Below the pieces are notes generated by a model. The model saw only the letters and a program-made list of their open reading frames with translations, did not search any database and was not told the origin of the DNA. This document shows positions 1 to 58,961 of a stretch of 58,961 nucleotides of DNA, one piece after another. The number at the start of each line of letters is the position of its first letter. Position 1 is the first letter of the stretch. A program made the translations under genes and the position numbers. This DNA comes from an uncultured Collinsella sp. (GTDB taxonomy: Bacteria > Actinomycetota > Coriobacteriia > Coriobacteriales > Coriobacteriaceae), in assembly GCA_900544755.1 (NCBI GenBank), contig UQWQ01000001.1, positions 1 to 58,961 of the forward strand. The letters are read 5' to 3'.

Positions 1-171
1 TGAGATGGCGTAAGCCCCGCCGCCGATGAGAAGCGCCGCACAGAGGATTCCGGCACCCACTGCGCAAGCCTTCTTCTTTGCGGCCTCGCGTCCAAAGAGC
101 TTGACCGTCTCCTCCTTCTTCTCCGCTTCCTCCGCTGAGTCGGAAACCTGCGGAATCTCCGTAACCACCAT
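1..171 (-). CDS. 5' part of a membrane-anchored hypothetical protein (runs off the window edge)
   Basis: ATG at 171-169 with GAAGGAG RBS; translates MVVTEIPQVSDSAEEAEKKEETVKLFGREAAKKKACAVGAGILCAALLIGGGAYAIS, ending in a hydrophobic helix; no stop before the edge. Confidence 0.65.
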   Translation of the reverse strand, partial: MVVTEIPQVSDSAEEAEKKEETVKLFGREAAKKKACAVGAGILCAALLIGGGAYAIS

Positions 172-219
172 GGCTCCTTCCTGATTGCGATACTTCAGTA
201 TTTGCATTGTATTTCAAAT

Positions 220-249
220 TGTCACTTATATAGGTGTGACTTATATAGG
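220..249 (+). promoter_or_regulatory. Tandem 15-bp operator (C-box-like) between divergent genes
   Basis: TGTCACTTATATAGG (220-234) followed by TGTGACTTATATAGG (235-249), upstream of the XRE gene. Confidence 0.55.
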
Positions 250-289
250 GTTGGCTTGAATCATTGACACCGGTGGATAGGAGGTGCCG

Positions 290-523
290 ATGACTGAGCT
301 TGACCCCAAGATGCGCGTGGGGCTTCGCATTAAGGAGCTGAGGGGTGAGCTTGGCATGAGTCAAGAGGCCTTCGCATACTCCATCGAGATGTCCCGCACC
401 TATTTCGCCGAAGTCGAGACGGGCAAGCGAAACGTGTCTATTGAGAATATCGACCGCATAGCGAGGGGCCTCGGCGTTTCCCTGAGGGGCTTTTTCGACT
501 CAAATCTGTTTGCGGAGCGCTGA
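290..523 (+). CDS. XRE/HTH_3 transcriptional regulator, controller (C)-protein-like
   Basis: AGGAGG RBS at 279-284 favours ATG 290; ~77 aa with SQEAFA..SRTYFAEVETGKRNVS HTH signature. Confidence 0.9.
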   Translation: MTELDPKMRVGLRIKELRGELGMSQEAFAYSIEMSRTYFAEVETGKRNVSIENIDRIARGLGVSLRGFFDSNLFAER

Positions 524-679
524 GACATCAAGTTGAAGTGGCTCTATCGGTTGTTGACCCTGCTCCCCCAGTCAGACACATCATTGTGCTAACTCGATGG
601 CCGATAACGGTGCCTGCCAGAAATCGTGTCTTTGGGGTCCGATGGGTGAATCTTCAGGGGGTAATTGCAGGTTTGGTTG

Positions 680-1888
680 CTACGAGAATAGGTCAATTAC
701 TCCGCTGACATCTCGTGTATCGGTGTAGTAACGCCGGGCTGTCTCCGGATCGTGACCAAAGAGCGCTGCCCTTATCTCAATCGGGACACCTCTGTTACGG
801 GCAATGGTGTGGAGGGTTGCTCGCCACACATGGGAACGGGCTGTCTGCAAAAGTTCTATGTCACAGTCGCTTGCTATCTGACAATAAAGGGTGCGAACAG
901 CCTTCGAGCAGTTGGACTTGTCCCATTCGCGCCACGGATTATCGGTTGCGGGAGCGGGGAAAACCAATCCGACCCCACTACTTTCGGCTCGGCGATTTTC
1001 GAGTAACGAAATGACGCGCGAGTCGAGAACTGGGACAATTCGGCCTCGGTGGGTCTTGCTTGCCTCGTTGGCAACTTCAACCGAGTCACAGCCCTTGCTT
1101 ACCTTGTCCCAAGTGAGGGTTCGCGCCTCACCGATGCGCAATCCCGTGACGGCTTGCAGCGCTGTTAGCTCCACGATTGCCCTTTGCGCATTTGCAAGCT
1201 GTTGACGGGAATATTTTCCGCGTACGGAGCCACTTTGCGGCAGAGCGCCCTTCCAGCTGTCTGATAGGAGCCAATCGAGCACCTTTCCCCACTCGCTTTC
1301 CGAAAGCCCCTGCCCTCCTTGCGGCTTGTTGCTCGCCTTGTTTTCAGGTAGGTCGAAGCTCATCCCTGCAATTGGATTCGAGTTGAGCACGCCGCACATA
1401 ATTAGGGGTTGTATGACCCATTTGTTGACGACCTTCCGCACCTGTCGCGCCGTTGCTGTTCCGTGCTTTTCGGCAATCAGGCAGAGGGCTTTACCAAAGG
1501 TCCCGGCGCGCAGAGCGTCCGCAATCGGGTAGCCCCCAAGGGATTCCGTTGCGATAGAGAGGCAGAGAGCATAGCGTTCTCTGGTCGATGGGCGGAGGCG
1601 AGGGCTTTCCTCCATGCTCGGCAACGCCTCGGATTTTATGTATCCTCCGAAAAGGTCAGAACTGTTCCAATTGCTTTTCAGCCCGCATGTGGCTTTTAAC
1701 TCTTCGGCCTGCCGACGGGCTTTTGCGCGAAGTTCGCCTTTTGTCACGCAGCCTCTGGTGTCCCGACGGAGCGTGATGCCATCGGGGAGCCTGATGCTCC
1801 ATTTCATGCGGTATCCGCCGCGCGGGTCCTCCTTGATGTGTGCGCTGTCGATGGTGTCTTGACCGGGCTGGAGCCTTTCTCTTGGCAT
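680..1888 (-). CDS. int: Tyrosine recombinase / integrase
   Basis: Catalytic set R (TGLRIGE), K (SKT), HxxR (HVWR), GH and Y (RRYY); likely start ATG 1888 with GGAG RBS (ORF track start 1930). Confidence 0.92.
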   Translation of the reverse strand: MPRERLQPGQDTIDSAHIKEDPRGGYRMKWSIRLPDGITLRRDTRGCVTKGELRAKARRQAEELKATCGLKSNWNSSDLFGGYIKSEALPSMEESPRLRPSTRERYALCLSIATESLGGYPIADALRAGTFGKALCLIAEKHGTATARQVRKVVNKWVIQPLIMCGVLNSNPIAGMSFDLPENKASNKPQGGQGLSESEWGKVLDWLLSDSWKGALPQSGSVRGKYSRQQLANAQRAIVELTALQAVTGLRIGEARTLTWDKVSKGCDSVEVANEASKTHRGRIVPVLDSRVISLLENRRAESSGVGLVFPAPATDNPWREWDKSNCSKAVRTLYCQIASDCDIELLQTARSHVWRATLHTIARNRGVPIEIRAALFGHDPETARRYYTDTRDVSGVIDLFS

Positions 1889-1903
1889 ATTTGCTCCGTT
1901 CTG

Positions 1904-1927
1904 TGTCCCTACTATTGTCCCTACTAT
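1904..1927 (+). repeat. Perfect 12-bp tandem repeat TGTCCCTACTAT x2; candidate integrase arm-type sites
   Basis: 1904-1915 and 1916-1927 are identical and lie between int and the att core. Confidence 0.6.
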
Positions 1928-2031
1928 CATGGGGAGACTTAGGGATTAGATTAGCAACAGTGGGATAAAAAATATATATCTACCAGCAGAAAGTAATAGA
2001 TAATCACCGTATAAAATTATAGCACTACAAT

Positions 2032-2070
2032 ACCCGGAGGTCGTAGGTTCAAATCCTGCCCCCGCGACCA
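2032..2070 (+). other. 3' fragment of initiator-type tRNA-Met; att core of the integrated element
   Basis: ACCCGGAGGTCGTAGGTTCAAATCCTGCCCCCGCGACCA = 3' anticodon stem, T-arm (GGTTCAAATCC), acceptor and CCA; no 5' half upstream (AT-rich sequence instead). Confidence 0.85.
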
Positions 2071-2079
2071 AGAACTTGC

Positions 2080-2110
2080 AGCTCGTCGGCCTAGCCGGCG
2101 AGCTTTTTTG
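2080..2110 (+). terminator. Intrinsic terminator of the original tRNA locus
   Basis: AGCTCGTCGGC-CTA-GCCGGCGAGCT hairpin followed by a T run. Confidence 0.75.
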
Positions 2111-2146
2111 TTATTTCGGGACTGTGTTTTCGGTCCAACTCTCGGC

Positions 2147-2298
2147 CTCTCAAACAAAATCTCGATCTGTAACATCTAGACCCGATTTGGGCGGCTAGGT
2201 GTTACAGATCGAGATTTTCCGGCAGCCGGCCCCCGTTTGTCTAAATCTGTAACACGAGGGATGGATTTTGCCGAGTAGCTGTTACAGATTGAGATTTT
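2147..2298. repeat. Palindromic array copy 1 (two 80-bp units)
   Basis: Arms ending ATCTGTAAC at 2173 and 2253; reverse-complement arms starting GTTACAGAT at 2201 and 2281; 27-bp spacers. Confidence 0.9.
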
Positions 2299-2551
2299 GT
2301 TGTTGCTCTCCTTTATGAGTGAATCTTGACTCTTTTTATTATGTGAGGCGGACGGGCTATCGATAATCACGGGCTGGATGGATTGACTTGTCGATTGATA
2401 GATTCCAATTGGAAGGAGCTGCGACGACCCTTAACGATCCTTAACTAGAAACAGTGACGTCTTAAAAACAATAAAGGGGCCGCTATGTAGGGGCCGTCTA
2501 TACGATGCCTTTGACTTACACTTCTTTATGGAGCCATGTAAGGAGGCGGCA

Positions 2552-3995
2552 ATGCAGCAACCCATCGCGACAAACGATGTGATTCTATTTTCCACTCTCA
2601 GGGAGAATCAGTACTTCGATCGAAAGAGCGCCCGCAAGGATGACAAGGAGATTGCGAAGCATTATTAGTGCATTCGCCAACTCGGCGGGAGGCAAGCTCG
2701 TTATCGGTATCGAGGATAATGGTGAGGTGACGGGCTTCAAGCGTAACGGCGCGCGCGACATTGAGAAATTCGAGCGCGCTGCGCTCACGACTTGCACGCC
2801 AACCCCTATTGTCCGCAAAGACCGAATCCCCGTGGTCAATTCTTCGGGCGAGGAGGACTTCGTTCTCGTTTTGGACATCGATGCCTCGACCAACCACTCT
2901 GTTGCTCGCGTGAGCGACGGCGAGGTTTTCTTGCGGCAGGACGACAAGAGCGTGAGGCTCAGCCGCGAACAGGTATTTGCCCTCGAGTACGATAAGGGGC
3001 AGAGAATCTTCGAGGACGAGCTTGTTGAGGATTCCTCCCTAGATGACGTGGACCATGAAGTGCTTGATCGCTACAAAGGGATTCTTGGAACCGAAGTTTC
3101 CGACGAGCAGGTCCTTAGAAGTCGTCGTTTTATGCGTGACGGAAAGCTGACCGTTGCTGGAGCCTTGCTATTCGCGCTGGATCCGTCCGCGATGATGCCA
3201 CAGGCGCGAGTCCGTGTCCTGCGCTACGACGGCGTCAAAATGGAGACGGGCGAGCGTCTCAACATCACGAAAGAACGAAGCTTCTGTGGGCCGCTGCCTA
3301 AGGTGATCCAAGACGCCTACGAACTCATCTCGAGCATGCTCCGCGAATTTCAGTTCCTGGGGCCCGACGGGAAATTCCAGACCGTGCCTGAGTATCCTGA
3401 GTTCGCCTGGTTCGAGGGCTTGGTCAACGCGGTGACACATCGCGACTACTCGTTCCGCGGCGACTACATCCGGGTCTCGATGTTCGACGACCGTTTGGAA
3501 ATCATCAGTCCAGGCGCGCTTCCCAATATCGTGACGCTCGACAACATGAGGACCACTCGTTACTCGCGCAACCCACGCATCGCGCGCACGCTGGTTGAAT
3601 TCGGTTGGGTTCGGGAGCTAAACGAGGGCGTCAAGCGCATTTATACCGAGATGCAAAACTCTCTGCTCAATGATCCGGTCTACACGGAACCTGATGGGGC
3701 AAGGGTTCAGCTAACGCTTGAGAACAATATCGTTGCCAGAACCGTAAGGAGAAGCGAGGCTCTCGAGGACAAGGTATCACCGGAGGTGATCGCCTCATTG
3801 GGGGAGTATGAGCTCGCCGCCGTCAGGTTGGCCTTTGCGAACGGAAGGGTGACAGCAAGGGAGCTTGCAGCGCACATCGGGAGAAATCGCCGCACAGCAA
3901 GCCGGGTGCTTGGTAAGTTAATTGAGGAAGACGGGCTGCTCGAATGGCACGGCTCATCCCATAACGACCCAAAACAGTTCTACACGATAAGGTAA
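2552..3995 (+). pseudogene. Schlafen/AlbA_2 + HATPase_c_4 + C-terminal wHTH protein (RecG-like regulator family), frameshifted near 2663
   Basis: AGGAGG then ATG 2552 gives ..ENQYFDRKSARKDDKEIAKH-Y-stop (TAG 2666); the +1 frame continues ISAFANSAGGKLVIGIED..EGLVNAVTHRDY..SPG..RNP..EG; removing one T restores KHISAFAN. Confidence 0.8.
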
Positions 3996-4008
3996 GGTGG
4001 TCGATCTA

Positions 4009-4050
4009 TTTCGCACCTCTGTCGCAGTAATGTCGCACCTCTGTCGCAGT
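4009..4050 (+). repeat. T(G/T)TCGCA boxes x4 at 11-bp period (18-bp direct repeat x2)
   Basis: TCGCACCTCTGTCGCAGT at 4011-4028 and 4033-4050. Confidence 0.8.
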
Positions 4051-4085
4051 GGCTTCGATGACGCGTGGATATAGTCCCTCGGCAA

Positions 4086-4400
4086 ATCTCAAACAAAATC
4101 TCAATCTGTAACGGGTAGGGGTCAAAAGCGGGCCTAGATGTTACGGATTGAGATTGTTGAGGATGGGCTGAGGGGAATGTCTCGATCTGTAACACGTGGG
4201 GCCGTTTTTGGCCGATAGATGTTACAGAACGAGATTTTTCGGCAGCCGGGCTCCGTTTATCTGAATCTGTGACACGAGGGACGGATTTTGCCGGGTAGCT
4301 GTTACAGATTTAGATGTTCTAGCGGGCCGGGTTGGTTTGTCTCGATCTGTAACAGGTGGAGGCCAAAAGTGGGCCTTACTGTTACAGATTGAGACAAACC
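4086..4400. repeat. Palindromic array copy 2 (four ~80-bp units)
   Basis: Left arms end at 4112, 4193, 4273, 4353; right arms start at 4140, 4221, 4301, 4381; all spacers 27 bp. Confidence 0.9.
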
Positions 4401-4536
4401 GACGGGCCGCCCCACCCCATCCACCTGCCGCTACCTGCTGTCTGCCGATTTCCGTTGCGCCACTGTGCTCCCATGCCATATCCTCTAGACAACTACGCGG
4501 CATCATCGCCGCCGCGCCTACAAGAGAGGAATGTCC

Positions 4537-6567
4537 ATGACCGCACCTGCATCCAAGCTGCTCCAGCCCATTACGGTTGGCCCCCTTGAGCTCAAAAACC
4601 GCATTATGTTCCCGCCGCTGACCACCGGCTACGAGGAGCGCGACGGTTCCATCGGCGAACGCAGCCTGGCTTTTTACGAGCGCCTGGCCCGTGGCGGCGT
4701 GAGCTACATCGTCATCGGCGACGTTGCTCCCGTTATGACCGCAAGCCCCACGCCCAAGTTGGCGACCGACACCCAGATCCCCACGTTTAAGGCGCTGGCC
4801 GACGCTGTTCACAAGCACGGCGCCAAGGTCGCGCTGCAGCTGTTCCACCCCGAGTATGACGTGCCCGGCGTCGGCCGCATGGTCATGGGCTCCATGGCCG
4901 CTGCGAAAGCTGCGCAGGAGGCCAAGGCCGCCGGCGACGAGGAGACCTTTGCCGCCAAAATGGCCGAGTCCAACGAGATCCGCAAGCAGGCCTACGCCAA
5001 GCTGCACCACGACATGCAGCACTTTGTGAACGAGGCCACCGTGGAGCAACTCACCCAGATCAAGGAGGCCATCGCCGCCTCGGCCGCCCGCGCACAGCAG
5101 GCTGGGATCGATGCCATCGAGGTCCACGGCGACCGCCTGGTGGGTTCGCTGTGCTCTGCCATCCTCAACAAGCGTACCGACGAGTACGGTGGCTCGTTCG
5201 AGAACCGCGTTCGCTATGCGCTCGAGGTCGTCGCCGCCATTAAGGAAGCCGCGCCGGAGCTGATGGTGGAGTACAAGCTCCCCGTGATCATGGAGAACCC
5301 CGACGGCACGCCGCGCGGCAAGGGCGGCCTGCAGCCCGACGAGGCCTGCGAGTTTGCCAAACTGCTCGAGGGTGCGGGCATCGATATGATCCAGGTTGCA
5401 CAGGCCAACCACACCGGCAACATGGGCGACACCATTCCGCCCATGGGGGCCATGCCCTACAACTGGACGCTGCCCGTGGCCGAGCGCGTCAAGGCCCTGG
5501 TCTCCGTGCCGGTGGCAACCGTGGGCCGTGTCGTCTCGGTCGAGGCCGGCGAGAAGATTCTGGAAGACGGCGCGGCCGACATCATCGCCTATGGTCGCTC
5601 GCTTATGTGCGACCCCGACATTGCGCTCAAGGCCGCCACGGGTGAGCCCATCCGCGAGTGCCTCAACTGCAACAAGGGCTGCGTCGACGCGATTCAAAAC
5701 CGCAAGTACATTTCGTGCGTGCTCAATGCCGAGAACGGAGACGAGGCGACCATCGCCATTAAGCCGGGCGAGGGCGACAAGAAGATTGCCGTGGTGGGCG
5801 GCGGTATTGCCGGCCTGGAGGCCGCGCGCGTGGCGGCCAAGCGCGGCTACGACGTGACCGTCTATGAGGCGAGCGACCATCTGGGCGGCCAGATTGTGCT
5901 GGCAGCCGCGCCCCCGCGCAAGGACGAGATCATGCGCTCGGTCGAGTACTACGAGAAGATTCTGCCCGGCCTGGGCGTGAAGGTTGAGCTCAACCATGCC
6001 GCTACCGCTGAGGACCTCAACGCCGCCGACGCCGCGATTGTGGCCGTGGGCGCGCACGACGTGGTCATCCCCGTTCCGGGTGCCGATTCGGACAAGGTCG
6101 TCTCGAGCTGGGACGTGCTGGCCGGCAAGGTGGAGCTTACGGGACGCGTCGCCGTCATTGGCGGTGGCCTGGTGGGCACCGAGACTGCCGAGTACCTGCT
6201 GCAGCACGGCTGCGAGGTGGCGATCGTGGAGATGCTCGACAAGATTGCCGCGGGCGAGTCCGAGACCATTCTGCCGCTGATTATGAGCGACTTTGCAGAG
6301 CACGACGTGGAGCAGCACGTGAAGACCCGCCTGACCGCCATTACCGACGAGGGCGTGGAGGCCGTCCGCACCGCCGAGGACGGCGCCGAGGAGCCGGTGA
6401 AGATCGCCTGCGATTACGTGGTGATGGCCGTGGGCTCCAAGGCCAACGCGTTTGACCTTGATGGCGTGACGGTGCCCGTGACCTGCGTGGGCGACTGCTC
6501 GGGCGAGCGCACCGCCGATATTGCGAGCGCCATTCGCACGGCATATCACGCGGCCAACGAGCTTTAA
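4537..6567 (+). CDS. bilR: Bilirubin reductase, long form (Old Yellow Enzyme TIM barrel + 4Fe-4S + FAD/NAD-binding domains)
   Basis: LKNRIMFPPLTTGYEERDG N-terminus; active-site IEVHGDR motif diagnostic of BilR; CLNCNKGC..C cluster motif; two GxGxxG folds; GAGAGGA RBS favours ATG 4537. Confidence 0.85.
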   Translation: MTAPASKLLQPITVGPLELKNRIMFPPLTTGYEERDGSIGERSLAFYERLARGGVSYIVIGDVAPVMTASPTPKLATDTQIPTFKALADAVHKHGAKVALQLFHPEYDVPGVGRMVMGSMAAAKAAQEAKAAGDEETFAAKMAESNEIRKQAYAKLHHDMQHFVNEATVEQLTQIKEAIAASAARAQQAGIDAIEVHGDRLVGSLCSAILNKRTDEYGGSFENRVRYALEVVAAIKEAAPELMVEYKLPVIMENPDGTPRGKGGLQPDEACEFAKLLEGAGIDMIQVAQANHTGNMGDTIPPMGAMPYNWTLPVAERVKALVSVPVATVGRVVSVEAGEKILEDGAADIIAYGRSLMCDPDIALKAATGEPIRECLNCNKGCVDAIQNRKYISCVLNAENGDEATIAIKPGEGDKKIAVVGGGIAGLEAARVAAKRGYDVTVYEASDHLGGQIVLAAAPPRKDEIMRSVEYYEKILPGLGVKVELNHAATAEDLNAADAAIVAVGAHDVVIPVPGADSDKVVSSWDVLAGKVELTGRVAVIGGGLVGTETAEYLLQHGCEVAIVEMLDKIAAGESETILPLIMSDFAEHDVEQHVKTRLTAITDEGVEAVRTAEDGAEEPVKIACDYVVMAVGSKANAFDLDGVTVPVTCVGDCSGERTADIASAIRTAYHAANEL

Positions 6568-6593
6568 GCAAGAAAGCTATCGCGTATTGAGTG

Positions 6594-6630
6594 GGCGGGG
6601 AGTGCCGTATCGGCGCTCCCCGCCTTTTTT
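6594..6630 (+). terminator. Intrinsic terminator after bilR
   Basis: GGCGGGGAGTGCCG-TAT-CGGCGCTCCCCGCC followed by T6. Confidence 0.85.
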
Positions 6631-6662
6631 GCCAATGAGGGCGCCCCTGACCAGCGGGTTCA

Positions 6663-6743
6663 GAAAATCCGACTTCTTAGAATATGAAAGTCCGAATTAT
6701 ATGAACAGGAAAATCCGAATCGCAACCACCCGAAAATCCGAAT
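6663..6743 (+). promoter_or_regulatory. Four direct repeats GAAARTCCGA(A/C)T at exact 23-bp period
   Basis: Copies start at 6663, 6686, 6709 and 6732, upstream of the AAA/DUF4143 gene. Confidence 0.75.
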
Positions 6744-6802
6744 TTGCTACAGTGGAATAGAAGAACCAGAAAGCAGGAACTGGAAATCTGCGGGGGTGGC
6801 TC

Positions 6803-8107
6803 ATGGCGGGCGAGAGGCTACATCGGGACGGATACATCCCGCGTATCGTGGATGCGCAAATCGAACGCTACCTTCGCGTCTTTGGCGCGGTCGAGATTGC
6901 GGGCACCAAGTGGTGCGGCAAGACGTGGGCCGCGCTCGAGCACGGGGCGTCCGTCTCGTATGTCGACGAGAATCTCGACCTCGCGCGTGCCGACCCGGCG
7001 ATGATGTTGCTGGGAGACCGTCCGCATATTATCGATGAGTGGCAGCGCGTTCCCCAGATTTGGGACTACGTTAGACACGAGGTCGACCGTGCCCGGGGCA
7101 CGCGCGGCGCCTATATCCTCACGGGTTCCGCCACGCCTGCGTTTGGCTCAAAGGCGGAAGCGCCCGCGCATAGTGGAGCCGGCCGCATCGGCCGCGTCCG
7201 CATGCACCCCATGACGCTTGCCGAGACAGGTGAGTCCAGTGGCAAGGTGAGCCTGGCGGGCTTGTTTGAGCATCGTTTTGAGCCCTGTCGGTGCGATGGC
7301 GATACGCCGGGGCTTGTCGAAGCCGCCTGCCGCGGCGGCTGGCCCGAGGCGATCGATATGGTTTCGGCTGACGCCCAGCTCATCGCCCGCGAATATCTCA
7401 ACACCACATTTTCGAGCAGCTTCCCGGCGGTCGGTCTCGACCCCGATATTGCTCGTCGAGTCTCCGCATCGATCGCGCGCAATCTGGGACAGGCAACCAC
7501 GTATAAAACGATTCTTATGGATATGTTCGGTGCCGAGGAGGAGCCCGCAGCGTTTGCCGATGAGACCAAGGTGCGCAGGTACCTGGATGCCCTCAAAGGC
7601 ATGTTCATTCTCGAGGAGGTTCCCGGTTGGGTTCCCGCCGCGCGCGACAAACGGCGCTTTACCGTCAAGCCCAAGCGCTATCTGGCAGATCCGAGCCTTG
7701 CTTGCGCCTTGCTAGGTATGTCCTTGCAGGCGCTGCTTGCCGACTGGCAGACATTTGGTCTGGTGTTTGAGAATTTGGTCATACGCGACCTTTCGGTCTA
7801 CGCACGTTCGCTCGACCTGCTGGATAGCACGCCCGTGCGCTATTATCGCGACGATTCGGGCCTTGAGTGCGATGCTATCGTGCAGCTAGCCGACGGACGG
7901 TGGGCCGCCTTTGAGATTAGGGTGAGCGAAGATAAGGCGAGCGCCGGCATCGAGAGTCTCAAGCGCGTTCGCAAGAAGGTCTGTGGAAATCCTCGTTCAC
8001 GCACACGCGAACCGGAGTTTATGGCCGTGATTGTGGGGGTGGGTGAGTACGCCCGCGAGGTCGAGGACGGTATCTACGTGATACCCGTGCGCGCGTTGGG
8101 GTGTTAA
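6803..8107 (+). CDS. AAA_14 ATPase with C-terminal DUF4143 (PD-(D/E)xK-like) domain
   Basis: Walker A GTKWCGKT, Walker B IIDEWQ, ILTGS, HSGAGRI, GGWP, KRYLADPSL, FENLV, YYRD..E.D. Confidence 0.9.
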   Translation: MAGERLHRDGYIPRIVDAQIERYLRVFGAVEIAGTKWCGKTWAALEHGASVSYVDENLDLARADPAMMLLGDRPHIIDEWQRVPQIWDYVRHEVDRARGTRGAYILTGSATPAFGSKAEAPAHSGAGRIGRVRMHPMTLAETGESSGKVSLAGLFEHRFEPCRCDGDTPGLVEAACRGGWPEAIDMVSADAQLIAREYLNTTFSSSFPAVGLDPDIARRVSASIARNLGQATTYKTILMDMFGAEEEPAAFADETKVRRYLDALKGMFILEEVPGWVPAARDKRRFTVKPKRYLADPSLACALLGMSLQALLADWQTFGLVFENLVIRDLSVYARSLDLLDSTPVRYYRDDSGLECDAIVQLADGRWAAFEIRVSEDKASAGIESLKRVRKKVCGNPRSRTREPEFMAVIVGVGEYAREVEDGIYVIPVRALGC

Positions 8108-8146
8108 GGGGCAGCACGCCGTGTGTTCTCCGCCCGGCGCTACGGA

Positions 8147-8213
8147 TTGGTGCAAGGGGGTCAGGTTTGTTTGCGCTATGTTGGTGCGAAGTAACCTGAC
8201 CCCTTTGCACCAA
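8147..8213. repeat. REP-like inverted repeat (21-bp arms, GGGGTCAGG type)
   Basis: TTGGTGCAAGGGGGTCAGGTT (8147-8167) and AACCTGACCCCTTTGCACCAA (8193-8213), one mismatch. Confidence 0.8.
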
Positions 8214-8392
8214 GGGTTTGGCTTTTAAGACATCATTAAGGCTTGCGCTGTGGAGCAAACCGCAGGTCAATGCTATTCTTTTACCTTATCGTATGGTGTT
8301 GTATTCTGCCTGAATTCTATGCCTACGAGCAACGGATTGATCGCGACCAAGCGGAAAGGACGGCACGCCCGCTAGCAGGGCAAACGCAAACG

Positions 8393-9448
8393 ATGAGTGG
8401 CATGGACCGACATAGCGAGCTCCAGCAGCACAAGACGGCGGCCGAGTACCGCCAAGCTGCCGACGAGCATGTGCGGACCCTCAAGGATTTCTGGAAGGAT
8501 TTCCTGGTGAGCGGTCTGTTTGTGCTGGCCGCCATCGTTGCCATCTTTGCATGCCTTGCCTGGTTTGCCGCGAACAATCGAGTGAGCGCCACGGGGAGTA
8601 CGATCGGGGCGAAGGGCCCACGGTTTGTGCTCTCGGGAACGCAGGGCGGCACGGCAGGTAAGTACGACGCCCAGGACAACTACGCGTCGGACAGTACAAG
8701 CCTTGCCGTGAACAATCTTTTCAACCTCAATAACATGAGTGCCGATGGCAGTCTTTCTCCGGGGTCGGCTGGTCAGCTCCAGCTCAACGTCAAGCCGCTC
8801 TGCAACGACCTGCACGATATCACGGTGGAGATGACCTGGGAGATTTCCGTCCAGACGAGTGCTGTCGGCATGGGCTCCGCTGCGGATGCATCGAAAAACG
8901 AAGAGATCATCAACTCGCTTAAAGATTTGGTGCGCGGTCATATCCTGGTTTTTCAGGGCAAAGACACCTCTGGCTTTTACTCCAATCCGCTGGTCCCCAC
9001 GACAACCACGGTGACCCAGGACGGAGCCAGCGTTACCGTCATCACGCAGAGCTTTACCATTCCGGCGTCGGACTTTTGCCCTGCGGACTCAAATAGCACG
9101 ACCAAAACCGTACCCAAAACCCTCTACTGGATTTGGCCGGAGCAGTTTAAGAGCTACGTTCGCACGGGCAACGCCGGCTACGGTGGCAACCTTTTTGCGA
9201 GCACGGACCCCGCCGCGGGATACGCAGCCCTCGTCGGCGACATCAACAATAACCACGCGCGCTATTTCCGCGCCGATAGCACGAGCGTGCCAGGTCAGGC
9301 GCCTAGCGCGGTTCCGCCTGTCGGAGCCGGCATGTCCTCTGCGGATGTGGAAACCTGCGCCAGCTACTACAACAACGCCGACGAGATTATCGGCAAGAAC
9401 GTCAAGTACATTCGCGTGCGCTTCACCGCCAAGGAGGCGGATAAATAA
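8393..9448 (+). CDS. Secreted/membrane-anchored protein with SipW-class-like signal (CLA-WF); operon gene 1
   Basis: Single N-terminal hydrophobic helix ending IFACLAWFAANNRVSATG; SPGSAG motif; C-terminal beta-strand YIRVRFTAKE; start 8393 or 8402 (ORF track 8243). Confidence 0.75.
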   Translation: MSGMDRHSELQQHKTAAEYRQAADEHVRTLKDFWKDFLVSGLFVLAAIVAIFACLAWFAANNRVSATGSTIGAKGPRFVLSGTQGGTAGKYDAQDNYASDSTSLAVNNLFNLNNMSADGSLSPGSAGQLQLNVKPLCNDLHDITVEMTWEISVQTSAVGMGSAADASKNEEIINSLKDLVRGHILVFQGKDTSGFYSNPLVPTTTTVTQDGASVTVITQSFTIPASDFCPADSNSTTKTVPKTLYWIWPEQFKSYVRTGNAGYGGNLFASTDPAAGYAALVGDINNNHARYFRADSTSVPGQAPSAVPPVGAGMSSADVETCASYYNNADEIIGKNVKYIRVRFTAKEADK

Positions 9449-10264
9449 ATGGACGAGCAGCTTAATGCCCGCGAGCAGGGCGATATCAAACACAACGAAG
9501 GAGCGGCAAACCCCGGCGGCAACGGGTTCGGCTCGCACGGCGAAGCGCGTCCGGCTGGCCGCATCGAGCGCATCAAGGCTTGGGTGAGCGACCACCGTCG
9601 CGAATCCCTGGCCATCGTGGGTCTGGTGGCCGTGCTTCTCGTGTTGCTGGGATTGACGCTCGGATGGTTCGTCGATGCCAATCGCGGCTCCACCGTCGGC
9701 AAGATCAAGGAGCCGGCAGAGCTCAAGGTGCTGGGTCCCAACGCTACGGCAACAGAGCAGATCGACCTGAGCTACAACCCCGAATACGGCGATACCAAGA
9801 CTGGCAGCACGGTGACGCTCAAGCGCCCGTTTTGCGTGCAGACGGGCGGCGACGGGTTTGAGCTGCAGCTTGCGAATACGACCAACATTACGGGCCTCAC
9901 TATCGAGCTGTATAAAGCTGAGGATACGGGCCTAGGTGATGCTCCCGACGTGAGGGGCACTGCGGGCGGCAAGCCCTATAGCTGGAAAATGTATGAAACG
10001 GATCTGCTGAAGAGCTTCACGCCCATCGAAGACCCGGGTGAGGGCGCAAGCGACCCTACATTCAAGGACTATCAAAACGTCCAGCGCAACGCGCGCCCGC
10101 TCTACCGATACAAGGTGTTCAACAAAGACGAGCTCAATGTCAAGACGCTCGACGGCTCGACTGGCAACGACACGCTTAACTTCATCATCAAGCTTTCGTG
10201 GGACGAGAGCACCAAAGAGACCGACGTGATCTACCTGATCGCGCGCAACACGAGCGGTAAGTAG
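9449..10264 (+). CDS. Secreted/membrane-anchored protein with SipW-class-like signal (TLG-WF); operon gene 2
   Basis: AAGGAGG RBS; abuts gene 1 stop; helix ending GLTLGWFVDAN; C-terminal KETDVIYLIARN. Confidence 0.8.
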   Translation: MDEQLNAREQGDIKHNEGAANPGGNGFGSHGEARPAGRIERIKAWVSDHRRESLAIVGLVAVLLVLLGLTLGWFVDANRGSTVGKIKEPAELKVLGPNATATEQIDLSYNPEYGDTKTGSTVTLKRPFCVQTGGDGFELQLANTTNITGLTIELYKAEDTGLGDAPDVRGTAGGKPYSWKMYETDLLKSFTPIEDPGEGASDPTFKDYQNVQRNARPLYRYKVFNKDELNVKTLDGSTGNDTLNFIIKLSWDESTKETDVIYLIARNTSGK

Positions 10265-10278
10265 GAGAGGGGGCGCAC

Positions 10279-11229
10279 ATGGAGAAGCAAGGGAGGCAGC
10301 AGGATGCCGAGCGCGAGCAGCTGGCAAAAAGCAAAAGCCTAGTCAAGAATAAGCTGGTTGTGGCGGCAATCGCACTTGTTTGCGCCGTGGCGCTCGTGAC
10401 GGGTGGTTACTTTACCTATTCCGCCTACACCGCCAACGGATTTCTAAAGTCCGTCGCCGCAACGGGCACCGCGCAGAGCCTGTTTGCGAGCGATTTGCTC
10501 ACGGGCTATATGAGTGCGCCTAGCAACGATGAACTCGCCCGTGCCCAGCGCTCCGTTACGGTGTATCCCAGCAACGGGCAATGCAGCTTTACCTTTAGCA
10601 TCTACAACTATTTGCTGGGCAACAGCAACTTCTGCAACGACAAAAATGTGACATACACCTTGACGGTCGAGGGGTATGGGCTCGATGGCGCCACGTGGAG
10701 CTATGCGCCCCAGCCCGGTGGCAGCGTCGCGCTTCCGGAGAATCAGCCCACCAAGCACGACTACACCGTGACGTTCCCTGAGGACAAGTTGGGACATGCC
10801 TACTTTGTGATTAGGGCGACGGTGGTTTCGGGCGATAGCCCCGGCACCGAGCTCACCTGTCTGGCGGCGAAAGTCGTGCCGTCAAAGAAGGCCGAGGTCA
10901 AGACCGCCGCGGTTGAGGGTGCGCTGGTTGACGAAACAGATGAAAATACTTTTGCTGATTATGCTGCCTGCAACTACCGCGTAACGGTCACGGGAGCACC
11001 GACAAGCGTCACGCTCAAGTGGGGGGAGCAAGTGGAGATCGACCCGTTCTTCCCGATCAACCATAGTGCGACGGTGGATACCGCAACTCGCACGGCTACG
11101 TTCACCATGGAGCCTGGCTCGATGATCGTCAACTTCTACCGAGTGGACGGCAAAACGCCCGATGACTGGAAAAAGCTGGGTATTAGCGCAACCAAAACCC
11201 CCCAAACGCGCACGACGGAGACTCAATAA
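10279..11229 (+). CDS. Secreted/membrane-anchored protein with SipW-class-like signal (TYSA-YT); operon gene 3
   Basis: AGGAGAGGGGG RBS; KNKLVVAAIALVCAVALVTGGYFTYSAYT; beta-rich mature part. Confidence 0.8.
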   Translation: MEKQGRQQDAEREQLAKSKSLVKNKLVVAAIALVCAVALVTGGYFTYSAYTANGFLKSVAATGTAQSLFASDLLTGYMSAPSNDELARAQRSVTVYPSNGQCSFTFSIYNYLLGNSNFCNDKNVTYTLTVEGYGLDGATWSYAPQPGGSVALPENQPTKHDYTVTFPEDKLGHAYFVIRATVVSGDSPGTELTCLAAKVVPSKKAEVKTAAVEGALVDETDENTFADYAACNYRVTVTGAPTSVTLKWGEQVEIDPFFPINHSATVDTATRTATFTMEPGSMIVNFYRVDGKTPDDWKKLGISATKTPQTRTTETQ

Positions 11230-11269
11230 CTCTGGAAACAGAGTTTTTAGGATAAGAGGTACGGAATCG

Positions 11270-14200
11270 ATGAGAACGGCAAAGCGCATACTCGCAGAGT
11301 TCATGACGGTGATCATGGTGCTCCAGGCATGCTCGCCCACGGTTGCCGCTGTGGCGGCCGGCTGGCAAAACATTTCGAGCGAGATTGCCGCCGCGTCTGC
11401 GGAGGCATCGGATGCAGCCGAGAGCGGCGAGACCAAGAGCGATGTCACGACCGGGTCTGGGTCGAGTGATACCGGCGCCGCGGGTGACGGTGCTGAGGAT
11501 GACGCTGCGAAGGACGACGCTGCAGCGGGCGATACTTCCGATAGTGCCGCGGGTTCCGATTCCGCGGGCGACCAAGCGGAAGGCGACGACTCTGCCGGGG
11601 ATACTGCCGCTGACGATGCCGAGCAAGACGCAGATGATGCAGTTTCGGAGGATGCCGCGGCCCAGGCGAATGCGACGATCAATACTCTGGACGAGCTTGT
11701 CAGGCTGCTCAAGGCTAACGGTGCGGAAAGCATCGTGTGCAAAGACGATAACAGCGGAATCAAAAGCCTCGATGTCAAGTTGTCGGCGGCGTTTACCATC
11801 CTGTCCAACGCCGACGCTTCGCTTTACTACGATGCGCAGATCAAGGTTATCATCACGGGCGATGCGAAGCTCACCGAGTCGGCAAATAACGGCATGTCTT
11901 TCCAGGGCTTTGGCAGCGATGAGCATCCGTTTGAAGGCAAAATCTATAGGTCTCTGAATGGCGTTGATAGCCCTGTTGAGCTTACGACTAACCGGACGGT
12001 TTTTAATAACCTCAAGCTAACTGACCAAAACAATACAGTCAAGATAAAGTGGGTAGGCGCAACTACCTATAGCGCGCCGATGATCGCTTCGAAGGTCAGC
12101 GGTGGGGGCAAGACGCTCAACGCTGTGGTCAACATCGCGAATCCCGTAGGCACCGACGGGACGGATACGACTTCCGCTCTGACGGCGCCCCTTTTGGGTG
12201 AGGCGATGGGTGACCTTACTACAGAGGTCACCTATGGCCCTGCCGGTTCTCTCGAGAAGCTCAACGTAAATGCAGCGGGAAACATCGGGCTTTTAGCGAA
12301 TACAGTCAAGAGCGGAACCTTTACGGTGGGGTCTGTTAAGTTTCCCGATAGCCTTGCCGCGGGCGGTGTCGTCAAGACGAGCTCCGGTAATGCCGGTCTG
12401 CTCGTAGGCACGGTCGAGGATGGCGCGACTCTGAACGTCGGCACCCTTAATGTTCCCGCTGCTACCGTTCAGTCTGCAAGCGGTTCCGCCGGTGGTGTCG
12501 TAGGTCTCGTCGGTTCGAACACAGGCGCCACAGTCAACGTCACGGAGGCTCTCGACCTGCACATGCTCACCGTCAAGGGCACCACCGCCAGCGGCGGCTT
12601 CATCGGTAAGGCGACTAGACTCACGCTTGGCTCGGACAGCGAGAAGTTCACCTGTCCCGCCAACGTCGGCGATGCGAACAGCAAAAGTTCCGGCGGCTTC
12701 ATCGGCGACGTTAGTTTTGCCGGCCCGGTCGAGTTTACCGACAACGACCAAATCGATACGGGCGAGGGCGTGAATCTTGGCCAAAGTGGGGACACGGGCG
12801 CGGGTGGCGTGTTCGGTCTCCTGGACACAACGAACGGCGATGTCGCAATATCAGGTGGCTCGTATACTAGCAAACTGGTGACGGGCTCCAGCTCCATCTA
12901 TGGCGGTCTGGTCGGTAGAATTCAGGATGTGACCAACACAGAGAAGTCGAACAACACCCTTCATATAAAGACGGATGCCGCGGGCAACCGCTGTTCGGTT
13001 GATACTACATGCAGCGTCGCGCCGCGACTGGCAGGAGGCCTGGTCGGCTGGGTGGCAAAGAGCAACAATACTGGAGGCGTTGTAATCGTTGACGGCGCGG
13101 ACGTCACGTGCCATTCTCCAAAAGCCAATGGAAAGAACTGCGGGTTTGGCGGTGTTGTTGGCGCCTTGGATAGCGGCTATAGCGTGGGCGGGCGTTCGCG
13201 TTTTGGAATTCTGGACTGCGGGGACGTTCGCGTTGAAACTGATAAAAACGAATCAATCGCATGTGGTGCCGGAATTGTGGGTTCGGCATGGAACGGCGGC
13301 TTGCGCTTGCGTGGGACTACCGATTTATCCGATTGCAAGCTCGAGGCCAACGGTAATACCAGCCAAATTCTTAGATCCTTGGATGGATGCGCCCCATTGG
13401 TGTTTGCTCTAGGTTCAGGCTCGGATGCTGAGGCAACGAACGATAATTATTGGCTTTACAAACGTCCTGCTGCGGCGAGGATCGATGACCTGACCTATAA
13501 CCAGGTTATCCGCCTGACCGGAGAGGAGGGCAAGCTCAGCAAGGATCTTATTAAACTTGATGAAAGCACCTTTTATCAGCCGTTGTGCAATCTGAGTGGT
13601 GCTCCAGATGCTGGCAGCAGTGCTGGCTACTCTTGGGGTAAACAGCTACGGTCCCAAAATGGTGACGGGAAGTCGGGTACATACCTCATTAATGATGCGG
13701 ATACATTCGCATGCATTGCCATGACGGTCCAAACGAACGGCTACTTTGGCGGTGTATTCGGCATCGGCACGGCTAATATTACGAGCTGGTATGGTAATAG
13801 TGGGAATGCTATCTCAATTACTTCCGACATTGACCTGCGAGGTACAGGCCTTGAAGGTCTTGCATGTGATGGGTCCGGGCAAGTTAATGCCTTCGTAGGG
13901 GCTGTCGAGGGCAACCATCATACCGTTACCTTGGCGATTGGCGAACCTTACGGTACGCGCAACGGCAATGCGCTTGGCGCAAACGATTCGACTGAAGGCA
14001 ACGGCAAGATTTACCGTCACAGCCGTCTGGGCCTCTTTGCCGCTATCGGCGGCTCGACGGCGAATAACCAGATCGCGACGGTGAATAACCTCACCGTCGA
14101 TGGTTCCATTAAGTTTGATAACGGCTTAGGCGTCGACGCTGGCTCGCTTGCGGCAACTATCACTGGCAAGGCAACGCTCAGCGGCGTTACGTGCAAGCCG

Positions 14201-17200
14201 AAAATCACCTGCGATGATACGTTCGGCAACGATGTCAACATTGGCGGCATTGCTGGTAGCGTGAGGGGTGGTGGAACCGTTACTTTCGACAGCAGCAACA
14301 TAAGTGGCAGCACGAAGGCGCAAGCGACCGTCAAAACGGGCGCTACCCTCAACGGCAACACGCGCATTGGCGGCGCTATCGGTTATGTGGCGGACGTTGT
14401 CGCTATCGTCAACGTGACGAGTCTCGAGGTCGGTGACGCGACCGCGAGCGAAAATGCGATTACCGCGGGCGACAGCGCGAGCAATAAGAAATCCCAGATT
14501 GGCGGCCTTATCGGCTGCATCACTCAGGGCACCGCGGCGAATGCGACCAACGTCAACATCACGGGTCTTTCGTTCGACTCGTTCAGCATGACCGTTGGTA
14601 AGAACCGCGACGCGAAGAACGGCGCTGGTGGTCTTTTGGGCTATAGCTGGGGCAATACTGTTGTCACCATCGGGGATAGCAGCAAAAACACCAGCGACAG
14701 TACGTATGCTCTCAAGACGAACAACGCTTCCATAACAGCAAACAGCTCAGGTGAACTCGGCGGGCTCGTATATGCAGCCAGCGGTCACTGGGTTATCAAC
14801 AACTACGCCATCGATCTTTCTGGTGCAACCATCAATGCCGAGAGCGCTACAACGCTTGGTCTGCTCGTTGGCCGCGGCAGTAAGGTGGCTTCTGGAGTAT
14901 ATGGCTCCGAGTCCTATACGGGTTTGTACCTGGAAGATAGGGCTTATTGGGGAACTGCATACAAAGTTTCCGGTATTACGGTCAATGCATCTGAGAAATT
15001 ATCGGAATTCGACGAGTGGGTGGGCAATGGCAAAAAGCCAGGCAGCAAACTCATGGATGGCGAATGGAACACCGTGGTCTCACTGCATACCTATACCGAC
15101 AAGTTGGATATGAGCGGTAACGCGGAGAACGACAACAGTTATAAGAACCGTTCGAACTTTGGCGCAAGTCATAATACAAACGGGAGTATTCGGTATTACT
15201 ACAACCTTGACCGTGCGTATAGCGCCCTCAGCGCCAACGGCAAAGACTATATAGCGCAGAAATCTGTCCAGCTCACTGCTCCGGAAGAGCTTCTTTTGTG
15301 GTCCGCATGCCGTTATGCGCCCGCCGAGGTGCAGAAATACATTGCTCCTGGAATGACTGGAGTTAACGTTGGTCTGAATAGCATTACGGTCTATATCAAC
15401 GGCGGTACAAGTTCAGAACAAAAAACTATCGATTTAAGAGGTTATAGCTACTATCCTGCACAGCCTGGCGGAAACGTATTTGTTCAAGATGTAAATATCA
15501 AATTTTGCCACTCTGATATCAAGTCAGAGTATGCTAACAATAAATCCAACTCGGCCGGCACGCAGCATGAAAACATGCACTGCGGACTTTTGCGTACGAT
15601 TAATGCGAACCTCACGGTAGGCAATGTCACACTGGGCGGCACTATCGGAATTGCGGTTAGCGACGGTGATACAAGTAAGGCAGGGCCTGGCGGCACCGTG
15701 TCAGGTGCTCTGGTGTGCCGCTATATTTACGGGTCTTCGACTTCGGTTAAGCAGGTCTCTATCAATAATCTTACGCTTGATGGTTTGACCGTCGATGGCG
15801 TGACCGATACAACTGGCTATGCTCCTCTGCTTATCAACGAGATGCAGACGTACGTGAATTTGAGCGCAACGAATATCTCAGCCAAGGGGTATGAGGGCGA
15901 CACCAAGGCAGCTACGTCGCTGTTCGGTAGGCTTGGTGTGGGCAGTACGGCCGACCAGGTGACGGCAACATTCAGCGCGATCAGCCTCCCCAGTGCAACT
16001 GATAACGCGATGTTCACCCGCGCAAGCTTGCTTGAGAGCTTTGGCTACGGCGAGGGGAAGACCGGCTCGGCGGTGTATACCTTTATGATGGATGACCAGA
16101 CAAACGATAAGGTCACATTCGGTAGCGAGATCGACTCGAAGGGCGAATACTCCGGTAAGCAGCTCTGGTACTACGACGAGAGCACCTATGGGACCCCCGC
16201 TGGCCTCGTCACCGTTGACAACAAAGAGGCAAATGCGGATACTCCGCAATTCGGTGGTTATCTCCCGTATGTGAAAAAGGGCAATGTCAACGAAAACAAA
16301 GTCCAATACCACGAAATCAAAGTTAACCAGCGTGTGCCCAAGCTTACGACGGGCTGCGGTACCTATGGCGATCCCTATTCCATAACTAAAGCATCAGAGC
16401 TCAACACGGTTGCTGAGTATATCAACACGCAAAATGCAATCGACGGTTGGGAAGTAACGATTGCCGCCAATCAGGAAGAGCTATGTCAGCGTCGTTCGTC
16501 CAGTGAGAATACTGAAAACGAAGTGACGTACATCTACAAACAGGCGAACAAAACATGGGAGAGGAAGACAGGGGAAGGTACCACTGACCCCAATAACGCG
16601 CTTGACGATGCGACGATGCACAGCTATCTCCAAAGCGCCTACTACAGTATCGAGCCGGTTGATAGCGAGGGAAATGGTAGCGATACACTTGTGCTCGATA
16701 CCACCGCTTTCCAGGGTTTGGGCAATCAGAGCAACCCGTTCAGGGGGGTTGTTGTTGGCAATCTGAGAGACGGCGGTTTAGCGACCATCAAGATTAACAA
16801 GCCCGAAGGCGCAAGCGCGCTTTCCGGATTGATCCCGTATAGCTACGGCAGCGTTGTGAGCAACCTGAATATTGAATACTCGGGCATGCCGGTCTCAATT
16901 GCATATAAGAGTAAAGATGCATCTGGTGTGCCGGGCGCGTTCTTTGGCGGCGTGATCGGTTGCATCATGGGCGGTGACAATATCATCGATGGCGTGTCGG
17001 TGAATGCGGATGCTGGCTTTAGCGTTGCTGGGGCGGCAGGCGATAATGGCGGCGGCGCGCACCTTGTGCCCGTTGGCGGCTACGTTGGTGCTGTTGCGGG
17101 TGGCGGCGTCATCTTCCGCAACTCTTCGCGCGGCGACGGTGCCCTTAACCCCTGGCATAGCGCCGGTACTTCTCTCTATGACAACCCGTATGTTGGCCGC

Positions 17201-20200
17201 GTAATCGACGGCTATGCGTTCAGCGAGCTTGCCGATGGTAAGAGTCTCGACAACACTGATCGTAACTACAAGGTGAACAATCTGGATACTTCGAAGACGG
17301 GGTGCATCAAGACGGATGCGACGCAGGGCCGCTATAGGGGAGACGACGCCAATAGCTCTGCGATAACCACAACCGTCAATGACTCGCAGGGACTGCTCGT
17401 ACTCTCGGCCATCATCAGCAGCGGTGCGGCCGGCGGTTCGGCGAATACGAATACCACGAACGATGCGTATGGAACGTATGCGGGCTCGCGTGCCTACATG
17501 GGCGGCAACAACGCAAAGGGAGTGTACCAATTCGGCAACAAGCAATACGGCAAAGTTCGCAACGCGAGCTATACACATGTTGGAAGGCCGGCGAGTGCCG
17601 CTGACGACTTTGCTAATGCGAAAAACGATGACATGAAAAGTCCCGGTATTCAGTTAGAGGGTAACGCGCTCGACTACACAAGCGATGGTTCGGACGTTAA
17701 CTCCCCCTACCTGGTAAAGAAATACGCAACGTGGCAGACGGGTAACATCTGCGCCGCGCAGGTATCGGGAATGGATTTGCAGTTCAAAGCGGGTGAAACC
17801 TATGACATGACTACTTATGGCACGGGTTACACGGGTCTTTCGGGCCGCTACTACTCAAACGCATGCGCATCCGGTAAGGGCGCCGACCGCGATCGCATCG
17901 TGCCGCTTGTTGCGTGCATCAACGGTAACGGTGCAACAATTAAGGTCGGTAGCAAAGAGGCCAGCAAGGTATATGGGGTCACGGAGTACGCCGACGATAA
18001 TTACAAACTCACCGGAGTGGGCGCTCTCTTTGGCACCGTAACGTACACCTCGACCAACGTGAGGGGGAGCATCGGCACTCCGGGAACGGACGGCGCTGCT
18101 GCTGTGGGCAACGGCGGCTATACCGTCCAGAACCTAAAGTTCGATGACTGCAATATTTCTCTTACGTATATCAATGCAGCCGGCGCCCCCAGTGGTGCGG
18201 GCGATGAGCAAGTTGGCGTCGGTCTGCTTGCGGGCACTACGGCGAACGCGAGCTCGCTGGCGGATTACGGCAAATATGCAGGAATTACCATGGATAACTG
18301 CAGGGTGAATGGCCCCAATAACGTTGGCGGATTGCTCGGCGCATCCGGCTATGGTAGCCGCAGGACTGACAAAGATGCAACTTTGCTGGTGAATCGTAAC
18401 GATGAATCACGAGCGACAACGCGCTATTCTCCGGTCAAGCTTTACGATTGCTCTTATAGCAACATGGACATTTCTGGCGTGCAAAACGTCGGTGGCTTCG
18501 TCGGCAAGCTGAACAAAAATTCCGCTGGTGGCGTTTGGACAAAAACGAACATGTCTATTGCCAAGAATTCCACGATTGTGTCAACTGCTTCTAACGCAAG
18601 GACCGGCGGTGTCGTGGGTCTTGCTGGAGGTGGTTTCCTGGTGAACACCGATGATGCTGGAACGCCTTCGCAGGGTGCCGAAAAGGCGGAGATCAGCAAT
18701 GTCACGCTTCAGCCGGCAGCATCGAGCGCGACCGAGGGGACCGGCGGCCTTATCGGAAGGTCCGAAAATGGAATCGTGTCTGTCTACAATCTGTGCATCC
18801 AAGGCGACGTGCAGAGTAAAACGGTATTTGGTGTTAGAGGATCGAATAATCTTAAGTACGTTGCTGGTGCAGTCGGCGAAGCGGCTTCGGGCGGTGCATT
18901 TAAGTTCGATAGCTGTGTAATAAAAGACATCCATCTTGGTGCTCGTGAGTGCTCTGCCGGTTTAATCGGTGATCTGAAAGGTGGGTGTGCCCTCGAGGTC
19001 AAGAATTCAACTATCACTGGACTGGTCGTCGATGGTTCGTATTCTGGTGGTGTTGTTGGCTCGATCGGTAACACGGCGAACTCTGTCACGCTTTTGAATT
19101 CGACCATTGGCGAGAATAACTTTACCGGTAGCAAGAACGCTGCATGGAACTCATCGCTGGGAAGTTGTTCTGGTGGCGTGTCTGGCGATGGCCGTGGCTC
19201 ATTTAGGCTCGTAAACGTGCTCATGGATCGCAATATCTTTGGGGCGCAAACTAGCCAGGGATATTTGTTCGGAAATAGTTCATCCGCTGACCTCGTCAAC
19301 GTTTTTGTCGCAGGAATTGCCATTAGACCAAACAGTGCGAGCGAATCGCTCAAGCTGATGCGCAATTCTTCCGGTGCCGACGACCTTAAAAAGGTGAACA
19401 GAAAGTCATACATCGCATTTGCTGCCTATGAAGACAAGCTTTCCGATGCCAAGGGCGCGACACTGTATGGCAACGATGCTGCGAACGGCAATGTGACGCC
19501 GGCCGTTTCGCCCTACGTCACGACGAGTCCGACGAGCGGCCTTGCTGTGCGCGCTTCCGATGCTGACACGGCCGGCCGTTATCTGTTCGGCGACGGCATG
19601 AACGTTGGCCTTGCCACGGCCATCCAGAATCCGTCGAGCCCCGGCGTTGCCAACCGTTACACCTACACCAACATCGGCGGCATCAATGACGATGGCGCCG
19701 ATCAAAATACGTCGAGCTATAACGCCAAATCCGTGGCAAGCATGTTCAATGCGAATAACGATGCAAGCGACAGCAAGGTTGCAACGGATTTCCCCGTTTT
19801 GGTGATCTCTGGCAACGACAACACGACGGTCAAGAGCTATCTAAACATCGTCACGAACGGCGGCTTCTCCGATGCCTGCAGATTGAATAACGAGAATGGC
19901 ACCAATCCGCACGTGACGGCCAAAGCAGAGGTTTTCCAACTCAAGGACGGTGTGTTCGTTAAAGACGGTGACGCGTCGAACAATCCCACGCTTCGCGTAG
20001 TGAACAATGGCAAGAACAATATGTCGTTTAGCCCAAGCTCCGATTGGGACAACGGCAAAGGTCGCTTTACGCTCCTGACCGTTACCTTTACCGAGGCGGG
20101 TCAGAGCTACAACGTTCAGGTGCCGATCATCGTTAAGCGCAAGCTCGAGATCGATTTCACTGCAACGTATGATTACGGCACTCAATTTAAAGAAAAAGAC

Positions 20201-22117
20201 TACGCTAACCTTGGAAAAGATGCACACGTGCTTACGAGCTTTGGCGAGCCGATGACGGGTCTGCTTACCTGGACATACAATTCTGCCAATGGGAAGGAAG
20301 TCGACTTTGGCTGGGACAGCTATATGGCTGCTGGCGGCTCGATGAAGGGGCTCGGCAAGAGTATCCTCTTCAATGGTGCCGACGGAAGGTTGCCCCAGGG
20401 CACCCAGCTTACGCTCATCGATGCGAACGTTGATGGCAAGGCCGGTGGCAGAGAGTATCACTATACGGTGGGCGAAGGCGGAGCAACGAGCGTTTCCCTG
20501 AGCGGAAACGACGGCTTTAAGGATTCTGCGGGCAATCCATATCAGGAGCGATGGCTGAGCGAGATCTTGGGTGTGTCGGCCACGCAGGATGGCGCCGGCA
20601 CATGGACCGTGTGTGATAACGAGGCAGAGGCGACCGCTAAAGCGAAACTCGATGGCAAGTGGACGCTGTTTAAGGTTGCGGGTGCTGACGTTCCCAGCAA
20701 CAGTCGCTATACGCTAAAGGTACCCAAGGAGAAGGATACCGGCAGAGAGAAGCGTGCATCGGAGAGCGTCTACCTAGTTGTCAACGTGCCCAAGTCGGGC
20801 GACGGCGTGACGCAAGCTAGTATCAACGGTTTTACGGCTTCGTCTATTGACTCGAATTCTTCGGGTGGCCGCATATCTTGGAATCTGCATCATGTTTTAC
20901 GCACCGATGGCAGCGACGATATTCAAAACAGTACGGCATCGACATACAGTATCTTGTCCAATTATGAGCAGAATGTAGTCGACAAAAAAGATGGGGCGTG
21001 CATTCCGGTTTCGAAGTCGGAGGACGGTGCCGCCTACGTTCTTTCTCTCGATGTCATGGATACGGTTACGTTTAGCCCGAGCCAATACTATACAGAGAGC
21101 GACCATCTGTTCTATCAGCTCGATACATCGCTGTGTCGCTATGGCGCCAACAACAACCTAATGGGAGTAAGCAGTTTCCCGAGCGGAACTTCGGCAATTG
21201 CGAAGTTCTATGTTGCCATCGGCAATCAGAACTACAGGTGGAGTGGCAGCGATTGGGAGCCGTATGACGCTTCGACGCCTGCGTTTACACAGATTGTGAC
21301 GGATACGGGTGATGACTCACTGAGGCTCACACTCGACCATGACCTTGCCGGAATCCGCAAGCGTGCAGCGGGCGGATCCTTTACCGTGCGTACGGTAGTG
21401 GAAGAGATTCGCCTTACGCCGGACGGCTGCAACAAGGTTATCTCCCTGTCCAAGCAGTCTGGCGAGGACGCCTGTACCAAGATGTCCTATACCGCCAAGC
21501 TTTCGACGCGTAAGGAAGGCCTTAATACCTCGAGCCTGACGCAGACGAAGCGCGGTAACGTCGGGTACTATCGCATGGACACGGGTGATACGACCATTAC
21601 GCTTTCTGCGCCAGATAAGTCGCAGCTTGGCATTAACGTGGACGACCTGCGTCCGATCGCGAATGGCACGATTGGTCTGGGTGCCACGTATGAACTGGGT
21701 GGACTCAGCAACGCCGCCGAGGCAATTGCGAACGCAGACTCTGTTGTGTACACGCTCTCGCTTCAGCGCCGCGGAACCGACGGCACGTATGAGAGCGTAA
21801 CGGATGATATCTCAAACTACGTAACAGTGACGGAGAGTAAGCTTGCCGCGGTCGCTCCCTCCGGTAGCACGATCACCTTCACTGACTCGAAGGAGAACGG
21901 CAAGTTCAAAACGAAGAACGGTAATACGACGTTTAGCCTGCCCTTTACCGTTAAGGTCAACACGCAGGTTGAACAGCGTGAGCAGTTCTACGCGAACTAT
22001 CGCTTGGTGATGACAGCGAGCCTGGTTAAGGGTGACGTGGCGAGCGCAACGCCTCAATCGCCCGACTATGTGACCTATACGCTCACGAGGGTGAACCTCA
22101 ACGGCATCGACCACTAG
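11270..22117 (+). CDS. Giant (~3615 aa) secreted GLUG-motif / beta-helix-like surface protein; operon gene 4
   Basis: AGAGGT RBS, ATG 11270; signal peptide MRTAKRILAEFMTVIMVLQACSPTVAAVAA; D/A/S-rich linker; many xGGxxG motifs, two FQGxG...PFxG modules, GCGTYGDPYSI; no LPxTG or C-terminal TM helix. Confidence 0.85.
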   Translation: MRTAKRILAEFMTVIMVLQACSPTVAAVAAGWQNISSEIAAASAEASDAAESGETKSDVTTGSGSSDTGAAGDGAEDDAAKDDAAAGDTSDSAAGSDSAGDQAEGDDSAGDTAADDAEQDADDAVSEDAAAQANATINTLDELVRLLKANGAESIVCKDDNSGIKSLDVKLSAAFTILSNADASLYYDAQIKVIITGDAKLTESANNGMSFQGFGSDEHPFEGKIYRSLNGVDSPVELTTNRTVFNNLKLTDQNNTVKIKWVGATTYSAPMIASKVSGGGKTLNAVVNIANPVGTDGTDTTSALTAPLLGEAMGDLTTEVTYGPAGSLEKLNVNAAGNIGLLANTVKSGTFTVGSVKFPDSLAAGGVVKTSSGNAGLLVGTVEDGATLNVGTLNVPAATVQSASGSAGGVVGLVGSNTGATVNVTEALDLHMLTVKGTTASGGFIGKATRLTLGSDSEKFTCPANVGDANSKSSGGFIGDVSFAGPVEFTDNDQIDTGEGVNLGQSGDTGAGGVFGLLDTTNGDVAISGGSYTSKLVTGSSSIYGGLVGRIQDVTNTEKSNNTLHIKTDAAGNRCSVDTTCSVAPRLAGGLVGWVAKSNNTGGVVIVDGADVTCHSPKANGKNCGFGGVVGALDSGYSVGGRSRFGILDCGDVRVETDKNESIACGAGIVGSAWNGGLRLRGTTDLSDCKLEANGNTSQILRSLDGCAPLVFALGSGSDAEATNDNYWLYKRPAAARIDDLTYNQVIRLTGEEGKLSKDLIKLDESTFYQPLCNLSGAPDAGSSAGYSWGKQLRSQNGDGKSGTYLINDADTFACIAMTVQTNGYFGGVFGIGTANITSWYGNSGNAISITSDIDLRGTGLEGLACDGSGQVNAFVGAVEGNHHTVTLAIGEPYGTRNGNALGANDSTEGNGKIYRHSRLGLFAAIGGSTANNQIATVNNLTVDGSIKFDNGLGVDAGSLAATITGKATLSGVTCKPKITCDDTFGNDVNIGGIAGSVRGGGTVTFDSSNISGSTKAQATVKTGATLNGNTRIGGAIGYVADVVAIVNVTSLEVGDATASENAITAGDSASNKKSQIGGLIGCITQGTAANATNVNITGLSFDSFSMTVGKNRDAKNGAGGLLGYSWGNTVVTIGDSSKNTSDSTYALKTNNASITANSSGELGGLVYAASGHWVINNYAIDLSGATINAESATTLGLLVGRGSKVASGVYGSESYTGLYLEDRAYWGTAYKVSGITVNASEKLSEFDEWVGNGKKPGSKLMDGEWNTVVSLHTYTDKLDMSGNAENDNSYKNRSNFGASHNTNGSIRYYYNLDRAYSALSANGKDYIAQKSVQLTAPEELLLWSACRYAPAEVQKYIAPGMTGVNVGLNSITVYINGGTSSEQKTIDLRGYSYYPAQPGGNVFVQDVNIKFCHSDIKSEYANNKSNSAGTQHENMHCGLLRTINANLTVGNVTLGGTIGIAVSDGDTSKAGPGGTVSGALVCRYIYGSSTSVKQVSINNLTLDGLTVDGVTDTTGYAPLLINEMQTYVNLSATNISAKGYEGDTKAATSLFGRLGVGSTADQVTATFSAISLPSATDNAMFTRASLLESFGYGEGKTGSAVYTFMMDDQTNDKVTFGSEIDSKGEYSGKQLWYYDESTYGTPAGLVTVDNKEANADTPQFGGYLPYVKKGNVNENKVQYHEIKVNQRVPKLTTGCGTYGDPYSITKASELNTVAEYINTQNAIDGWEVTIAANQEELCQRRSSSENTENEVTYIYKQANKTWERKTGEGTTDPNNALDDATMHSYLQSAYYSIEPVDSEGNGSDTLVLDTTAFQGLGNQSNPFRGVVVGNLRDGGLATIKINKPEGASALSGLIPYSYGSVVSNLNIEYSGMPVSIAYKSKDASGVPGAFFGGVIGCIMGGDNIIDGVSVNADAGFSVAGAAGDNGGGAHLVPVGGYVGAVAGGGVIFRNSSRGDGALNPWHSAGTSLYDNPYVGRVIDGYAFSELADGKSLDNTDRNYKVNNLDTSKTGCIKTDATQGRYRGDDANSSAITTTVNDSQGLLVLSAIISSGAAGGSANTNTTNDAYGTYAGSRAYMGGNNAKGVYQFGNKQYGKVRNASYTHVGRPASAADDFANAKNDDMKSPGIQLEGNALDYTSDGSDVNSPYLVKKYATWQTGNICAAQVSGMDLQFKAGETYDMTTYGTGYTGLSGRYYSNACASGKGADRDRIVPLVACINGNGATIKVGSKEASKVYGVTEYADDNYKLTGVGALFGTVTYTSTNVRGSIGTPGTDGAAAVGNGGYTVQNLKFDDCNISLTYINAAGAPSGAGDEQVGVGLLAGTTANASSLADYGKYAGITMDNCRVNGPNNVGGLLGASGYGSRRTDKDATLLVNRNDESRATTRYSPVKLYDCSYSNMDISGVQNVGGFVGKLNKNSAGGVWTKTNMSIAKNSTIVSTASNARTGGVVGLAGGGFLVNTDDAGTPSQGAEKAEISNVTLQPAASSATEGTGGLIGRSENGIVSVYNLCIQGDVQSKTVFGVRGSNNLKYVAGAVGEAASGGAFKFDSCVIKDIHLGARECSAGLIGDLKGGCALEVKNSTITGLVVDGSYSGGVVGSIGNTANSVTLLNSTIGENNFTGSKNAAWNSSLGSCSGGVSGDGRGSFRLVNVLMDRNIFGAQTSQGYLFGNSSSADLVNVFVAGIAIRPNSASESLKLMRNSSGADDLKKVNRKSYIAFAAYEDKLSDAKGATLYGNDAANGNVTPAVSPYVTTSPTSGLAVRASDADTAGRYLFGDGMNVGLATAIQNPSSPGVANRYTYTNIGGINDDGADQNTSSYNAKSVASMFNANNDASDSKVATDFPVLVISGNDNTTVKSYLNIVTNGGFSDACRLNNENGTNPHVTAKAEVFQLKDGVFVKDGDASNNPTLRVVNNGKNNMSFSPSSDWDNGKGRFTLLTVTFTEAGQSYNVQVPIIVKRKLEIDFTATYDYGTQFKEKDYANLGKDAHVLTSFGEPMTGLLTWTYNSANGKEVDFGWDSYMAAGGSMKGLGKSILFNGADGRLPQGTQLTLIDANVDGKAGGREYHYTVGEGGATSVSLSGNDGFKDSAGNPYQERWLSEILGVSATQDGAGTWTVCDNEAEATAKAKLDGKWTLFKVAGADVPSNSRYTLKVPKEKDTGREKRASESVYLVVNVPKSGDGVTQASINGFTASSIDSNSSGGRISWNLHHVLRTDGSDDIQNSTASTYSILSNYEQNVVDKKDGACIPVSKSEDGAAYVLSLDVMDTVTFSPSQYYTESDHLFYQLDTSLCRYGANNNLMGVSSFPSGTSAIAKFYVAIGNQNYRWSGSDWEPYDASTPAFTQIVTDTGDDSLRLTLDHDLAGIRKRAAGGSFTVRTVVEEIRLTPDGCNKVISLSKQSGEDACTKMSYTAKLSTRKEGLNTSSLTQTKRGNVGYYRMDTGDTTITLSAPDKSQLGINVDDLRPIANGTIGLGATYELGGLSNAAEAIANADSVVYTLSLQRRGTDGTYESVTDDISNYVTVTESKLAAVAPSGSTITFTDSKENGKFKTKNGNTTFSLPFTVKVNTQVEQREQFYANYRLVMTASLVKGDVASATPQSPDYVTYTLTRVNLNGIDH

Positions 22118-22140
22118 TTCCGAAGCCAACTGGCTTCGCA

Positions 22141-22175
22141 AAGGGGGCGGCAACCACCCGGTTGCCGCCCCTTTT
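22141..22175 (+). terminator. Intrinsic terminator closing the four-gene operon
   Basis: GGGGCGGCAACC-ACCC-GGTTGCCGCCCC followed by TTTT. Confidence 0.85.
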
Positions 22176-22205
22176 CTAGTCTGCGCGATCCCAGTCTTGG
22201 ACTCT

Positions 22206-22412
22206 GCTGAACAGTTAGTTCAGATACGTATAATTCCAGACCGCAGCAGGCGCATTCGGCGCTCGTTTTGGGGAAGAAAGGGGCTCAAAACTAGGGTTCG
22301 GTAGCCATCTGGGCTCGATTTGCGTGCAATGAGTCGCCAAAGAACCCTCTCCGGGGACCATAGCGCAGCTTTATCAGCATAGAAAAATACGTATCTGAAC
22401 TAACTGTCCAGC
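22206..22412. repeat. 207-bp element with 26-bp terminal inverted repeats (MITE-like)
   Basis: GCTGAACAGTTAGTTCAGATACGTAT (22206-22231) versus ATACGTATCTGAACTAACTGTCCAGC (22387-22412), 25/26 complementary. Confidence 0.8.
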
Positions 22413-22807
22413 CGCCGTTGGAGAAAGGTGTTTTAGTTCTCCCGACCCCTCCACCAAGCTTTCCAACTTTCCACTTAACTTAACACCTAAGGTGGAAAGC
22501 TGGGTAGAAAGCTGGAAAGTAAGCGGAAGACTGACATGCTAGCTCAGAGGCTAGAGGGGCTAATAATTATGAAGACCATACCAAGCGAAACAAAAAGATA
22601 CCAATCTGGTTGGTAAAACACGCTCAATGAGCTGCGAGCTAACTAGACGCGTAAATAGAACGTAAAGAAATGTCGCAAATAAATGGCAAATGTCCAGATG
22701 CCGCCGTTGCTATTTTCGATTAACTGCTACGCGGGAACAGCAAAATGCTACTATCTAACATGCACGTAAGAAAGCAGATTAACGGTTAAGGCTAAGAAGT
22801 GGCAGGT

Positions 22808-23203
22808 ATGTCGGAAGCAACTAGGACTCGCACGCATGCGCCTGAGATTAGGCAGCGCGCCGTCGAGATCCTCCAAGAGGGGGTCGGTCATCGCGCCCTT
22901 GCCGCGGAGCTTGGCATTCCCCAGGCCACGGCTCGTCAGTGGGCCCGCGCGTATGCCGTGGGCGGTGCCGACGCCGTTCTCAACGCCGGTTCGCATCATC
23001 ACACCTATTCGTTCGAAGTTAAGCTCGCCGTGGTTAAGGATCGCTTGGAAAACGGCCTGACGGTTCGCGAGGCCATGATCAAGCACAAGATTCCCAGCGG
23101 GTCTTCAGTCAAGGCTTGGTGCCGCCAGTATCGCGAGAGCGGTGAGTCCGCACTGGTTGATAAGCCGCGCGGACGCAAGCCGCGCGTTAAAAAGGTGGAA
23201 TAG
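22808..23203 (+). CDS. Tandem-HTH protein resembling IS3/IS150 OrfA, with no OrfB
   Basis: Two HTH units (TARQWARAYAVGG; YSFEVKLAVV..SVKAWCRQYRESG) and PRGRKP tail; no DDE frame downstream. Confidence 0.75.
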   Translation: MSEATRTRTHAPEIRQRAVEILQEGVGHRALAAELGIPQATARQWARAYAVGGADAVLNAGSHHHTYSFEVKLAVVKDRLENGLTVREAMIKHKIPSGSSVKAWCRQYRESGESALVDKPRGRKPRVKKVE

Positions 23204-23383
23204 CAAACGGGATGGTGCGCCCACAGGGGCGCATTTTTCTTGCCGCCCCTCTGCTCCAATGCGGGCGTGCCCTTACCCCGTACGCCTAAAACTCCCCAGT
23301 TGACCGAAAACCTGCCGCCGCTACTCCTCAATTGAGCTATAACGTTAAACAATTGCAGCGTTTTTGCATGGGGGAGTGATGGT

Positions 23384-26266
23384 ATGACGCTACTGTATTT
23401 CCTTACCCTGTTTCCGCTGGTACCGGCGCTGGGCATGCTGCTCGCGCGCGGTGACCGCGCCCGCGATGCGGTGGGGCTCATAGGCTCCGGCATTATTATG
23501 GCGGTGACAGTTGTAGTCGCCGTCATGTTTTTTGGCACGGGTCCGCAGAGCTTTGAGGTTGCCCCCGGCACCTCGCATGTGCTCTCGATCGTCAGTTCCG
23601 TTATCGACGTCATCCTGTGCGCTGTCATCCTGTACAACGCGTACAAATATAGGAACGCGCTCACCACGGTGCTCGGCATAGTCCAGCTGGTGGGCTCGCT
23701 CGCCTTTGCAGCCATGACGCTGCCCGCGGCCGAAGCCGTCACCGCCACGCCGCTCTACCTGGATTACATGAGTGTGATCATGGTACTTGCCGTCGGCATC
23801 GTCGGCAGCCTAATCTGCGTGTATGCCCTGGGCTACATGAAGGACTTCCAGGCCCATGACGAGCACGAGGCAGCGCTGCGCGGGCAGGCGGCGCCCGACC
23901 GACGCCCGCAGTTCCTGGCGCTTATGTTCCTGTTCCTCTCGGCCATGTTCGTCATCGTGACAAGCGACAACCTTGAGTGGCTGTTCTGTGGCTGGGAAAT
24001 CACCACCGTGTGCTCGTTCCTCATGATTGGCTACACGCGCACGCCCGAGGCCATCAAGAACGCCTTCACCCAGATCATCCTCAACATGCTGGGCGGCATC
24101 GCGTTTTTGGCCGGACTCATGTACCTGCACGTTAACGGCATGCCGCTGACCATCTCGGGCATGATCGAGCTTTCCGGCACCGGAACCGCGCAATCCGCGC
24201 TGCTGGTGATGCCGGTCGTTCTGCTGTCGCTCGCCGCACTCACCAAGGCCGCACAGATGCCGTTCCACACTTGGCTGTTGGGTGCCATGGTTGCCCCTAC
24301 GCCCACGAGCGCCCTGCTGCACTCGTCCACCATGGTCAAAGCCGGCGTGTTCCTGATGGTCAAGCTCAGCCCGCTCTATGCCATCTATCCCGTGACCGGC
24401 TTTATGGTCACGAGCGTGGGCGCCATCACGTTTTTGCTCGCTGCCCTCATGGCCATCTCGCAGAGCAACGCCAAACGCGTGCTTGCGTACTCCACCATTT
24501 CCAACTTGGGCCTTATCAGCGCCTGCCTGGGTGTCGGCGCGCCCGAGGCCGTATGGGCCGCCATCTTCCTGATCCTGTTCCACACGGTGGCCAAGTCGCT
24601 GCTGTTCCTGTGCGTGGGCACGGCCGAGCATCATATCGGCAGCCGCAATATCGAGGACATGGACGGTATGTTCAGCCGCATGCCGCACCTTACGCGTCTG
24701 ATGATGCTGGGCATCATGGGCATGTTCGTGGCACCGTTTGGCATGCTCGTGTCCAAGTGGGGCGCCCTGGTGGCGTTCGCGCAGACCGGCAACGTGCTCA
24801 TGATCATGGTGCTTGCCTTTGGCTCGGCCGCGACGTTCTTCTTCTGGGGCAAGTGGCTTGCCAAGCTATCGGGCGTCGACCCCACGGCTCAAAACGTTGA
24901 GGTCAATGTCCATAAGACCGAATGGATGGCCCTCAACACCATCGCCGCGCTGCTGATTCTTTGCTGCGTGGCGTTCCCGCTCATCTCGAGCGGCCTGGTG
25001 TCGCCTTACTTGGCCATGGTGTTTGGCCGCGTGCCGTACGTTATTGGCAAGGACTCCATGTATCTGATGGTGGTTATCGTGGCGTTTATCGCCGTGGTGC
25101 TGCTGACTTCATTCCGCGTGAGCAACAAACCGCACGTCAACGTGTACCTTTCGGGTGTGGGGACCGACAAATATCGCCATTTCCGTGGCTCGATGGGACA
25201 CGAGGTGAAGGCCGAAAAGCGCAATTGGTACTCGGAGGACGCCCTTGGCGAGAAGCGTATTGGCCCCGCGGGTAGCGTCGTGTGTTGCAGCATTATCTTG
25301 TTTGCGCTGCTGTGTTGCGCGTGGATTGGGCCCGAGCGGCTTGCCATGAGCGCGCCCTCGGTGCTGCGCGGCAAGTATTTCGAAGGCTCGGGCGTCGTGG
25401 GCATTTTTATTGGCACCGTGGCGTTTGCTTTGCTGGCGCCGCTTGTGGGCGGCCTGATCGACGGCCTTGACCGTAAGCTTTCGGCTCGCATGCAGGGCCG
25501 CGTGGGTCCGCGTCTGCTGCAGCCCTTCTACGACGTTGCCAAACTGCTGCGCAAGGCCCCTGCCAGCGTAAACACCATGGACGATACCTATATGGCATGT
25601 GCGCTCATCTTTACCGTGGTAGGCGGCGGCATCTTTGTGTCGGGTTCCAACACGCTGCTGTGCGCTTTTATGGTGACGCTCGCCGCGATCTTTGTGGTGC
25701 TGGCGTCCGCCTCGACGCAAAGCCCGTTTGCGCAGGTCGGCGCCGATCGCGAGCTGCTGCAGGTTATGAGCTACGAGCCCGCCGTTCTGCTGATGAGCGT
25801 GGGCCTGTACCTTGCCACCGACAGCTTCGATTCCATTGCCGTGACGGGGCAGTCAGCCCCCATCATCGTGTACAGCGCGCCCATTTTCCTTGCGCTGCTC
25901 GCGGTGCTTACCATCAAGCTACGCAAGTCGCCGTTCGACCTTTCGTACTCGCATCACGCGCATCAGGAGATTGTCCAGGGCGTCGCCACCGAGATGAGCG
26001 GCAGCACGCTGGCCAAGATGACCCTTATGCACTGGTGCGAGACCGTGCTGTTTTTGATGTGGGTGGGCATGTTCTTTGTCTGGGACAACCCGGTGAGCTG
26101 GGCCGTAGCCCTGGTCGTGATGGCCGCGACGTATTTTGTCGAGGTACTGATCGATAACACCTTCGCCCGTAGCACCTGGCGCAGCTGCTTTAAGCTCGGC
26201 TGGGGCGTGGCGCTGGTGTTTGGCCTGCTCAACCTTATGCCCATCCTCGTCGACGTGTTTATTTAG
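23384..26266 (+). CDS. echAB: Energy-converting hydrogenase membrane subunit, EchA (NuoL-like) fused to EchB (NuoH-like)
   Basis: WEITT, KAAQMPFHTWL.AMVAPTPTSALLHSSTMVKAG, then DRKLSARMQGRVGP..QPFYD..KL and KSPFD in one uninterrupted 960-aa ORF. Confidence 0.85.
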   Translation: MTLLYFLTLFPLVPALGMLLARGDRARDAVGLIGSGIIMAVTVVVAVMFFGTGPQSFEVAPGTSHVLSIVSSVIDVILCAVILYNAYKYRNALTTVLGIVQLVGSLAFAAMTLPAAEAVTATPLYLDYMSVIMVLAVGIVGSLICVYALGYMKDFQAHDEHEAALRGQAAPDRRPQFLALMFLFLSAMFVIVTSDNLEWLFCGWEITTVCSFLMIGYTRTPEAIKNAFTQIILNMLGGIAFLAGLMYLHVNGMPLTISGMIELSGTGTAQSALLVMPVVLLSLAALTKAAQMPFHTWLLGAMVAPTPTSALLHSSTMVKAGVFLMVKLSPLYAIYPVTGFMVTSVGAITFLLAALMAISQSNAKRVLAYSTISNLGLISACLGVGAPEAVWAAIFLILFHTVAKSLLFLCVGTAEHHIGSRNIEDMDGMFSRMPHLTRLMMLGIMGMFVAPFGMLVSKWGALVAFAQTGNVLMIMVLAFGSAATFFFWGKWLAKLSGVDPTAQNVEVNVHKTEWMALNTIAALLILCCVAFPLISSGLVSPYLAMVFGRVPYVIGKDSMYLMVVIVAFIAVVLLTSFRVSNKPHVNVYLSGVGTDKYRHFRGSMGHEVKAEKRNWYSEDALGEKRIGPAGSVVCCSIILFALLCCAWIGPERLAMSAPSVLRGKYFEGSGVVGIFIGTVAFALLAPLVGGLIDGLDRKLSARMQGRVGPRLLQPFYDVAKLLRKAPASVNTMDDTYMACALIFTVVGGGIFVSGSNTLLCAFMVTLAAIFVVLASASTQSPFAQVGADRELLQVMSYEPAVLLMSVGLYLATDSFDSIAVTGQSAPIIVYSAPIFLALLAVLTIKLRKSPFDLSYSHHAHQEIVQGVATEMSGSTLAKMTLMHWCETVLFLMWVGMFFVWDNPVSWAVALVVMAATYFVEVLIDNTFARSTWRSCFKLGWGVALVFGLLNLMPILVDVFI

Positions 26267-26278
26267 GAGGCGGCATCC

Positions 26279-26872
26279 ATGGATCATAAAATGTCGCGCT
26301 CACCGTGGGTTATTCATTACGACGGCTCGAGCTGCAACGGATGCGATATCGAGGTGCTGGCCTCGCTTACCCCACTGTTCGATGCGGAGCGCTTTGGCGT
26401 GGTCAACACCGGCAACCCCAAACATGCGGACATCTTTTTGGTGACGGGCTCGGTCAATGCCCAGAACCTGCCCGTCGTGCGTCAGATTTACAACCAGATG
26501 CTCGAGCCCAAGTGCGTGGTGGCGTGCGGCATCTGCGCGTGTTCGGGCGGCGTGTTCCGCGATGCGTACAACGTGATCGGCGGCGTGGACCGCGCGATTC
26601 CCGTGGACGTGTACGCGCCCGGGTGCGCCATTCGCCCCGAGACGGTGATCGATGCCATTGTAGAGGCGTGCGGCATCTTGGACCAGAAGGAGGTCGTGAT
26701 GCGCGCCGGCGGCGATCCGCTCACCGTGGGCGGCGCCGCCACCTGGGACGGTGGCGTTGAGCTGGGCGAGGACGGGTTTGTGGCCGCGGCTGAGGCCGGC
26801 GACGCGCCCGCCGCTGGCGACGCACCTGCTGGGACGCCCGCCGCGTCCGTCGCTGCAAAGGAGGCCGAGTAA
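26279..26872 (+). CDS. echC: Ech hydrogenase small subunit (NuoB-like)
   Basis: SCNGCDIE, NPKHADI, GICACSGG, PGC motifs; Ala-rich tail. Confidence 0.9.
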   Translation: MDHKMSRSPWVIHYDGSSCNGCDIEVLASLTPLFDAERFGVVNTGNPKHADIFLVTGSVNAQNLPVVRQIYNQMLEPKCVVACGICACSGGVFRDAYNVIGGVDRAIPVDVYAPGCAIRPETVIDAIVEACGILDQKEVVMRAGGDPLTVGGAATWDGGVELGEDGFVAAAEAGDAPAAGDAPAGTPAASVAAKEAE

Positions 26873-27588
26873 TGCAAGAGGCAATCTATACCATCGTTGG
26901 GATCGACGAGCTCCTGTCGCATGTCCAGGCGCTTAAGGGCGTCGGTGCGCGCTTTGTGCAAATGCACGCCGAGCGTAACGTCGACGACGGCTCGTATCGC
27001 TTGGTCTATACGTTTATCAACGTTCGTGCTGCTCAGGAGCATATTGCGCAGGGCGGCAGCTATGCGATCGAGAACCTGGTGGTCGAAGGCATCGACCAGT
27101 ACCAGGAGATTCCGTCCATCAGCTCGTATTATCCGGCGGTATTCCCGTTTGAAAACGAAGCGCACGATCTGTTTGGTCTTGCCATCACCGATATGCAGAT
27201 CGACTTTAAGGGCTTTTTCTACCAGGTCTCGACCGCTGAACCCATGAGCGTTATCACGCCCGAGGTGAAGGCCGCGCGCGAGAAGGCCATGAAGGTCCGC
27301 GCGGCTGCCGAGGCCAAGGCGCGCAAGGCCGCTGCCGAGAAGGCCGCCGCGGCTGCGGCTGCTGCAGGGGAGGGCGTTGCGGGCGCCGGCGATGCCGCGG
27401 GCGCCGCTGCTCAGCCCGCTGCGGCTGCCGGCTCCGATGCTCAGCATGACGAGGCCGCGGCCAAGGCCGCACTTAAAGCCGCCGAGATGGAGGCAAAGCT
27501 CGCCGCCATGGATCCCGAGAAAGCGGTCAAGGTCCGCGCGGCGCTTGCCGCCAAGGCCGCCCGCGACAAGCAAAAAAAGGAGGCGTAA
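26872..27588 (+). CDS. echD: Ech hydrogenase subunit D (NuoC-like)
   Basis: IPSISSYYPAVFPFENEAHDLFG; TAATG translational coupling; Ala/Lys-rich C-terminus. Confidence 0.85.
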   Translation: MQEAIYTIVGIDELLSHVQALKGVGARFVQMHAERNVDDGSYRLVYTFINVRAAQEHIAQGGSYAIENLVVEGIDQYQEIPSISSYYPAVFPFENEAHDLFGLAITDMQIDFKGFFYQVSTAEPMSVITPEVKAAREKAMKVRAAAEAKARKAAAEKAAAAAAAAGEGVAGAGDAAGAAAQPAAAAGSDAQHDEAAAKAALKAAEMEAKLAAMDPEKAVKVRAALAAKAARDKQKKEA

Positions 27589-27593
27589 GGCCC

Positions 27594-28682
27594 ATGGCTC
27601 ATCGCTCCGTTATTCCGTTTGGCCCGCAGCACCCGGTGCTGCCCGAGCCGCTTCATCTGGACCTGGTGATCGAGGACGACCGCGTCATCGAGGCAATTCC
27701 TCAGATCGGCTTTGTGCACCGCGGACTCGAGAAGCTCACCGAAAAGCGCGATATGCACCAGTTTGGCTACATCGCCGAGCGCATCTGCGGCATCTGCGCC
27801 GTGGGCCATAGCCATGGCTATGCCAGCGCCTGCGAGCGCATGCTCGACATCGAGGTGCCCGGCCGCGTGCAGTATATCCGCACCATTTTGCACGAGCTTT
27901 CGCGCATTCACTCGCACCTGCTGTGGCTGGGCCTGCTCGCCGATGCCTTTGGCTTCGAGGCGCTGTTCTATCGTTCGTGGACGCTGCGCGAGCAGATTCT
28001 CAAGATCTTCGAGAGCACCTGCGGCGGCCGCGTGATTCTGTCGATCAACGAGATCGGCGGCCTTAAGCACGACATCGAGGACTCCGAGCTGGCGGGCATT
28101 GTCCAGGCGCTCGACGCCATGCGCCCCGATTACGAGGCCCTGGTGCATACGTTTTTGGACGACGACAGCTGCGGTGAGCGCCTGCATAGCGTGGGCGTGA
28201 TCAGCAAGAAGGACGCGCTGGAGCTTTCGATGGTCGGCCCGTTTGGGCGCGCCTCGGGCGTGGACTACGACGTGCGCATGTTCGGCGACGGCGCCTATGC
28301 GGACCTGGCTGCATTTGAGCCCATCGTTGCCACCGACGGCGACTGCTATGCCCGCTGTCAGGTGCGTTGTGCCGAGGTCACGCAGGCCATGGACATTATT
28401 AAGGAGCTTGTCAGCAAGATCCCGCACGACGGTATCGGCGGGCGCACCAAGCTTACGCCGGCCGACGGCGCGCGCGGCGAGGTTGTGATTGAGCAGCCGC
28501 GCGGCGAGGCGTACTACTATGTGCGCGGCAACGGCACCAAGAATCTGGACCGTTTTCGCGTGCGCACGCCGACGTCGCAGAACCTGGCGGGTCTGACACA
28601 TGCGCTGCAGGGCGTGCTCCTTGCCAACGTGCCCATGATTATCCTGACCATCGACCCCTGCATTAGCTGCACGGAAAGGTAG
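27594..28682 (+). CDS. echE: Ech [NiFe] hydrogenase large subunit
   Basis: GPQHP, HRGLEK, L1 RICGIC and L2 DPCISCTER-stop (all four Ni-Fe cysteines, no cleavable C-terminal tail). Confidence 0.92.
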   Translation: MAHRSVIPFGPQHPVLPEPLHLDLVIEDDRVIEAIPQIGFVHRGLEKLTEKRDMHQFGYIAERICGICAVGHSHGYASACERMLDIEVPGRVQYIRTILHELSRIHSHLLWLGLLADAFGFEALFYRSWTLREQILKIFESTCGGRVILSINEIGGLKHDIEDSELAGIVQALDAMRPDYEALVHTFLDDDSCGERLHSVGVISKKDALELSMVGPFGRASGVDYDVRMFGDGAYADLAAFEPIVATDGDCYARCQVRCAEVTQAMDIIKELVSKIPHDGIGGRTKLTPADGARGEVVIEQPRGEAYYYVRGNGTKNLDRFRVRTPTSQNLAGLTHALQGVLLANVPMIILTIDPCISCTER

Positions 28683-28689
28683 GCGCGGC

Positions 28690-29031
28690 ATGAGTTTGCT
28701 GACATTTGCCAAGACGGCCTTGGGTTCTATGGTCAAGCAGCCGGTAACGGTGTGCTATCCGCAGGAGGGGCTGACGGCACCCGAGCGATTGCGCGGGCAT
28801 ATCGTCAATGACATGGACGTGTGCATCTGCTGCGGCATGTGCGCGCGGCGTTGCCCGGCGGGCGCGCTCGCGGTCGATCGCAAGGGCGGTACCTGGTCGA
28901 TTGACCCGTACGCCTGCGTGGTGTGCGGCGAGTGCATCGAGAGTTGTCCCAAGCACTGCCTGAGCATGGACACCGCGCGTACTCCAGTTGCGGCGGACAA
29001 GACCCCCACGGTAGAAACCAAGCCGGAATAG
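28690..29031 (+). CDS. echF: Ech 2x[4Fe-4S] subunit (NuoI-like)
   Basis: CICCGMCARRCP and CVVCGECIESCP. Confidence 0.9.
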   Translation: MSLLTFAKTALGSMVKQPVTVCYPQEGLTAPERLRGHIVNDMDVCICCGMCARRCPAGALAVDRKGGTWSIDPYACVVCGECIESCPKHCLSMDTARTPVAADKTPTVETKPE

Positions 29032-29077
29032 CTCTGGAATAGAGCTGGAATAGAGCTGGAATAGAGCTGGAATAGGG
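29023..29077 (+). repeat. 11-bp tandem repeat CTGGAATAGAG (3 perfect + 2 imperfect copies) overlapping the echF stop
   Basis: Units start at 29023, 29034, 29045, 29056, 29067. Confidence 0.9.
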
Positions 29078-29107
29078 GCCGGTGGGGCAAAATGCCCCAC
29101 CGGCCCC
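29075..29107 (+). terminator. Perfect 15-bp GC hairpin after the ech operon
   Basis: GGGGCCGGTGGGGCA-AAA-TGCCCCACCGGCCCC; no clear U-tract. Confidence 0.65.
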
Positions 29108-29138
29108 GCGCTTAAACGCGCGGTTGGGCCGTCGCAAG

Positions 29139-29790
29139 CAAAACTATGCCGGATTACGGGGCTGGATAGCGAACCTCCGACCATACAGAAAATCGCAAAA
29201 ACAAAACCGCAGGTAGACTGCTTGCTGTTTTTCAAAAATAGGGGGTATGGATGAGGGCTCCGACTTTAGCTCCGTAATCCGGCGTAGTTTTGGAATGGCA
29301 CCATATCCGTAACAGCCTTTGATCTCCCGTGGACAGAGGGAAACGGATCATTTTGGCCTTGCGAGGGCTGCCGCGTGACCCGTCTGCCACGAAATGGGCC
29401 CATCTACTACGTTTAGACGGCAGCCCTCGACCACGGCAAGTAATGTGAAATGAAAACCGCAGGTAGAACGCCTGCGATTTTTCATGAAACGCGGCTATGG
29501 TCAGGGGTATCGGGTCAAACGTAGTAGATGGGCCCATTTCGTGGCGAGCGCCGTCAGCCGATCTCCGCGGGCGGAAGAAAGCAGATCATTTTGGTCTCGC
29601 GAGGCTTGCGGAGGCGCTTGTGCAGGGCCACCCGAACAAAACTATGTCGGTTTACTACGATGAATTCGACATTTCCGACCATGACTGCATTTTTCTAAAT
29701 ATTACAAGCGTTCTACCTGCGGTTTTGCAAGCGCGCAATTTACCGTGGTCGAAGGTGGGCGATTCATCGTAGTAAACCGGCATAGTTTTG
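29139..29790. repeat. Three long inverted-repeat units (154, 160, 154 bp) at ~250-bp period
   Basis: Arms 29139-29163/29268-29292, 29386-29414/29517-29545 (perfect 29 bp) and 29637-29665/29762-29790; each has a central AAAACCGCAGGTAGA. Confidence 0.88.
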
Positions 29791-29850
29791 AAATGGCATT
29801 AAATCGGTAGCATCCATTTTGCTATGCCGGAGCGGTTGGCCGTTGGGTAA

Positions 29851-30480
29851 TTACCCTCGCAGATAGGCGATGGCGATTTGGGTGCGGTTGCGTAGCCCCA
29901 TTTTGGCTAGGATTGAGCTGATGTGGTTGCGCACCGTGCCTTCTCCCATATAAGCCGTGGCGGCAATCTCCTTGTTGTCGAGGCCGCGGGCGATGAGCTC
30001 GGCGACTTCGAACTCGCGGTCGGTCAGACCGGCAAAGGCCGCGGGCCGGCGGGTCGCACCGGCCTCAGTGTCCGCCCCATCAAAGTCGACATCCTCGATC
30101 GCCTTACCCTCGAGCACGCGTTTACCGTCCATGACCTGCGCCAACGCCGGTGGAATGGCGGCGACATCGGTTTTGATCAGATAGCCGCGGGCGCCCAGTT
30201 TAAGCGCCGACACAATGTACTCGTCATCCGAGAATGTCGTCAGAAACACCACGCGCGCCGCAGGGTCGCGCTCAAGGATCTCGCGTGCCGCCGAAAGTCC
30301 GTCGCGCCCCGGCATCTGAATGTCGAGCAGCGCGATGTCGGGCGTGTGCTCAGCGTAGAGCGCGACCGCGTCGTCGCCATTGGCGCCGGTACCCACCACC
30401 TCGATCTGCGGCTGGGCGCCTAGGATAATCTTGAGTGAATCGACTACCAAGTGGTCGTCATCGACAACTATGAGCCTCAT
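29851..30480 (-). CDS. NarL/LuxR-family response regulator (LnrK/YfiK-like)
   Basis: VVDDD, DIQMP, FLTTF, GYLIK receiver; LTDREFEV..GLDNKEIA..GTVRNHISSIL HTH. Confidence 0.93.
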   Translation of the reverse strand: MRLIVVDDDHLVVDSLKIILGAQPQIEVVGTGANGDDAVALYAEHTPDIALLDIQMPGRDGLSAAREILERDPAARVVFLTTFSDDEYIVSALKLGARGYLIKTDVAAIPPALAQVMDGKRVLEGKAIEDVDFDGADTEAGATRRPAAFAGLTDREFEVAELIARGLDNKEIAATAYMGEGTVRNHISSILAKMGLRNRTQIAIAYLRG

Positions 30481-31622
30481 CGGGTCTCATCTCCTTGCTG
30501 TTTGGGAATGGTGGCAAACACGCGCCAGCCATGGGAGCCGGCGCGCGGACCGGCGGTGAAGGTGCCGCCCAACGCCTCGACTCGCTCGCGCATGGAGGCG
30601 AGTCCCATGCCTTCTGCGGCGCCGCGGCCGCTTGCTTGAACCCCGCCCGCGCCATCGTCGCTAACAATGAGCTGGTAAAACGACGGATGCTCCATGCACC
30701 GCACGGTAATGGTTTTGGCATGGGCGTGGCGCATGGCGTTGGAAAGCGCCTCGCGCAGCACCGCCGCAAAGCAGTTGGCGACGTTGGCGGGCGCATGCTC
30801 GGCCAAAACCTCAAGCTCAATCTGCGGACCGCTGTCCGAGCGCGCGCCTTCAACGATGCGTTCGAGCTGCACGGAGAGGTTGGTCGCATTGTCGTTGAGC
30901 GCGTGGACGCTGGCGCGCACGAGCTGGAGCGCCTCGTCAACGGTGTATTTGACGTCGGCGAAATCGGCGGCAACGCCGGGCTCGTTGGCATGGACCACGC
31001 GCAGGGCTTCGGTTTGAAGCGAAGCGCGCGTGAGCTGGTGGCCCACGTTATCGTGGATCTCGCGCGCGATGCGGGCGCGTTCGGCGAGCGTCGCGAGCTC
31101 GACTTCGTAGTCCTGGCGGTCGGCGAGGTCGCGGTTGCGTGCCTCGAGTGCCAGGGCGCGTTCTTGCAGCTTGTCGCGGGTGCGACGCATGCGTTCCTGT
31201 TCGCGCTCCAGCTGCGCGGTGCGCAGCGACAGCAACGTGGCGGCGACCGAAAGGATGGCGGTTAGCAACAGCGTTCGGGTGGTGAGCGCGCTGCAGCGAA
31301 GGTCCGTAGCAAGTGCGCAGGCAAACACGGAGCCAATTGCCAGCGCGGGCCAGATGCGTTCACGGCGCACGCGTCGCGCGATGTCATAGAGGGCGAGAGG
31401 TGCGAACGGCACAAGCGGCGGCACGAAGACAGCCGCGATGACGTAGGCGTAGCTGCCGGCCTCGCTGGCGCGACGGGCGCGTTCTCCCTGCGCGACCTCG
31501 GCCAGCGCGGCGATGACAACGCCAAGGCAAAACGCCGCGACCAGGCGAGCGTCCACAGCAAGGCCCATGGCGGCCGCAATGCAGCACGCCAGCACGATCG
31601 ATTTGTCGAATAGCCTGTTCAT
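30477..31622 (-). CDS. HisKA_3 sensor histidine kinase (LnrJ/YfiJ-like)
   Basis: N-terminal TM helices, ERARIAREIHDNVGH, EALSNAMRH, DDGAG, GMGL; start ATG 31622 lies 6 nt after TACAAT. Confidence 0.92.
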   Translation of the reverse strand: MNRLFDKSIVLACCIAAAMGLAVDARLVAAFCLGVVIAALAEVAQGERARRASEAGSYAYVIAAVFVPPLVPFAPLALYDIARRVRRERIWPALAIGSVFACALATDLRCSALTTRTLLLTAILSVAATLLSLRTAQLEREQERMRRTRDKLQERALALEARNRDLADRQDYEVELATLAERARIAREIHDNVGHQLTRASLQTEALRVVHANEPGVAADFADVKYTVDEALQLVRASVHALNDNATNLSVQLERIVEGARSDSGPQIELEVLAEHAPANVANCFAAVLREALSNAMRHAHAKTITVRCMEHPSFYQLIVSDDGAGGVQASGRGAAEGMGLASMRERVEALGGTFTAGPRAGSHGWRVFATIPKQQGDETR

Positions 31623-31736
31623 ACGGGTATTGTACGCGATGCCGCGCACGGGGGAGGCGCCACTCAAAGCAACCGTGGCATTCCTCCCACGCGGCGGGGC
31701 GGTCGCGTCAGCAGGCTACGCGACCGCCCCGCACTC

Positions 31737-31750
31737 GTGACAAAGCTCAC
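31737..31750. promoter_or_regulatory. Candidate response-regulator binding site GTGACAAAGCTCAC
   Basis: Imperfect palindrome between the divergent kinase and ABC operon. Confidence 0.4.
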
Positions 31751-31818
31751 TGGTGCGCGCCGTCAGCTCCTGCGATGATGCAATCGTACCGGGCCGCAAG
31801 CAACAGAAGGGCCGCCTC

Positions 31819-32757
31819 ATGACAGACATCGTCCACGTCGAAAACCTCGTCAAGCGCTACGACGATCTTATTGCGCTCGACCACTTTAACCTGAACATCG
31901 CCCCCGGCGAGATTTTTGGCCTGCTGGGCCCCAACGGCTCGGGCAAGACCACGTCCATCAACTGCATCCTGCAGCTGCTCGCCTACGACAAGGGCACCAT
32001 CGAGCTGTTCGGCGAGCGCATGACGCCCGCCCGCTACGACCTCAAGCGCCGCATCGGTGTGGTGCCGCAGCAGGTGGCGGTGTTCGACGAGCTCACCGTG
32101 CGCGAGAACATCGACTATTTCTGCAGTCTCTACGTCAACGACCGCAAGCGCCGCCGCGCGCTGGTGGACGAGGCGATCGACTTTGTCGGCCTGGGCGACT
32201 TTACCAAGTTCCGCCCCGGCAAGCTCTCGGGCGGCCTGACGCGTCGTCTCAACATTGCCTGCGGCATCGCGCACAAGCCCGAGCTCATCTTTTTTGACGA
32301 ACCCACGGTGGCGGTCGACCCGCAAAGCCGCAACGCCATCCTGGAGGGCATCTGCCGCCTGCGCGACGAGGGCGCCACGGTGGTGTATACCAGCCATTAC
32401 ATGGAGGAAGTCGAGCAGATCTGCAGCCGCATTATGATCATGGACGGCGGCCGCGTGCTGGCGCAGGGCACTAACGACGAGCTCAAGCGCATGATTCAGA
32501 TGGGCGAGAAGATTGTAATCGAGGTCGGCGAGGTTCCGAGTGCGGCGCTCGGTGCCGTCGCAAGCCTGCCGCACGTTCTGGACCTTTCGGCAACGGCGGG
32601 ACAGCTCACGTTTTCGTGCGAAGCGAGCCCGCACAACCTGACGGACATTCTCGATGCGCTGCGCTCGCATGACGTGCCGCTCGGCCGCATCTATTCCGAA
32701 CCGCCGACCCTCAACGACGTGTTCCTCGAGATCACCGGCCGCGAGCTGCGCGACTAG
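31819..32757 (+). CDS. ABC-2 exporter ATP-binding subunit (LnrL-like)
   Basis: GPNGSGKT, LSGG, FFDEPT, YTSHYMEE, C-terminal PTLNDVFL..TGR. Confidence 0.92.
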   Translation: MTDIVHVENLVKRYDDLIALDHFNLNIAPGEIFGLLGPNGSGKTTSINCILQLLAYDKGTIELFGERMTPARYDLKRRIGVVPQQVAVFDELTVRENIDYFCSLYVNDRKRRRALVDEAIDFVGLGDFTKFRPGKLSGGLTRRLNIACGIAHKPELIFFDEPTVAVDPQSRNAILEGICRLRDEGATVVYTSHYMEEVEQICSRIMIMDGGRVLAQGTNDELKRMIQMGEKIVIEVGEVPSAALGAVASLPHVLDLSATAGQLTFSCEASPHNLTDILDALRSHDVPLGRIYSEPPTLNDVFLEITGRELRD

Positions 32758-32766
32758 GGGGCGGCC

Positions 32767-33954
32767 ATGTTCAACACCATCATCACCACGGTCAAGACGC
32801 TGCTGCGCCGGCCGAGCACGTGGGTCTGGGGCGCTCTCTTTCCTATCGCGCTTTCCACGATGTTCATGTTTATGTTTGCGAACCTCAGCTCCGACGGCAC
32901 GGTCGACCCGGTGCCGGTTGCCGTCGTGGCGGACGAGGCCTGGGATGCCTCGACCTTTAAGGATGTGGCAGCTTCGCTTGCCAAGGCAGGCGACGATCAG
33001 CTGCTCGATGTGAGCGAGTACGAAGACTTGGCTGTCGCGCGCAAAGCGCTCAAGGCCGGCGAGGTCGCGGGCATCTATACGGTTGATGCCGCGGGCACGC
33101 CCAGGCTCACGCTGCTGTCGAGTTACGACAGCTCGCGCGCCTCGTCGGTGCTCACCGACCGCAGCATCCTTGAAACGGTGGCAAGCTCGTATACGCAAAA
33201 TGTCGAGCTCATGCGCCAGATTGCCCAGGACAACCCGGCGGTGCTCGCCGATCCGGCGGCGGTTGCGCACGCCCTGTCGCTCGAGGGCGGAACCCGCCGC
33301 GTGAGCCTGACTCGTGCCACGCCCGATGGCACGGTCATCTACTACTACGCGCTCTTTGGCCTGGTCGCGATGATGTCTGCCGAGTTTGCCGCCTTGAGCG
33401 TCGTCGATTTGCAGCCTAATCTGTCGGGCCTTGGCGCGCGCCGCTGCGTGGGCGGTCTTTCCAAGACGGCGTCGCTGGCCGGCATTTTTGTCGGCTCGTG
33501 GCTGGTTTCCTTTGCATCGATGGCGGTTGCGATCGGCCACGTGCGCCTGGTCGTGGGCGTCGACTTTGGCGGGCGCGAGGGGTTGTGCCTGCTGGGCGGG
33601 GCTGCATCCGCGCTTGCCGCCACGGGCCTGGGGCTTTTTGTGGGCACGCTTCCCGTTAAGGGCGGCAAGGCATCCAAGTCGGGCATCCTCACGGGCTTTG
33701 CCACCACGTGCGCCCTGTTCGCCGGCCTCTACGGCGAGCCGGCGATGGCGCTTGCCGACGACGTCGCCCGCGCTTGTCCGGTCGAGTGCTGGCTCAACCC
33801 CGTCAAGCTCATCTGCGACATGTTCAATCGCCTGTATTTCTTTGAGGACCTGGGGCCCTTCGCTGTTCGCGCCGGCGCGCTCGTCCTGATGGCCCTGGTG
33901 TTTGTCGCCGCCGCTACGCTGATCTTTGGAAGGAGCCGCTATGAGCACCTTTAA
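32767..33954 (+). CDS. ABC-2 permease (LnrM-like)
   Basis: One TM, a large extracellular loop, then five TM helices; in operon with the ATPase. Confidence 0.85.
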   Translation: MFNTIITTVKTLLRRPSTWVWGALFPIALSTMFMFMFANLSSDGTVDPVPVAVVADEAWDASTFKDVAASLAKAGDDQLLDVSEYEDLAVARKALKAGEVAGIYTVDAAGTPRLTLLSSYDSSRASSVLTDRSILETVASSYTQNVELMRQIAQDNPAVLADPAAVAHALSLEGGTRRVSLTRATPDGTVIYYYALFGLVAMMSAEFAALSVVDLQPNLSGLGARRCVGGLSKTASLAGIFVGSWLVSFASMAVAIGHVRLVVGVDFGGREGLCLLGGAASALAATGLGLFVGTLPVKGGKASKSGILTGFATTCALFAGLYGEPAMALADDVARACPVECWLNPVKLICDMFNRLYFFEDLGPFAVRAGALVLMALVFVAAATLIFGRSRYEHL

Positions 33955-35146
33955 GACCGCGCTTCGCATGGCGCTGGCGCACCCGTTCTACCTGCTCATC
34001 TATACGGTGTTCATCTCGCTCATGGGCGTATTCATCGCGGCTTCGGTGAGCTGGAACTCGTCGCAGCTTACCGAGTACAAGCCCTACGACACCAACGTGA
34101 TCGTGGTCGACCGCGACAATAGCGACCTTTCGCGGGCGCTTACCAAGCACCTGGGCTCACGCTTTGACCTGGTCACGGGCGTCGGCGACGACACATACGA
34201 CCTTGCCGACGCGCTCTCCAAGAGCAACAGCGCCAAGGGCAGTGCCGATTGCGTGTTCTTTATCCCGGAGGGGTTTGAGGACGATCTTGTTGCAGCCGCC
34301 CGTGCGGGGGAGGCCCTGCCCAAGCTCGACGTGACCTATGGTTCCGGCACCATGGCGGCGGCGCTTTCGTCCGCCGAGGCCTCGCGCTGGATCTCGCTCG
34401 CGGGCGCTGCGGCGGCGCTTGAACCCGCTGCCTCCAACGGTGACGTCGCAAGGGCCGCCGAGCACGCGGCCGCAAAGCGCGCGGAGGTCCAGATCGAGCA
34501 GGTCAAGGTCGACTCGACTGCTGCTACCACGCTCGAGTCGTACTTCAACTTTGGCGCGTACGCGATCATCTCGTCGGTCATCGTGTCGGTGGGACTGGTG
34601 TTTTCGGGCATGAACGAGCCCGAGCGCGTGCGCCGCATGGATGCCAGCCCGGTCTCTGAGCGCCAGCGTTCGCTCGCTGTGTTCGCGGCCGCCGCCGTGC
34701 TCGCCGTCTGCATCTGGCTCGTGTCGAGCATGATGGGCGTCGTGGGCTTTGCCGGCGCGGTTGCCGAGGTCGGCGTGGGCCGCGTGTGCCTGGCGCTGGC
34801 GGCAACGTTTGCCCTGGCGTGCACGCCGCTGGCCGTTGGCTTTACGCTGTCGAGCCTGGGCGCGCGCGAGGAGCTGCTCAACGGTGTGGGCAACCTGCTC
34901 GGCATGCTCATGACGTTTTTGGGCGGCGCCTGGATGCCGCTGTCGCTCATGGGCTCGGCCGTGCAGACGGTGGCGCACTTTGTGCCGACGTATTGGGTGA
35001 ACGACGCAATCGGCAAGGCGCTTGCCTCGGACCTGACGTCTGCCGTGTTGGGCGACATCGTCTGTGACCTGGGCGTCACCGTGCTCTTCGCCGCCGCCAT
35101 CGCCGCCGTAGGCCTAGCCCTCGCACACGCCAAATCCCACGCCTAA
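33941..35146 (+). CDS. ABC-2 permease (LnrN-like)
   Basis: GGAAGGAG RBS; VVDRDNSDLS loop motif; FLGGAWMP..HFVPTYW. Confidence 0.85.
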   Translation: MSTFKTALRMALAHPFYLLIYTVFISLMGVFIAASVSWNSSQLTEYKPYDTNVIVVDRDNSDLSRALTKHLGSRFDLVTGVGDDTYDLADALSKSNSAKGSADCVFFIPEGFEDDLVAAARAGEALPKLDVTYGSGTMAAALSSAEASRWISLAGAAAALEPAASNGDVARAAEHAAAKRAEVQIEQVKVDSTAATTLESYFNFGAYAIISSVIVSVGLVFSGMNEPERVRRMDASPVSERQRSLAVFAAAAVLAVCIWLVSSMMGVVGFAGAVAEVGVGRVCLALAATFALACTPLAVGFTLSSLGAREELLNGVGNLLGMLMTFLGGAWMPLSLMGSAVQTVAHFVPTYWVNDAIGKALASDLTSAVLGDIVCDLGVTVLFAAAIAAVGLALAHAKSHA

Positions 35147-35151
35147 CCGCC

Positions 35152-35311
35152 TAGCCATTGGGGACGTTCTTAAACGACCGGTCGCTGGGGACAGTCTTTG
35201 CCGATTCGCCGGCTCGCCGGCCGGACTGGCAAGAGCTGTCCCTGGCGGCACTCATTGGGGACAGACTTAAATGAGTGGTTTCAGTCATTTAAGTCTGTCC
35301 CCAATGACTAG
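35152..35311. repeat. Composite REP-like palindrome cluster (CATTGGGGAC.. family), left of the FtsX ABC cassette
   Basis: CATTGGGGACGTTCTTAAA, GGGGACAG..CTGTCCC, and the pair TCATTGGGGACAGACTTAAATGA / TCATTTAAGTCTGTCCCCAATGA. Confidence 0.85.
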
Positions 35312-35405
35312 TCTGAAATAAAATCCAGGCCTCGCTCCAAAAATAGTTCGCCCAGGTTTACTATTAGCCTAGAAAAGTAGCAGAAGGCTAACAACGGGGG
35401 ATAGC

Positions 35406-36119
35406 ATGGCGACAAAGCGTGCCTACGTCCAGGTCAACGGACTCAAGAAACACTACGGCGATGGAGATGCACGCCTGACGGTGCTCGACGGTATCGATAC
35501 GTCCATCAACCGCGGCGAGATCTGCGTCATGCTGGGGCCCTCGGGCTCGGGCAAGTCGACCTTTCTCAACCTGATCGGCGGCTTGGAGGATGCCGACGGC
35601 GGCTCCATCATGGTGGACGGCTGCGATCTCACGGCGCTCAAGCCCGCCGATCTGGGCGAGTACCGACGCCGCGAGCTGGGCTTTGTCTTCCAGTTCTACA
35701 ACCTGGTGCCCGACCTTACCATCAAGGAAAACATCGAGGTCACGGCGCACCTGTCCAAAAACCCGCTCAATGTCGACGATCTGCTGCGCTCGCTGGGCCT
35801 CTACGAGCACCGCAACAAGTTTCCGCGCCAGGTCTCAGGTGGCCAGCAGCAGCGCTGCGCCATCGGCCGTGCGCTCGTCAAAAATCCGGGCCTGCTGCTG
35901 TGCGATGAGCCCACGGGCGCGCTCGACTACAAGACATCCAAGGAAATCTTGCGGCTCATGGAGGATGTCAACCGCACCTACGGCTGCACCATCATCATTG
36001 TCACCCACAATGCCGCCATCGCGCGCATGGCAAATCGCGTGCTGCGCCTGCGCGACGGCCGCATCGTCGAGGACGAGCTCAACGAGTCACCCGTTGCGGC
36101 CGCCGATCTCGATTGGTAG
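35406..36119 (+). CDS. ABC ATP-binding protein (LolD/MacB type)
   Basis: [37 protein letters not shown]. Confidence 0.93.
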
Positions 36120-36127
36120 GCGACGCC

Positions 36128-38794
36128 ATGACACCTCTCGCAAAACGTCTCCCGCGCGAGCTGCGCCGCAATATCGGCAAGTACCTGGGCATCTTTTTGC
36201 TTATGTGCGGAAGCATCGCCCTTACCTCGGGCTTTTTGCTCGCGGCGCATTCCATCGGCTGCCTCATTGATGACATGCGCGAAGACTACACGATCGAGGA
36301 CGGCCGCGTGACCACCTCCTTCGAGGCTACCAAAGACCAGCTCAAGGCCGCCGAGGATGCAGCCGGCGACGTCGGCGGCGTTACGTTCTACAAGAACTTC
36401 TCTATCGACGCCATCATCAAAAAGGCGGCCGGCGACGACGGCACCAAGCGCACCCTGCGCACCTATGCGCATCGCACCAAGGTCGACATTGCGTCCTACT
36501 GCGAAGGCAGCCAGCCCAAAGCGGACGACGAGGTGGCCATCGACCGCGTCTTTGCTACCAACAACGACCTCGTCGTGGGTGATAAGGTCGAGCTCGAGGG
36601 GCGCACCTACACCATCTGCGGCATCATGACGCAGCCCGATAGCCAGGCGCTGTTCCTCAACAATTCGGATTTTACGGTGAACACCATTACCTATGGCGTC
36701 GCCGAGGTCAGCGATGCCGGTTTCGCCGCGCTTGAGGATGCCGGCGGCGCGCCCGCCTACACGTACTCCTTTACCTTTAACGACCGCGACCTCTCAACCG
36801 CCGAGCGCACCGATGCCGAGCAGGATATGGTCGAGGCACTGGTGGATGCCGATGCGCTCGTCGACGATCTTATCGATGCCGATTCCAACCAGGGCATTGG
36901 CTATGCGCGCGATGACGTGGACGGGGATTCCATGATGTGGATGACGCTGCTCAATATTATCATCGTGATCATGGCGTTCGTCTTTGTGGTCCTTACCGAC
37001 GCCACCATCGAGGAGGAGAGCGCCATCATCGGCACGCTGCTCGCCAGCGGCTATCGCCGTCGCGAGATCGTGCTGCACTACCTTGCGCTTCCCGCCATCG
37101 TGGGCGTGCTCGCGGCACTTTTGGGCACCGTGCTCGGCGTTGCGTTCTTTACCGAGCCCATGCGCGGTCTTTACTACGGCTCGTACAGTCTGCCGCTCTT
37201 CCAGGTGTACTGGAGCTGGGAAATCTTTGTGAAGTGCGCTGTGGTCCCCGCCGCCGCGCTCATCCTCATCACGCTGGTGGGTCTGCTCTGCAAAATGGGC
37301 AAGACGCCGCTGCAGTTCCTTCGTCACGAGGCGAGTGGCAAGTCGGGTACCAAGCGCGGTCTGCAGCTGCCGGAACGCATGGGCTTTGTCTCCCGCTTCC
37401 GCCTGCGCGTCTTCCTGCGCAACCTGGGCAACTTCGCCACGCTCTTCGTGGGCATCGCGTTTGGGTCGCTGCTTTTGCTCTTTGGCCTGGCGATCCTGCC
37501 CACGATGACGCACTATGCGGACAACCTCGAGACGAGCCTGGTCGCCGAGCATCAGTACACACTCAAGGCGCCGCTGGAGCTCGAGGGCACTACCGAGGAG
37601 CGCGAGCAGTGGTCGGCACTCGAGCGCTTGCAGTCGGTTGACGGCGCGCTGCTTTCTGCCGCCCAGGATGCCGATGACGAGCTTGACGGCGCGGCCGATG
37701 CGGCGCAGACGGCAGCCGATGCCGCGACCGCATCTCCGTCTGCCGAGAGCCTGACCGCAGCGCAGGATGCGCTTGCCAAGGTCCAGGACAAGAAGGATGC
37801 GCTCTACGCGCGCCTTGACGATCTTGCCGATGCCCTTGGCTGCGACCGCGACGAGGCTATCGACCTGATCGACAAGGCCTCTAAGATCGACACTGACAAC
37901 GACGATATCCACCCGGTCAATACGACCGACAACGGCGCGGGCGCAATCGCGCAGGCCGAGAAATATGCCGTTTACCAGCTGCAGTACGACCGTGGCGACG
38001 GTAATGGCGAGGAGACGATTTCTGTCTACGGCATCTCGTCCGATTCGCGCTACTGGAAGGGCCTCAACATCGGCGATGGCCGCGTCGTCTTTGGCGGCGG
38101 TCTGCTCGATAAGTTTGGCTGGAGCGAGGGCCAGAAGGTCACGCTCAGCGACAAGTACGAGGGCGAGCATTATTCCTTTGAGTACGCGGGCAAGGACTGT
38201 GCCTGGGGCTCCAAGTCGGACATGAACATCTATATGAGCATCGATGACTTTAACGAGCTGTTCGACAACGATGCCGCCTACTTTAACGGCTATGTGAGCA
38301 ACGAGAAGCTCGACCTCGACGCGCGCTACTTTGCCGGCGACACCACGCCCGACGACATGCGCGCCGTGGGTGACCAGTTCATCGGCATGATGAGCAAAAT
38401 GATCGGAATGATGATCGGGCTCGCGGTGTTTATCTTCCTGCTGTTTATGTACCTGCTGACCAAAGCGGTGATCGACCACAGCGCCCGTTCGATCAGCTAC
38501 ATGAAAGTCTTTGGCTATCGCGATAGTGAGATCTCGCATCTGTACATCCGCTCGATCACGCTGTGCGTGGCGGCGTCGCTCGTGCTGAGCCTGCCGGTCA
38601 TTATTGGCTCGCTCACGGCCATCTTCCGCTCGATGCTGCTCGCCTACAACGGCAATATCGAGATCTACGTGCCCGCTTGGTCCATGGCTGCATGCGTCGG
38701 CATTGGCTTTGCGACCTACCTGGTCGTGGCGCTGCTACACACGCGCTCTATCAAGCGCGTCAGCCTGGCCGAAGCCCTCAAGGTGCAGGAGTAG
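36128..38794 (+). CDS. FtsX/MacB-type ABC permease (duplicated halves)
   Basis: Two FtsX-like halves (IGTLLASGY; ISYMKVFGY) with large extracellular domains. Confidence 0.88.
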   Translation: MTPLAKRLPRELRRNIGKYLGIFLLMCGSIALTSGFLLAAHSIGCLIDDMREDYTIEDGRVTTSFEATKDQLKAAEDAAGDVGGVTFYKNFSIDAIIKKAAGDDGTKRTLRTYAHRTKVDIASYCEGSQPKADDEVAIDRVFATNNDLVVGDKVELEGRTYTICGIMTQPDSQALFLNNSDFTVNTITYGVAEVSDAGFAALEDAGGAPAYTYSFTFNDRDLSTAERTDAEQDMVEALVDADALVDDLIDADSNQGIGYARDDVDGDSMMWMTLLNIIIVIMAFVFVVLTDATIEEESAIIGTLLASGYRRREIVLHYLALPAIVGVLAALLGTVLGVAFFTEPMRGLYYGSYSLPLFQVYWSWEIFVKCAVVPAAALILITLVGLLCKMGKTPLQFLRHEASGKSGTKRGLQLPERMGFVSRFRLRVFLRNLGNFATLFVGIAFGSLLLLFGLAILPTMTHYADNLETSLVAEHQYTLKAPLELEGTTEEREQWSALERLQSVDGALLSAAQDADDELDGAADAAQTAADAATASPSAESLTAAQDALAKVQDKKDALYARLDDLADALGCDRDEAIDLIDKASKIDTDNDDIHPVNTTDNGAGAIAQAEKYAVYQLQYDRGDGNGEETISVYGISSDSRYWKGLNIGDGRVVFGGGLLDKFGWSEGQKVTLSDKYEGEHYSFEYAGKDCAWGSKSDMNIYMSIDDFNELFDNDAAYFNGYVSNEKLDLDARYFAGDTTPDDMRAVGDQFIGMMSKMIGMMIGLAVFIFLLFMYLLTKAVIDHSARSISYMKVFGYRDSEISHLYIRSITLCVAASLVLSLPVIIGSLTAIFRSMLLAYNGNIEIYVPAWSMAACVGIGFATYLVVALLHTRSIKRVSLAEALKVQE

Positions 38795-38902
38795 TCATTG
38801 GGGACGTTCTTAAACGACTAGTCGTTGGGGACAGTCTTTGCCGGATCGCCGGCTCGCCGGCCGGGCGGCAAGCACTCATTTAAGTCTGTCCCCAATGAGT
38901 GC
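38792..38902. repeat. Composite REP-like cluster, direct repeat of 35152-35224
   Basis: First 73 bp match 35152-35224 at 67/73 by hand alignment; ends TCATTTAAGTCTGTCCCCAATGA. Confidence 0.85.
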
Positions 38903-38995
38903 CTAACGACTCGGCGTTGCGCTTGACTTCGACCCTACTTCAACGGGTACCATCCTCTATGTCTGTAACACCATATAGACCGAGGGGATATAACT

Positions 38996-40201
38996 ATGAC
39001 CGCAACTGCACCCACAGCACCCGCTAAGGTGTACTTTACCAACCTGCGCACGCATGCTCGCGAGAGCCAGCTCGACAAACTCAAGCGCCTCATTCGCCGC
39101 GCCGGCATTGAGCAGATCGACTTCGAGAACAAGTTTGTCGCCATCAAGATTCACTTTGGCGAGCTGGGCAACCTGAGCTTTTTGCGCCCCAACTACGCCC
39201 GCGCCGTCGCAGACGTCGTGAAGGAGCTGGGCGGCAAGCCCTTCCTCACCGACTGCAACACGCTCTATGTGGGCAGCCGCAAAAACGCGCTCGAGCACAT
39301 CGATACCGCCTACCAGAACGGCTTTACCCCGTATGCCACGGGCTGCCAGATCATCATCGCCGACGGCCTCAAGGGTACCGACGAGGCGCTCGTCCCGGTC
39401 GAGGGCGGTGAGTACGTGCGCGAGGCAAAGATCGGTCAGGCGCTCATGGACGCCGACATCGTGATTAGCCTCACCCACTTTAAGGGCCATGAGCAGGCCG
39501 GCTTTGGCGGCGCCATGAAGAACCTGGGCATGGGCGGCGGCAGTCGTGCTGGCAAGATGGAACAACATGCCGCCGGCAAGCCGAGCGTCGATACCACCAA
39601 CTGCGTAGGTTGCCGTGCCTGCGAAAAGATCTGTGCGCACAACGCCATCACGTTTGACGACACGCGCGAGCGCGAGCTTGCCAACGGCAGCACCCGCACG
39701 GTTCGCGTGGCTGCCATCGACCACGATCGCTGCGTGGGCTGCGGACGCTGCATTGCGGCGTGCAACCAGGACTGCATCAAGCCCGACTATGATGCCGCGG
39801 CCGACGTACTCAACTACAAGATCGCCGAGTACACCAAGGCCATCGTCGACGGCCGCCCGAGCTTCCACATCTCGCTCGCCATGGACATCAGCCCCAACTG
39901 CGACTGCCATCCCGAGAATGACACGCCCATCGTCAACGACATCGGCATGTTCGCGAGCTTCGACCCGGTCGCCATCGACCAGGCCTGCGCCGACGCCGTC
40001 CTGGCGTCCGAGCCGCTGCCTAACACCGAGCTTACCGACAGTGCGGCCAAGATGGAGCATAATCACGAGCGTCTGGAGGGCGAGCAGGCCAAGGATCCCT
40101 TCTGCATCACGCATCCCGACACCGACTGGCGCGCGTGCATCGCGCATGCCGAAAAGATCGGCCTGGGCACGAGCAAGTATGAGCTCATCGAGGTCAAGTA
40201 G
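38996..40201 (+). CDS. DUF362 family Fe-S protein with 2x[4Fe-4S] ferredoxin insert
   Basis: IKIHFGE.GN, TDCNTLY.GSR, HFKGH, CVGCRAC/CVGCGRC, SPNCDC, DPVAIDQAC. Confidence 0.88.
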   Translation: MTATAPTAPAKVYFTNLRTHARESQLDKLKRLIRRAGIEQIDFENKFVAIKIHFGELGNLSFLRPNYARAVADVVKELGGKPFLTDCNTLYVGSRKNALEHIDTAYQNGFTPYATGCQIIIADGLKGTDEALVPVEGGEYVREAKIGQALMDADIVISLTHFKGHEQAGFGGAMKNLGMGGGSRAGKMEQHAAGKPSVDTTNCVGCRACEKICAHNAITFDDTRERELANGSTRTVRVAAIDHDRCVGCGRCIAACNQDCIKPDYDAAADVLNYKIAEYTKAIVDGRPSFHISLAMDISPNCDCHPENDTPIVNDIGMFASFDPVAIDQACADAVLASEPLPNTELTDSAAKMEHNHERLEGEQAKDPFCITHPDTDWRACIAHAEKIGLGTSKYELIEVK

Positions 40202-40287
40202 CACCTGTCTATTGGACATATCAAGCGCTTTTGTAGCGCAACGTTAGCAAAAGCCGCCCGTGAGCACAGCGCTTGCGGGCGGCTTTC

Positions 40288-40411
40288 CGGAAGTATGCGG
40301 CAAATTTCGAGACCGCCGAGCACACGACATTTTTTGGCAACAAAACCCCTGATAAATTGTTGGTAAAACTGCGGTCTGGTCGGCAGTTCCAGATTTTGCC
40401 GCATACTTCCG
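40288..40411. repeat. Long-spaced inverted repeat (perfect 17-bp arms)
   Basis: CGGAAGTATGCGGCAAA (40288-40304) and TTTGCCGCATACTTCCG (40395-40411) between convergent genes. Confidence 0.75.
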
Positions 40412-40452
40412 AAAATAGGGGGTTAGATAAATCTCCAGACGCCGCTTTTTCC

Positions 40453-41418
40453 CTAAAAATTCCTATCGAGGAAGTCGTCGACCGTATTCCAGTAGAGCTC
40501 GGGGTCAACTTGCGCGCTCTTGGCGTGGGTGGCGCCATGGATGGTGAGCTTTTGCTTGACCTTGCTGGCGCACGCGTCGTAGTTTTGGTCGAGCATGCTG
40601 TACGGCACAAAGGTGTCCTGGTCGCCGTGGATAAACAGCATGGGAACCGTCGCGTGTTTGAGTTGCTCCACACTGCTTGCCTTATGGAAGTCGTAGCCCG
40701 CGCGCACGTTGCACACCAAGTTTGCTACATCGAGCAAGGGAAAGCTGGGCAGCCCGAACACGTCCTTGAGCTGCAGAGAAAACTCGTCCCAAACACTCGT
40801 ATAACCGCAGTCCTCGATGATGCATTTCACGTTGGACGGCAAAGATTCCCCCGCGACGTTCATGGCGGTTGCCGCACCCATCGACTCGCCAAAGACCAGG
40901 ATGCGCGCCTTGGGATCGGCCGCAACGATCCGCCCGATCCACGCGACGACATCGAGTCGCTCGGGCCAGCCCATGCCGATGTAGTCACCGCCGGAACGCT
41001 CGTGGGCGCGGGCGGCAGGTGCGAGCACGTTCATGCCGCGGTCGTGGAATCGCTTGACGTATCGGGCCATACCGATGGGCTCATCGGTGTATCCGTGTAG
41101 GCAGATAGCGTAATTGTGCGTGCTCTCTGGGGCGACAAAATACCAAGCGGCGAGCTCGGTTCCGTCATCTGCGGTGAGGCTGCTGCTCTCGCGGTTCTCT
41201 TTAAACCATGCCCGCGCCTCGGTTCCCTCGGCATCCATCTGTTCACCCTTTTCGGCGTCCTTGCCGTCCTGCATCATCTTCATGGTGTAGGGGGCGCGAG
41301 GGTTCAGGGCAAAGTCGAACAAGAAGTTGCCGGCAAACCCCAGCAGCGCTACAACGAGCACCAGCGCAACGATGCCGGCTATCTTGAGCTTTCGATGGGA
41401 GCGTGCGTTTTGAGACAT
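40453..41418 (-). CDS. Membrane-anchored alpha/beta hydrolase (YqkD-like)
   Basis: N-terminal TM, LHGY, GESMG nucleophile elbow, IHGDQDTFVP, GATH. Confidence 0.9.
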   Translation of the reverse strand: MSQNARSHRKLKIAGIVALVLVVALLGFAGNFLFDFALNPRAPYTMKMMQDGKDAEKGEQMDAEGTEARAWFKENRESSSLTADDGTELAAWYFVAPESTHNYAICLHGYTDEPIGMARYVKRFHDRGMNVLAPAARAHERSGGDYIGMGWPERLDVVAWIGRIVAADPKARILVFGESMGAATAMNVAGESLPSNVKCIIEDCGYTSVWDEFSLQLKDVFGLPSFPLLDVANLVCNVRAGYDFHKASSVEQLKHATVPMLFIHGDQDTFVPYSMLDQNYDACASKVKQKLTIHGATHAKSAQVDPELYWNTVDDFLDRNF

Positions 41419-41604
41419 AAGAAGCTTTCCTATAAGATGTTAATACATCAACATTTAATGCAAGCGCATTATGGACGTTCGCCGTTGATGCGTCAACAGG
41501 CAAAGAATGGGTAAACAAAGGGTCACGTATGGTGCAAAGTTCGCACGTACCCAGACGCTTTGATATAGTGTTGAGAACTCTTTACATTGGAGGATGTAAC
41601 CGGC

Positions 41605-42288
41605 ATGTCCGATTCGAGCGACAGTTCCAAGCCGCGACCCAAGATCGCGGCCGTTCCGCACTACACGGTGGGCGAGGAGATCATGAACTCCGTCACCCAT
41701 GGTGTCGGCTGCTTGCTGGGTATCGCGGGTTTGGTGCTCCTGATCGTATTCGCTGCACTGCGCGGCGGTGGCCCGGCCCACATGGCCGCGGCAATTGTCT
41801 ATGGCGTCAGCATCATCCTCGAGTACCTAGCCTCCACGCTCTACCATGCGATTCAACCCGCGCGCGCCAAGCGCGTGTTCCGCATCATCGACCACAGCTG
41901 CATCTACCTGCTCATAGCCGGCAGCTATACGCCGTTTTGCCTCATCACGCTCGCAAACGACGGCGGCCCTGCGCTGTTCTTTGCCGTATGGGCCATCGCC
42001 ATTATCGGCATCGCCCTCGAGTGCTTTATGCGCGAGCGTCAACCGCACTGGGTAAGCGGCCTAGTCTACCTGCTGATGGGCTGGCTCGTCGTCTTTAAGC
42101 TGCCCGAGCTCGTGTCGCTGCTCAACCCCGTGGCGCTTGCCCTGCTCGCTGTCGGCGGCGTGTGCTACACCGTGGGCGTGCCGTTCTACATCGCCAAAAA
42201 CGTGCGCTATCTGCACAGTGTTTTCCACTTGTGGGTGCTCGCCGGCAGCATCTTCCAGTTCATGGCGGTGATTCTCTTCGTAATCTAG
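41605..42288 (+). CDS. Hemolysin III / PAQR family membrane protein
   Basis: EEIMNSVTHG, STLYH, DHSCIYLLIAGSYTPF, HSVFHLWV. Confidence 0.92.
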   Translation: MSDSSDSSKPRPKIAAVPHYTVGEEIMNSVTHGVGCLLGIAGLVLLIVFAALRGGGPAHMAAAIVYGVSIILEYLASTLYHAIQPARAKRVFRIIDHSCIYLLIAGSYTPFCLITLANDGGPALFFAVWAIAIIGIALECFMRERQPHWVSGLVYLLMGWLVVFKLPELVSLLNPVALALLAVGGVCYTVGVPFYIAKNVRYLHSVFHLWVLAGSIFQFMAVILFVI

Positions 42289-42398
42289 CGACCACGCCTG
42301 CTCGCCCGCGTCCCCGTTTGGGCGACAGTGCAATTGCCGTATCCGCCACCAACGTTTTACCCTGACGTCCCGAATCTTGGAGGTTCGAGAAACTCCCG

Positions 42399-43772
42399 AT
42401 GGACATAACCATCTCCCTTATCACTACCCTCGTTTTGACCCTCATCAACGGCTACTTCTCTATGTCCGAGATGGCGCTCACCACGGCAAAGCGCGCTGTG
42501 CTGGAGCACGAGGCCGAGGAAGGCGACAAACGCGCCGAGCGCGCCATTAAGCTGGCCGCCGATTCCGACCAGCTGCTCGCCACCATCCAGGTCGCCATCA
42601 CGCTCGTGGGCTTTGCCTCGTCCGCCGTCGCCTCGACGAGCCTGTCCGACCCGCTTGCCACGTGGCTCATGAGCTTTGGCATCGCGCCGCTTTCCGCCAT
42701 CGCGCGCGGCCTGGCGCCGGTCATCATCACTGTCGCCGTCGCCTTCGTGTCCATCGTGATTGGCGAGCTCGTGCCCAAGCGCATCGGCCTCGCTAACGCC
42801 GAGGGCGTATCCAAGCAGGTCGTGGGACCGCTCTCCGTGTTCCAAAAGATCGCCCGCCCGCTCGTGTGGCTGACCGGTGCTTGCTCCGACGGCCTGGCTC
42901 GCATCCTGCGCATCAAGAGCGCCGATGACCGCCAGAACGTCTCGGAGGAAGAGATCAAGTACATGGTCTCGGAGCAGGACGACCTGCTCGACGAGGAAAA
43001 GCGCATGATTCACGAGATCTTTGACCTGGGCGACACCGTGGCTCGCGAGGTCATGGTGCCGCGCGTGGACACCACCATGTGCGAGGACGACGAGACGGTC
43101 GCCGACGTGTTGTCCACCATGCGCCAGACCGGCTTTAGTCGCATCCCCGTCTATCATGAGGATCCCGACAACGTCGCGGGCATCGCGCACATTAAGGACC
43201 TGATTCAGCCCGCGCTCGACGGCAAGGGCGACCAGCCCATCGCCGGCTTTTTGCGCGATGCCGCCTTTGTGCCCGATACCAAGGACATCCTGCCGCTGCT
43301 GTCCGAGATGCAGACCTCGCACGACCAGATCGTGGTCGTCGTGGACGAGTACGGCGGCACGGCCGGCATCATCACCATCGAGGACATCGTCGAGGAGATC
43401 GTCGGCGAGATCGAGGACGAGTTCGACCCCGACAACAAGTACCTCACGCGCCTCTCGCGCCGTGAGTGGCTCGTTGATGGGCGTTTTTCGTGCGATGACG
43501 CGATTGAGCTTGGTTGGCCGCTCGAGGAAAGCGATGATTATGAGACCATCGCCGGCTGGATTTTGGAGCTTTGCGACTCGGTGCCCGACATCGGAGAGGT
43601 GTTTGAGGTCGCGGGGTACAAGTTCAAGGTACAGTCGATGCGTGGCCAGCGCATCTCGCTCATTCGCGTGATCGCTCCGGCCGAAACCGATAAGAAGGAT
43701 TCCGAGTCCTCGGCAGAGAAGCCGGCGGCGTCGGGTGCGGGCTCTGCGGATCCGCACGATGGCGACGAGTAG
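42399..43772 (+). CDS. CNNM/CorB-TlyC family membrane protein (DUF21 + CBS + CorC)
   Basis: FSMSEMA, GELVPK, REVMVPR, FSRIPV, VVDEYGGTAG..TIEDIVEEIVGEI.DE. Confidence 0.92.
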   Translation: MDITISLITTLVLTLINGYFSMSEMALTTAKRAVLEHEAEEGDKRAERAIKLAADSDQLLATIQVAITLVGFASSAVASTSLSDPLATWLMSFGIAPLSAIARGLAPVIITVAVAFVSIVIGELVPKRIGLANAEGVSKQVVGPLSVFQKIARPLVWLTGACSDGLARILRIKSADDRQNVSEEEIKYMVSEQDDLLDEEKRMIHEIFDLGDTVAREVMVPRVDTTMCEDDETVADVLSTMRQTGFSRIPVYHEDPDNVAGIAHIKDLIQPALDGKGDQPIAGFLRDAAFVPDTKDILPLLSEMQTSHDQIVVVVDEYGGTAGIITIEDIVEEIVGEIEDEFDPDNKYLTRLSRREWLVDGRFSCDDAIELGWPLEESDDYETIAGWILELCDSVPDIGEVFEVAGYKFKVQSMRGQRISLIRVIAPAETDKKDSESSAEKPAASGAGSADPHDGDE

Positions 43773-43796
43773 GGCAAGGACGAGTAGGGGAGAGTT

Positions 43797-44630
43797 ATGG
43801 CAGGCCTGTTCAACATCCTTAAGGTCACCGTCAGCGAGGACAAGATTTGCGCGCACGTGCTGGTGAACCCCGGCATGCCGCTCATGACCTCGGAGGATAT
43901 CGAGGCCACGGCGCGCGTGTACTACCTGGTGCCCGCGATTGCCAAGCACCTGTGTCTGGGTGATTCCGGTCGTGAGTTCCAGGACTGCATGGGCCAGACC
44001 GAGCTTTGCCACCTGCTGGAGCACGTGACGGTCGAGCTCATGAACGAGACCGGTCTTGCCGGCAGCATCTCGTGCGGTCGCACGCGCGTGAGCGAGCATG
44101 ACGAGCGTGTCTTTGAGGTCGAGCTTTCGTGCCCCGACGACGCGCTGGCTATCGGCGCGCTGTCGTCGGCGACCTTTATGATGGACTGGGCGTACCTGCA
44201 CGCCGACCAGCCGGCCCCCGACGTGGAAGGCACGGTCGCGGGCCTGCGCAACCTGGTGCTGGGCATGCGTGCCGAGGCCGAGGGCAAGGACCCGCACGAG
44301 GCCGTTGCCGCTGCGAACAGCGAGGACGCGGCCGAGGATGCGCCCGAGGGCGACGCTCCTGCCGACGCCGGCACTGAGCCCGTTGCCGAGGCGTCTGCTG
44401 AGCCCGTTCCCACGGAGCCCCAAGGCGTCCCGAGCTTTGACGACGAGCCGCAGATGCCAATCGATACCGAGGGCGCGGTCGTCGAGAACCACGAGGCCCC
44501 CGCGGCCGTCTTTGGCGGTGCGGCAACGGCTCCGTCCGGCTCGGCGCACGAGGGCAGCCTGCCGCTCGTCGATGGCGCCGGCGAAGACCCGGCTGCTACG
44601 GTGGCCATGCCGGCTGCGCCTCAGGAGTAG
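43797..44630 (+). CDS. Hypothetical protein with cyanophycin-synthetase N-terminal-like domain and acidic disordered tail
   Basis: HLC..G..F....TELCHLLEHVTVEL...GRT motif; A/E/P-rich C-terminus. Confidence 0.6.
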   Translation: MAGLFNILKVTVSEDKICAHVLVNPGMPLMTSEDIEATARVYYLVPAIAKHLCLGDSGREFQDCMGQTELCHLLEHVTVELMNETGLAGSISCGRTRVSEHDERVFEVELSCPDDALAIGALSSATFMMDWAYLHADQPAPDVEGTVAGLRNLVLGMRAEAEGKDPHEAVAAANSEDAAEDAPEGDAPADAGTEPVAEASAEPVPTEPQGVPSFDDEPQMPIDTEGAVVENHEAPAAVFGGAATAPSGSAHEGSLPLVDGAGEDPAATVAMPAAPQE

Positions 44631-44766
44631 GCTCACTCGCTTATCACCATCATGTACCTGTGCTTTTACCGTACGCAGATGAGCGCGACGGCAAGTGTTG
44701 CGCTGCGGGTATAATGGACAGCATTCAAACGGTGGGCATCGAGGTGCCCGCAGGAGAGGAATGATC

Positions 44767-45156
44767 ATGGGAAAGACTTTCAGCTTTGTCTCCGGTGCGC
44801 TCTTTGGTGCTGCCGCCGGCGCTATCATCGGCGTTGCTCTGGCCCCGCGCTCGGGTGCCGAGACCCGCGCCATGGCCGCCGATATCGCCAACGATGCCTG
44901 GGACAACATGCGTGACACCTACGAGCACAGTGCCGAGGAGGCTCGTGCCGCGGTCAACGACTTTGGTCCGATGGTCGACGCCAAGACCGATGACCTGCGC
45001 GCCAAGGTTGACCTGGCCCGCGAGCGCATGGACCAGCTTCGCGAGCAGCTCAACGACGCCATCTCGGGCGGCAACGTGACGCCCGCTGCCGACGTCGTGG
45101 TCGAGAACGTCGCCGAGGCCGACACCGAGGCCACGGAGCCCTCGACCGAGGCATAA
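44767..45156 (+). CDS. YtxH-domain protein
   Basis: FVSGALFGAAAGAIIGVALAPRSGAETR; AGGAGAGG RBS; TATAAT upstream. Confidence 0.85.
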   Translation: MGKTFSFVSGALFGAAAGAIIGVALAPRSGAETRAMAADIANDAWDNMRDTYEHSAEEARAAVNDFGPMVDAKTDDLRAKVDLARERMDQLREQLNDAISGGNVTPAADVVVENVAEADTEATEPSTEA

Positions 45157-45911
45157 TGCGCGCAGGGGATTTTGTCGGCGTCAAGGTTTACCGCAAACCC
45201 GCCGAAGACAAGCGCACCAAAAAGGACGGCACGCCGCGCAGCCCTAAAAAGCTCGGCAAGATTCACTTTCCCGTCTTTACCCCGGGCGGCACGCGCGTGG
45301 TGGGCTTTATGGTCCGCCAGTCCGATATCGCGGGTATGATCGAGCGTCCCGACCGCTTTGTGGCGCTCGATGCCATCGGCGTCTATGAGGGTGCTGTCGC
45401 GGTCGACGACGTCAAGGGCACCTACGATGCCGCCGCGGCCAAGCGCCTCGATATCAACCTGGACGATTGCATCATCTGGGTCGGCATGGACGTGCGCACG
45501 GAATCGGGCGATGTCGTGGGCTACTGCTCGGACGTTGAGTTCAAGCCGCGCTCGGGTATTGTGCAGATGTTCTACGTGACCGCCGGTGCCGCTTCGAGCG
45601 TGCTGGTGGGCGACACGCAGGTGCCGCCGACGATGCTGCGCGGCTACGAGAACGGCGCGATGATTGTCTCGGACGAGGTCAAGGCGCTCGGGTATTCGGG
45701 CGGCGCGGCCGCCAAGGCTGCCGAGGCCAGTGTCGTGGTAGGCGATAAGGTCAAGAAGGGCGCCAAGGTGCTCGATGACAAGGGATCGGTCGCCGTGGAC
45801 AAGGGCAGTCGTGCACTGGGCAAGCAGCTCGGCAAGACGCGCGGTATGTTCAAGGCCTTTAAGGACGAATATCAAAAGGCGAGCGGGGGCTCGTCAAAAG
45901 CTAGCAAATAG
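45156..45911 (+). CDS. PRC-barrel domain protein
   Basis: VGMDVRTESGDVVGYCSDVEF; TAATG-coupled to the upstream gene. Confidence 0.7.
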   Translation: MRAGDFVGVKVYRKPAEDKRTKKDGTPRSPKKLGKIHFPVFTPGGTRVVGFMVRQSDIAGMIERPDRFVALDAIGVYEGAVAVDDVKGTYDAAAAKRLDINLDDCIIWVGMDVRTESGDVVGYCSDVEFKPRSGIVQMFYVTAGAASSVLVGDTQVPPTMLRGYENGAMIVSDEVKALGYSGGAAAKAAEASVVVGDKVKKGAKVLDDKGSVAVDKGSRALGKQLGKTRGMFKAFKDEYQKASGGSSKASK

Positions 45912-45983
45912 CGACGTACCAAATGATGGGAGGCGAGCCGGAGACATGTTGCTCCGGCTCGCTGTGTTTATGGGGGAGGGCAC

Positions 45984-47390
45984 ATGCGCCAAAACGGATC
46001 TAACTTAAACGGGCGCTCGGGTGCGCGTCCGACGGCGCGCCGCGACCTGGGGCAACTGCCCAGCGGTCAGCGTCGACGTCGCCGTAAACCCGGCGCGATG
46101 TACCTCAACCATAGCCGTGGGTTTAGCGATCGCAGCGCGCGCATCGGCAACGGGCGCTCGCCGCGCCGACCGTCCCGTCTGCCCTATGCGCTTATCGCCG
46201 TGGGTTGCGCGCTCGTGCTGTTTATCGCTGCCGTCGTGGGCTACGTCAACCGCAGCGTGGACGTGGAACTCAACGGGCAAAAGACCGCGGTGCGCGTGGG
46301 TTCTACGTTGCAGAATCTTATCGACGATCAAAGCCTGACCGAAACGTATGACGCCGGCGATCTGCTGGCCGTCGACGACAGCGTGCTTAAGCGCCATGGC
46401 GGCGAAAAGCTGTCGGTGAAGATCGACGGCAAGCGCGTGAAGCAAGGCAAATGGGGTAGCCGCGAACTTGAGGGCGGCGAGAAGGTGACGGTCAAGGATG
46501 GCCGTAACACCTACGAAAAGCACGAGGTCCAGGCCACGACTATCGAGCCAAAGCTCAAGGTCGAGGGCACGGGCGCTATTGAGTATGTCAAAACTTGGGG
46601 CGTTCAGGGCCGCTCCGAGATATGGGTCGGCGAGCAGTCGGGCAAGACGCAGGACCGCGGCGAGGTCGTGCCCGCCACCGACTGCGTAGTCGAGTGCGCA
46701 AGCGTAGCGCCCAAGGGCAACGAAAAGTACGTGGCCCTGACATTTGACGAGGGTCCGAGCGGCGCGACCAAGCAGATTTTGCAGGTGCTCAAGGAAAAGG
46801 GCGTCACGGCGACGTTCTTCCTTTCGGGCGATGCCGCAGAAGCCTCGCCCGCTACTGCCAAAGCGATTGTCGATGCCGGGTGCGAGATCGGCTCCAACAG
46901 CTACAGCGATGATTCGCTCAAGGGCGAGGATCGCGAGACGGTGCGCAAGCAGATCACGAAGGGCACCGAGGCGATTAAGTCGGCGACCGGTGTCGAGACG
47001 ATGTTGCTGCGTGACCCCTACGCCGCGTTTGACGAGCAAAACTGGATCGATTCGATGGACCTGGTGTCCGCCGTGGTTTCGTGGAATATCGATTCGGGCG
47101 ACTGGCTGCTCAACGGCGCTGACGAGCAAGTATCGACCGTGCTCGACTCGGTGACGCCGGGCAATATTGTGCTGCTCACCGATAGCGATGAGTGCGCCGA
47201 GCAGACGCTCGAGGCGCTGCCGCAGATTATCGATGGCCTTGTCGCCGACGGCTACAAGATCGTGACGCTCAGCGACCTGGTCAAGACGGACACGGCATTG
47301 AGCAAAAAACTCACCTCGCTCACCAAGGTGTCCATGCCCAAAAACGCCGTGTTTCCCCAACTCCCCGAGGACGACGACACCGCAGAGTAG
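45984..47390 (+). CDS. Membrane-anchored polysaccharide deacetylase (CE4/NodB)-like protein with degenerate active site
   Basis: VALTFDEGP, ATFF, EIGSNSYSD, LRDPY, WNIDSGDW, IVLLTD. Confidence 0.85.
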   Translation: MRQNGSNLNGRSGARPTARRDLGQLPSGQRRRRRKPGAMYLNHSRGFSDRSARIGNGRSPRRPSRLPYALIAVGCALVLFIAAVVGYVNRSVDVELNGQKTAVRVGSTLQNLIDDQSLTETYDAGDLLAVDDSVLKRHGGEKLSVKIDGKRVKQGKWGSRELEGGEKVTVKDGRNTYEKHEVQATTIEPKLKVEGTGAIEYVKTWGVQGRSEIWVGEQSGKTQDRGEVVPATDCVVECASVAPKGNEKYVALTFDEGPSGATKQILQVLKEKGVTATFFLSGDAAEASPATAKAIVDAGCEIGSNSYSDDSLKGEDRETVRKQITKGTEAIKSATGVETMLLRDPYAAFDEQNWIDSMDLVSAVVSWNIDSGDWLLNGADEQVSTVLDSVTPGNIVLLTDSDECAEQTLEALPQIIDGLVADGYKIVTLSDLVKTDTALSKKLTSLTKVSMPKNAVFPQLPEDDDTAE

Positions 47391-47416
47391 CCATGTAAGA
47401 ACGTCCCCAATGACTA
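47388..47416 (-). repeat. Single copy of the CATTGGGGACGTTCTTA REP-like motif
   Basis: TAAGAACGTCCCCAATGACTA is the reverse complement of the motif at 35152 and 38792. Confidence 0.75.
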
Positions 47417-47712
47417 TGTCACGGATACGTCAGTGTTTGGTATGCCTGCAATGTGCAGCGCATAAATTCGGTGCCGCAGCGCGATGCTGATGCTATAGTT
47501 ACTGCGGTTAATGAGGGTCAAGAGAAAGGTTACAGGTGAAATCCAAACCTCGACCATACAGTCGATGACCCCATGCAGGTGCTTTCTGCGCGTGCACGGG
47601 GTGTGAGCGCCGAGCGGCGTGCCGCCCGCGCATGCGTATACATGTCTAAAAGTCCACGGATTGCGTGCCGGCATGGTCACGCGGTCCGCAGGAATAATGA
47701 TGGGGAGCACCA

Positions 47713-49557
47713 TTGAATTATCTGAGTGAGATGCTCAAATTGCCGGTCTTGGACGTCGATGGCGAAAAGCTCGGCGTTGTGAACGATTTTGGCATTGCAA
47801 CCGGCGAAGTTTTTCCGCACGTGACGTCGCTCGCGTTCCGTGGTCCCGGCAAGACGCCGTTTATGATCAGCTGGCGCAAATGGGTCGACCGTATCGACGA
47901 GACGGGCGTGCACCTTAAGTCGCCGGCCACCGAAATCCGTTTTTCGTACCTGCAGCCGACCGAGCTGTTGCTGGCTCGCGACGTGCTCAATAAGCAGATT
48001 GTCGACACGCAGGGCATGAAGGTCGTGCGCGTCAACGACATCAAGTTCTCCATGTCGGGCGAAAATCAGCTGCGCCTGCTGGGTGCCGAGGTCGGTGCCC
48101 GCGGTCTGCTGCGCGCGATCAGCCCCGCGCTCGAGCACGTCGTCGAGGGCTTTATGAAGCACCTGGGCAAGCCGCTCAGCGAGGACATTATCGCCTGGTC
48201 TTACATGGACCTGCTCGATCGCTCGACTAAGAACATCCAGCTCTCGGTGTCGCACAAGACGCTTGGCGAGCTGCATCCTGCCGACATCGCTGACATCATC
48301 GAGCAGCTCGACCCGCGCCTGCGCGCGCAGGTGTTCGCGCAGCTCGATACGGCACAGGCCGCCGAGGCCATCTCGGAGTTCGATGACGACGAGCTCATGA
48401 CCGAGATGCTCGAGGGCCTGTCCGATACCGACGCATCGTCGATGCTGGCCATGATGGACCCGGACGATGCTGCCGACCTGATCGACGAGCTCGATTATGA
48501 GAAGGCCGAGAAGCTCCTGCGCCTGATGGGCGTCAAGGAGGAGAAGGCGATTCGTAATCTGCTGGGCTACGAGGACAACACCGCCGGCCGCATCATGACC
48601 TCGGAGTTTGTCTCGCTGCCCGCCACGGCGACGGTCGGCGATGCCATCGAGGCGATTCGCAAACTCGACGAGGACTTTGAGAGCGTCTATTACGTCTATA
48701 CCGAGGATCCGAGCGGCATGCTGACGGGCGTGCTTTCGCTGCGCACGCTGATCGTGGCCGACCGCGACGCCACGCTGGGCCAGCTCGCCTATCGCGATCT
48801 GGTCTACGTGTCGCCCGACGAGGACCAGGAAGACGTGACGGACGAGATGACCAAGTACGACCTGGTTGCCATCCCTGTCTGCGACGAGAACCGTCATATC
48901 CTGGGTATCGTGACCTTCGACGACGCCATGGACGTAATCGCCGAGGAGCATCAGGAGGACCTGCAGATCGCCGGTGTCGGCTCGGGCGATAGCGCGTCGG
49001 ACGACTCGACGAACGTGCTCAGCTGGTTCGTGCATCGTCAGTACTGGGTCGTCGTGTGGGGCATCGCCTCGTGCATTATGGCGACGGTGCTGGGGACGGC
49101 GCTGGGCTCCGCGCATCTGGTGGTGTTCCCCATGTGCGCCATGCCGCTCGTGCTGCTGGCTGCCTCGCGCATGGTGTCGTTCGTCAAGAACTACTTCCTC
49201 GAGTACGACGGTCACGACGACGAGCCCAAACCGTACCTGGGATTCTTCTTCCAGAGCACGGGCATGGGCCTGATCCTTTCGCTTGTTACTTACCTGTGCG
49301 CGCAGCTGGTGCGCACCGCCGCGTTCCCCGATGCCTCTATGTTTGAGGAGCAGCTCTTTACCGGCTGCTTTAACATTGCCGCCATCATCTGCCTGGTGGG
49401 CAACATGAGCGCCGTGATTTACCTGATGGTGCTGTTCTGGCGCGACGAGCACGACCTTAACACGTCGGGTACCGCCATGAACGTTATCGCCGTCATGATC
49501 TCGTGTGTGGCGTACTGCATCGCCGCGGTGCTGCTCACCATGTCGGTCATGGGATAG
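47713..49557 (+). CDS. MgtE-like magnesium transporter (PRC barrels + MgtE_N + CBS + divergent TM region)
   Basis: TTG start after GGGGAG; LHPADIADI, MDPDDAAD, YEDNTAGRIMT, YDLVAIPV, GIVTFDD. Confidence 0.85.
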   Translation: MNYLSEMLKLPVLDVDGEKLGVVNDFGIATGEVFPHVTSLAFRGPGKTPFMISWRKWVDRIDETGVHLKSPATEIRFSYLQPTELLLARDVLNKQIVDTQGMKVVRVNDIKFSMSGENQLRLLGAEVGARGLLRAISPALEHVVEGFMKHLGKPLSEDIIAWSYMDLLDRSTKNIQLSVSHKTLGELHPADIADIIEQLDPRLRAQVFAQLDTAQAAEAISEFDDDELMTEMLEGLSDTDASSMLAMMDPDDAADLIDELDYEKAEKLLRLMGVKEEKAIRNLLGYEDNTAGRIMTSEFVSLPATATVGDAIEAIRKLDEDFESVYYVYTEDPSGMLTGVLSLRTLIVADRDATLGQLAYRDLVYVSPDEDQEDVTDEMTKYDLVAIPVCDENRHILGIVTFDDAMDVIAEEHQEDLQIAGVGSGDSASDDSTNVLSWFVHRQYWVVVWGIASCIMATVLGTALGSAHLVVFPMCAMPLVLLAASRMVSFVKNYFLEYDGHDDEPKPYLGFFFQSTGMGLILSLVTYLCAQLVRTAAFPDASMFEEQLFTGCFNIAAIICLVGNMSAVIYLMVLFWRDEHDLNTSGTAMNVIAVMISCVAYCIAAVLLTMSVMG

Positions 49558-49565
49558 GTGGTCGC

Positions 49566-50828
49566 GTGCAAAACACGAAGCAAAAGGCGAGCACCAAGCA
49601 AAAGCTGACCATCGCCGCCATCTTTGGCGCCATGGGCCCCGGTCTGTTGGCGGCGCTTTCGGGTAATGACGCCGGCGGCATCGCCACGTATTCCAGCGCG
49701 GGCGCCAGCTATGGTTACAAGATGCTCTGGATGCTTCCCGTCATGACCGTGCTGCTCATCGTGACGCAGGAGACCGCGGCGCGCTGCGGATGCGTCACGG
49801 GTAAGGGCCTGGCATCGCTCATTCGCGAGCGCTTTGGCGTGCGCAAGAGCGTGCTGGCCATGGCGGCGCTGTTGATCGCCAACACGGCCGTGACCATTTC
49901 GGAGTTTGCGGGTATCGCGAGCGGACTTGCCCTGTTTGGCGTGCCGGCGAGCATTTCGGTGCCGCTCGTGGCGCTGCTGGTGTGGATGCTTACCATGTCG
50001 GGCAGTTTCCAGCGCATCGAGAAGATTTTGCTGCTGGTAAGCTGCGTGTTCGTGACCTACATCGTCGCCGCGTTTATGGCCGGCCCCAACTGGGGCGAGG
50101 TCGCGGTCGACTTGGTCGTCCCCAATATTCAAAACGACCCCAGCTACGTGTCGCTCGTGGTCGCAACGATCGGTACCACCATCGCACCGTGGATGATCTT
50201 CTTGGCTCAGAACAACGTGGTCGATAAGAATGCGGGCGAGGACGACATCGTGCTGCAGCGTATTGATACCGTGAGCGGTTCGATTGCTGCTGATATCATT
50301 GCGGGCTTCATTATCATCACGACCGGTACGGTGCTGTTCCCGGCGGGTATTCAGATTAGCGATGCCGCCGATGCCGCCCGCGCGCTGGAGCCCATCGCGG
50401 GCCAGTGGTCCACGGTGTTGTTTGCCTCGGGCCTGGTCGCAGCGAGCTTTTTGGCTGCCTGCGTGCTGCCGGGCGTTACGTCGAGTGCCATCTGCGAGGC
50501 ATTTGGTTGGGAACGAGGCGCCGATCGCAGCTGGGACGAGGCCCCGGTCTATCGCGGCATCATTACGGCCATCATCGGCATTTCTGCCGTGTTGGTGCTC
50601 ATGCCCGGCGTCGATTTGTTCCAGATTATGATGACCTCGCAGGTCATCAACGGCGTGCTGCTGCCCGTAGTTTTGGTATTCCAGGTGGTTATCGCGGCGG
50701 ATCGCCACATTATGGGGGCCAACCGCAACGGTCGCGTGTGGAACGTGCTCACGTGGGCGACTATCGGCGTGATTACGGTGCTGACGGTCGTCATGTTTGT
50801 GCTGCAAGCGATGGGCTACAGCGCGTAG
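49566..50828 (+). CDS. NRAMP-related (NRMT-type) divalent cation, probably Mg2+, transporter
   Basis: GPGLL..GNDAGGI.TYS (not DPGN), GTTIAPWM (not MPH), SQVING; GTG start. Confidence 0.85.
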   Translation: MQNTKQKASTKQKLTIAAIFGAMGPGLLAALSGNDAGGIATYSSAGASYGYKMLWMLPVMTVLLIVTQETAARCGCVTGKGLASLIRERFGVRKSVLAMAALLIANTAVTISEFAGIASGLALFGVPASISVPLVALLVWMLTMSGSFQRIEKILLLVSCVFVTYIVAAFMAGPNWGEVAVDLVVPNIQNDPSYVSLVVATIGTTIAPWMIFLAQNNVVDKNAGEDDIVLQRIDTVSGSIAADIIAGFIIITTGTVLFPAGIQISDAADAARALEPIAGQWSTVLFASGLVAASFLAACVLPGVTSSAICEAFGWERGADRSWDEAPVYRGIITAIIGISAVLVLMPGVDLFQIMMTSQVINGVLLPVVLVFQVVIAADRHIMGANRNGRVWNVLTWATIGVITVLTVVMFVLQAMGYSA

Positions 50829-50850
50829 CGCCTCTTTTGGGTTTCGAGCG

Positions 50851-50881
50851 GGCCGCGGCCATGGGCTGCGGCCTCTTTTTT
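50851..50881 (+). terminator. Intrinsic terminator
   Basis: GGCCGCGGCC-ATG-GGCTGCGGCC followed by TCTTTTTT. Confidence 0.7.
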
Positions 50882-50911
50882 GCCCGCTACAGGGGGTCAG
50901 TTATATAACGA

Positions 50912-51139
50912 TGGGCAAAAAATGCCAAATATGAGTACTGTTGCTAGACTGATGACATTTACGGCCAAGAAGATAATGAACATAACCTATAGTATGTTCA
51001 TTAAAATTGGCTCCAATACACCTTAAACAAGTCAGGTTGGCTGCTTTAGGGGGTTGTAGGGGTTGCTCGGACGTCATTTTGGGTGGTTTTGCCTGCTACT
51101 AAAATGGTAACAGTACTCATATTTGCCCTTTTTTGCCCA
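50912..51139. repeat. 228-bp element with ~35-bp terminal inverted repeats
   Basis: 50912-50946 versus 51105-51139, 31/35 complementary (core CAAATATGAGTACTGTT). Confidence 0.8.
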
Positions 51140-51311
51140 CAGACCTTTGAGGTTGCGGCGAAAAGGGCTTGTTTTGATTGTTTGGGGCAGGCGCGAGGCG
51201 CGGAAACGATGCCTGGAGCGGCGGAGCGGCTTGAAATTCATCTCTAGAGGTCTTCATTGGCTGCGCCAGAAGTGCCTCAAGGTGCCGGTGCAAAAGGAGC
51301 GTCCCTAACTG

Positions 51312-51349
51312 CCGCAGGGGGCGTCGGCCACGGCCGACGCCCCCTGCGG
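51312..51349 (-). terminator. Perfect 18-bp hairpin downstream of the oatA-like gene
   Basis: CCGCAGGGGGCGTCGGCC-AC-GGCCGACGCCCCCTGCGG. Confidence 0.7.
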
Positions 51350-51372
51350 GTGGAAGCAGATTTGGCCGCGTG

Positions 51373-53589
51373 TTACTTGTCGGTGCCCAGCTTGTGTGGT
51401 TTGTAGGCGAGGGCATTGACGAGTGCGTCGGCGGCGGATTTGACGGCTGCCGGCTGCGGATCGTTGACGTGGTCCTCGGGGTGCACGGGCAGGTCTTTCT
51501 TGACCGCATCGTGGATCAAGTTGAGGTACTCAGTCACGCCAGTGGTCGACAGGTGCGTGCCATCGCCATCGAACAGGTCGTTGCGATTGGCACTGTATCC
51601 GTACCAGTCGATAACGCGCACGTTCTTGTAGCGCGTAGCAGCGTTGGCGATGGCCTGGTTGGTAGAGCCAACCCACGGCTGCGGGCTGCGCGTGTTCACA
51701 AACACCACAATACGCTTATCTCCTGCATCGGTCATGATGGCGTCGATCTGGTCGTCGGTTACCAAGCCGTTGGTGCCCAGTGCAAAGACCACGATCTTGC
51801 CGGCAAGGTTCTGTTGGAGATAGCCCTCAAATGTCGCGCGGCCCGCATCAAACTGGCGGCCCTTTTCGGCATCGATGTGACTGTGGGGGAACACGCCGTC
51901 AAAGGAATCAACGGCGCGCAGCGACACGGAGTCACCGATCATCAGCATGTCGTAGGATCCATCGGGGAAGCCGTCGTTGTCCTTGTCGGTGTCGTCGGCC
52001 GCCTGCTGGTCGGTGGGCGCGGTGTTTTTGGCTTCCTTGTTGAGGACTTCGGCGCCCTCACCGCTCAGTGCGGAGGTCTCCGGCACAAAGATCAGGCCGC
52101 CCAGCGCAACGACCAACACGACAGCGCAGGCTGCGCAGACAGGGACGTGCGCGCGCACCCAGTTGGTGGGCGTGGTGGTGCCGTCGCGGAACTCGGATAC
52201 GGTGCGCCCAAAGGCGCCCTTTCTAAACGGCGTCTCGATAAAGCGATATGAGCATTCGGCCACGGCGACCACCAACAACACCTGCAAAATGTACTGCCAC
52301 CACGGCGTATCGTTGATGTTGGCGACCGGGTTCATGAGCAACAGTAGCGGATAGTGCCACAAGTAGATGCTGTACGAGCGTTTGCCAACCCACACGAGCG
52401 GCTCGGCGGACAGTGCGCGGGCAACCATTCCCTGGGGCTGCACACAGGCCGCGATGACCATGAGCGTGAGGATGGAGCATAACAGCGTGCCGCCGCGATA
52501 CTGGAACGCGGTGTAGCCGTTGGTGAGCGCGACCATGGCGGCAAGGCCAACCAGACCCACGACGCCCAGCACATCGATGGATGCGGGCGAGGACCAAAAG
52601 CGCACGAGGGCGCTCGGCTGTGCCGGGACGGTCTCGGCTGCGTTGTCGGCCTTCTCGCCAAGCTTGCCCTCGGCGTTCCTGCCGTGCTTGGCGGCGCCAG
52701 CCAGGCGATTGAGCCCCAAACGACGAGCGAGACGCACAGGCGCCAGGTCGCGATCGGGGATAAAGGCCATCCAGGCGCCCAGCAGCAGCGAGAACACACG
52801 GGTGTCGGTGCCGTAGTACACGCGGCTGGGGTCGGCGGCGGGGTTATAGAGCACCATCATGGCAAGGGCGGATACCGCTGCGAGTCCCAGGACCACACGG
52901 CGCGTGTTGGGCTTGCTCACATGCATGGATACCATGGCAAACAGCAGTGGCGGCCAAATCAGGTAGAACTGTTCCTCGATGGCAAGCGACCAAAAGTGCG
53001 TGAGCGGCGAGGGGTCGCCCAGAGCGTTGAAGTACGAGACGTTTTGGGCAATCTGCCACCAGTTGTTGAAGAACAACAGCGACGGCAGAATGTCGGGACG
53101 CATCTTGGTGAGCATCACGTGGTTGAAGACGGTGCACAGCGCGCAGGTCACGAACACTACCGTTACCACGGCGGGAACCAGGCGACGGATGCGGCGAATC
53201 CAGAAGCTCTTAAGGTCGATGCGGCCGGTCTTGGCGACTTCGTTGAGCAGCAAGCGCGTGATCAGATAGCCCGAAAGCACGAAGAAGATCGTGACGCCAA
53301 GCAGGCCGCCCTGAGCCCACGTGAGGTTGAGGTGATAGAGCACCACCGCGACGACGGCAAGCGTGCGCAGGCCGTCGAGCGCAGGGATGTAGCGGGACTT
53401 GGGGCGAGCAGGCGTCTGCTCCGCGGCGGGAGTGTTGGCGCGGCCCGCGTTGTTGGCAGAAGCGCGATGGGGGCTCGCGGTGCGTCGCGGCTCGTTGGCA
53501 CGGCGCTCGCCCTTCATGCGTTCGTGCGGCGCCGGCTCGTTGCCCGTGCGGCGTCGACCGCGCGAGCCCGATTGCGAGAATTGTTCCAT
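51373..53589 (-). CDS. OatA-like O-acetyltransferase (acyltransferase_3 + SGNH)
   Basis: LDGLRTLAV, FFVLSGYLIT, RRIRRL, HFWSLAIEEQFY, SYSIYLWH; SGNH GDSV, LGTN, DGTH. Confidence 0.9.
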   Translation of the reverse strand: MEQFSQSGSRGRRRTGNEPAPHERMKGERRANEPRRTASPHRASANNAGRANTPAAEQTPARPKSRYIPALDGLRTLAVVAVVLYHLNLTWAQGGLLGVTIFFVLSGYLITRLLLNEVAKTGRIDLKSFWIRRIRRLVPAVVTVVFVTCALCTVFNHVMLTKMRPDILPSLLFFNNWWQIAQNVSYFNALGDPSPLTHFWSLAIEEQFYLIWPPLLFAMVSMHVSKPNTRRVVLGLAAVSALAMMVLYNPAADPSRVYYGTDTRVFSLLLGAWMAFIPDRDLAPVRLARRLGLNRLAGAAKHGRNAEGKLGEKADNAAETVPAQPSALVRFWSSPASIDVLGVVGLVGLAAMVALTNGYTAFQYRGGTLLCSILTLMVIAACVQPQGMVARALSAEPLVWVGKRSYSIYLWHYPLLLLMNPVANINDTPWWQYILQVLLVVAVAECSYRFIETPFRKGAFGRTVSEFRDGTTTPTNWVRAHVPVCAACAVVLVVALGGLIFVPETSALSGEGAEVLNKEAKNTAPTDQQAADDTDKDNDGFPDGSYDMLMIGDSVSLRAVDSFDGVFPHSHIDAEKGRQFDAGRATFEGYLQQNLAGKIVVFALGTNGLVTDDQIDAIMTDAGDKRIVVFVNTRSPQPWVGSTNQAIANAATRYKNVRVIDWYGYSANRNDLFDGDGTHLSTTGVTEYLNLIHDAVKKDLPVHPEDHVNDPQPAAVKSAADALVNALAYKPHKLGTDK

Positions 53590-53776
53590 AAAACATCATC
53601 CAATGACGAGAATAATCAGCACGTATTCATTGTAGCTGCCTGCCCCTGTGAATGCTTGCTGCTGGCGTAAGCTCAAGCGCGCGTCCACATCAAAGTGGAC
53701 TAAAGTTATAGGGGGTGCGAGAGTGCACAATCGTTGGTCGACGGTGGGCGCAAAGCCTGAAGACGAGGAGGTTTCC

Positions 53777-54772
53777 ATGGCGGATCACAGCATCGTTGCG
53801 GTGTTCGGCAGCATGAACATGGACCTTTCGGTGGCGTGCGAGCGCATGCCGCGCGCGGGCGAGACCGTCGGTGGCAGCGGTTTTATCACCAACGCCGGCG
53901 GTAAGGGAGCCAATCAGGCCGTTGCCGCTGCGCGCATGGGTGCGCGCACGTGCATGATTGGCGCTGTTGGGCGCGATACCTTTGGCGATGCGCTTGTGGC
54001 AGGGCTCCAGGATGCCGGCGTGGGCGTTGAGTTTGTGGCGCGTCGCGATGACGTGGAGACCGGTACCGCGACTATCATTCGCTGTGAGAGCGACAACCGC
54101 ATCGTGCTGTCGCCGGGCGCCAACCATGCGCTTGCGGGCGAGGACGTTGCCCGCGCACTGAGGCGCTTGGTGGCCGACGAGCTCGACGGCGATGCCAGCG
54201 AGATTGCCCCGGCTGCCGGAAGCGTCTTTATTGCCCAGGGCGAATGTGACCTTGCAGCAACGGCCGCGGCGCTTTCTTGCGCTCACGAGCTGGGGTTCTA
54301 TACGATCTTTAACCCGGCGCCCGCCTGCGACCTGCCGGCAGGAGCGTGGCCTGCGGTCGACCTGGTCTGCCCCAACGAGACCGAGTGCCAGGTGCTGACG
54401 GGCATTCTGCCCACAGATGATGCGAGCTGCGTCGCCGCGCTCAATGCGCTGCTCGATAAGGGCGCCGGGGCTGCGGTCATCACGCTGGGCGGCGCCGGCT
54501 CGGTTACGCTCGGCGATGGCGGTGAGCCGCTGCGCATGCCGGCGCTTTCGAGCGTGGTGGTCGATACGACGGCCGCGGGCGATACATTTATTGGCGCGCT
54601 TGCTGCAGCTCGTCTGGAGGGCCTGCCGCTCTTTGAGTGCATGGCGGCGGGCGCTCGCGCCTCGGCGGTGACGGTGTCGCGCCTGGGCGCTCAGCAATCA
54701 ATTCCCACGCGTACGGAAGTCGAGCACAAGTTTGGTTTAGACGGTTTGGATGTAGACGGAGAAGCGGAGTAG
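53777..54772 (+). CDS. rbsK: Ribokinase (PfkB family)
   Basis: [39 protein letters not shown]. Confidence 0.88.
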
Positions 54773-54776
54773 AACA

Positions 54777-55751
54777 ATGGCAACCAAGAAGCTGATCCTT
54801 GATCTGGATATGGGTGTGGATGATGCGATGGCGCTCGCCTATGCCATCGCAAGCCCCGAGGTGGAGCTCGTCGGCATCACCACGTGCTTTGGTAACGTGC
54901 GCGTCGAGCAGTCGGCGCACAACTGCTTGGCGGTGCTCGACCTGTTGGGTCGTCCCGAGGTGCCGGTGTACCTGGGCGCCGATCGTCCCATGAAGGCGAC
55001 CGAACCCTACACGCCGCCGGCGTCCACCACGCTTATCCACGGCAAGAACGGTATTGGCGGCGCAAGCGTGCCCGCCTCGCCGTACGAGCCAGTGGGCGCG
55101 ACGTCGGCCGATGGCAATGCGGCGGTCGATTACCTGATTGATGCCGCGCGTACCTATGGTCCCGATCTGGTCTACGTTGCGACCGGCCCGCTCACCAATC
55201 TGGCGCTTGCCCTGGAGCGCGATGCGGCGGCGATGATGTCCATCGGCCGCGTGGTCGTGATGGGCGGTGCGCTTACCGTGCCCGGCAACGTGAGCGCGGG
55301 CGCCGAGGCCAACATGGCGGGCGACCCCGAGGCTGCCGACGCCGTGTTGCGCTCGGGCCGCAAGCTCACCATGGTGGGCTTGGATGTGACGCACCGCGTG
55401 GTGCTCACACGTCGCGACGTTGCCGGCTGGACGGGCTCGGGCACTATGGCTGGCTGCGCGTTTGCGAGCATGGTCGAGCACTATATCGGTTCGTACGAAA
55501 TGAACGCGCCCTACCTGGGCGGCTGCGCGCTGCACGATCCGCTGGCGGTTGCCGTGGCGATTGATCCCACGCTCGTGGGTGCGCTCGGCTGCAATCTTCG
55601 TGTCGACCTGCTGGGCGAGTACCGCGGCCGCACTATCTGTGATGAGCACCGTCTGTCCGATCCGGATAAGAGCGCGCTCGTGGCGCTCACCGTGGACGCC
55701 CCACGTTTCCTCGCGGAGTTTAAGGCACGCATGGCTCGCATCCTTGGCTAA
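54777..55751 (+). CDS. Inosine/uridine-preferring nucleoside hydrolase
   Basis: DLDMGVDD, GN, HGKNG, TGPLTNLA, MGG, AEAN..DPEAA, LHDP. Confidence 0.92.
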   Translation: MATKKLILDLDMGVDDAMALAYAIASPEVELVGITTCFGNVRVEQSAHNCLAVLDLLGRPEVPVYLGADRPMKATEPYTPPASTTLIHGKNGIGGASVPASPYEPVGATSADGNAAVDYLIDAARTYGPDLVYVATGPLTNLALALERDAAAMMSIGRVVVMGGALTVPGNVSAGAEANMAGDPEAADAVLRSGRKLTMVGLDVTHRVVLTRRDVAGWTGSGTMAGCAFASMVEHYIGSYEMNAPYLGGCALHDPLAVAVAIDPTLVGALGCNLRVDLLGEYRGRTICDEHRLSDPDKSALVALTVDAPRFLAEFKARMARILG

Positions 55752-55954
55752 ACGGTTTCTGTGCCCCGATCCAGATTAGCTACCGAGTAAATACGCCCGT
55801 TGGGGGAATAGTCGCGTCGCTTCGCTTGACAACAGGCTAAACTAGCTATTAAACATTTACTATTCTGTTTAGATTGAATTTGCGGTCGTTTAGTTGTCGA
55901 GTCACGGGGCGGTCAGGCCACGATGCTCCGCCACGACCGTTGCTAGGGGGAACA

Positions 55955-56965
55955 ATGGCCAAAGCAAGTGTTCGCGAAATCAGCCGCATCACCGGTTTTT
56001 CGCCTGCGACCGTGTCCAACGCGCTCAACCGCAAGCGCAGCGTGAGCGAGGAGACCGCCAAAGTCATCCTGGAGTGCGCGCAGTCGCTCGGCTATCAGCA
56101 GTCGACGCAGCTCGAGAGCATCCAGTTTGTGCTCGCGCGCAAGACGGGCGCCATCCTGGACGAGAGCACCTTCCATCCCGCGGTTATTGAGGGCGTGGAG
56201 CGCCAGGCGCGTCGCCACGGCATGAGCACGAGCTTTGTCTCGCTCGACTTTAGCGACCTGGACGCCGTGCGTCCGCAGGTCGAGGGCCTGATCGCCGACC
56301 CGTCTGCCGCCATCGTGCTGATGGGTACCGAGCTGGGTGAGGAAGATTACGCCCTGTTCGCCAACGCTGCCGCCCACCTGATCGTGCTCGACAGCTGGAG
56401 CGACCGCCAGTACTTTGATGCCGTAGTCATTGCCAATACCGATTCGGTGCTGCGCGCCGTGGACTACCTTATCGAGAAGGGTCACAGGCAAATCGGCTAT
56501 CTGGCAGGCGATCTTCGTATCCGCAACTTTAAGGATCGCGAGCGCGGCTATCGCCAAGCGCTTGAGGATGCGGACCTCGAGGCCAATCCGGCATGGCACG
56601 TCACGCTGGGCACCACGCTCGAAGGTGCCTATCGCGATATGGGTGCATGGCTCGACAGCGTCTCACGCGACGACCTGCCGACGGCTTTCTTTGCCGAGAA
56701 CGACGTGCTCGCCGTGGGTGCCATGCGCGCGTTCAACGAGCACGGCATTCGCGTGCCCGAGGATGTCTCGATCATCGGCTTTGACGACCTATCTCTGGGC
56801 GCCTTCTCCAACCCGCCACTCACCACGGTGCATGTTCCCAAACACGAGGTGGGCGAGATCGCGGTGCGCCGTCTGGTGGGCAACATCCGCAATCCCAAGA
56901 GCTACACCTGCAAGACAGCCGTATCGACCTATTTTGTCGAGCGCCAGAGCGTGCGCGAGCTCTAG
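55955..56965 (+). CDS. LacI-family transcriptional regulator
   Basis: SVREIS..TGFSPATVS.ALN HTH; ND..A.G, VPEDVSIIGFDD, LTTV. Confidence 0.93.
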   Translation: MAKASVREISRITGFSPATVSNALNRKRSVSEETAKVILECAQSLGYQQSTQLESIQFVLARKTGAILDESTFHPAVIEGVERQARRHGMSTSFVSLDFSDLDAVRPQVEGLIADPSAAIVLMGTELGEEDYALFANAAAHLIVLDSWSDRQYFDAVVIANTDSVLRAVDYLIEKGHRQIGYLAGDLRIRNFKDRERGYRQALEDADLEANPAWHVTLGTTLEGAYRDMGAWLDSVSRDDLPTAFFAENDVLAVGAMRAFNEHGIRVPEDVSIIGFDDLSLGAFSNPPLTTVHVPKHEVGEIAVRRLVGNIRNPKSYTCKTAVSTYFVERQSVREL

Positions 56966-57026
56966 GCGAAAGCGGCATCGCACGCGCCGTGCCAAGATGC
57001 GCGGGGCGGCACGCATAACGTCGTTC

Positions 57027-57056
57027 AAAGAGGGGGTCCTTCGGGGTCCTCTTTTT
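57027..57056 (+). terminator. Intrinsic terminator after the LacI gene
   Basis: AAAGAGGGGGTCC-TTCG-GGGTCCTCTTTTT. Confidence 0.65.
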
Positions 57057-57222
57057 GTTTCCCTTGTATGTTCAGTTTGTTTACATACCGTTTAGGCTGA
57101 TTTCTCTACCGTTTACGAGACTTTCGCGCTAAACTTTTAAACAAAAGAGTAAAACATTTAGTAAACAGAACAAAACGAAACATGCGTCTGTTTACTGAAC
57201 ATGTGACTAGGGGAGGACGTAC

Positions 57223-58623
57223 ATGGACAAGATCAAGCTCGGCTTTGTGCCCACGCGCCGCAGTATCTTTAGCGCGCCGGACGCGATCAAGTATCGCGGT
57301 CTGACGGCTGATCGCCTGCGCGAGATCGGCGTCGAGATTGTGGATATCGACGACATCAACGACGAGGGCCTGCTGTTCGACGACAGCCATATCGCGCCTA
57401 TCGTCGAGAAGTTCCGCGCCGAGGGCGTCGACGGCATCATGCTCTGCCACGCCAACTTTGGTACCGAGTATGTCTGCGCCCGCCTTGCCCGCGAGCTCGG
57501 CTTGCCCGTGCTGCTGTGGGGGCCGCGCGACGAGCGCCCCGAGCCCGACGGCACCCGTCTGCGTGATAGCCAGTGCGGTCTGTTCGCCACCGGCAAGGTC
57601 CTGCGCCGCTTCCAGGTTCCCTTCACCTACATGACCAACTGCCGTCTGACCGATCCCGAGTTCGAGCGCGGTGTCTGGGACTTTTTGGCCGTGTGCAACG
57701 TGGTCAAGACCTTCAAGCACACCCGCATTCTGCAGATGGCCACCCGTCCGTTCGATTTCTGGTCGACCATGTGCAACGAGGGCGAGCTGCTCGAGAAGTT
57801 CAACATCCAGCTTTCGCCCATCCCCATGACCGAGCTTGTCCAGGCCGTGCGCGACGCCCAGGCTGACGAGCAGGCCATGGCAACCATGCTCGCCCACATT
57901 GGTGACAGCTTTGAGATCTGCATCCCCGAGGACAAGGTTCCTGCGGTCGCAGGACTCGCCATTGCCATGAAGCGCCTGGTCGAGAAGTACGGCTGCAACG
58001 CCGGCGCCATCCAGTGCTGGAACGCCCTGCAGGACGAGTTGGGCATTATGCCCTGCGCCGCCAACGCAATCCTCAACGAGATGGGCATCCCCATCGTCTG
58101 CGAGACCGACATCCATGGCGCTATCACCGCGCTGATGGTCGAGGCCGCCGACCTGGGCCGTCACCGCGGCATGTTCGCCGACTGGACCGTGCGCCATCCC
58201 GATAACGAGAACGGCGAGCTGCTGCAGCACTGCGGCCCCTGGCCCTGCAGCTGCGCGGCCGTCAAGCCCAAGCTCACTTACCCGCTGGCTTTCGATCACC
58301 CCGGCGCGCTGACGGCCGAGGCCAAGCACGGCGACCTCACCCTTGCCCGCTTTGACGGCGACAACGGCGAGTACTCGCTGCTGCTGGGTAACGCCCGCGG
58401 CATCGACGGCCCGGCCGGCATGGGCACATACCTGTGGGTCGAGGTCGACAACCTCAAGCGCCTCGAGGCCAAGATCGTCGAGGGTCCCTACATCCACCAC
58501 TGCGTCGCCATTCACGCCAACGTGGTGCCGGTGCTCTACGAGGCGTGCAAGTACATCGGCATTGTCCCCGACCTGTACGACCCCATCGAAGAAGACGTCA
58601 AAGCTTACCTGCGAGGAGAGTAG
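57223..58623 (+). CDS. L-fucose/L-arabinose isomerase-family protein
   Basis: NFGTE, RDSQCG, AIQCW, CETDIHG, HCGP, GPYIHH. Confidence 0.85.
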   Translation: MDKIKLGFVPTRRSIFSAPDAIKYRGLTADRLREIGVEIVDIDDINDEGLLFDDSHIAPIVEKFRAEGVDGIMLCHANFGTEYVCARLARELGLPVLLWGPRDERPEPDGTRLRDSQCGLFATGKVLRRFQVPFTYMTNCRLTDPEFERGVWDFLAVCNVVKTFKHTRILQMATRPFDFWSTMCNEGELLEKFNIQLSPIPMTELVQAVRDAQADEQAMATMLAHIGDSFEICIPEDKVPAVAGLAIAMKRLVEKYGCNAGAIQCWNALQDELGIMPCAANAILNEMGIPIVCETDIHGAITALMVEAADLGRHRGMFADWTVRHPDNENGELLQHCGPWPCSCAAVKPKLTYPLAFDHPGALTAEAKHGDLTLARFDGDNGEYSLLLGNARGIDGPAGMGTYLWVEVDNLKRLEAKIVEGPYIHHCVAIHANVVPVLYEACKYIGIVPDLYDPIEEDVKAYLRGE

Positions 58624-58625
58624 AA

Positions 58626-58961
58626 ATGGCAACTATCGAAGAGCTTGAATCCCTGCGTTGGGACCTTCGCCGCGATTGCGTCGATATCATCATGGCTGGC
58701 GCCGGCGGGCACATCGGCGGCGACATGTCGGTCATCGATGCGCTGATGACCCTCTACGCCAACCACCTCAACATTTCGCCCGAGACCGTCGACGATCCCA
58801 ACCGCGATCGCTTCGTGCTCTCCAAGGGCCACGCCATGGAGGCCTACTACGCGGTGCTCTGCCACGAGGGCTATCTGGACCTCGACGACGTCAAGGCCCG
58901 CTTCTCTAAGTTCGGCAGCCCCTACATCGGCCACCCCAACAACAAGCTCAAGGGCATCGAG
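58626..58961 (+). CDS. Transketolase N-terminal (TPP-binding) region, partial
   Basis: GHIGGDMS, RDRFVLSKGHA, GHP; runs off the window. Confidence 0.9.
   Translation, partial: MATIEELESLRWDLRRDCVDIIMAGAGGHIGGDMSVIDALMTLYANHLNISPETVDDPNRDRFVLSKGHAMEAYYAVLCHEGYLDLDDVKARFSKFGSPYIGHPNNKLKGIE

Follow-up and report, generated by a model that had tools for sequence, protein, structure and literature searches.

A hypervariable four-gene block in Collinsella, probably a structural module of a SipW-type, McrBC-linked surface fibre

In CalY, as in TasA, the cleavage site is a small residue followed by an aromatic one. In chaperone–usher tips (FimH/FimG, PapG/PapF), small adaptors carry a distal adhesin by donor-strand complementation; the machinery is that of Gram-negative bacteria, with a chaperone in the periplasm and an usher in the outer membrane. 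The TasA fibres of Bacillus subtilis (tapA-sipW-tasA) use a dedicated peptidase, SipW; cleavage frees an N-terminal strand, which then completes the beta-sandwich of the next subunit; the TasA junction is TWA/AF (the slash marks the junction here and below), mature TasA begins at residue 28 and TapA has been modelled as strand donor to TasA (PMC9674648). The sipW-bsaA-bsaB-bsaC locus of Clostridium perfringens encodes SipW, several TasA-like paralogues and BsaC, a large secreted protein of a non-TasA kind; donor-strand exchange has been proposed and heteropolymers of multiple paralogues suggested, BsaA locks subunits with isopeptide bonds and the secretion of BsaC needs type IV pilus proteins (preprint, PMC11580942). 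Archaeal bundling pili and AbpX are filaments from outside Bacillus that have been likened to TasA (PMC9245690; bioRxiv 10.64898/2026.01.04.697558).

In the class named CoCoPALM, an McrB-type GTPase carries a fused part that is FtsB-like, with transmembrane and coiled-coil character; a homologue of McrC lies next to it, and genes of the signal-peptidase family are associated with the pair (Bell et al., eLife 2024, PMC11090510). The available text of that paper names the class, defers its description and is silent on subunit families, a giant cargo and detached modules; no 'CoCoPALM' or 'Collinsella' entry occurs in the available portion of its supplementary files. In a literature search, CoCoPALM in the McrBC sense was found only in the eLife paper and its preprint, and no paper on Collinsella surface structures of the SipW/TasA type was found among the matches listed. 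As judged by this search, the McrBC-linked SipW class was named in 2024, in a single paragraph of a single paper, and has had no other study. The earlier note on the present DNA had proposed an assembly that it did not recognise as described; the class already has a name in the available text of PMC11090510, though it is uncharacterised.

The window analysed here is a stretch of 58 961 nt from an uncultured gut Collinsella sp. (assembly GCA_900544755.1, contig UQWQ01000001.1). Its features are as follows.

6570-22553, no strand: island that is present or absent, made up of a DUF4143/AAA_14 ATPase gene (6803-8107) and the four-gene block
8393-9448, + strand: gene 1, 351 aa; conserved cytoplasmic N-region, one TM helix, junction CLA/WF (A56/W57)
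8489-8617, + strand: hydrophobic helix, junction and first-strand module of gene 1 (residues 33-75)
8615-22451, no strand: segment that is a hypervariable mosaic among carriers, between flanks 92-95% identical in DNA and 97-99% identical in protein
9449-10264, + strand: gene 2, 271 aa; one TM helix, junction TLG/WF (G72/W73), conserved STVGK strand
10279-11229, + strand: gene 3, 316 aa; one TM helix, junction TYS/AY (S48/A49), two tandem Ig-like sandwiches
11270-22117, + strand: gene 4, 3615 aa; ordinary signal peptide, without cell-wall or membrane anchor
22140-22175, + strand: intrinsic-terminator-like hairpin closing the operon, with a 16-bp G+C-rich stem followed by UUUU

The four tightly spaced, co-oriented genes (8393-22117) and their single terminator are as the earlier note had described them. 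The TAA of gene 1 directly abuts the ATG of gene 2, and a purine-rich RBS-like stretch lies in both of the other gaps (14 nt between genes 2 and 3, 40 nt between genes 3 and 4). The start of gene 1 was set at 8393 and not at the upstream TTG at 8243 because homologues begin with the same MSGMDRH. A scan of 8108-8392 for sigma-70-type promoters found none. Rfam gave no family at gathering score anywhere in the window, and in the leader its search gave hairpin-type chance matches only, so no riboswitch is proposed. The terminator region, including a smaller preceding hairpin, folded at -42.5 kcal/mol (z = -6.9), and 0 of 200 shuffles were as stable; the hairpin was missed by a consensus terminator scan, probably because A/U pairs lengthen its stem into the T-run. 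No small downstream gene was found between gene 4 and the terminator. Scanned against Pfam and NCBIfam, the four proteins gave no family at E <= 1, and no paralogue of any of them was found by BLASTP against their own genome.

The junction strings of genes 1-3 quoted earlier are present letter for letter, and each of the three proteins has the expected single N-terminal hydrophobic segment (residues 33-62 in gene 1, 49-78 in gene 2 and 19-49 in gene 3), preceded by a long n-region of about 18-48 aa. The gene-1 family comprises 869 homologues, with 299 representatives of 50% clusters. Across 111 diverse homologues of gene 1, positions A56, W57 and F58 vary hardly or not at all. The residues invariant in the family alignments are W73, F74, S81, T82, V83, K85 and P89 for gene 2 and T46, A49, L56, K57, V59, Q66 and L68-D72 for gene 3.

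The beta-rich bodies claimed for the small proteins were found in the AF2 models of genes 1 and 3. Beyond its junction, gene 1 has a conserved N-terminal extension and then a beta-sandwich body with helices (pLDDT 87), the last strand of which spans residues 337-348 of 351; residues 62-73 are disordered in the model (pLDDT < 50), yet conserved. The conserved extension of gene 3 (49-77) is likewise disordered, with pLDDT < 50 at residues 49-68. For gene 1, Foldseek gave no match at E <= 1e-3 and VIA-align gave generic beta-sandwich matches (best Z 6.1), among them the TasA fibre 8aur_A (Z 5.6, rmsd 4.3, 138 aligned), tied with many others; for gene 3 the VIA-align matches were generic sandwiches as well (best Z 7.7). 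As these are only tied sandwich folds, no fold family is claimed for either protein. The weak, tied fold matches of genes 1 and 3 include pilin-domain chains. A search of PDB sequences with the gene-1 profile gave nothing relevant, and genes 1-3 gave no match at E <= 1 to the Peptidase_M73 (PF12389), TasA, camelysin or BsaA models. The nearest named Atlas cluster carries PF12389 in 53% of its members (score 0.87), which is a lead only. The likeness to TasA that had been suggested stands for the conserved junctions; PF12389 gave no match, and neither modelled fold (genes 1 and 3) could be assigned to TasA.

The earlier note asked for sipW elsewhere in the genome. Three SipW-type peptidases above the TIGR02228 cut-off (114.8, 86.5 and 76 bits) were found in the host genome, all on other contigs, with the SM.P serine and TH[RQ] histidine motifs visible in their sequences. 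On contig C25, two SipW-type peptidases flank an McrB-like/McrC-like pair, and four proteins with an ATYA/WF junction come after the peptidase and McrBC genes; contig C106 carries two more proteins of the ATYA/WF type and a PilZ protein. The C25-type and C106-type genes are united in one cluster in another genome (G125). The McrB-like protein matched AAA_5 at E 8.4e-4 (19.8 bits, below the cut-off of 22) and McrB chains of the PDB at E 0.14, and hydrophobic and heptad-like (coiled-coil) N-terminal stretches are visible in its sequence; the McrC-like protein matched DUF2357 at E 1.4e-11. Sortase genes also exist elsewhere in the host genome.

G269, a genome of the same order but a different family, has the four genes within its SipW/McrBC cluster. 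The order there, on one strand, is C106-like gene, AWF protein, genes 1-4, A, B, C, D, SipW, McrB-like, McrC-like, SipW, with a gene 4 of 3689 aa; the succession of peptidase, McrB-like and McrC-like genes is the same in G125 and G269.

The cluster also raises the question of a non-adhesive system, with the McrBC-like cluster and variable giant acting in phage defence, as a decoy or in another envelope role and the small proteins serving as export or assembly factors. PADLOC matches the McrB-like AAA+ protein to PDC-M26A (6.1e-37) and the DUF4143 ATPase of the island to PDC-S01 (8.5e-53), and strong mosaic variation would also be expected under phage pressure. These candidate-defence models, however, carry no tested function, the cluster encodes many exported proteins of beta-sandwich type beside its two signal peptidases and its PilZ protein, and the proteins of cluster and block showed no DNA-binding or nuclease domain; we regard this as the least probable of the readings weighed here.

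Genes 1-3 had been assigned SipW-class signals. A search with the SipW-cognate signal model TIGR04088 (cut-off 19 bits) spoke against this, giving no match to any of the three at E <= 1; the model does recognise a protein of the same genome on contig C48 (21.2 bits), at a locus with a weak match to the BsaA model (E 4e-4). Profile comparison connects gene 1 with the peptidase cluster. Against 11 090 own ORFs, the gene-1 family profile found exactly the six cluster proteins (E 1.3e-11 to 8.2e-3), the next match being gene 2 (E 0.52), and hhalign aligned the family with the cluster proteins at 96.9% (E 1.4e-10) over residues 28-80, covering the n-region, helix, junction and first strand. The junctions of genes 1-3 were aligned by hhalign in register with the ATYA/W[FY] junction of the cluster proteins; for genes 2 (47%) and 3 (15%) the result is marginal. 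A junction model of 36 positions, built from 16 machinery proteins only, found the bona fide TIGR04088 protein of the genome (E 5.9e-5), which ties the class to SipW-cognate signals; with this model gene 1 was not significant (rank 11, E 3.2) and genes 2 and 3 fell outside the top 22. The signal assignment is thus upheld in part, as the gene 1 module is homologous to proteins encoded beside SipW genes, and genes 2 and 3 are marginal.

The homologous proteins encoded beside SipW genes have short signals, with about 24-30 aa ahead of the junction. If genes 1-3 were instead left uncut, they would be single-pass, type II-like membrane anchors serving as a cell-bound receptor or holder for the giant protein, with AWF as an interfacial motif. 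The long, conserved n-regions would suit such anchors; the first 60 residues of gene 1 (n-region and helix) are 100% identical between allele groups, which is unusual for a disposable signal peptide, AF2 draws residues 16-60 as a single continuous helix and the lack of a TIGR04088 match points the same way, as does a carrier with an intact block and no SipW-type peptidase found above the cut-off (G064). Against uncleaved anchors stand the small residue at -1 and the W/F at +1/+2, nearly invariant in the 111 homologues, and the homology of the gene 1 module to that of short-signal proteins beside SipW genes. The contact predicted between genes 2 and 1, described next, also uses a post-junction stretch that would be pinned to the membrane without a cut. 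We consider retention as anchors unlikely.

Strand complementation among the subunits had been proposed, and it is predicted for one pair: the N-terminal strand of gene 2 enters the sandwich of gene 1. The mature forms of genes 1, 2 and 3 were folded together with gene 2 as the scored partner. The scores were 0.78, 0.70 and 0.72 (median 0.72; best of three controls 0.00), values that express model confidence and not binding and that were obtained with custom alignments and three chains, unlike the calibration, in which 116 of 157 solved complexes and two of 215 mismatched pairs attained the score mark. At least 39% of contacts are common to the runs, and the partner pLDDT is at least 57. The predicted interface pairs gene 2 residues 76-89 (expected error 1.1-1.6 Å) with gene 1 residues 78-131 and 330-347, the post-junction strand of gene 2 being placed against the last beta-strand of gene 1. 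On the gene 1 side it covers the family invariants D330 and G334 and adjoins P123 (invariant) and G124 and G127 (both near-invariant); the gene 2 residues within it include the invariant S81, T82, V83, K85 and P89. For gene 3 the prediction gave no confident contact, and residues that are not listed are uncertain, counting neither for nor against contact.

Gene 4 has an acidic low-complexity stretch, Gly/Asn/Thr-rich zones and 17 loose GG[LIVF][LIVA]G motifs, and its C-terminus ends YVTYTLTRVNLNGIDH. It is unanchored, as had been stated: the only signal-like segment is N-terminal, and LPxTG, a C-terminal hydrophobic tail and Pfam SLH are all absent. Against Pfam, PF07581 included, the whole protein gave no match at E <= 1, and its PDB sequence search gave nothing relevant. 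The GLUG label given to its repeats is a weak one, backed by the 17 GGxxG motifs and by a language-model lead (Glug in 22 of the 30 named Atlas clusters nearest to gene 4, score 0.94); the best piece against PF07581 reached only E 1.2, with 10.1 bits against a cut-off of 20.5. Gene 4 was also considered as a polymorphic toxin, and this was rejected as its most variable parts are not restricted to the C-terminal tip.

Collinsella genomes either carry the block at a single chromosomal site or lack it there. An empty site is seen in G021, in which the counterpart of the gene at 4531-6567 is followed about 200 nt on by sequence matching the window from 22554 onward; the flanks are 89-96% identical in DNA to the host genome, about the same as the flanks of carriers. 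The hypervariable segment runs from about codon 74 of gene 1 (about nt 8615) to about 330 nt beyond the stop of gene 4. Past the 60 identical N-terminal residues of gene 1, identity between allele groups falls to 17-50%, and the sequence of gene 4 is a mosaic between strains. The module is thus exchanged or shuffled by recombination at one site, with breakpoints past the gene 1 junction and about 330 nt past the gene 4 stop.

A carrier was defined as a genome with gene 2; there were 30 carriers among the 150 genomes of the family, all of one genus. A C25-type SipW (110 bits or more) was found in 26 of the 30 carriers and in one of the 120 non-carriers, counts that come from kin genomes and so are not independent evidence. 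At least one SipW-type peptidase above the cut-off is present in 27 of 30 carriers; the three without (G064, G078 and G094) are assemblies rated 99% complete, and a fourth carrier without the C25 type, G095, has another SipW type only and an intact block. Two of these four have a split gene (gene 1 in G078, gene 4 in G094), as against none of nine complete loci of carriers with C25-type SipW. The four genes are co-conserved. In a search for related loci (16-row alignment), the best 80 were all from close Collinsella, with no distant synteny. Of 80 public Collinsella loci, 78 have the four genes in collinear order and the other two are cut by contig ends; the same order is found in nine of ten retrieved loci, the tenth being cut. 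In two other genera, genes 1-3 are collinear in four of four loci, gene 4 follows in three and the fourth ends with its contig.

These distributions bear on whether the block could be an operon in its own right, for a large adhesin and three accessory proteins, functionally unconnected with SipW/McrBC, its co-occurrence with them reflecting shared ancestry within a Collinsella sublineage. Such a reading would suit the location of block and cluster on separate contigs in the host genome, the restriction of carriers in the family sample to one genus and the four carriers without a C25-type peptidase. It is opposed by the block lying inside the cluster in G269, by the homology of the gene 1 N-terminal module to cluster subunits and by G021, which combines an empty site with no SipW above the cut-off despite flanks as similar as those of carriers. 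We judge it very unlikely.

The homology of the gene 1 module to the cluster subunits and the embedding in G269 make the block most likely a detached module of a SipW/McrBC system. On balance, it is probably the structural module of a SipW-type, McrBC-linked ('CoCoPALM'-type) surface fibre, with its machinery encoded elsewhere in the genome. The fibre/adhesin system of the earlier note is supported in part; it is best read not as free-standing but as a module of an McrBC-linked SipW cluster. The machinery on the other contigs would comprise two SipW-type peptidases, the membrane-anchored McrB-like AAA+ protein, the DUF2357 protein, the PilZ protein and the six subunit-like proteins. To judge from their topology features, genes 1-3 may be exported with the N-terminal helix as signal-anchor, and a SipW-type peptidase would cut after the small residue (A56/W57, G72/W73 and S48/A49), freeing the N-terminal extension of each as a donor strand. 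Gene 2 strand 76-89 would then complete the gene 1 sandwich beside the C-terminal strand of gene 1, as in the controlled prediction, and the gene 1 extension might couple the module to the fibre built by the machinery-cluster subunits. Gene 4 would leave via Sec with its ordinary signal peptide and may be a distal, strain-variable, adhesin-like cargo held by the module.

In a bolder form of this proposal, possible and rather doubtful, the block would serve as a 'tip cassette' that can be exchanged, on a Gram-positive surface appendage of a third kind beside sortase pili and type IV pili: an McrBC-GTPase/SipW/donor-strand heteropolymer showing a reshuffled adhesin. The N-terminal helix with its conserved cytoplasmic handle would keep subunits in the membrane, the membrane-tethered McrBC-derived GTPase would engage them and the SipW-type peptidases would then cut. 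Donor strands would link the subunits into a heteropolymer displaying the 3.6-kaa adhesin, and strains might reshuffle this adhesin at the fixed locus, altering binding or evading phage and IgA.

Collinsella is a common human gut genus. The locus adds an McrBC-linked SipW system outside Bacillota, three family-less subunit proteins with a testable predicted strand-docking pair, evidence that the genes of a structural module can lie away from those of its machinery and a clear case of a strain-variable mosaic giant protein, predicted to lie at the surface, at a fixed site. Features such as a variable giant surface protein influence how strains colonise, how susceptible they are to phage and how antibodies recognise them. 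Since cultured isolates are among the carriers, several of them in all, the predictions are open to bench work.

Among the known systems, sortase (LPxTG) pili and surface proteins differ in that gene 4 has neither LPxTG nor a C-terminal hydrophobic segment. The likeness to chaperone–usher tips is in the proposed working only, with no homology and with fold scores in the unspecific range. For archaeal bundling pili and AbpX, the available descriptions contain no link to an McrBC motor or a giant cargo. The bsa locus of C. perfringens, as far as the available text describes it, is similar in having several small subunit genes and a large secreted protein; genes 1-3 differ in giving no BsaA model match. 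With tapA-sipW-tasA the host shares a SipW-type peptidase in the genome and a junction of small residue and aromatic, and the modelled strand donation from gene 2 to gene 1 resembles that from TapA to TasA in the part of the source available; the host differs in its nine candidate substrates, McrBC-like motor, PilZ protein and 3.6-kaa cargo, in its long n-regions and in peptidase genes that are not adjacent to the block. CoCoPALM is matched in the McrB-like AAA+ protein beside an McrC-like DUF2357 protein, with two signal-peptidase-family genes flanking them on contig C25. The block of the host differs in being hypervariable and separate from this machinery, whereas in G269 the four genes lie within just such a cluster.

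The four-gene block at 8393–22117 most probably represents a structural module, detached and exchangeable, of a fibre system of the SipW/McrBC type. As the earlier note had described, its genes are co-oriented and tightly coupled, and the block is closed by a single hairpin and U-run at 22140–22175. The TAA codon of gene 1 abuts the ATG codon of gene 2 with no gap; the gaps between genes 2 and 3 (14 nt) and genes 3 and 4 (40 nt) each contain a purine-rich stretch. The features were as follows.

8393–9448, forward strand: gene 1, 351 amino acids
9449–10264, forward strand: gene 2, 271 amino acids
10279–11229, forward strand: gene 3, 316 amino acids
11270–22117, forward strand: gene 4, 3,615 amino acids
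22140–22175, forward strand: terminator-like hairpin (16 bp, G+C-rich) with U-run
L007:1697–10752 (contig C25) and L021:979–5716 (contig C106), same genome: CoCoPALM-type cluster with PilZ protein, six AWF-junction proteins, two SipW-type peptidases, AAA_5-like membrane protein and DUF2357 protein

Taken together with a small hairpin immediately before it, the terminator hairpin folds at −42.5 kcal/mol (z = −6.9), a stability that none of 200 shuffled sequences matched. A second hairpin, very long and near-perfect, occupies 8147–8213 in the gap that separates gene 1 from the DUF4143 ATPase gene (−56.6 kcal/mol, z = −7.5 for 8135–8235). Only miRNA-precursor-like chance matches to it were found in Rfam; it may be the terminator of the upstream gene or a small repeat element.

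Pfam and NCBIfam scans of all four proteins gave zero families at E ≤ 1. Judged by their homologues, genes 1–3 encode real, conserved families: 869 homologues of gene 1 were found in 90% clusters and 299 representatives in 50% clusters (E ≤ 1e-3). One hydrophobic segment was located in each small protein (residues 33–62, 49–78 and 19–49 in genes 1, 2 and 3), consistent with the single N-terminal helix reported before, and the junction strings reported for these helices were found letter for letter. In an alignment of 111 diverse members (21–91% identity to gene 1) the helix end has the consensus h-h-[small]-[IL]-A-W-F-x-x-N-N-x-V, with W57 invariant and A56, F58 and N61 at least 90% conserved. 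The invariant residues are W73, F74, S81, T82, V83, K85 and P89 in gene 2 (20 sequences), and T46, A49 and the run from L56 to Y77 in gene 3 (21 sequences).

AlphaFold2 models bore out the proposed β-rich bodies for genes 1 and 3. Gene 1 was modelled as a β-sandwich with helices (pLDDT 87, pTM 0.76) and gene 3 as two tandem Ig-like sandwiches (overall pLDDT 70.7; 62–92 by ten-residue blocks over residues 70–310). The conserved stretch just past the junction is disordered in both models (residues 62–73 and 49–68, respectively). Foldseek returned zero matches to the gene 1 model at E ≤ 1e-3, and VIA gave unspecific sandwich matches for gene 1 (top Z 6.1) and gene 3 (top Z 7.7). The TasA fibre (8aur_A) matched gene 1 with Z 5.6 and an r.m.s.d. 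of 4.3 over 138 aligned residues, tied with many others. With unspecific sandwich matches only, these proteins were not assigned to the TasA family.

The earlier note had found no SipW gene in the window and suggested a search elsewhere in the genome; three SipW-type peptidases exceeded the TIGR02228 cut-off in the 2.09-Mb assembly. Contig C25 carries, on one strand, four proteins with an ATYA-W[FY] junction (A–D), a SipW peptidase, a 568-aa protein, a 748-aa protein and a second SipW peptidase. The 568-aa protein combines N-terminal stretches of hydrophobic and heptad-like character with an AAA_5-like core (E 8.4e-4, below the Pfam cut-off) and matches PADLOC PDC-M26A (6e-37); the 748-aa protein belongs to the McrC-like DUF2357 family (E 1.4e-11). 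Contig C106 holds a PilZ protein, a 401-aa protein and two further AWF-junction proteins, and the components of both contigs are united in one cluster in comparison genome G125. At the head of C106 a HATPase_c_4/HTH gene adjoins the fibre cluster; it is related to a gene upstream of the block (2640–3995) whose product has Schlafen AlbA_2, HATPase_c_4 and HTH domains. Besides a SipW-type peptidase, a second, separate SipW locus (L008:1948–9491, contig C48) encodes two small proteins, one of 228 aa that is TIGR04088-positive and one of 215 aa that weakly resembles BsaA, and a secreted protein of 1,828 aa without a family; it mirrors the layout of small subunits plus giant protein, here with the peptidase adjoining.

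When all 11,090 ORFs of the genome were searched with the gene 1 family profile, the hits after gene 1 itself were the six AWF proteins of C106 and C25 and no others (E 1.3e-11 to 8.2e-3); gene 2 came next, without significance. In hhalign the gene 1 family matched the AWF proteins with a probability of 96.9% (E 1.4e-10); the 54 aligned columns run from the n-region through the helix and junction to the first strand, and the bodies did not align. Genes 2 and 3 aligned weakly in the identical register (47 and 15%). A junction model for which only machinery proteins were used picked up the TIGR04088-positive protein on C48 (E 5.9e-5), and genes 1–3 fell below significance with it. In G269, which belongs to a different family within the same order, the whole block sits inside the cluster, the order being a C106-like AWF protein, genes 1–4, proteins A–D, SipW, McrB-like protein, McrC-like protein and SipW.

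Of 150 sampled genomes of the family, 30 carried gene 2, these 30 all in one genus, and 27 had the C25-type peptidase. The latter was present in 26/30 carriers versus 1/120 others (G109, of uncertain carrier status because its contig ends 374 nt short of the right flank), and any SipW-type gene above the cut-off in 27/30 carriers versus 16/120 non-carriers; because the genomes are kin, these counts overstate independence. Association of the block with a SipW/McrBC-type system is rated as highly probable.

Four carriers (G064, G078, G094 and G095) lack the C25-type peptidase. Gene 1 is split in G078 (L016:2821–4025) and gene 4 in G094 (ORFs of 1,966 and 1,636 aa; L112:3264–13941), which could reflect decay or assembly errors; 0/9 complete loci of machinery-positive carriers had split genes, a comparison of small numbers. 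In G064 and G095 the blocks are intact. G064 counts against strict dependence, since its block is intact and the search found no SipW-type peptidase above the cut-off. The same genome leaves some probability to the main rival explanation, in which the helices stay uncut and the proteins of genes 1–3 form a membrane-bound holder, as do their long and conserved n-regions. SipW-style processing is the likelier course for gene 1; for genes 2 and 3 the chances are about even.

One homologue bears a name that marks the host as Collinsella. The nearest public loci (best 80) carry the titles Collinsella, Coriobacteriaceae or uncultured bacterium, and most of them come from metagenome-assembled genomes. 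In every fetched Collinsella carrier the block occupies one site, with neighbour proteins 95–99.7% identical. The site is empty in the non-carrier G021, which delimits an island of about 6570–22553 including the DUF4143/AAA_14 ATPase gene. This ATPase (6803–8107; PADLOC candidate PDC-S01, 8.5e-53) shares the present/absent island with the block, and in G176 an ATPase-like gene, judged by N-terminal sequence alone, follows the block.

Carriers are about 95% identical in DNA as far as nt ~8615 (gene 1 codon ~74), and identity returns to 91–94% from ~22451. Between these points two allele groups were found, with protein identities of 40–49% for genes 1–3 and 45–46% for gene 4. Gene 4 is a mosaic: in one relative the last ~700 residues are 100% identical and other blocks 27–36%, and in a second, residues ~500–900 are 30–37% identical and the rest mostly 76–100%, with an extra dip to 42–60%. 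Across 78 loci with gene 1 91–99.7% identical, identity over gene 4 residues 201–1200 varies between 36% and 96%. This pattern fits an exposed surface protein that diversifies by recombination.

Just past the terminator, ~270 nt (22181–22450) with inverted-repeat ends (~22207–22233 and 22385–22409) look like a small MITE-like insertion, replaced by 29 nt in relative L015. At 22799–23203 lies a 134-aa HTH protein, IS3-type orfA-like (HTH_28, HTH_Tnp_1), with the transposase orfB absent. It is 90–96% identical at the same position in 8/10 relatives' loci, the other two ending earlier, and has the look of a domesticated regulator, not of a mobile element.

In gene 4 an ordinary signal peptide (divergent alleles read ...VFA-QE) is followed by an acidic low-complexity stretch and then by Gly/Asn/Thr-rich zones. 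Only this N-terminal signal-like segment was seen, in keeping with the reported lack of an LPxTG motif or C-terminal anchor. The proposed GLUG-like repeats are weakly supported: 17 clustered GG[LIVF][LIVA]G motifs were counted and, as a lead only, Glug is carried by 22 of the 30 named clusters that a language-model search placed nearest (score 0.94, 158–163 shared features); the Pfam Glug model reached E 1.2 at best, and Pfam and PDB sequences gave zero matches. That genes 1–3 tether gene 4 is possible but rather doubtful.

Predicted mature chains (gene 1 57–351, gene 2 73–271, gene 3 49–316) were folded together, and the score was taken for gene 2 as partner. The proposed strand complementation reappeared in the prediction for gene 2 residues 76–89 on gene 1, with scores of 0.78, 0.70 and 0.72 (median 0.72) against 0.00 for the top of three controls. 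During calibration 116/157 solved complexes and 2/215 mismatched pairs had reached the score mark, counts that hold only roughly here because custom alignments and three chains were used. The runs had at least 39% of contacts in common and partner pLDDT of at least 57. The gene 2 stretch, which starts three residues past the proposed cut, is confidently predicted to contact gene 1 78–131 and 330–347, including its last β-strand. The interface coincides with the invariant S81, T82, V83, K85 and P89 of gene 2, covers the family-invariant D330 and G334 of gene 1 and adjoins invariant P123 and near-invariant G124 and G127. The modelled contact has donor-strand complementation geometry, a matter of model confidence and not of measurement; docking of this strand on gene 1 is marginally favoured.

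CoCoPALM systems are described in one paragraph of PMC11090510 as an McrB GTPase that carries fused transmembrane and coiled-coil helices, with a coiled-coil McrC and associated signal-peptidase-family proteins; there the authors postponed the description to a later paper, and our literature search found no follow-up. The layout of the C25/C106 cluster agrees with that paragraph. Donor-strand complementation is described for TasA and modelled for TapA–TasA in PMC9674648, and such a geometry is proposed for BsaA in PMC11580942; the predicted docking of gene 2 on gene 1 resembles both.
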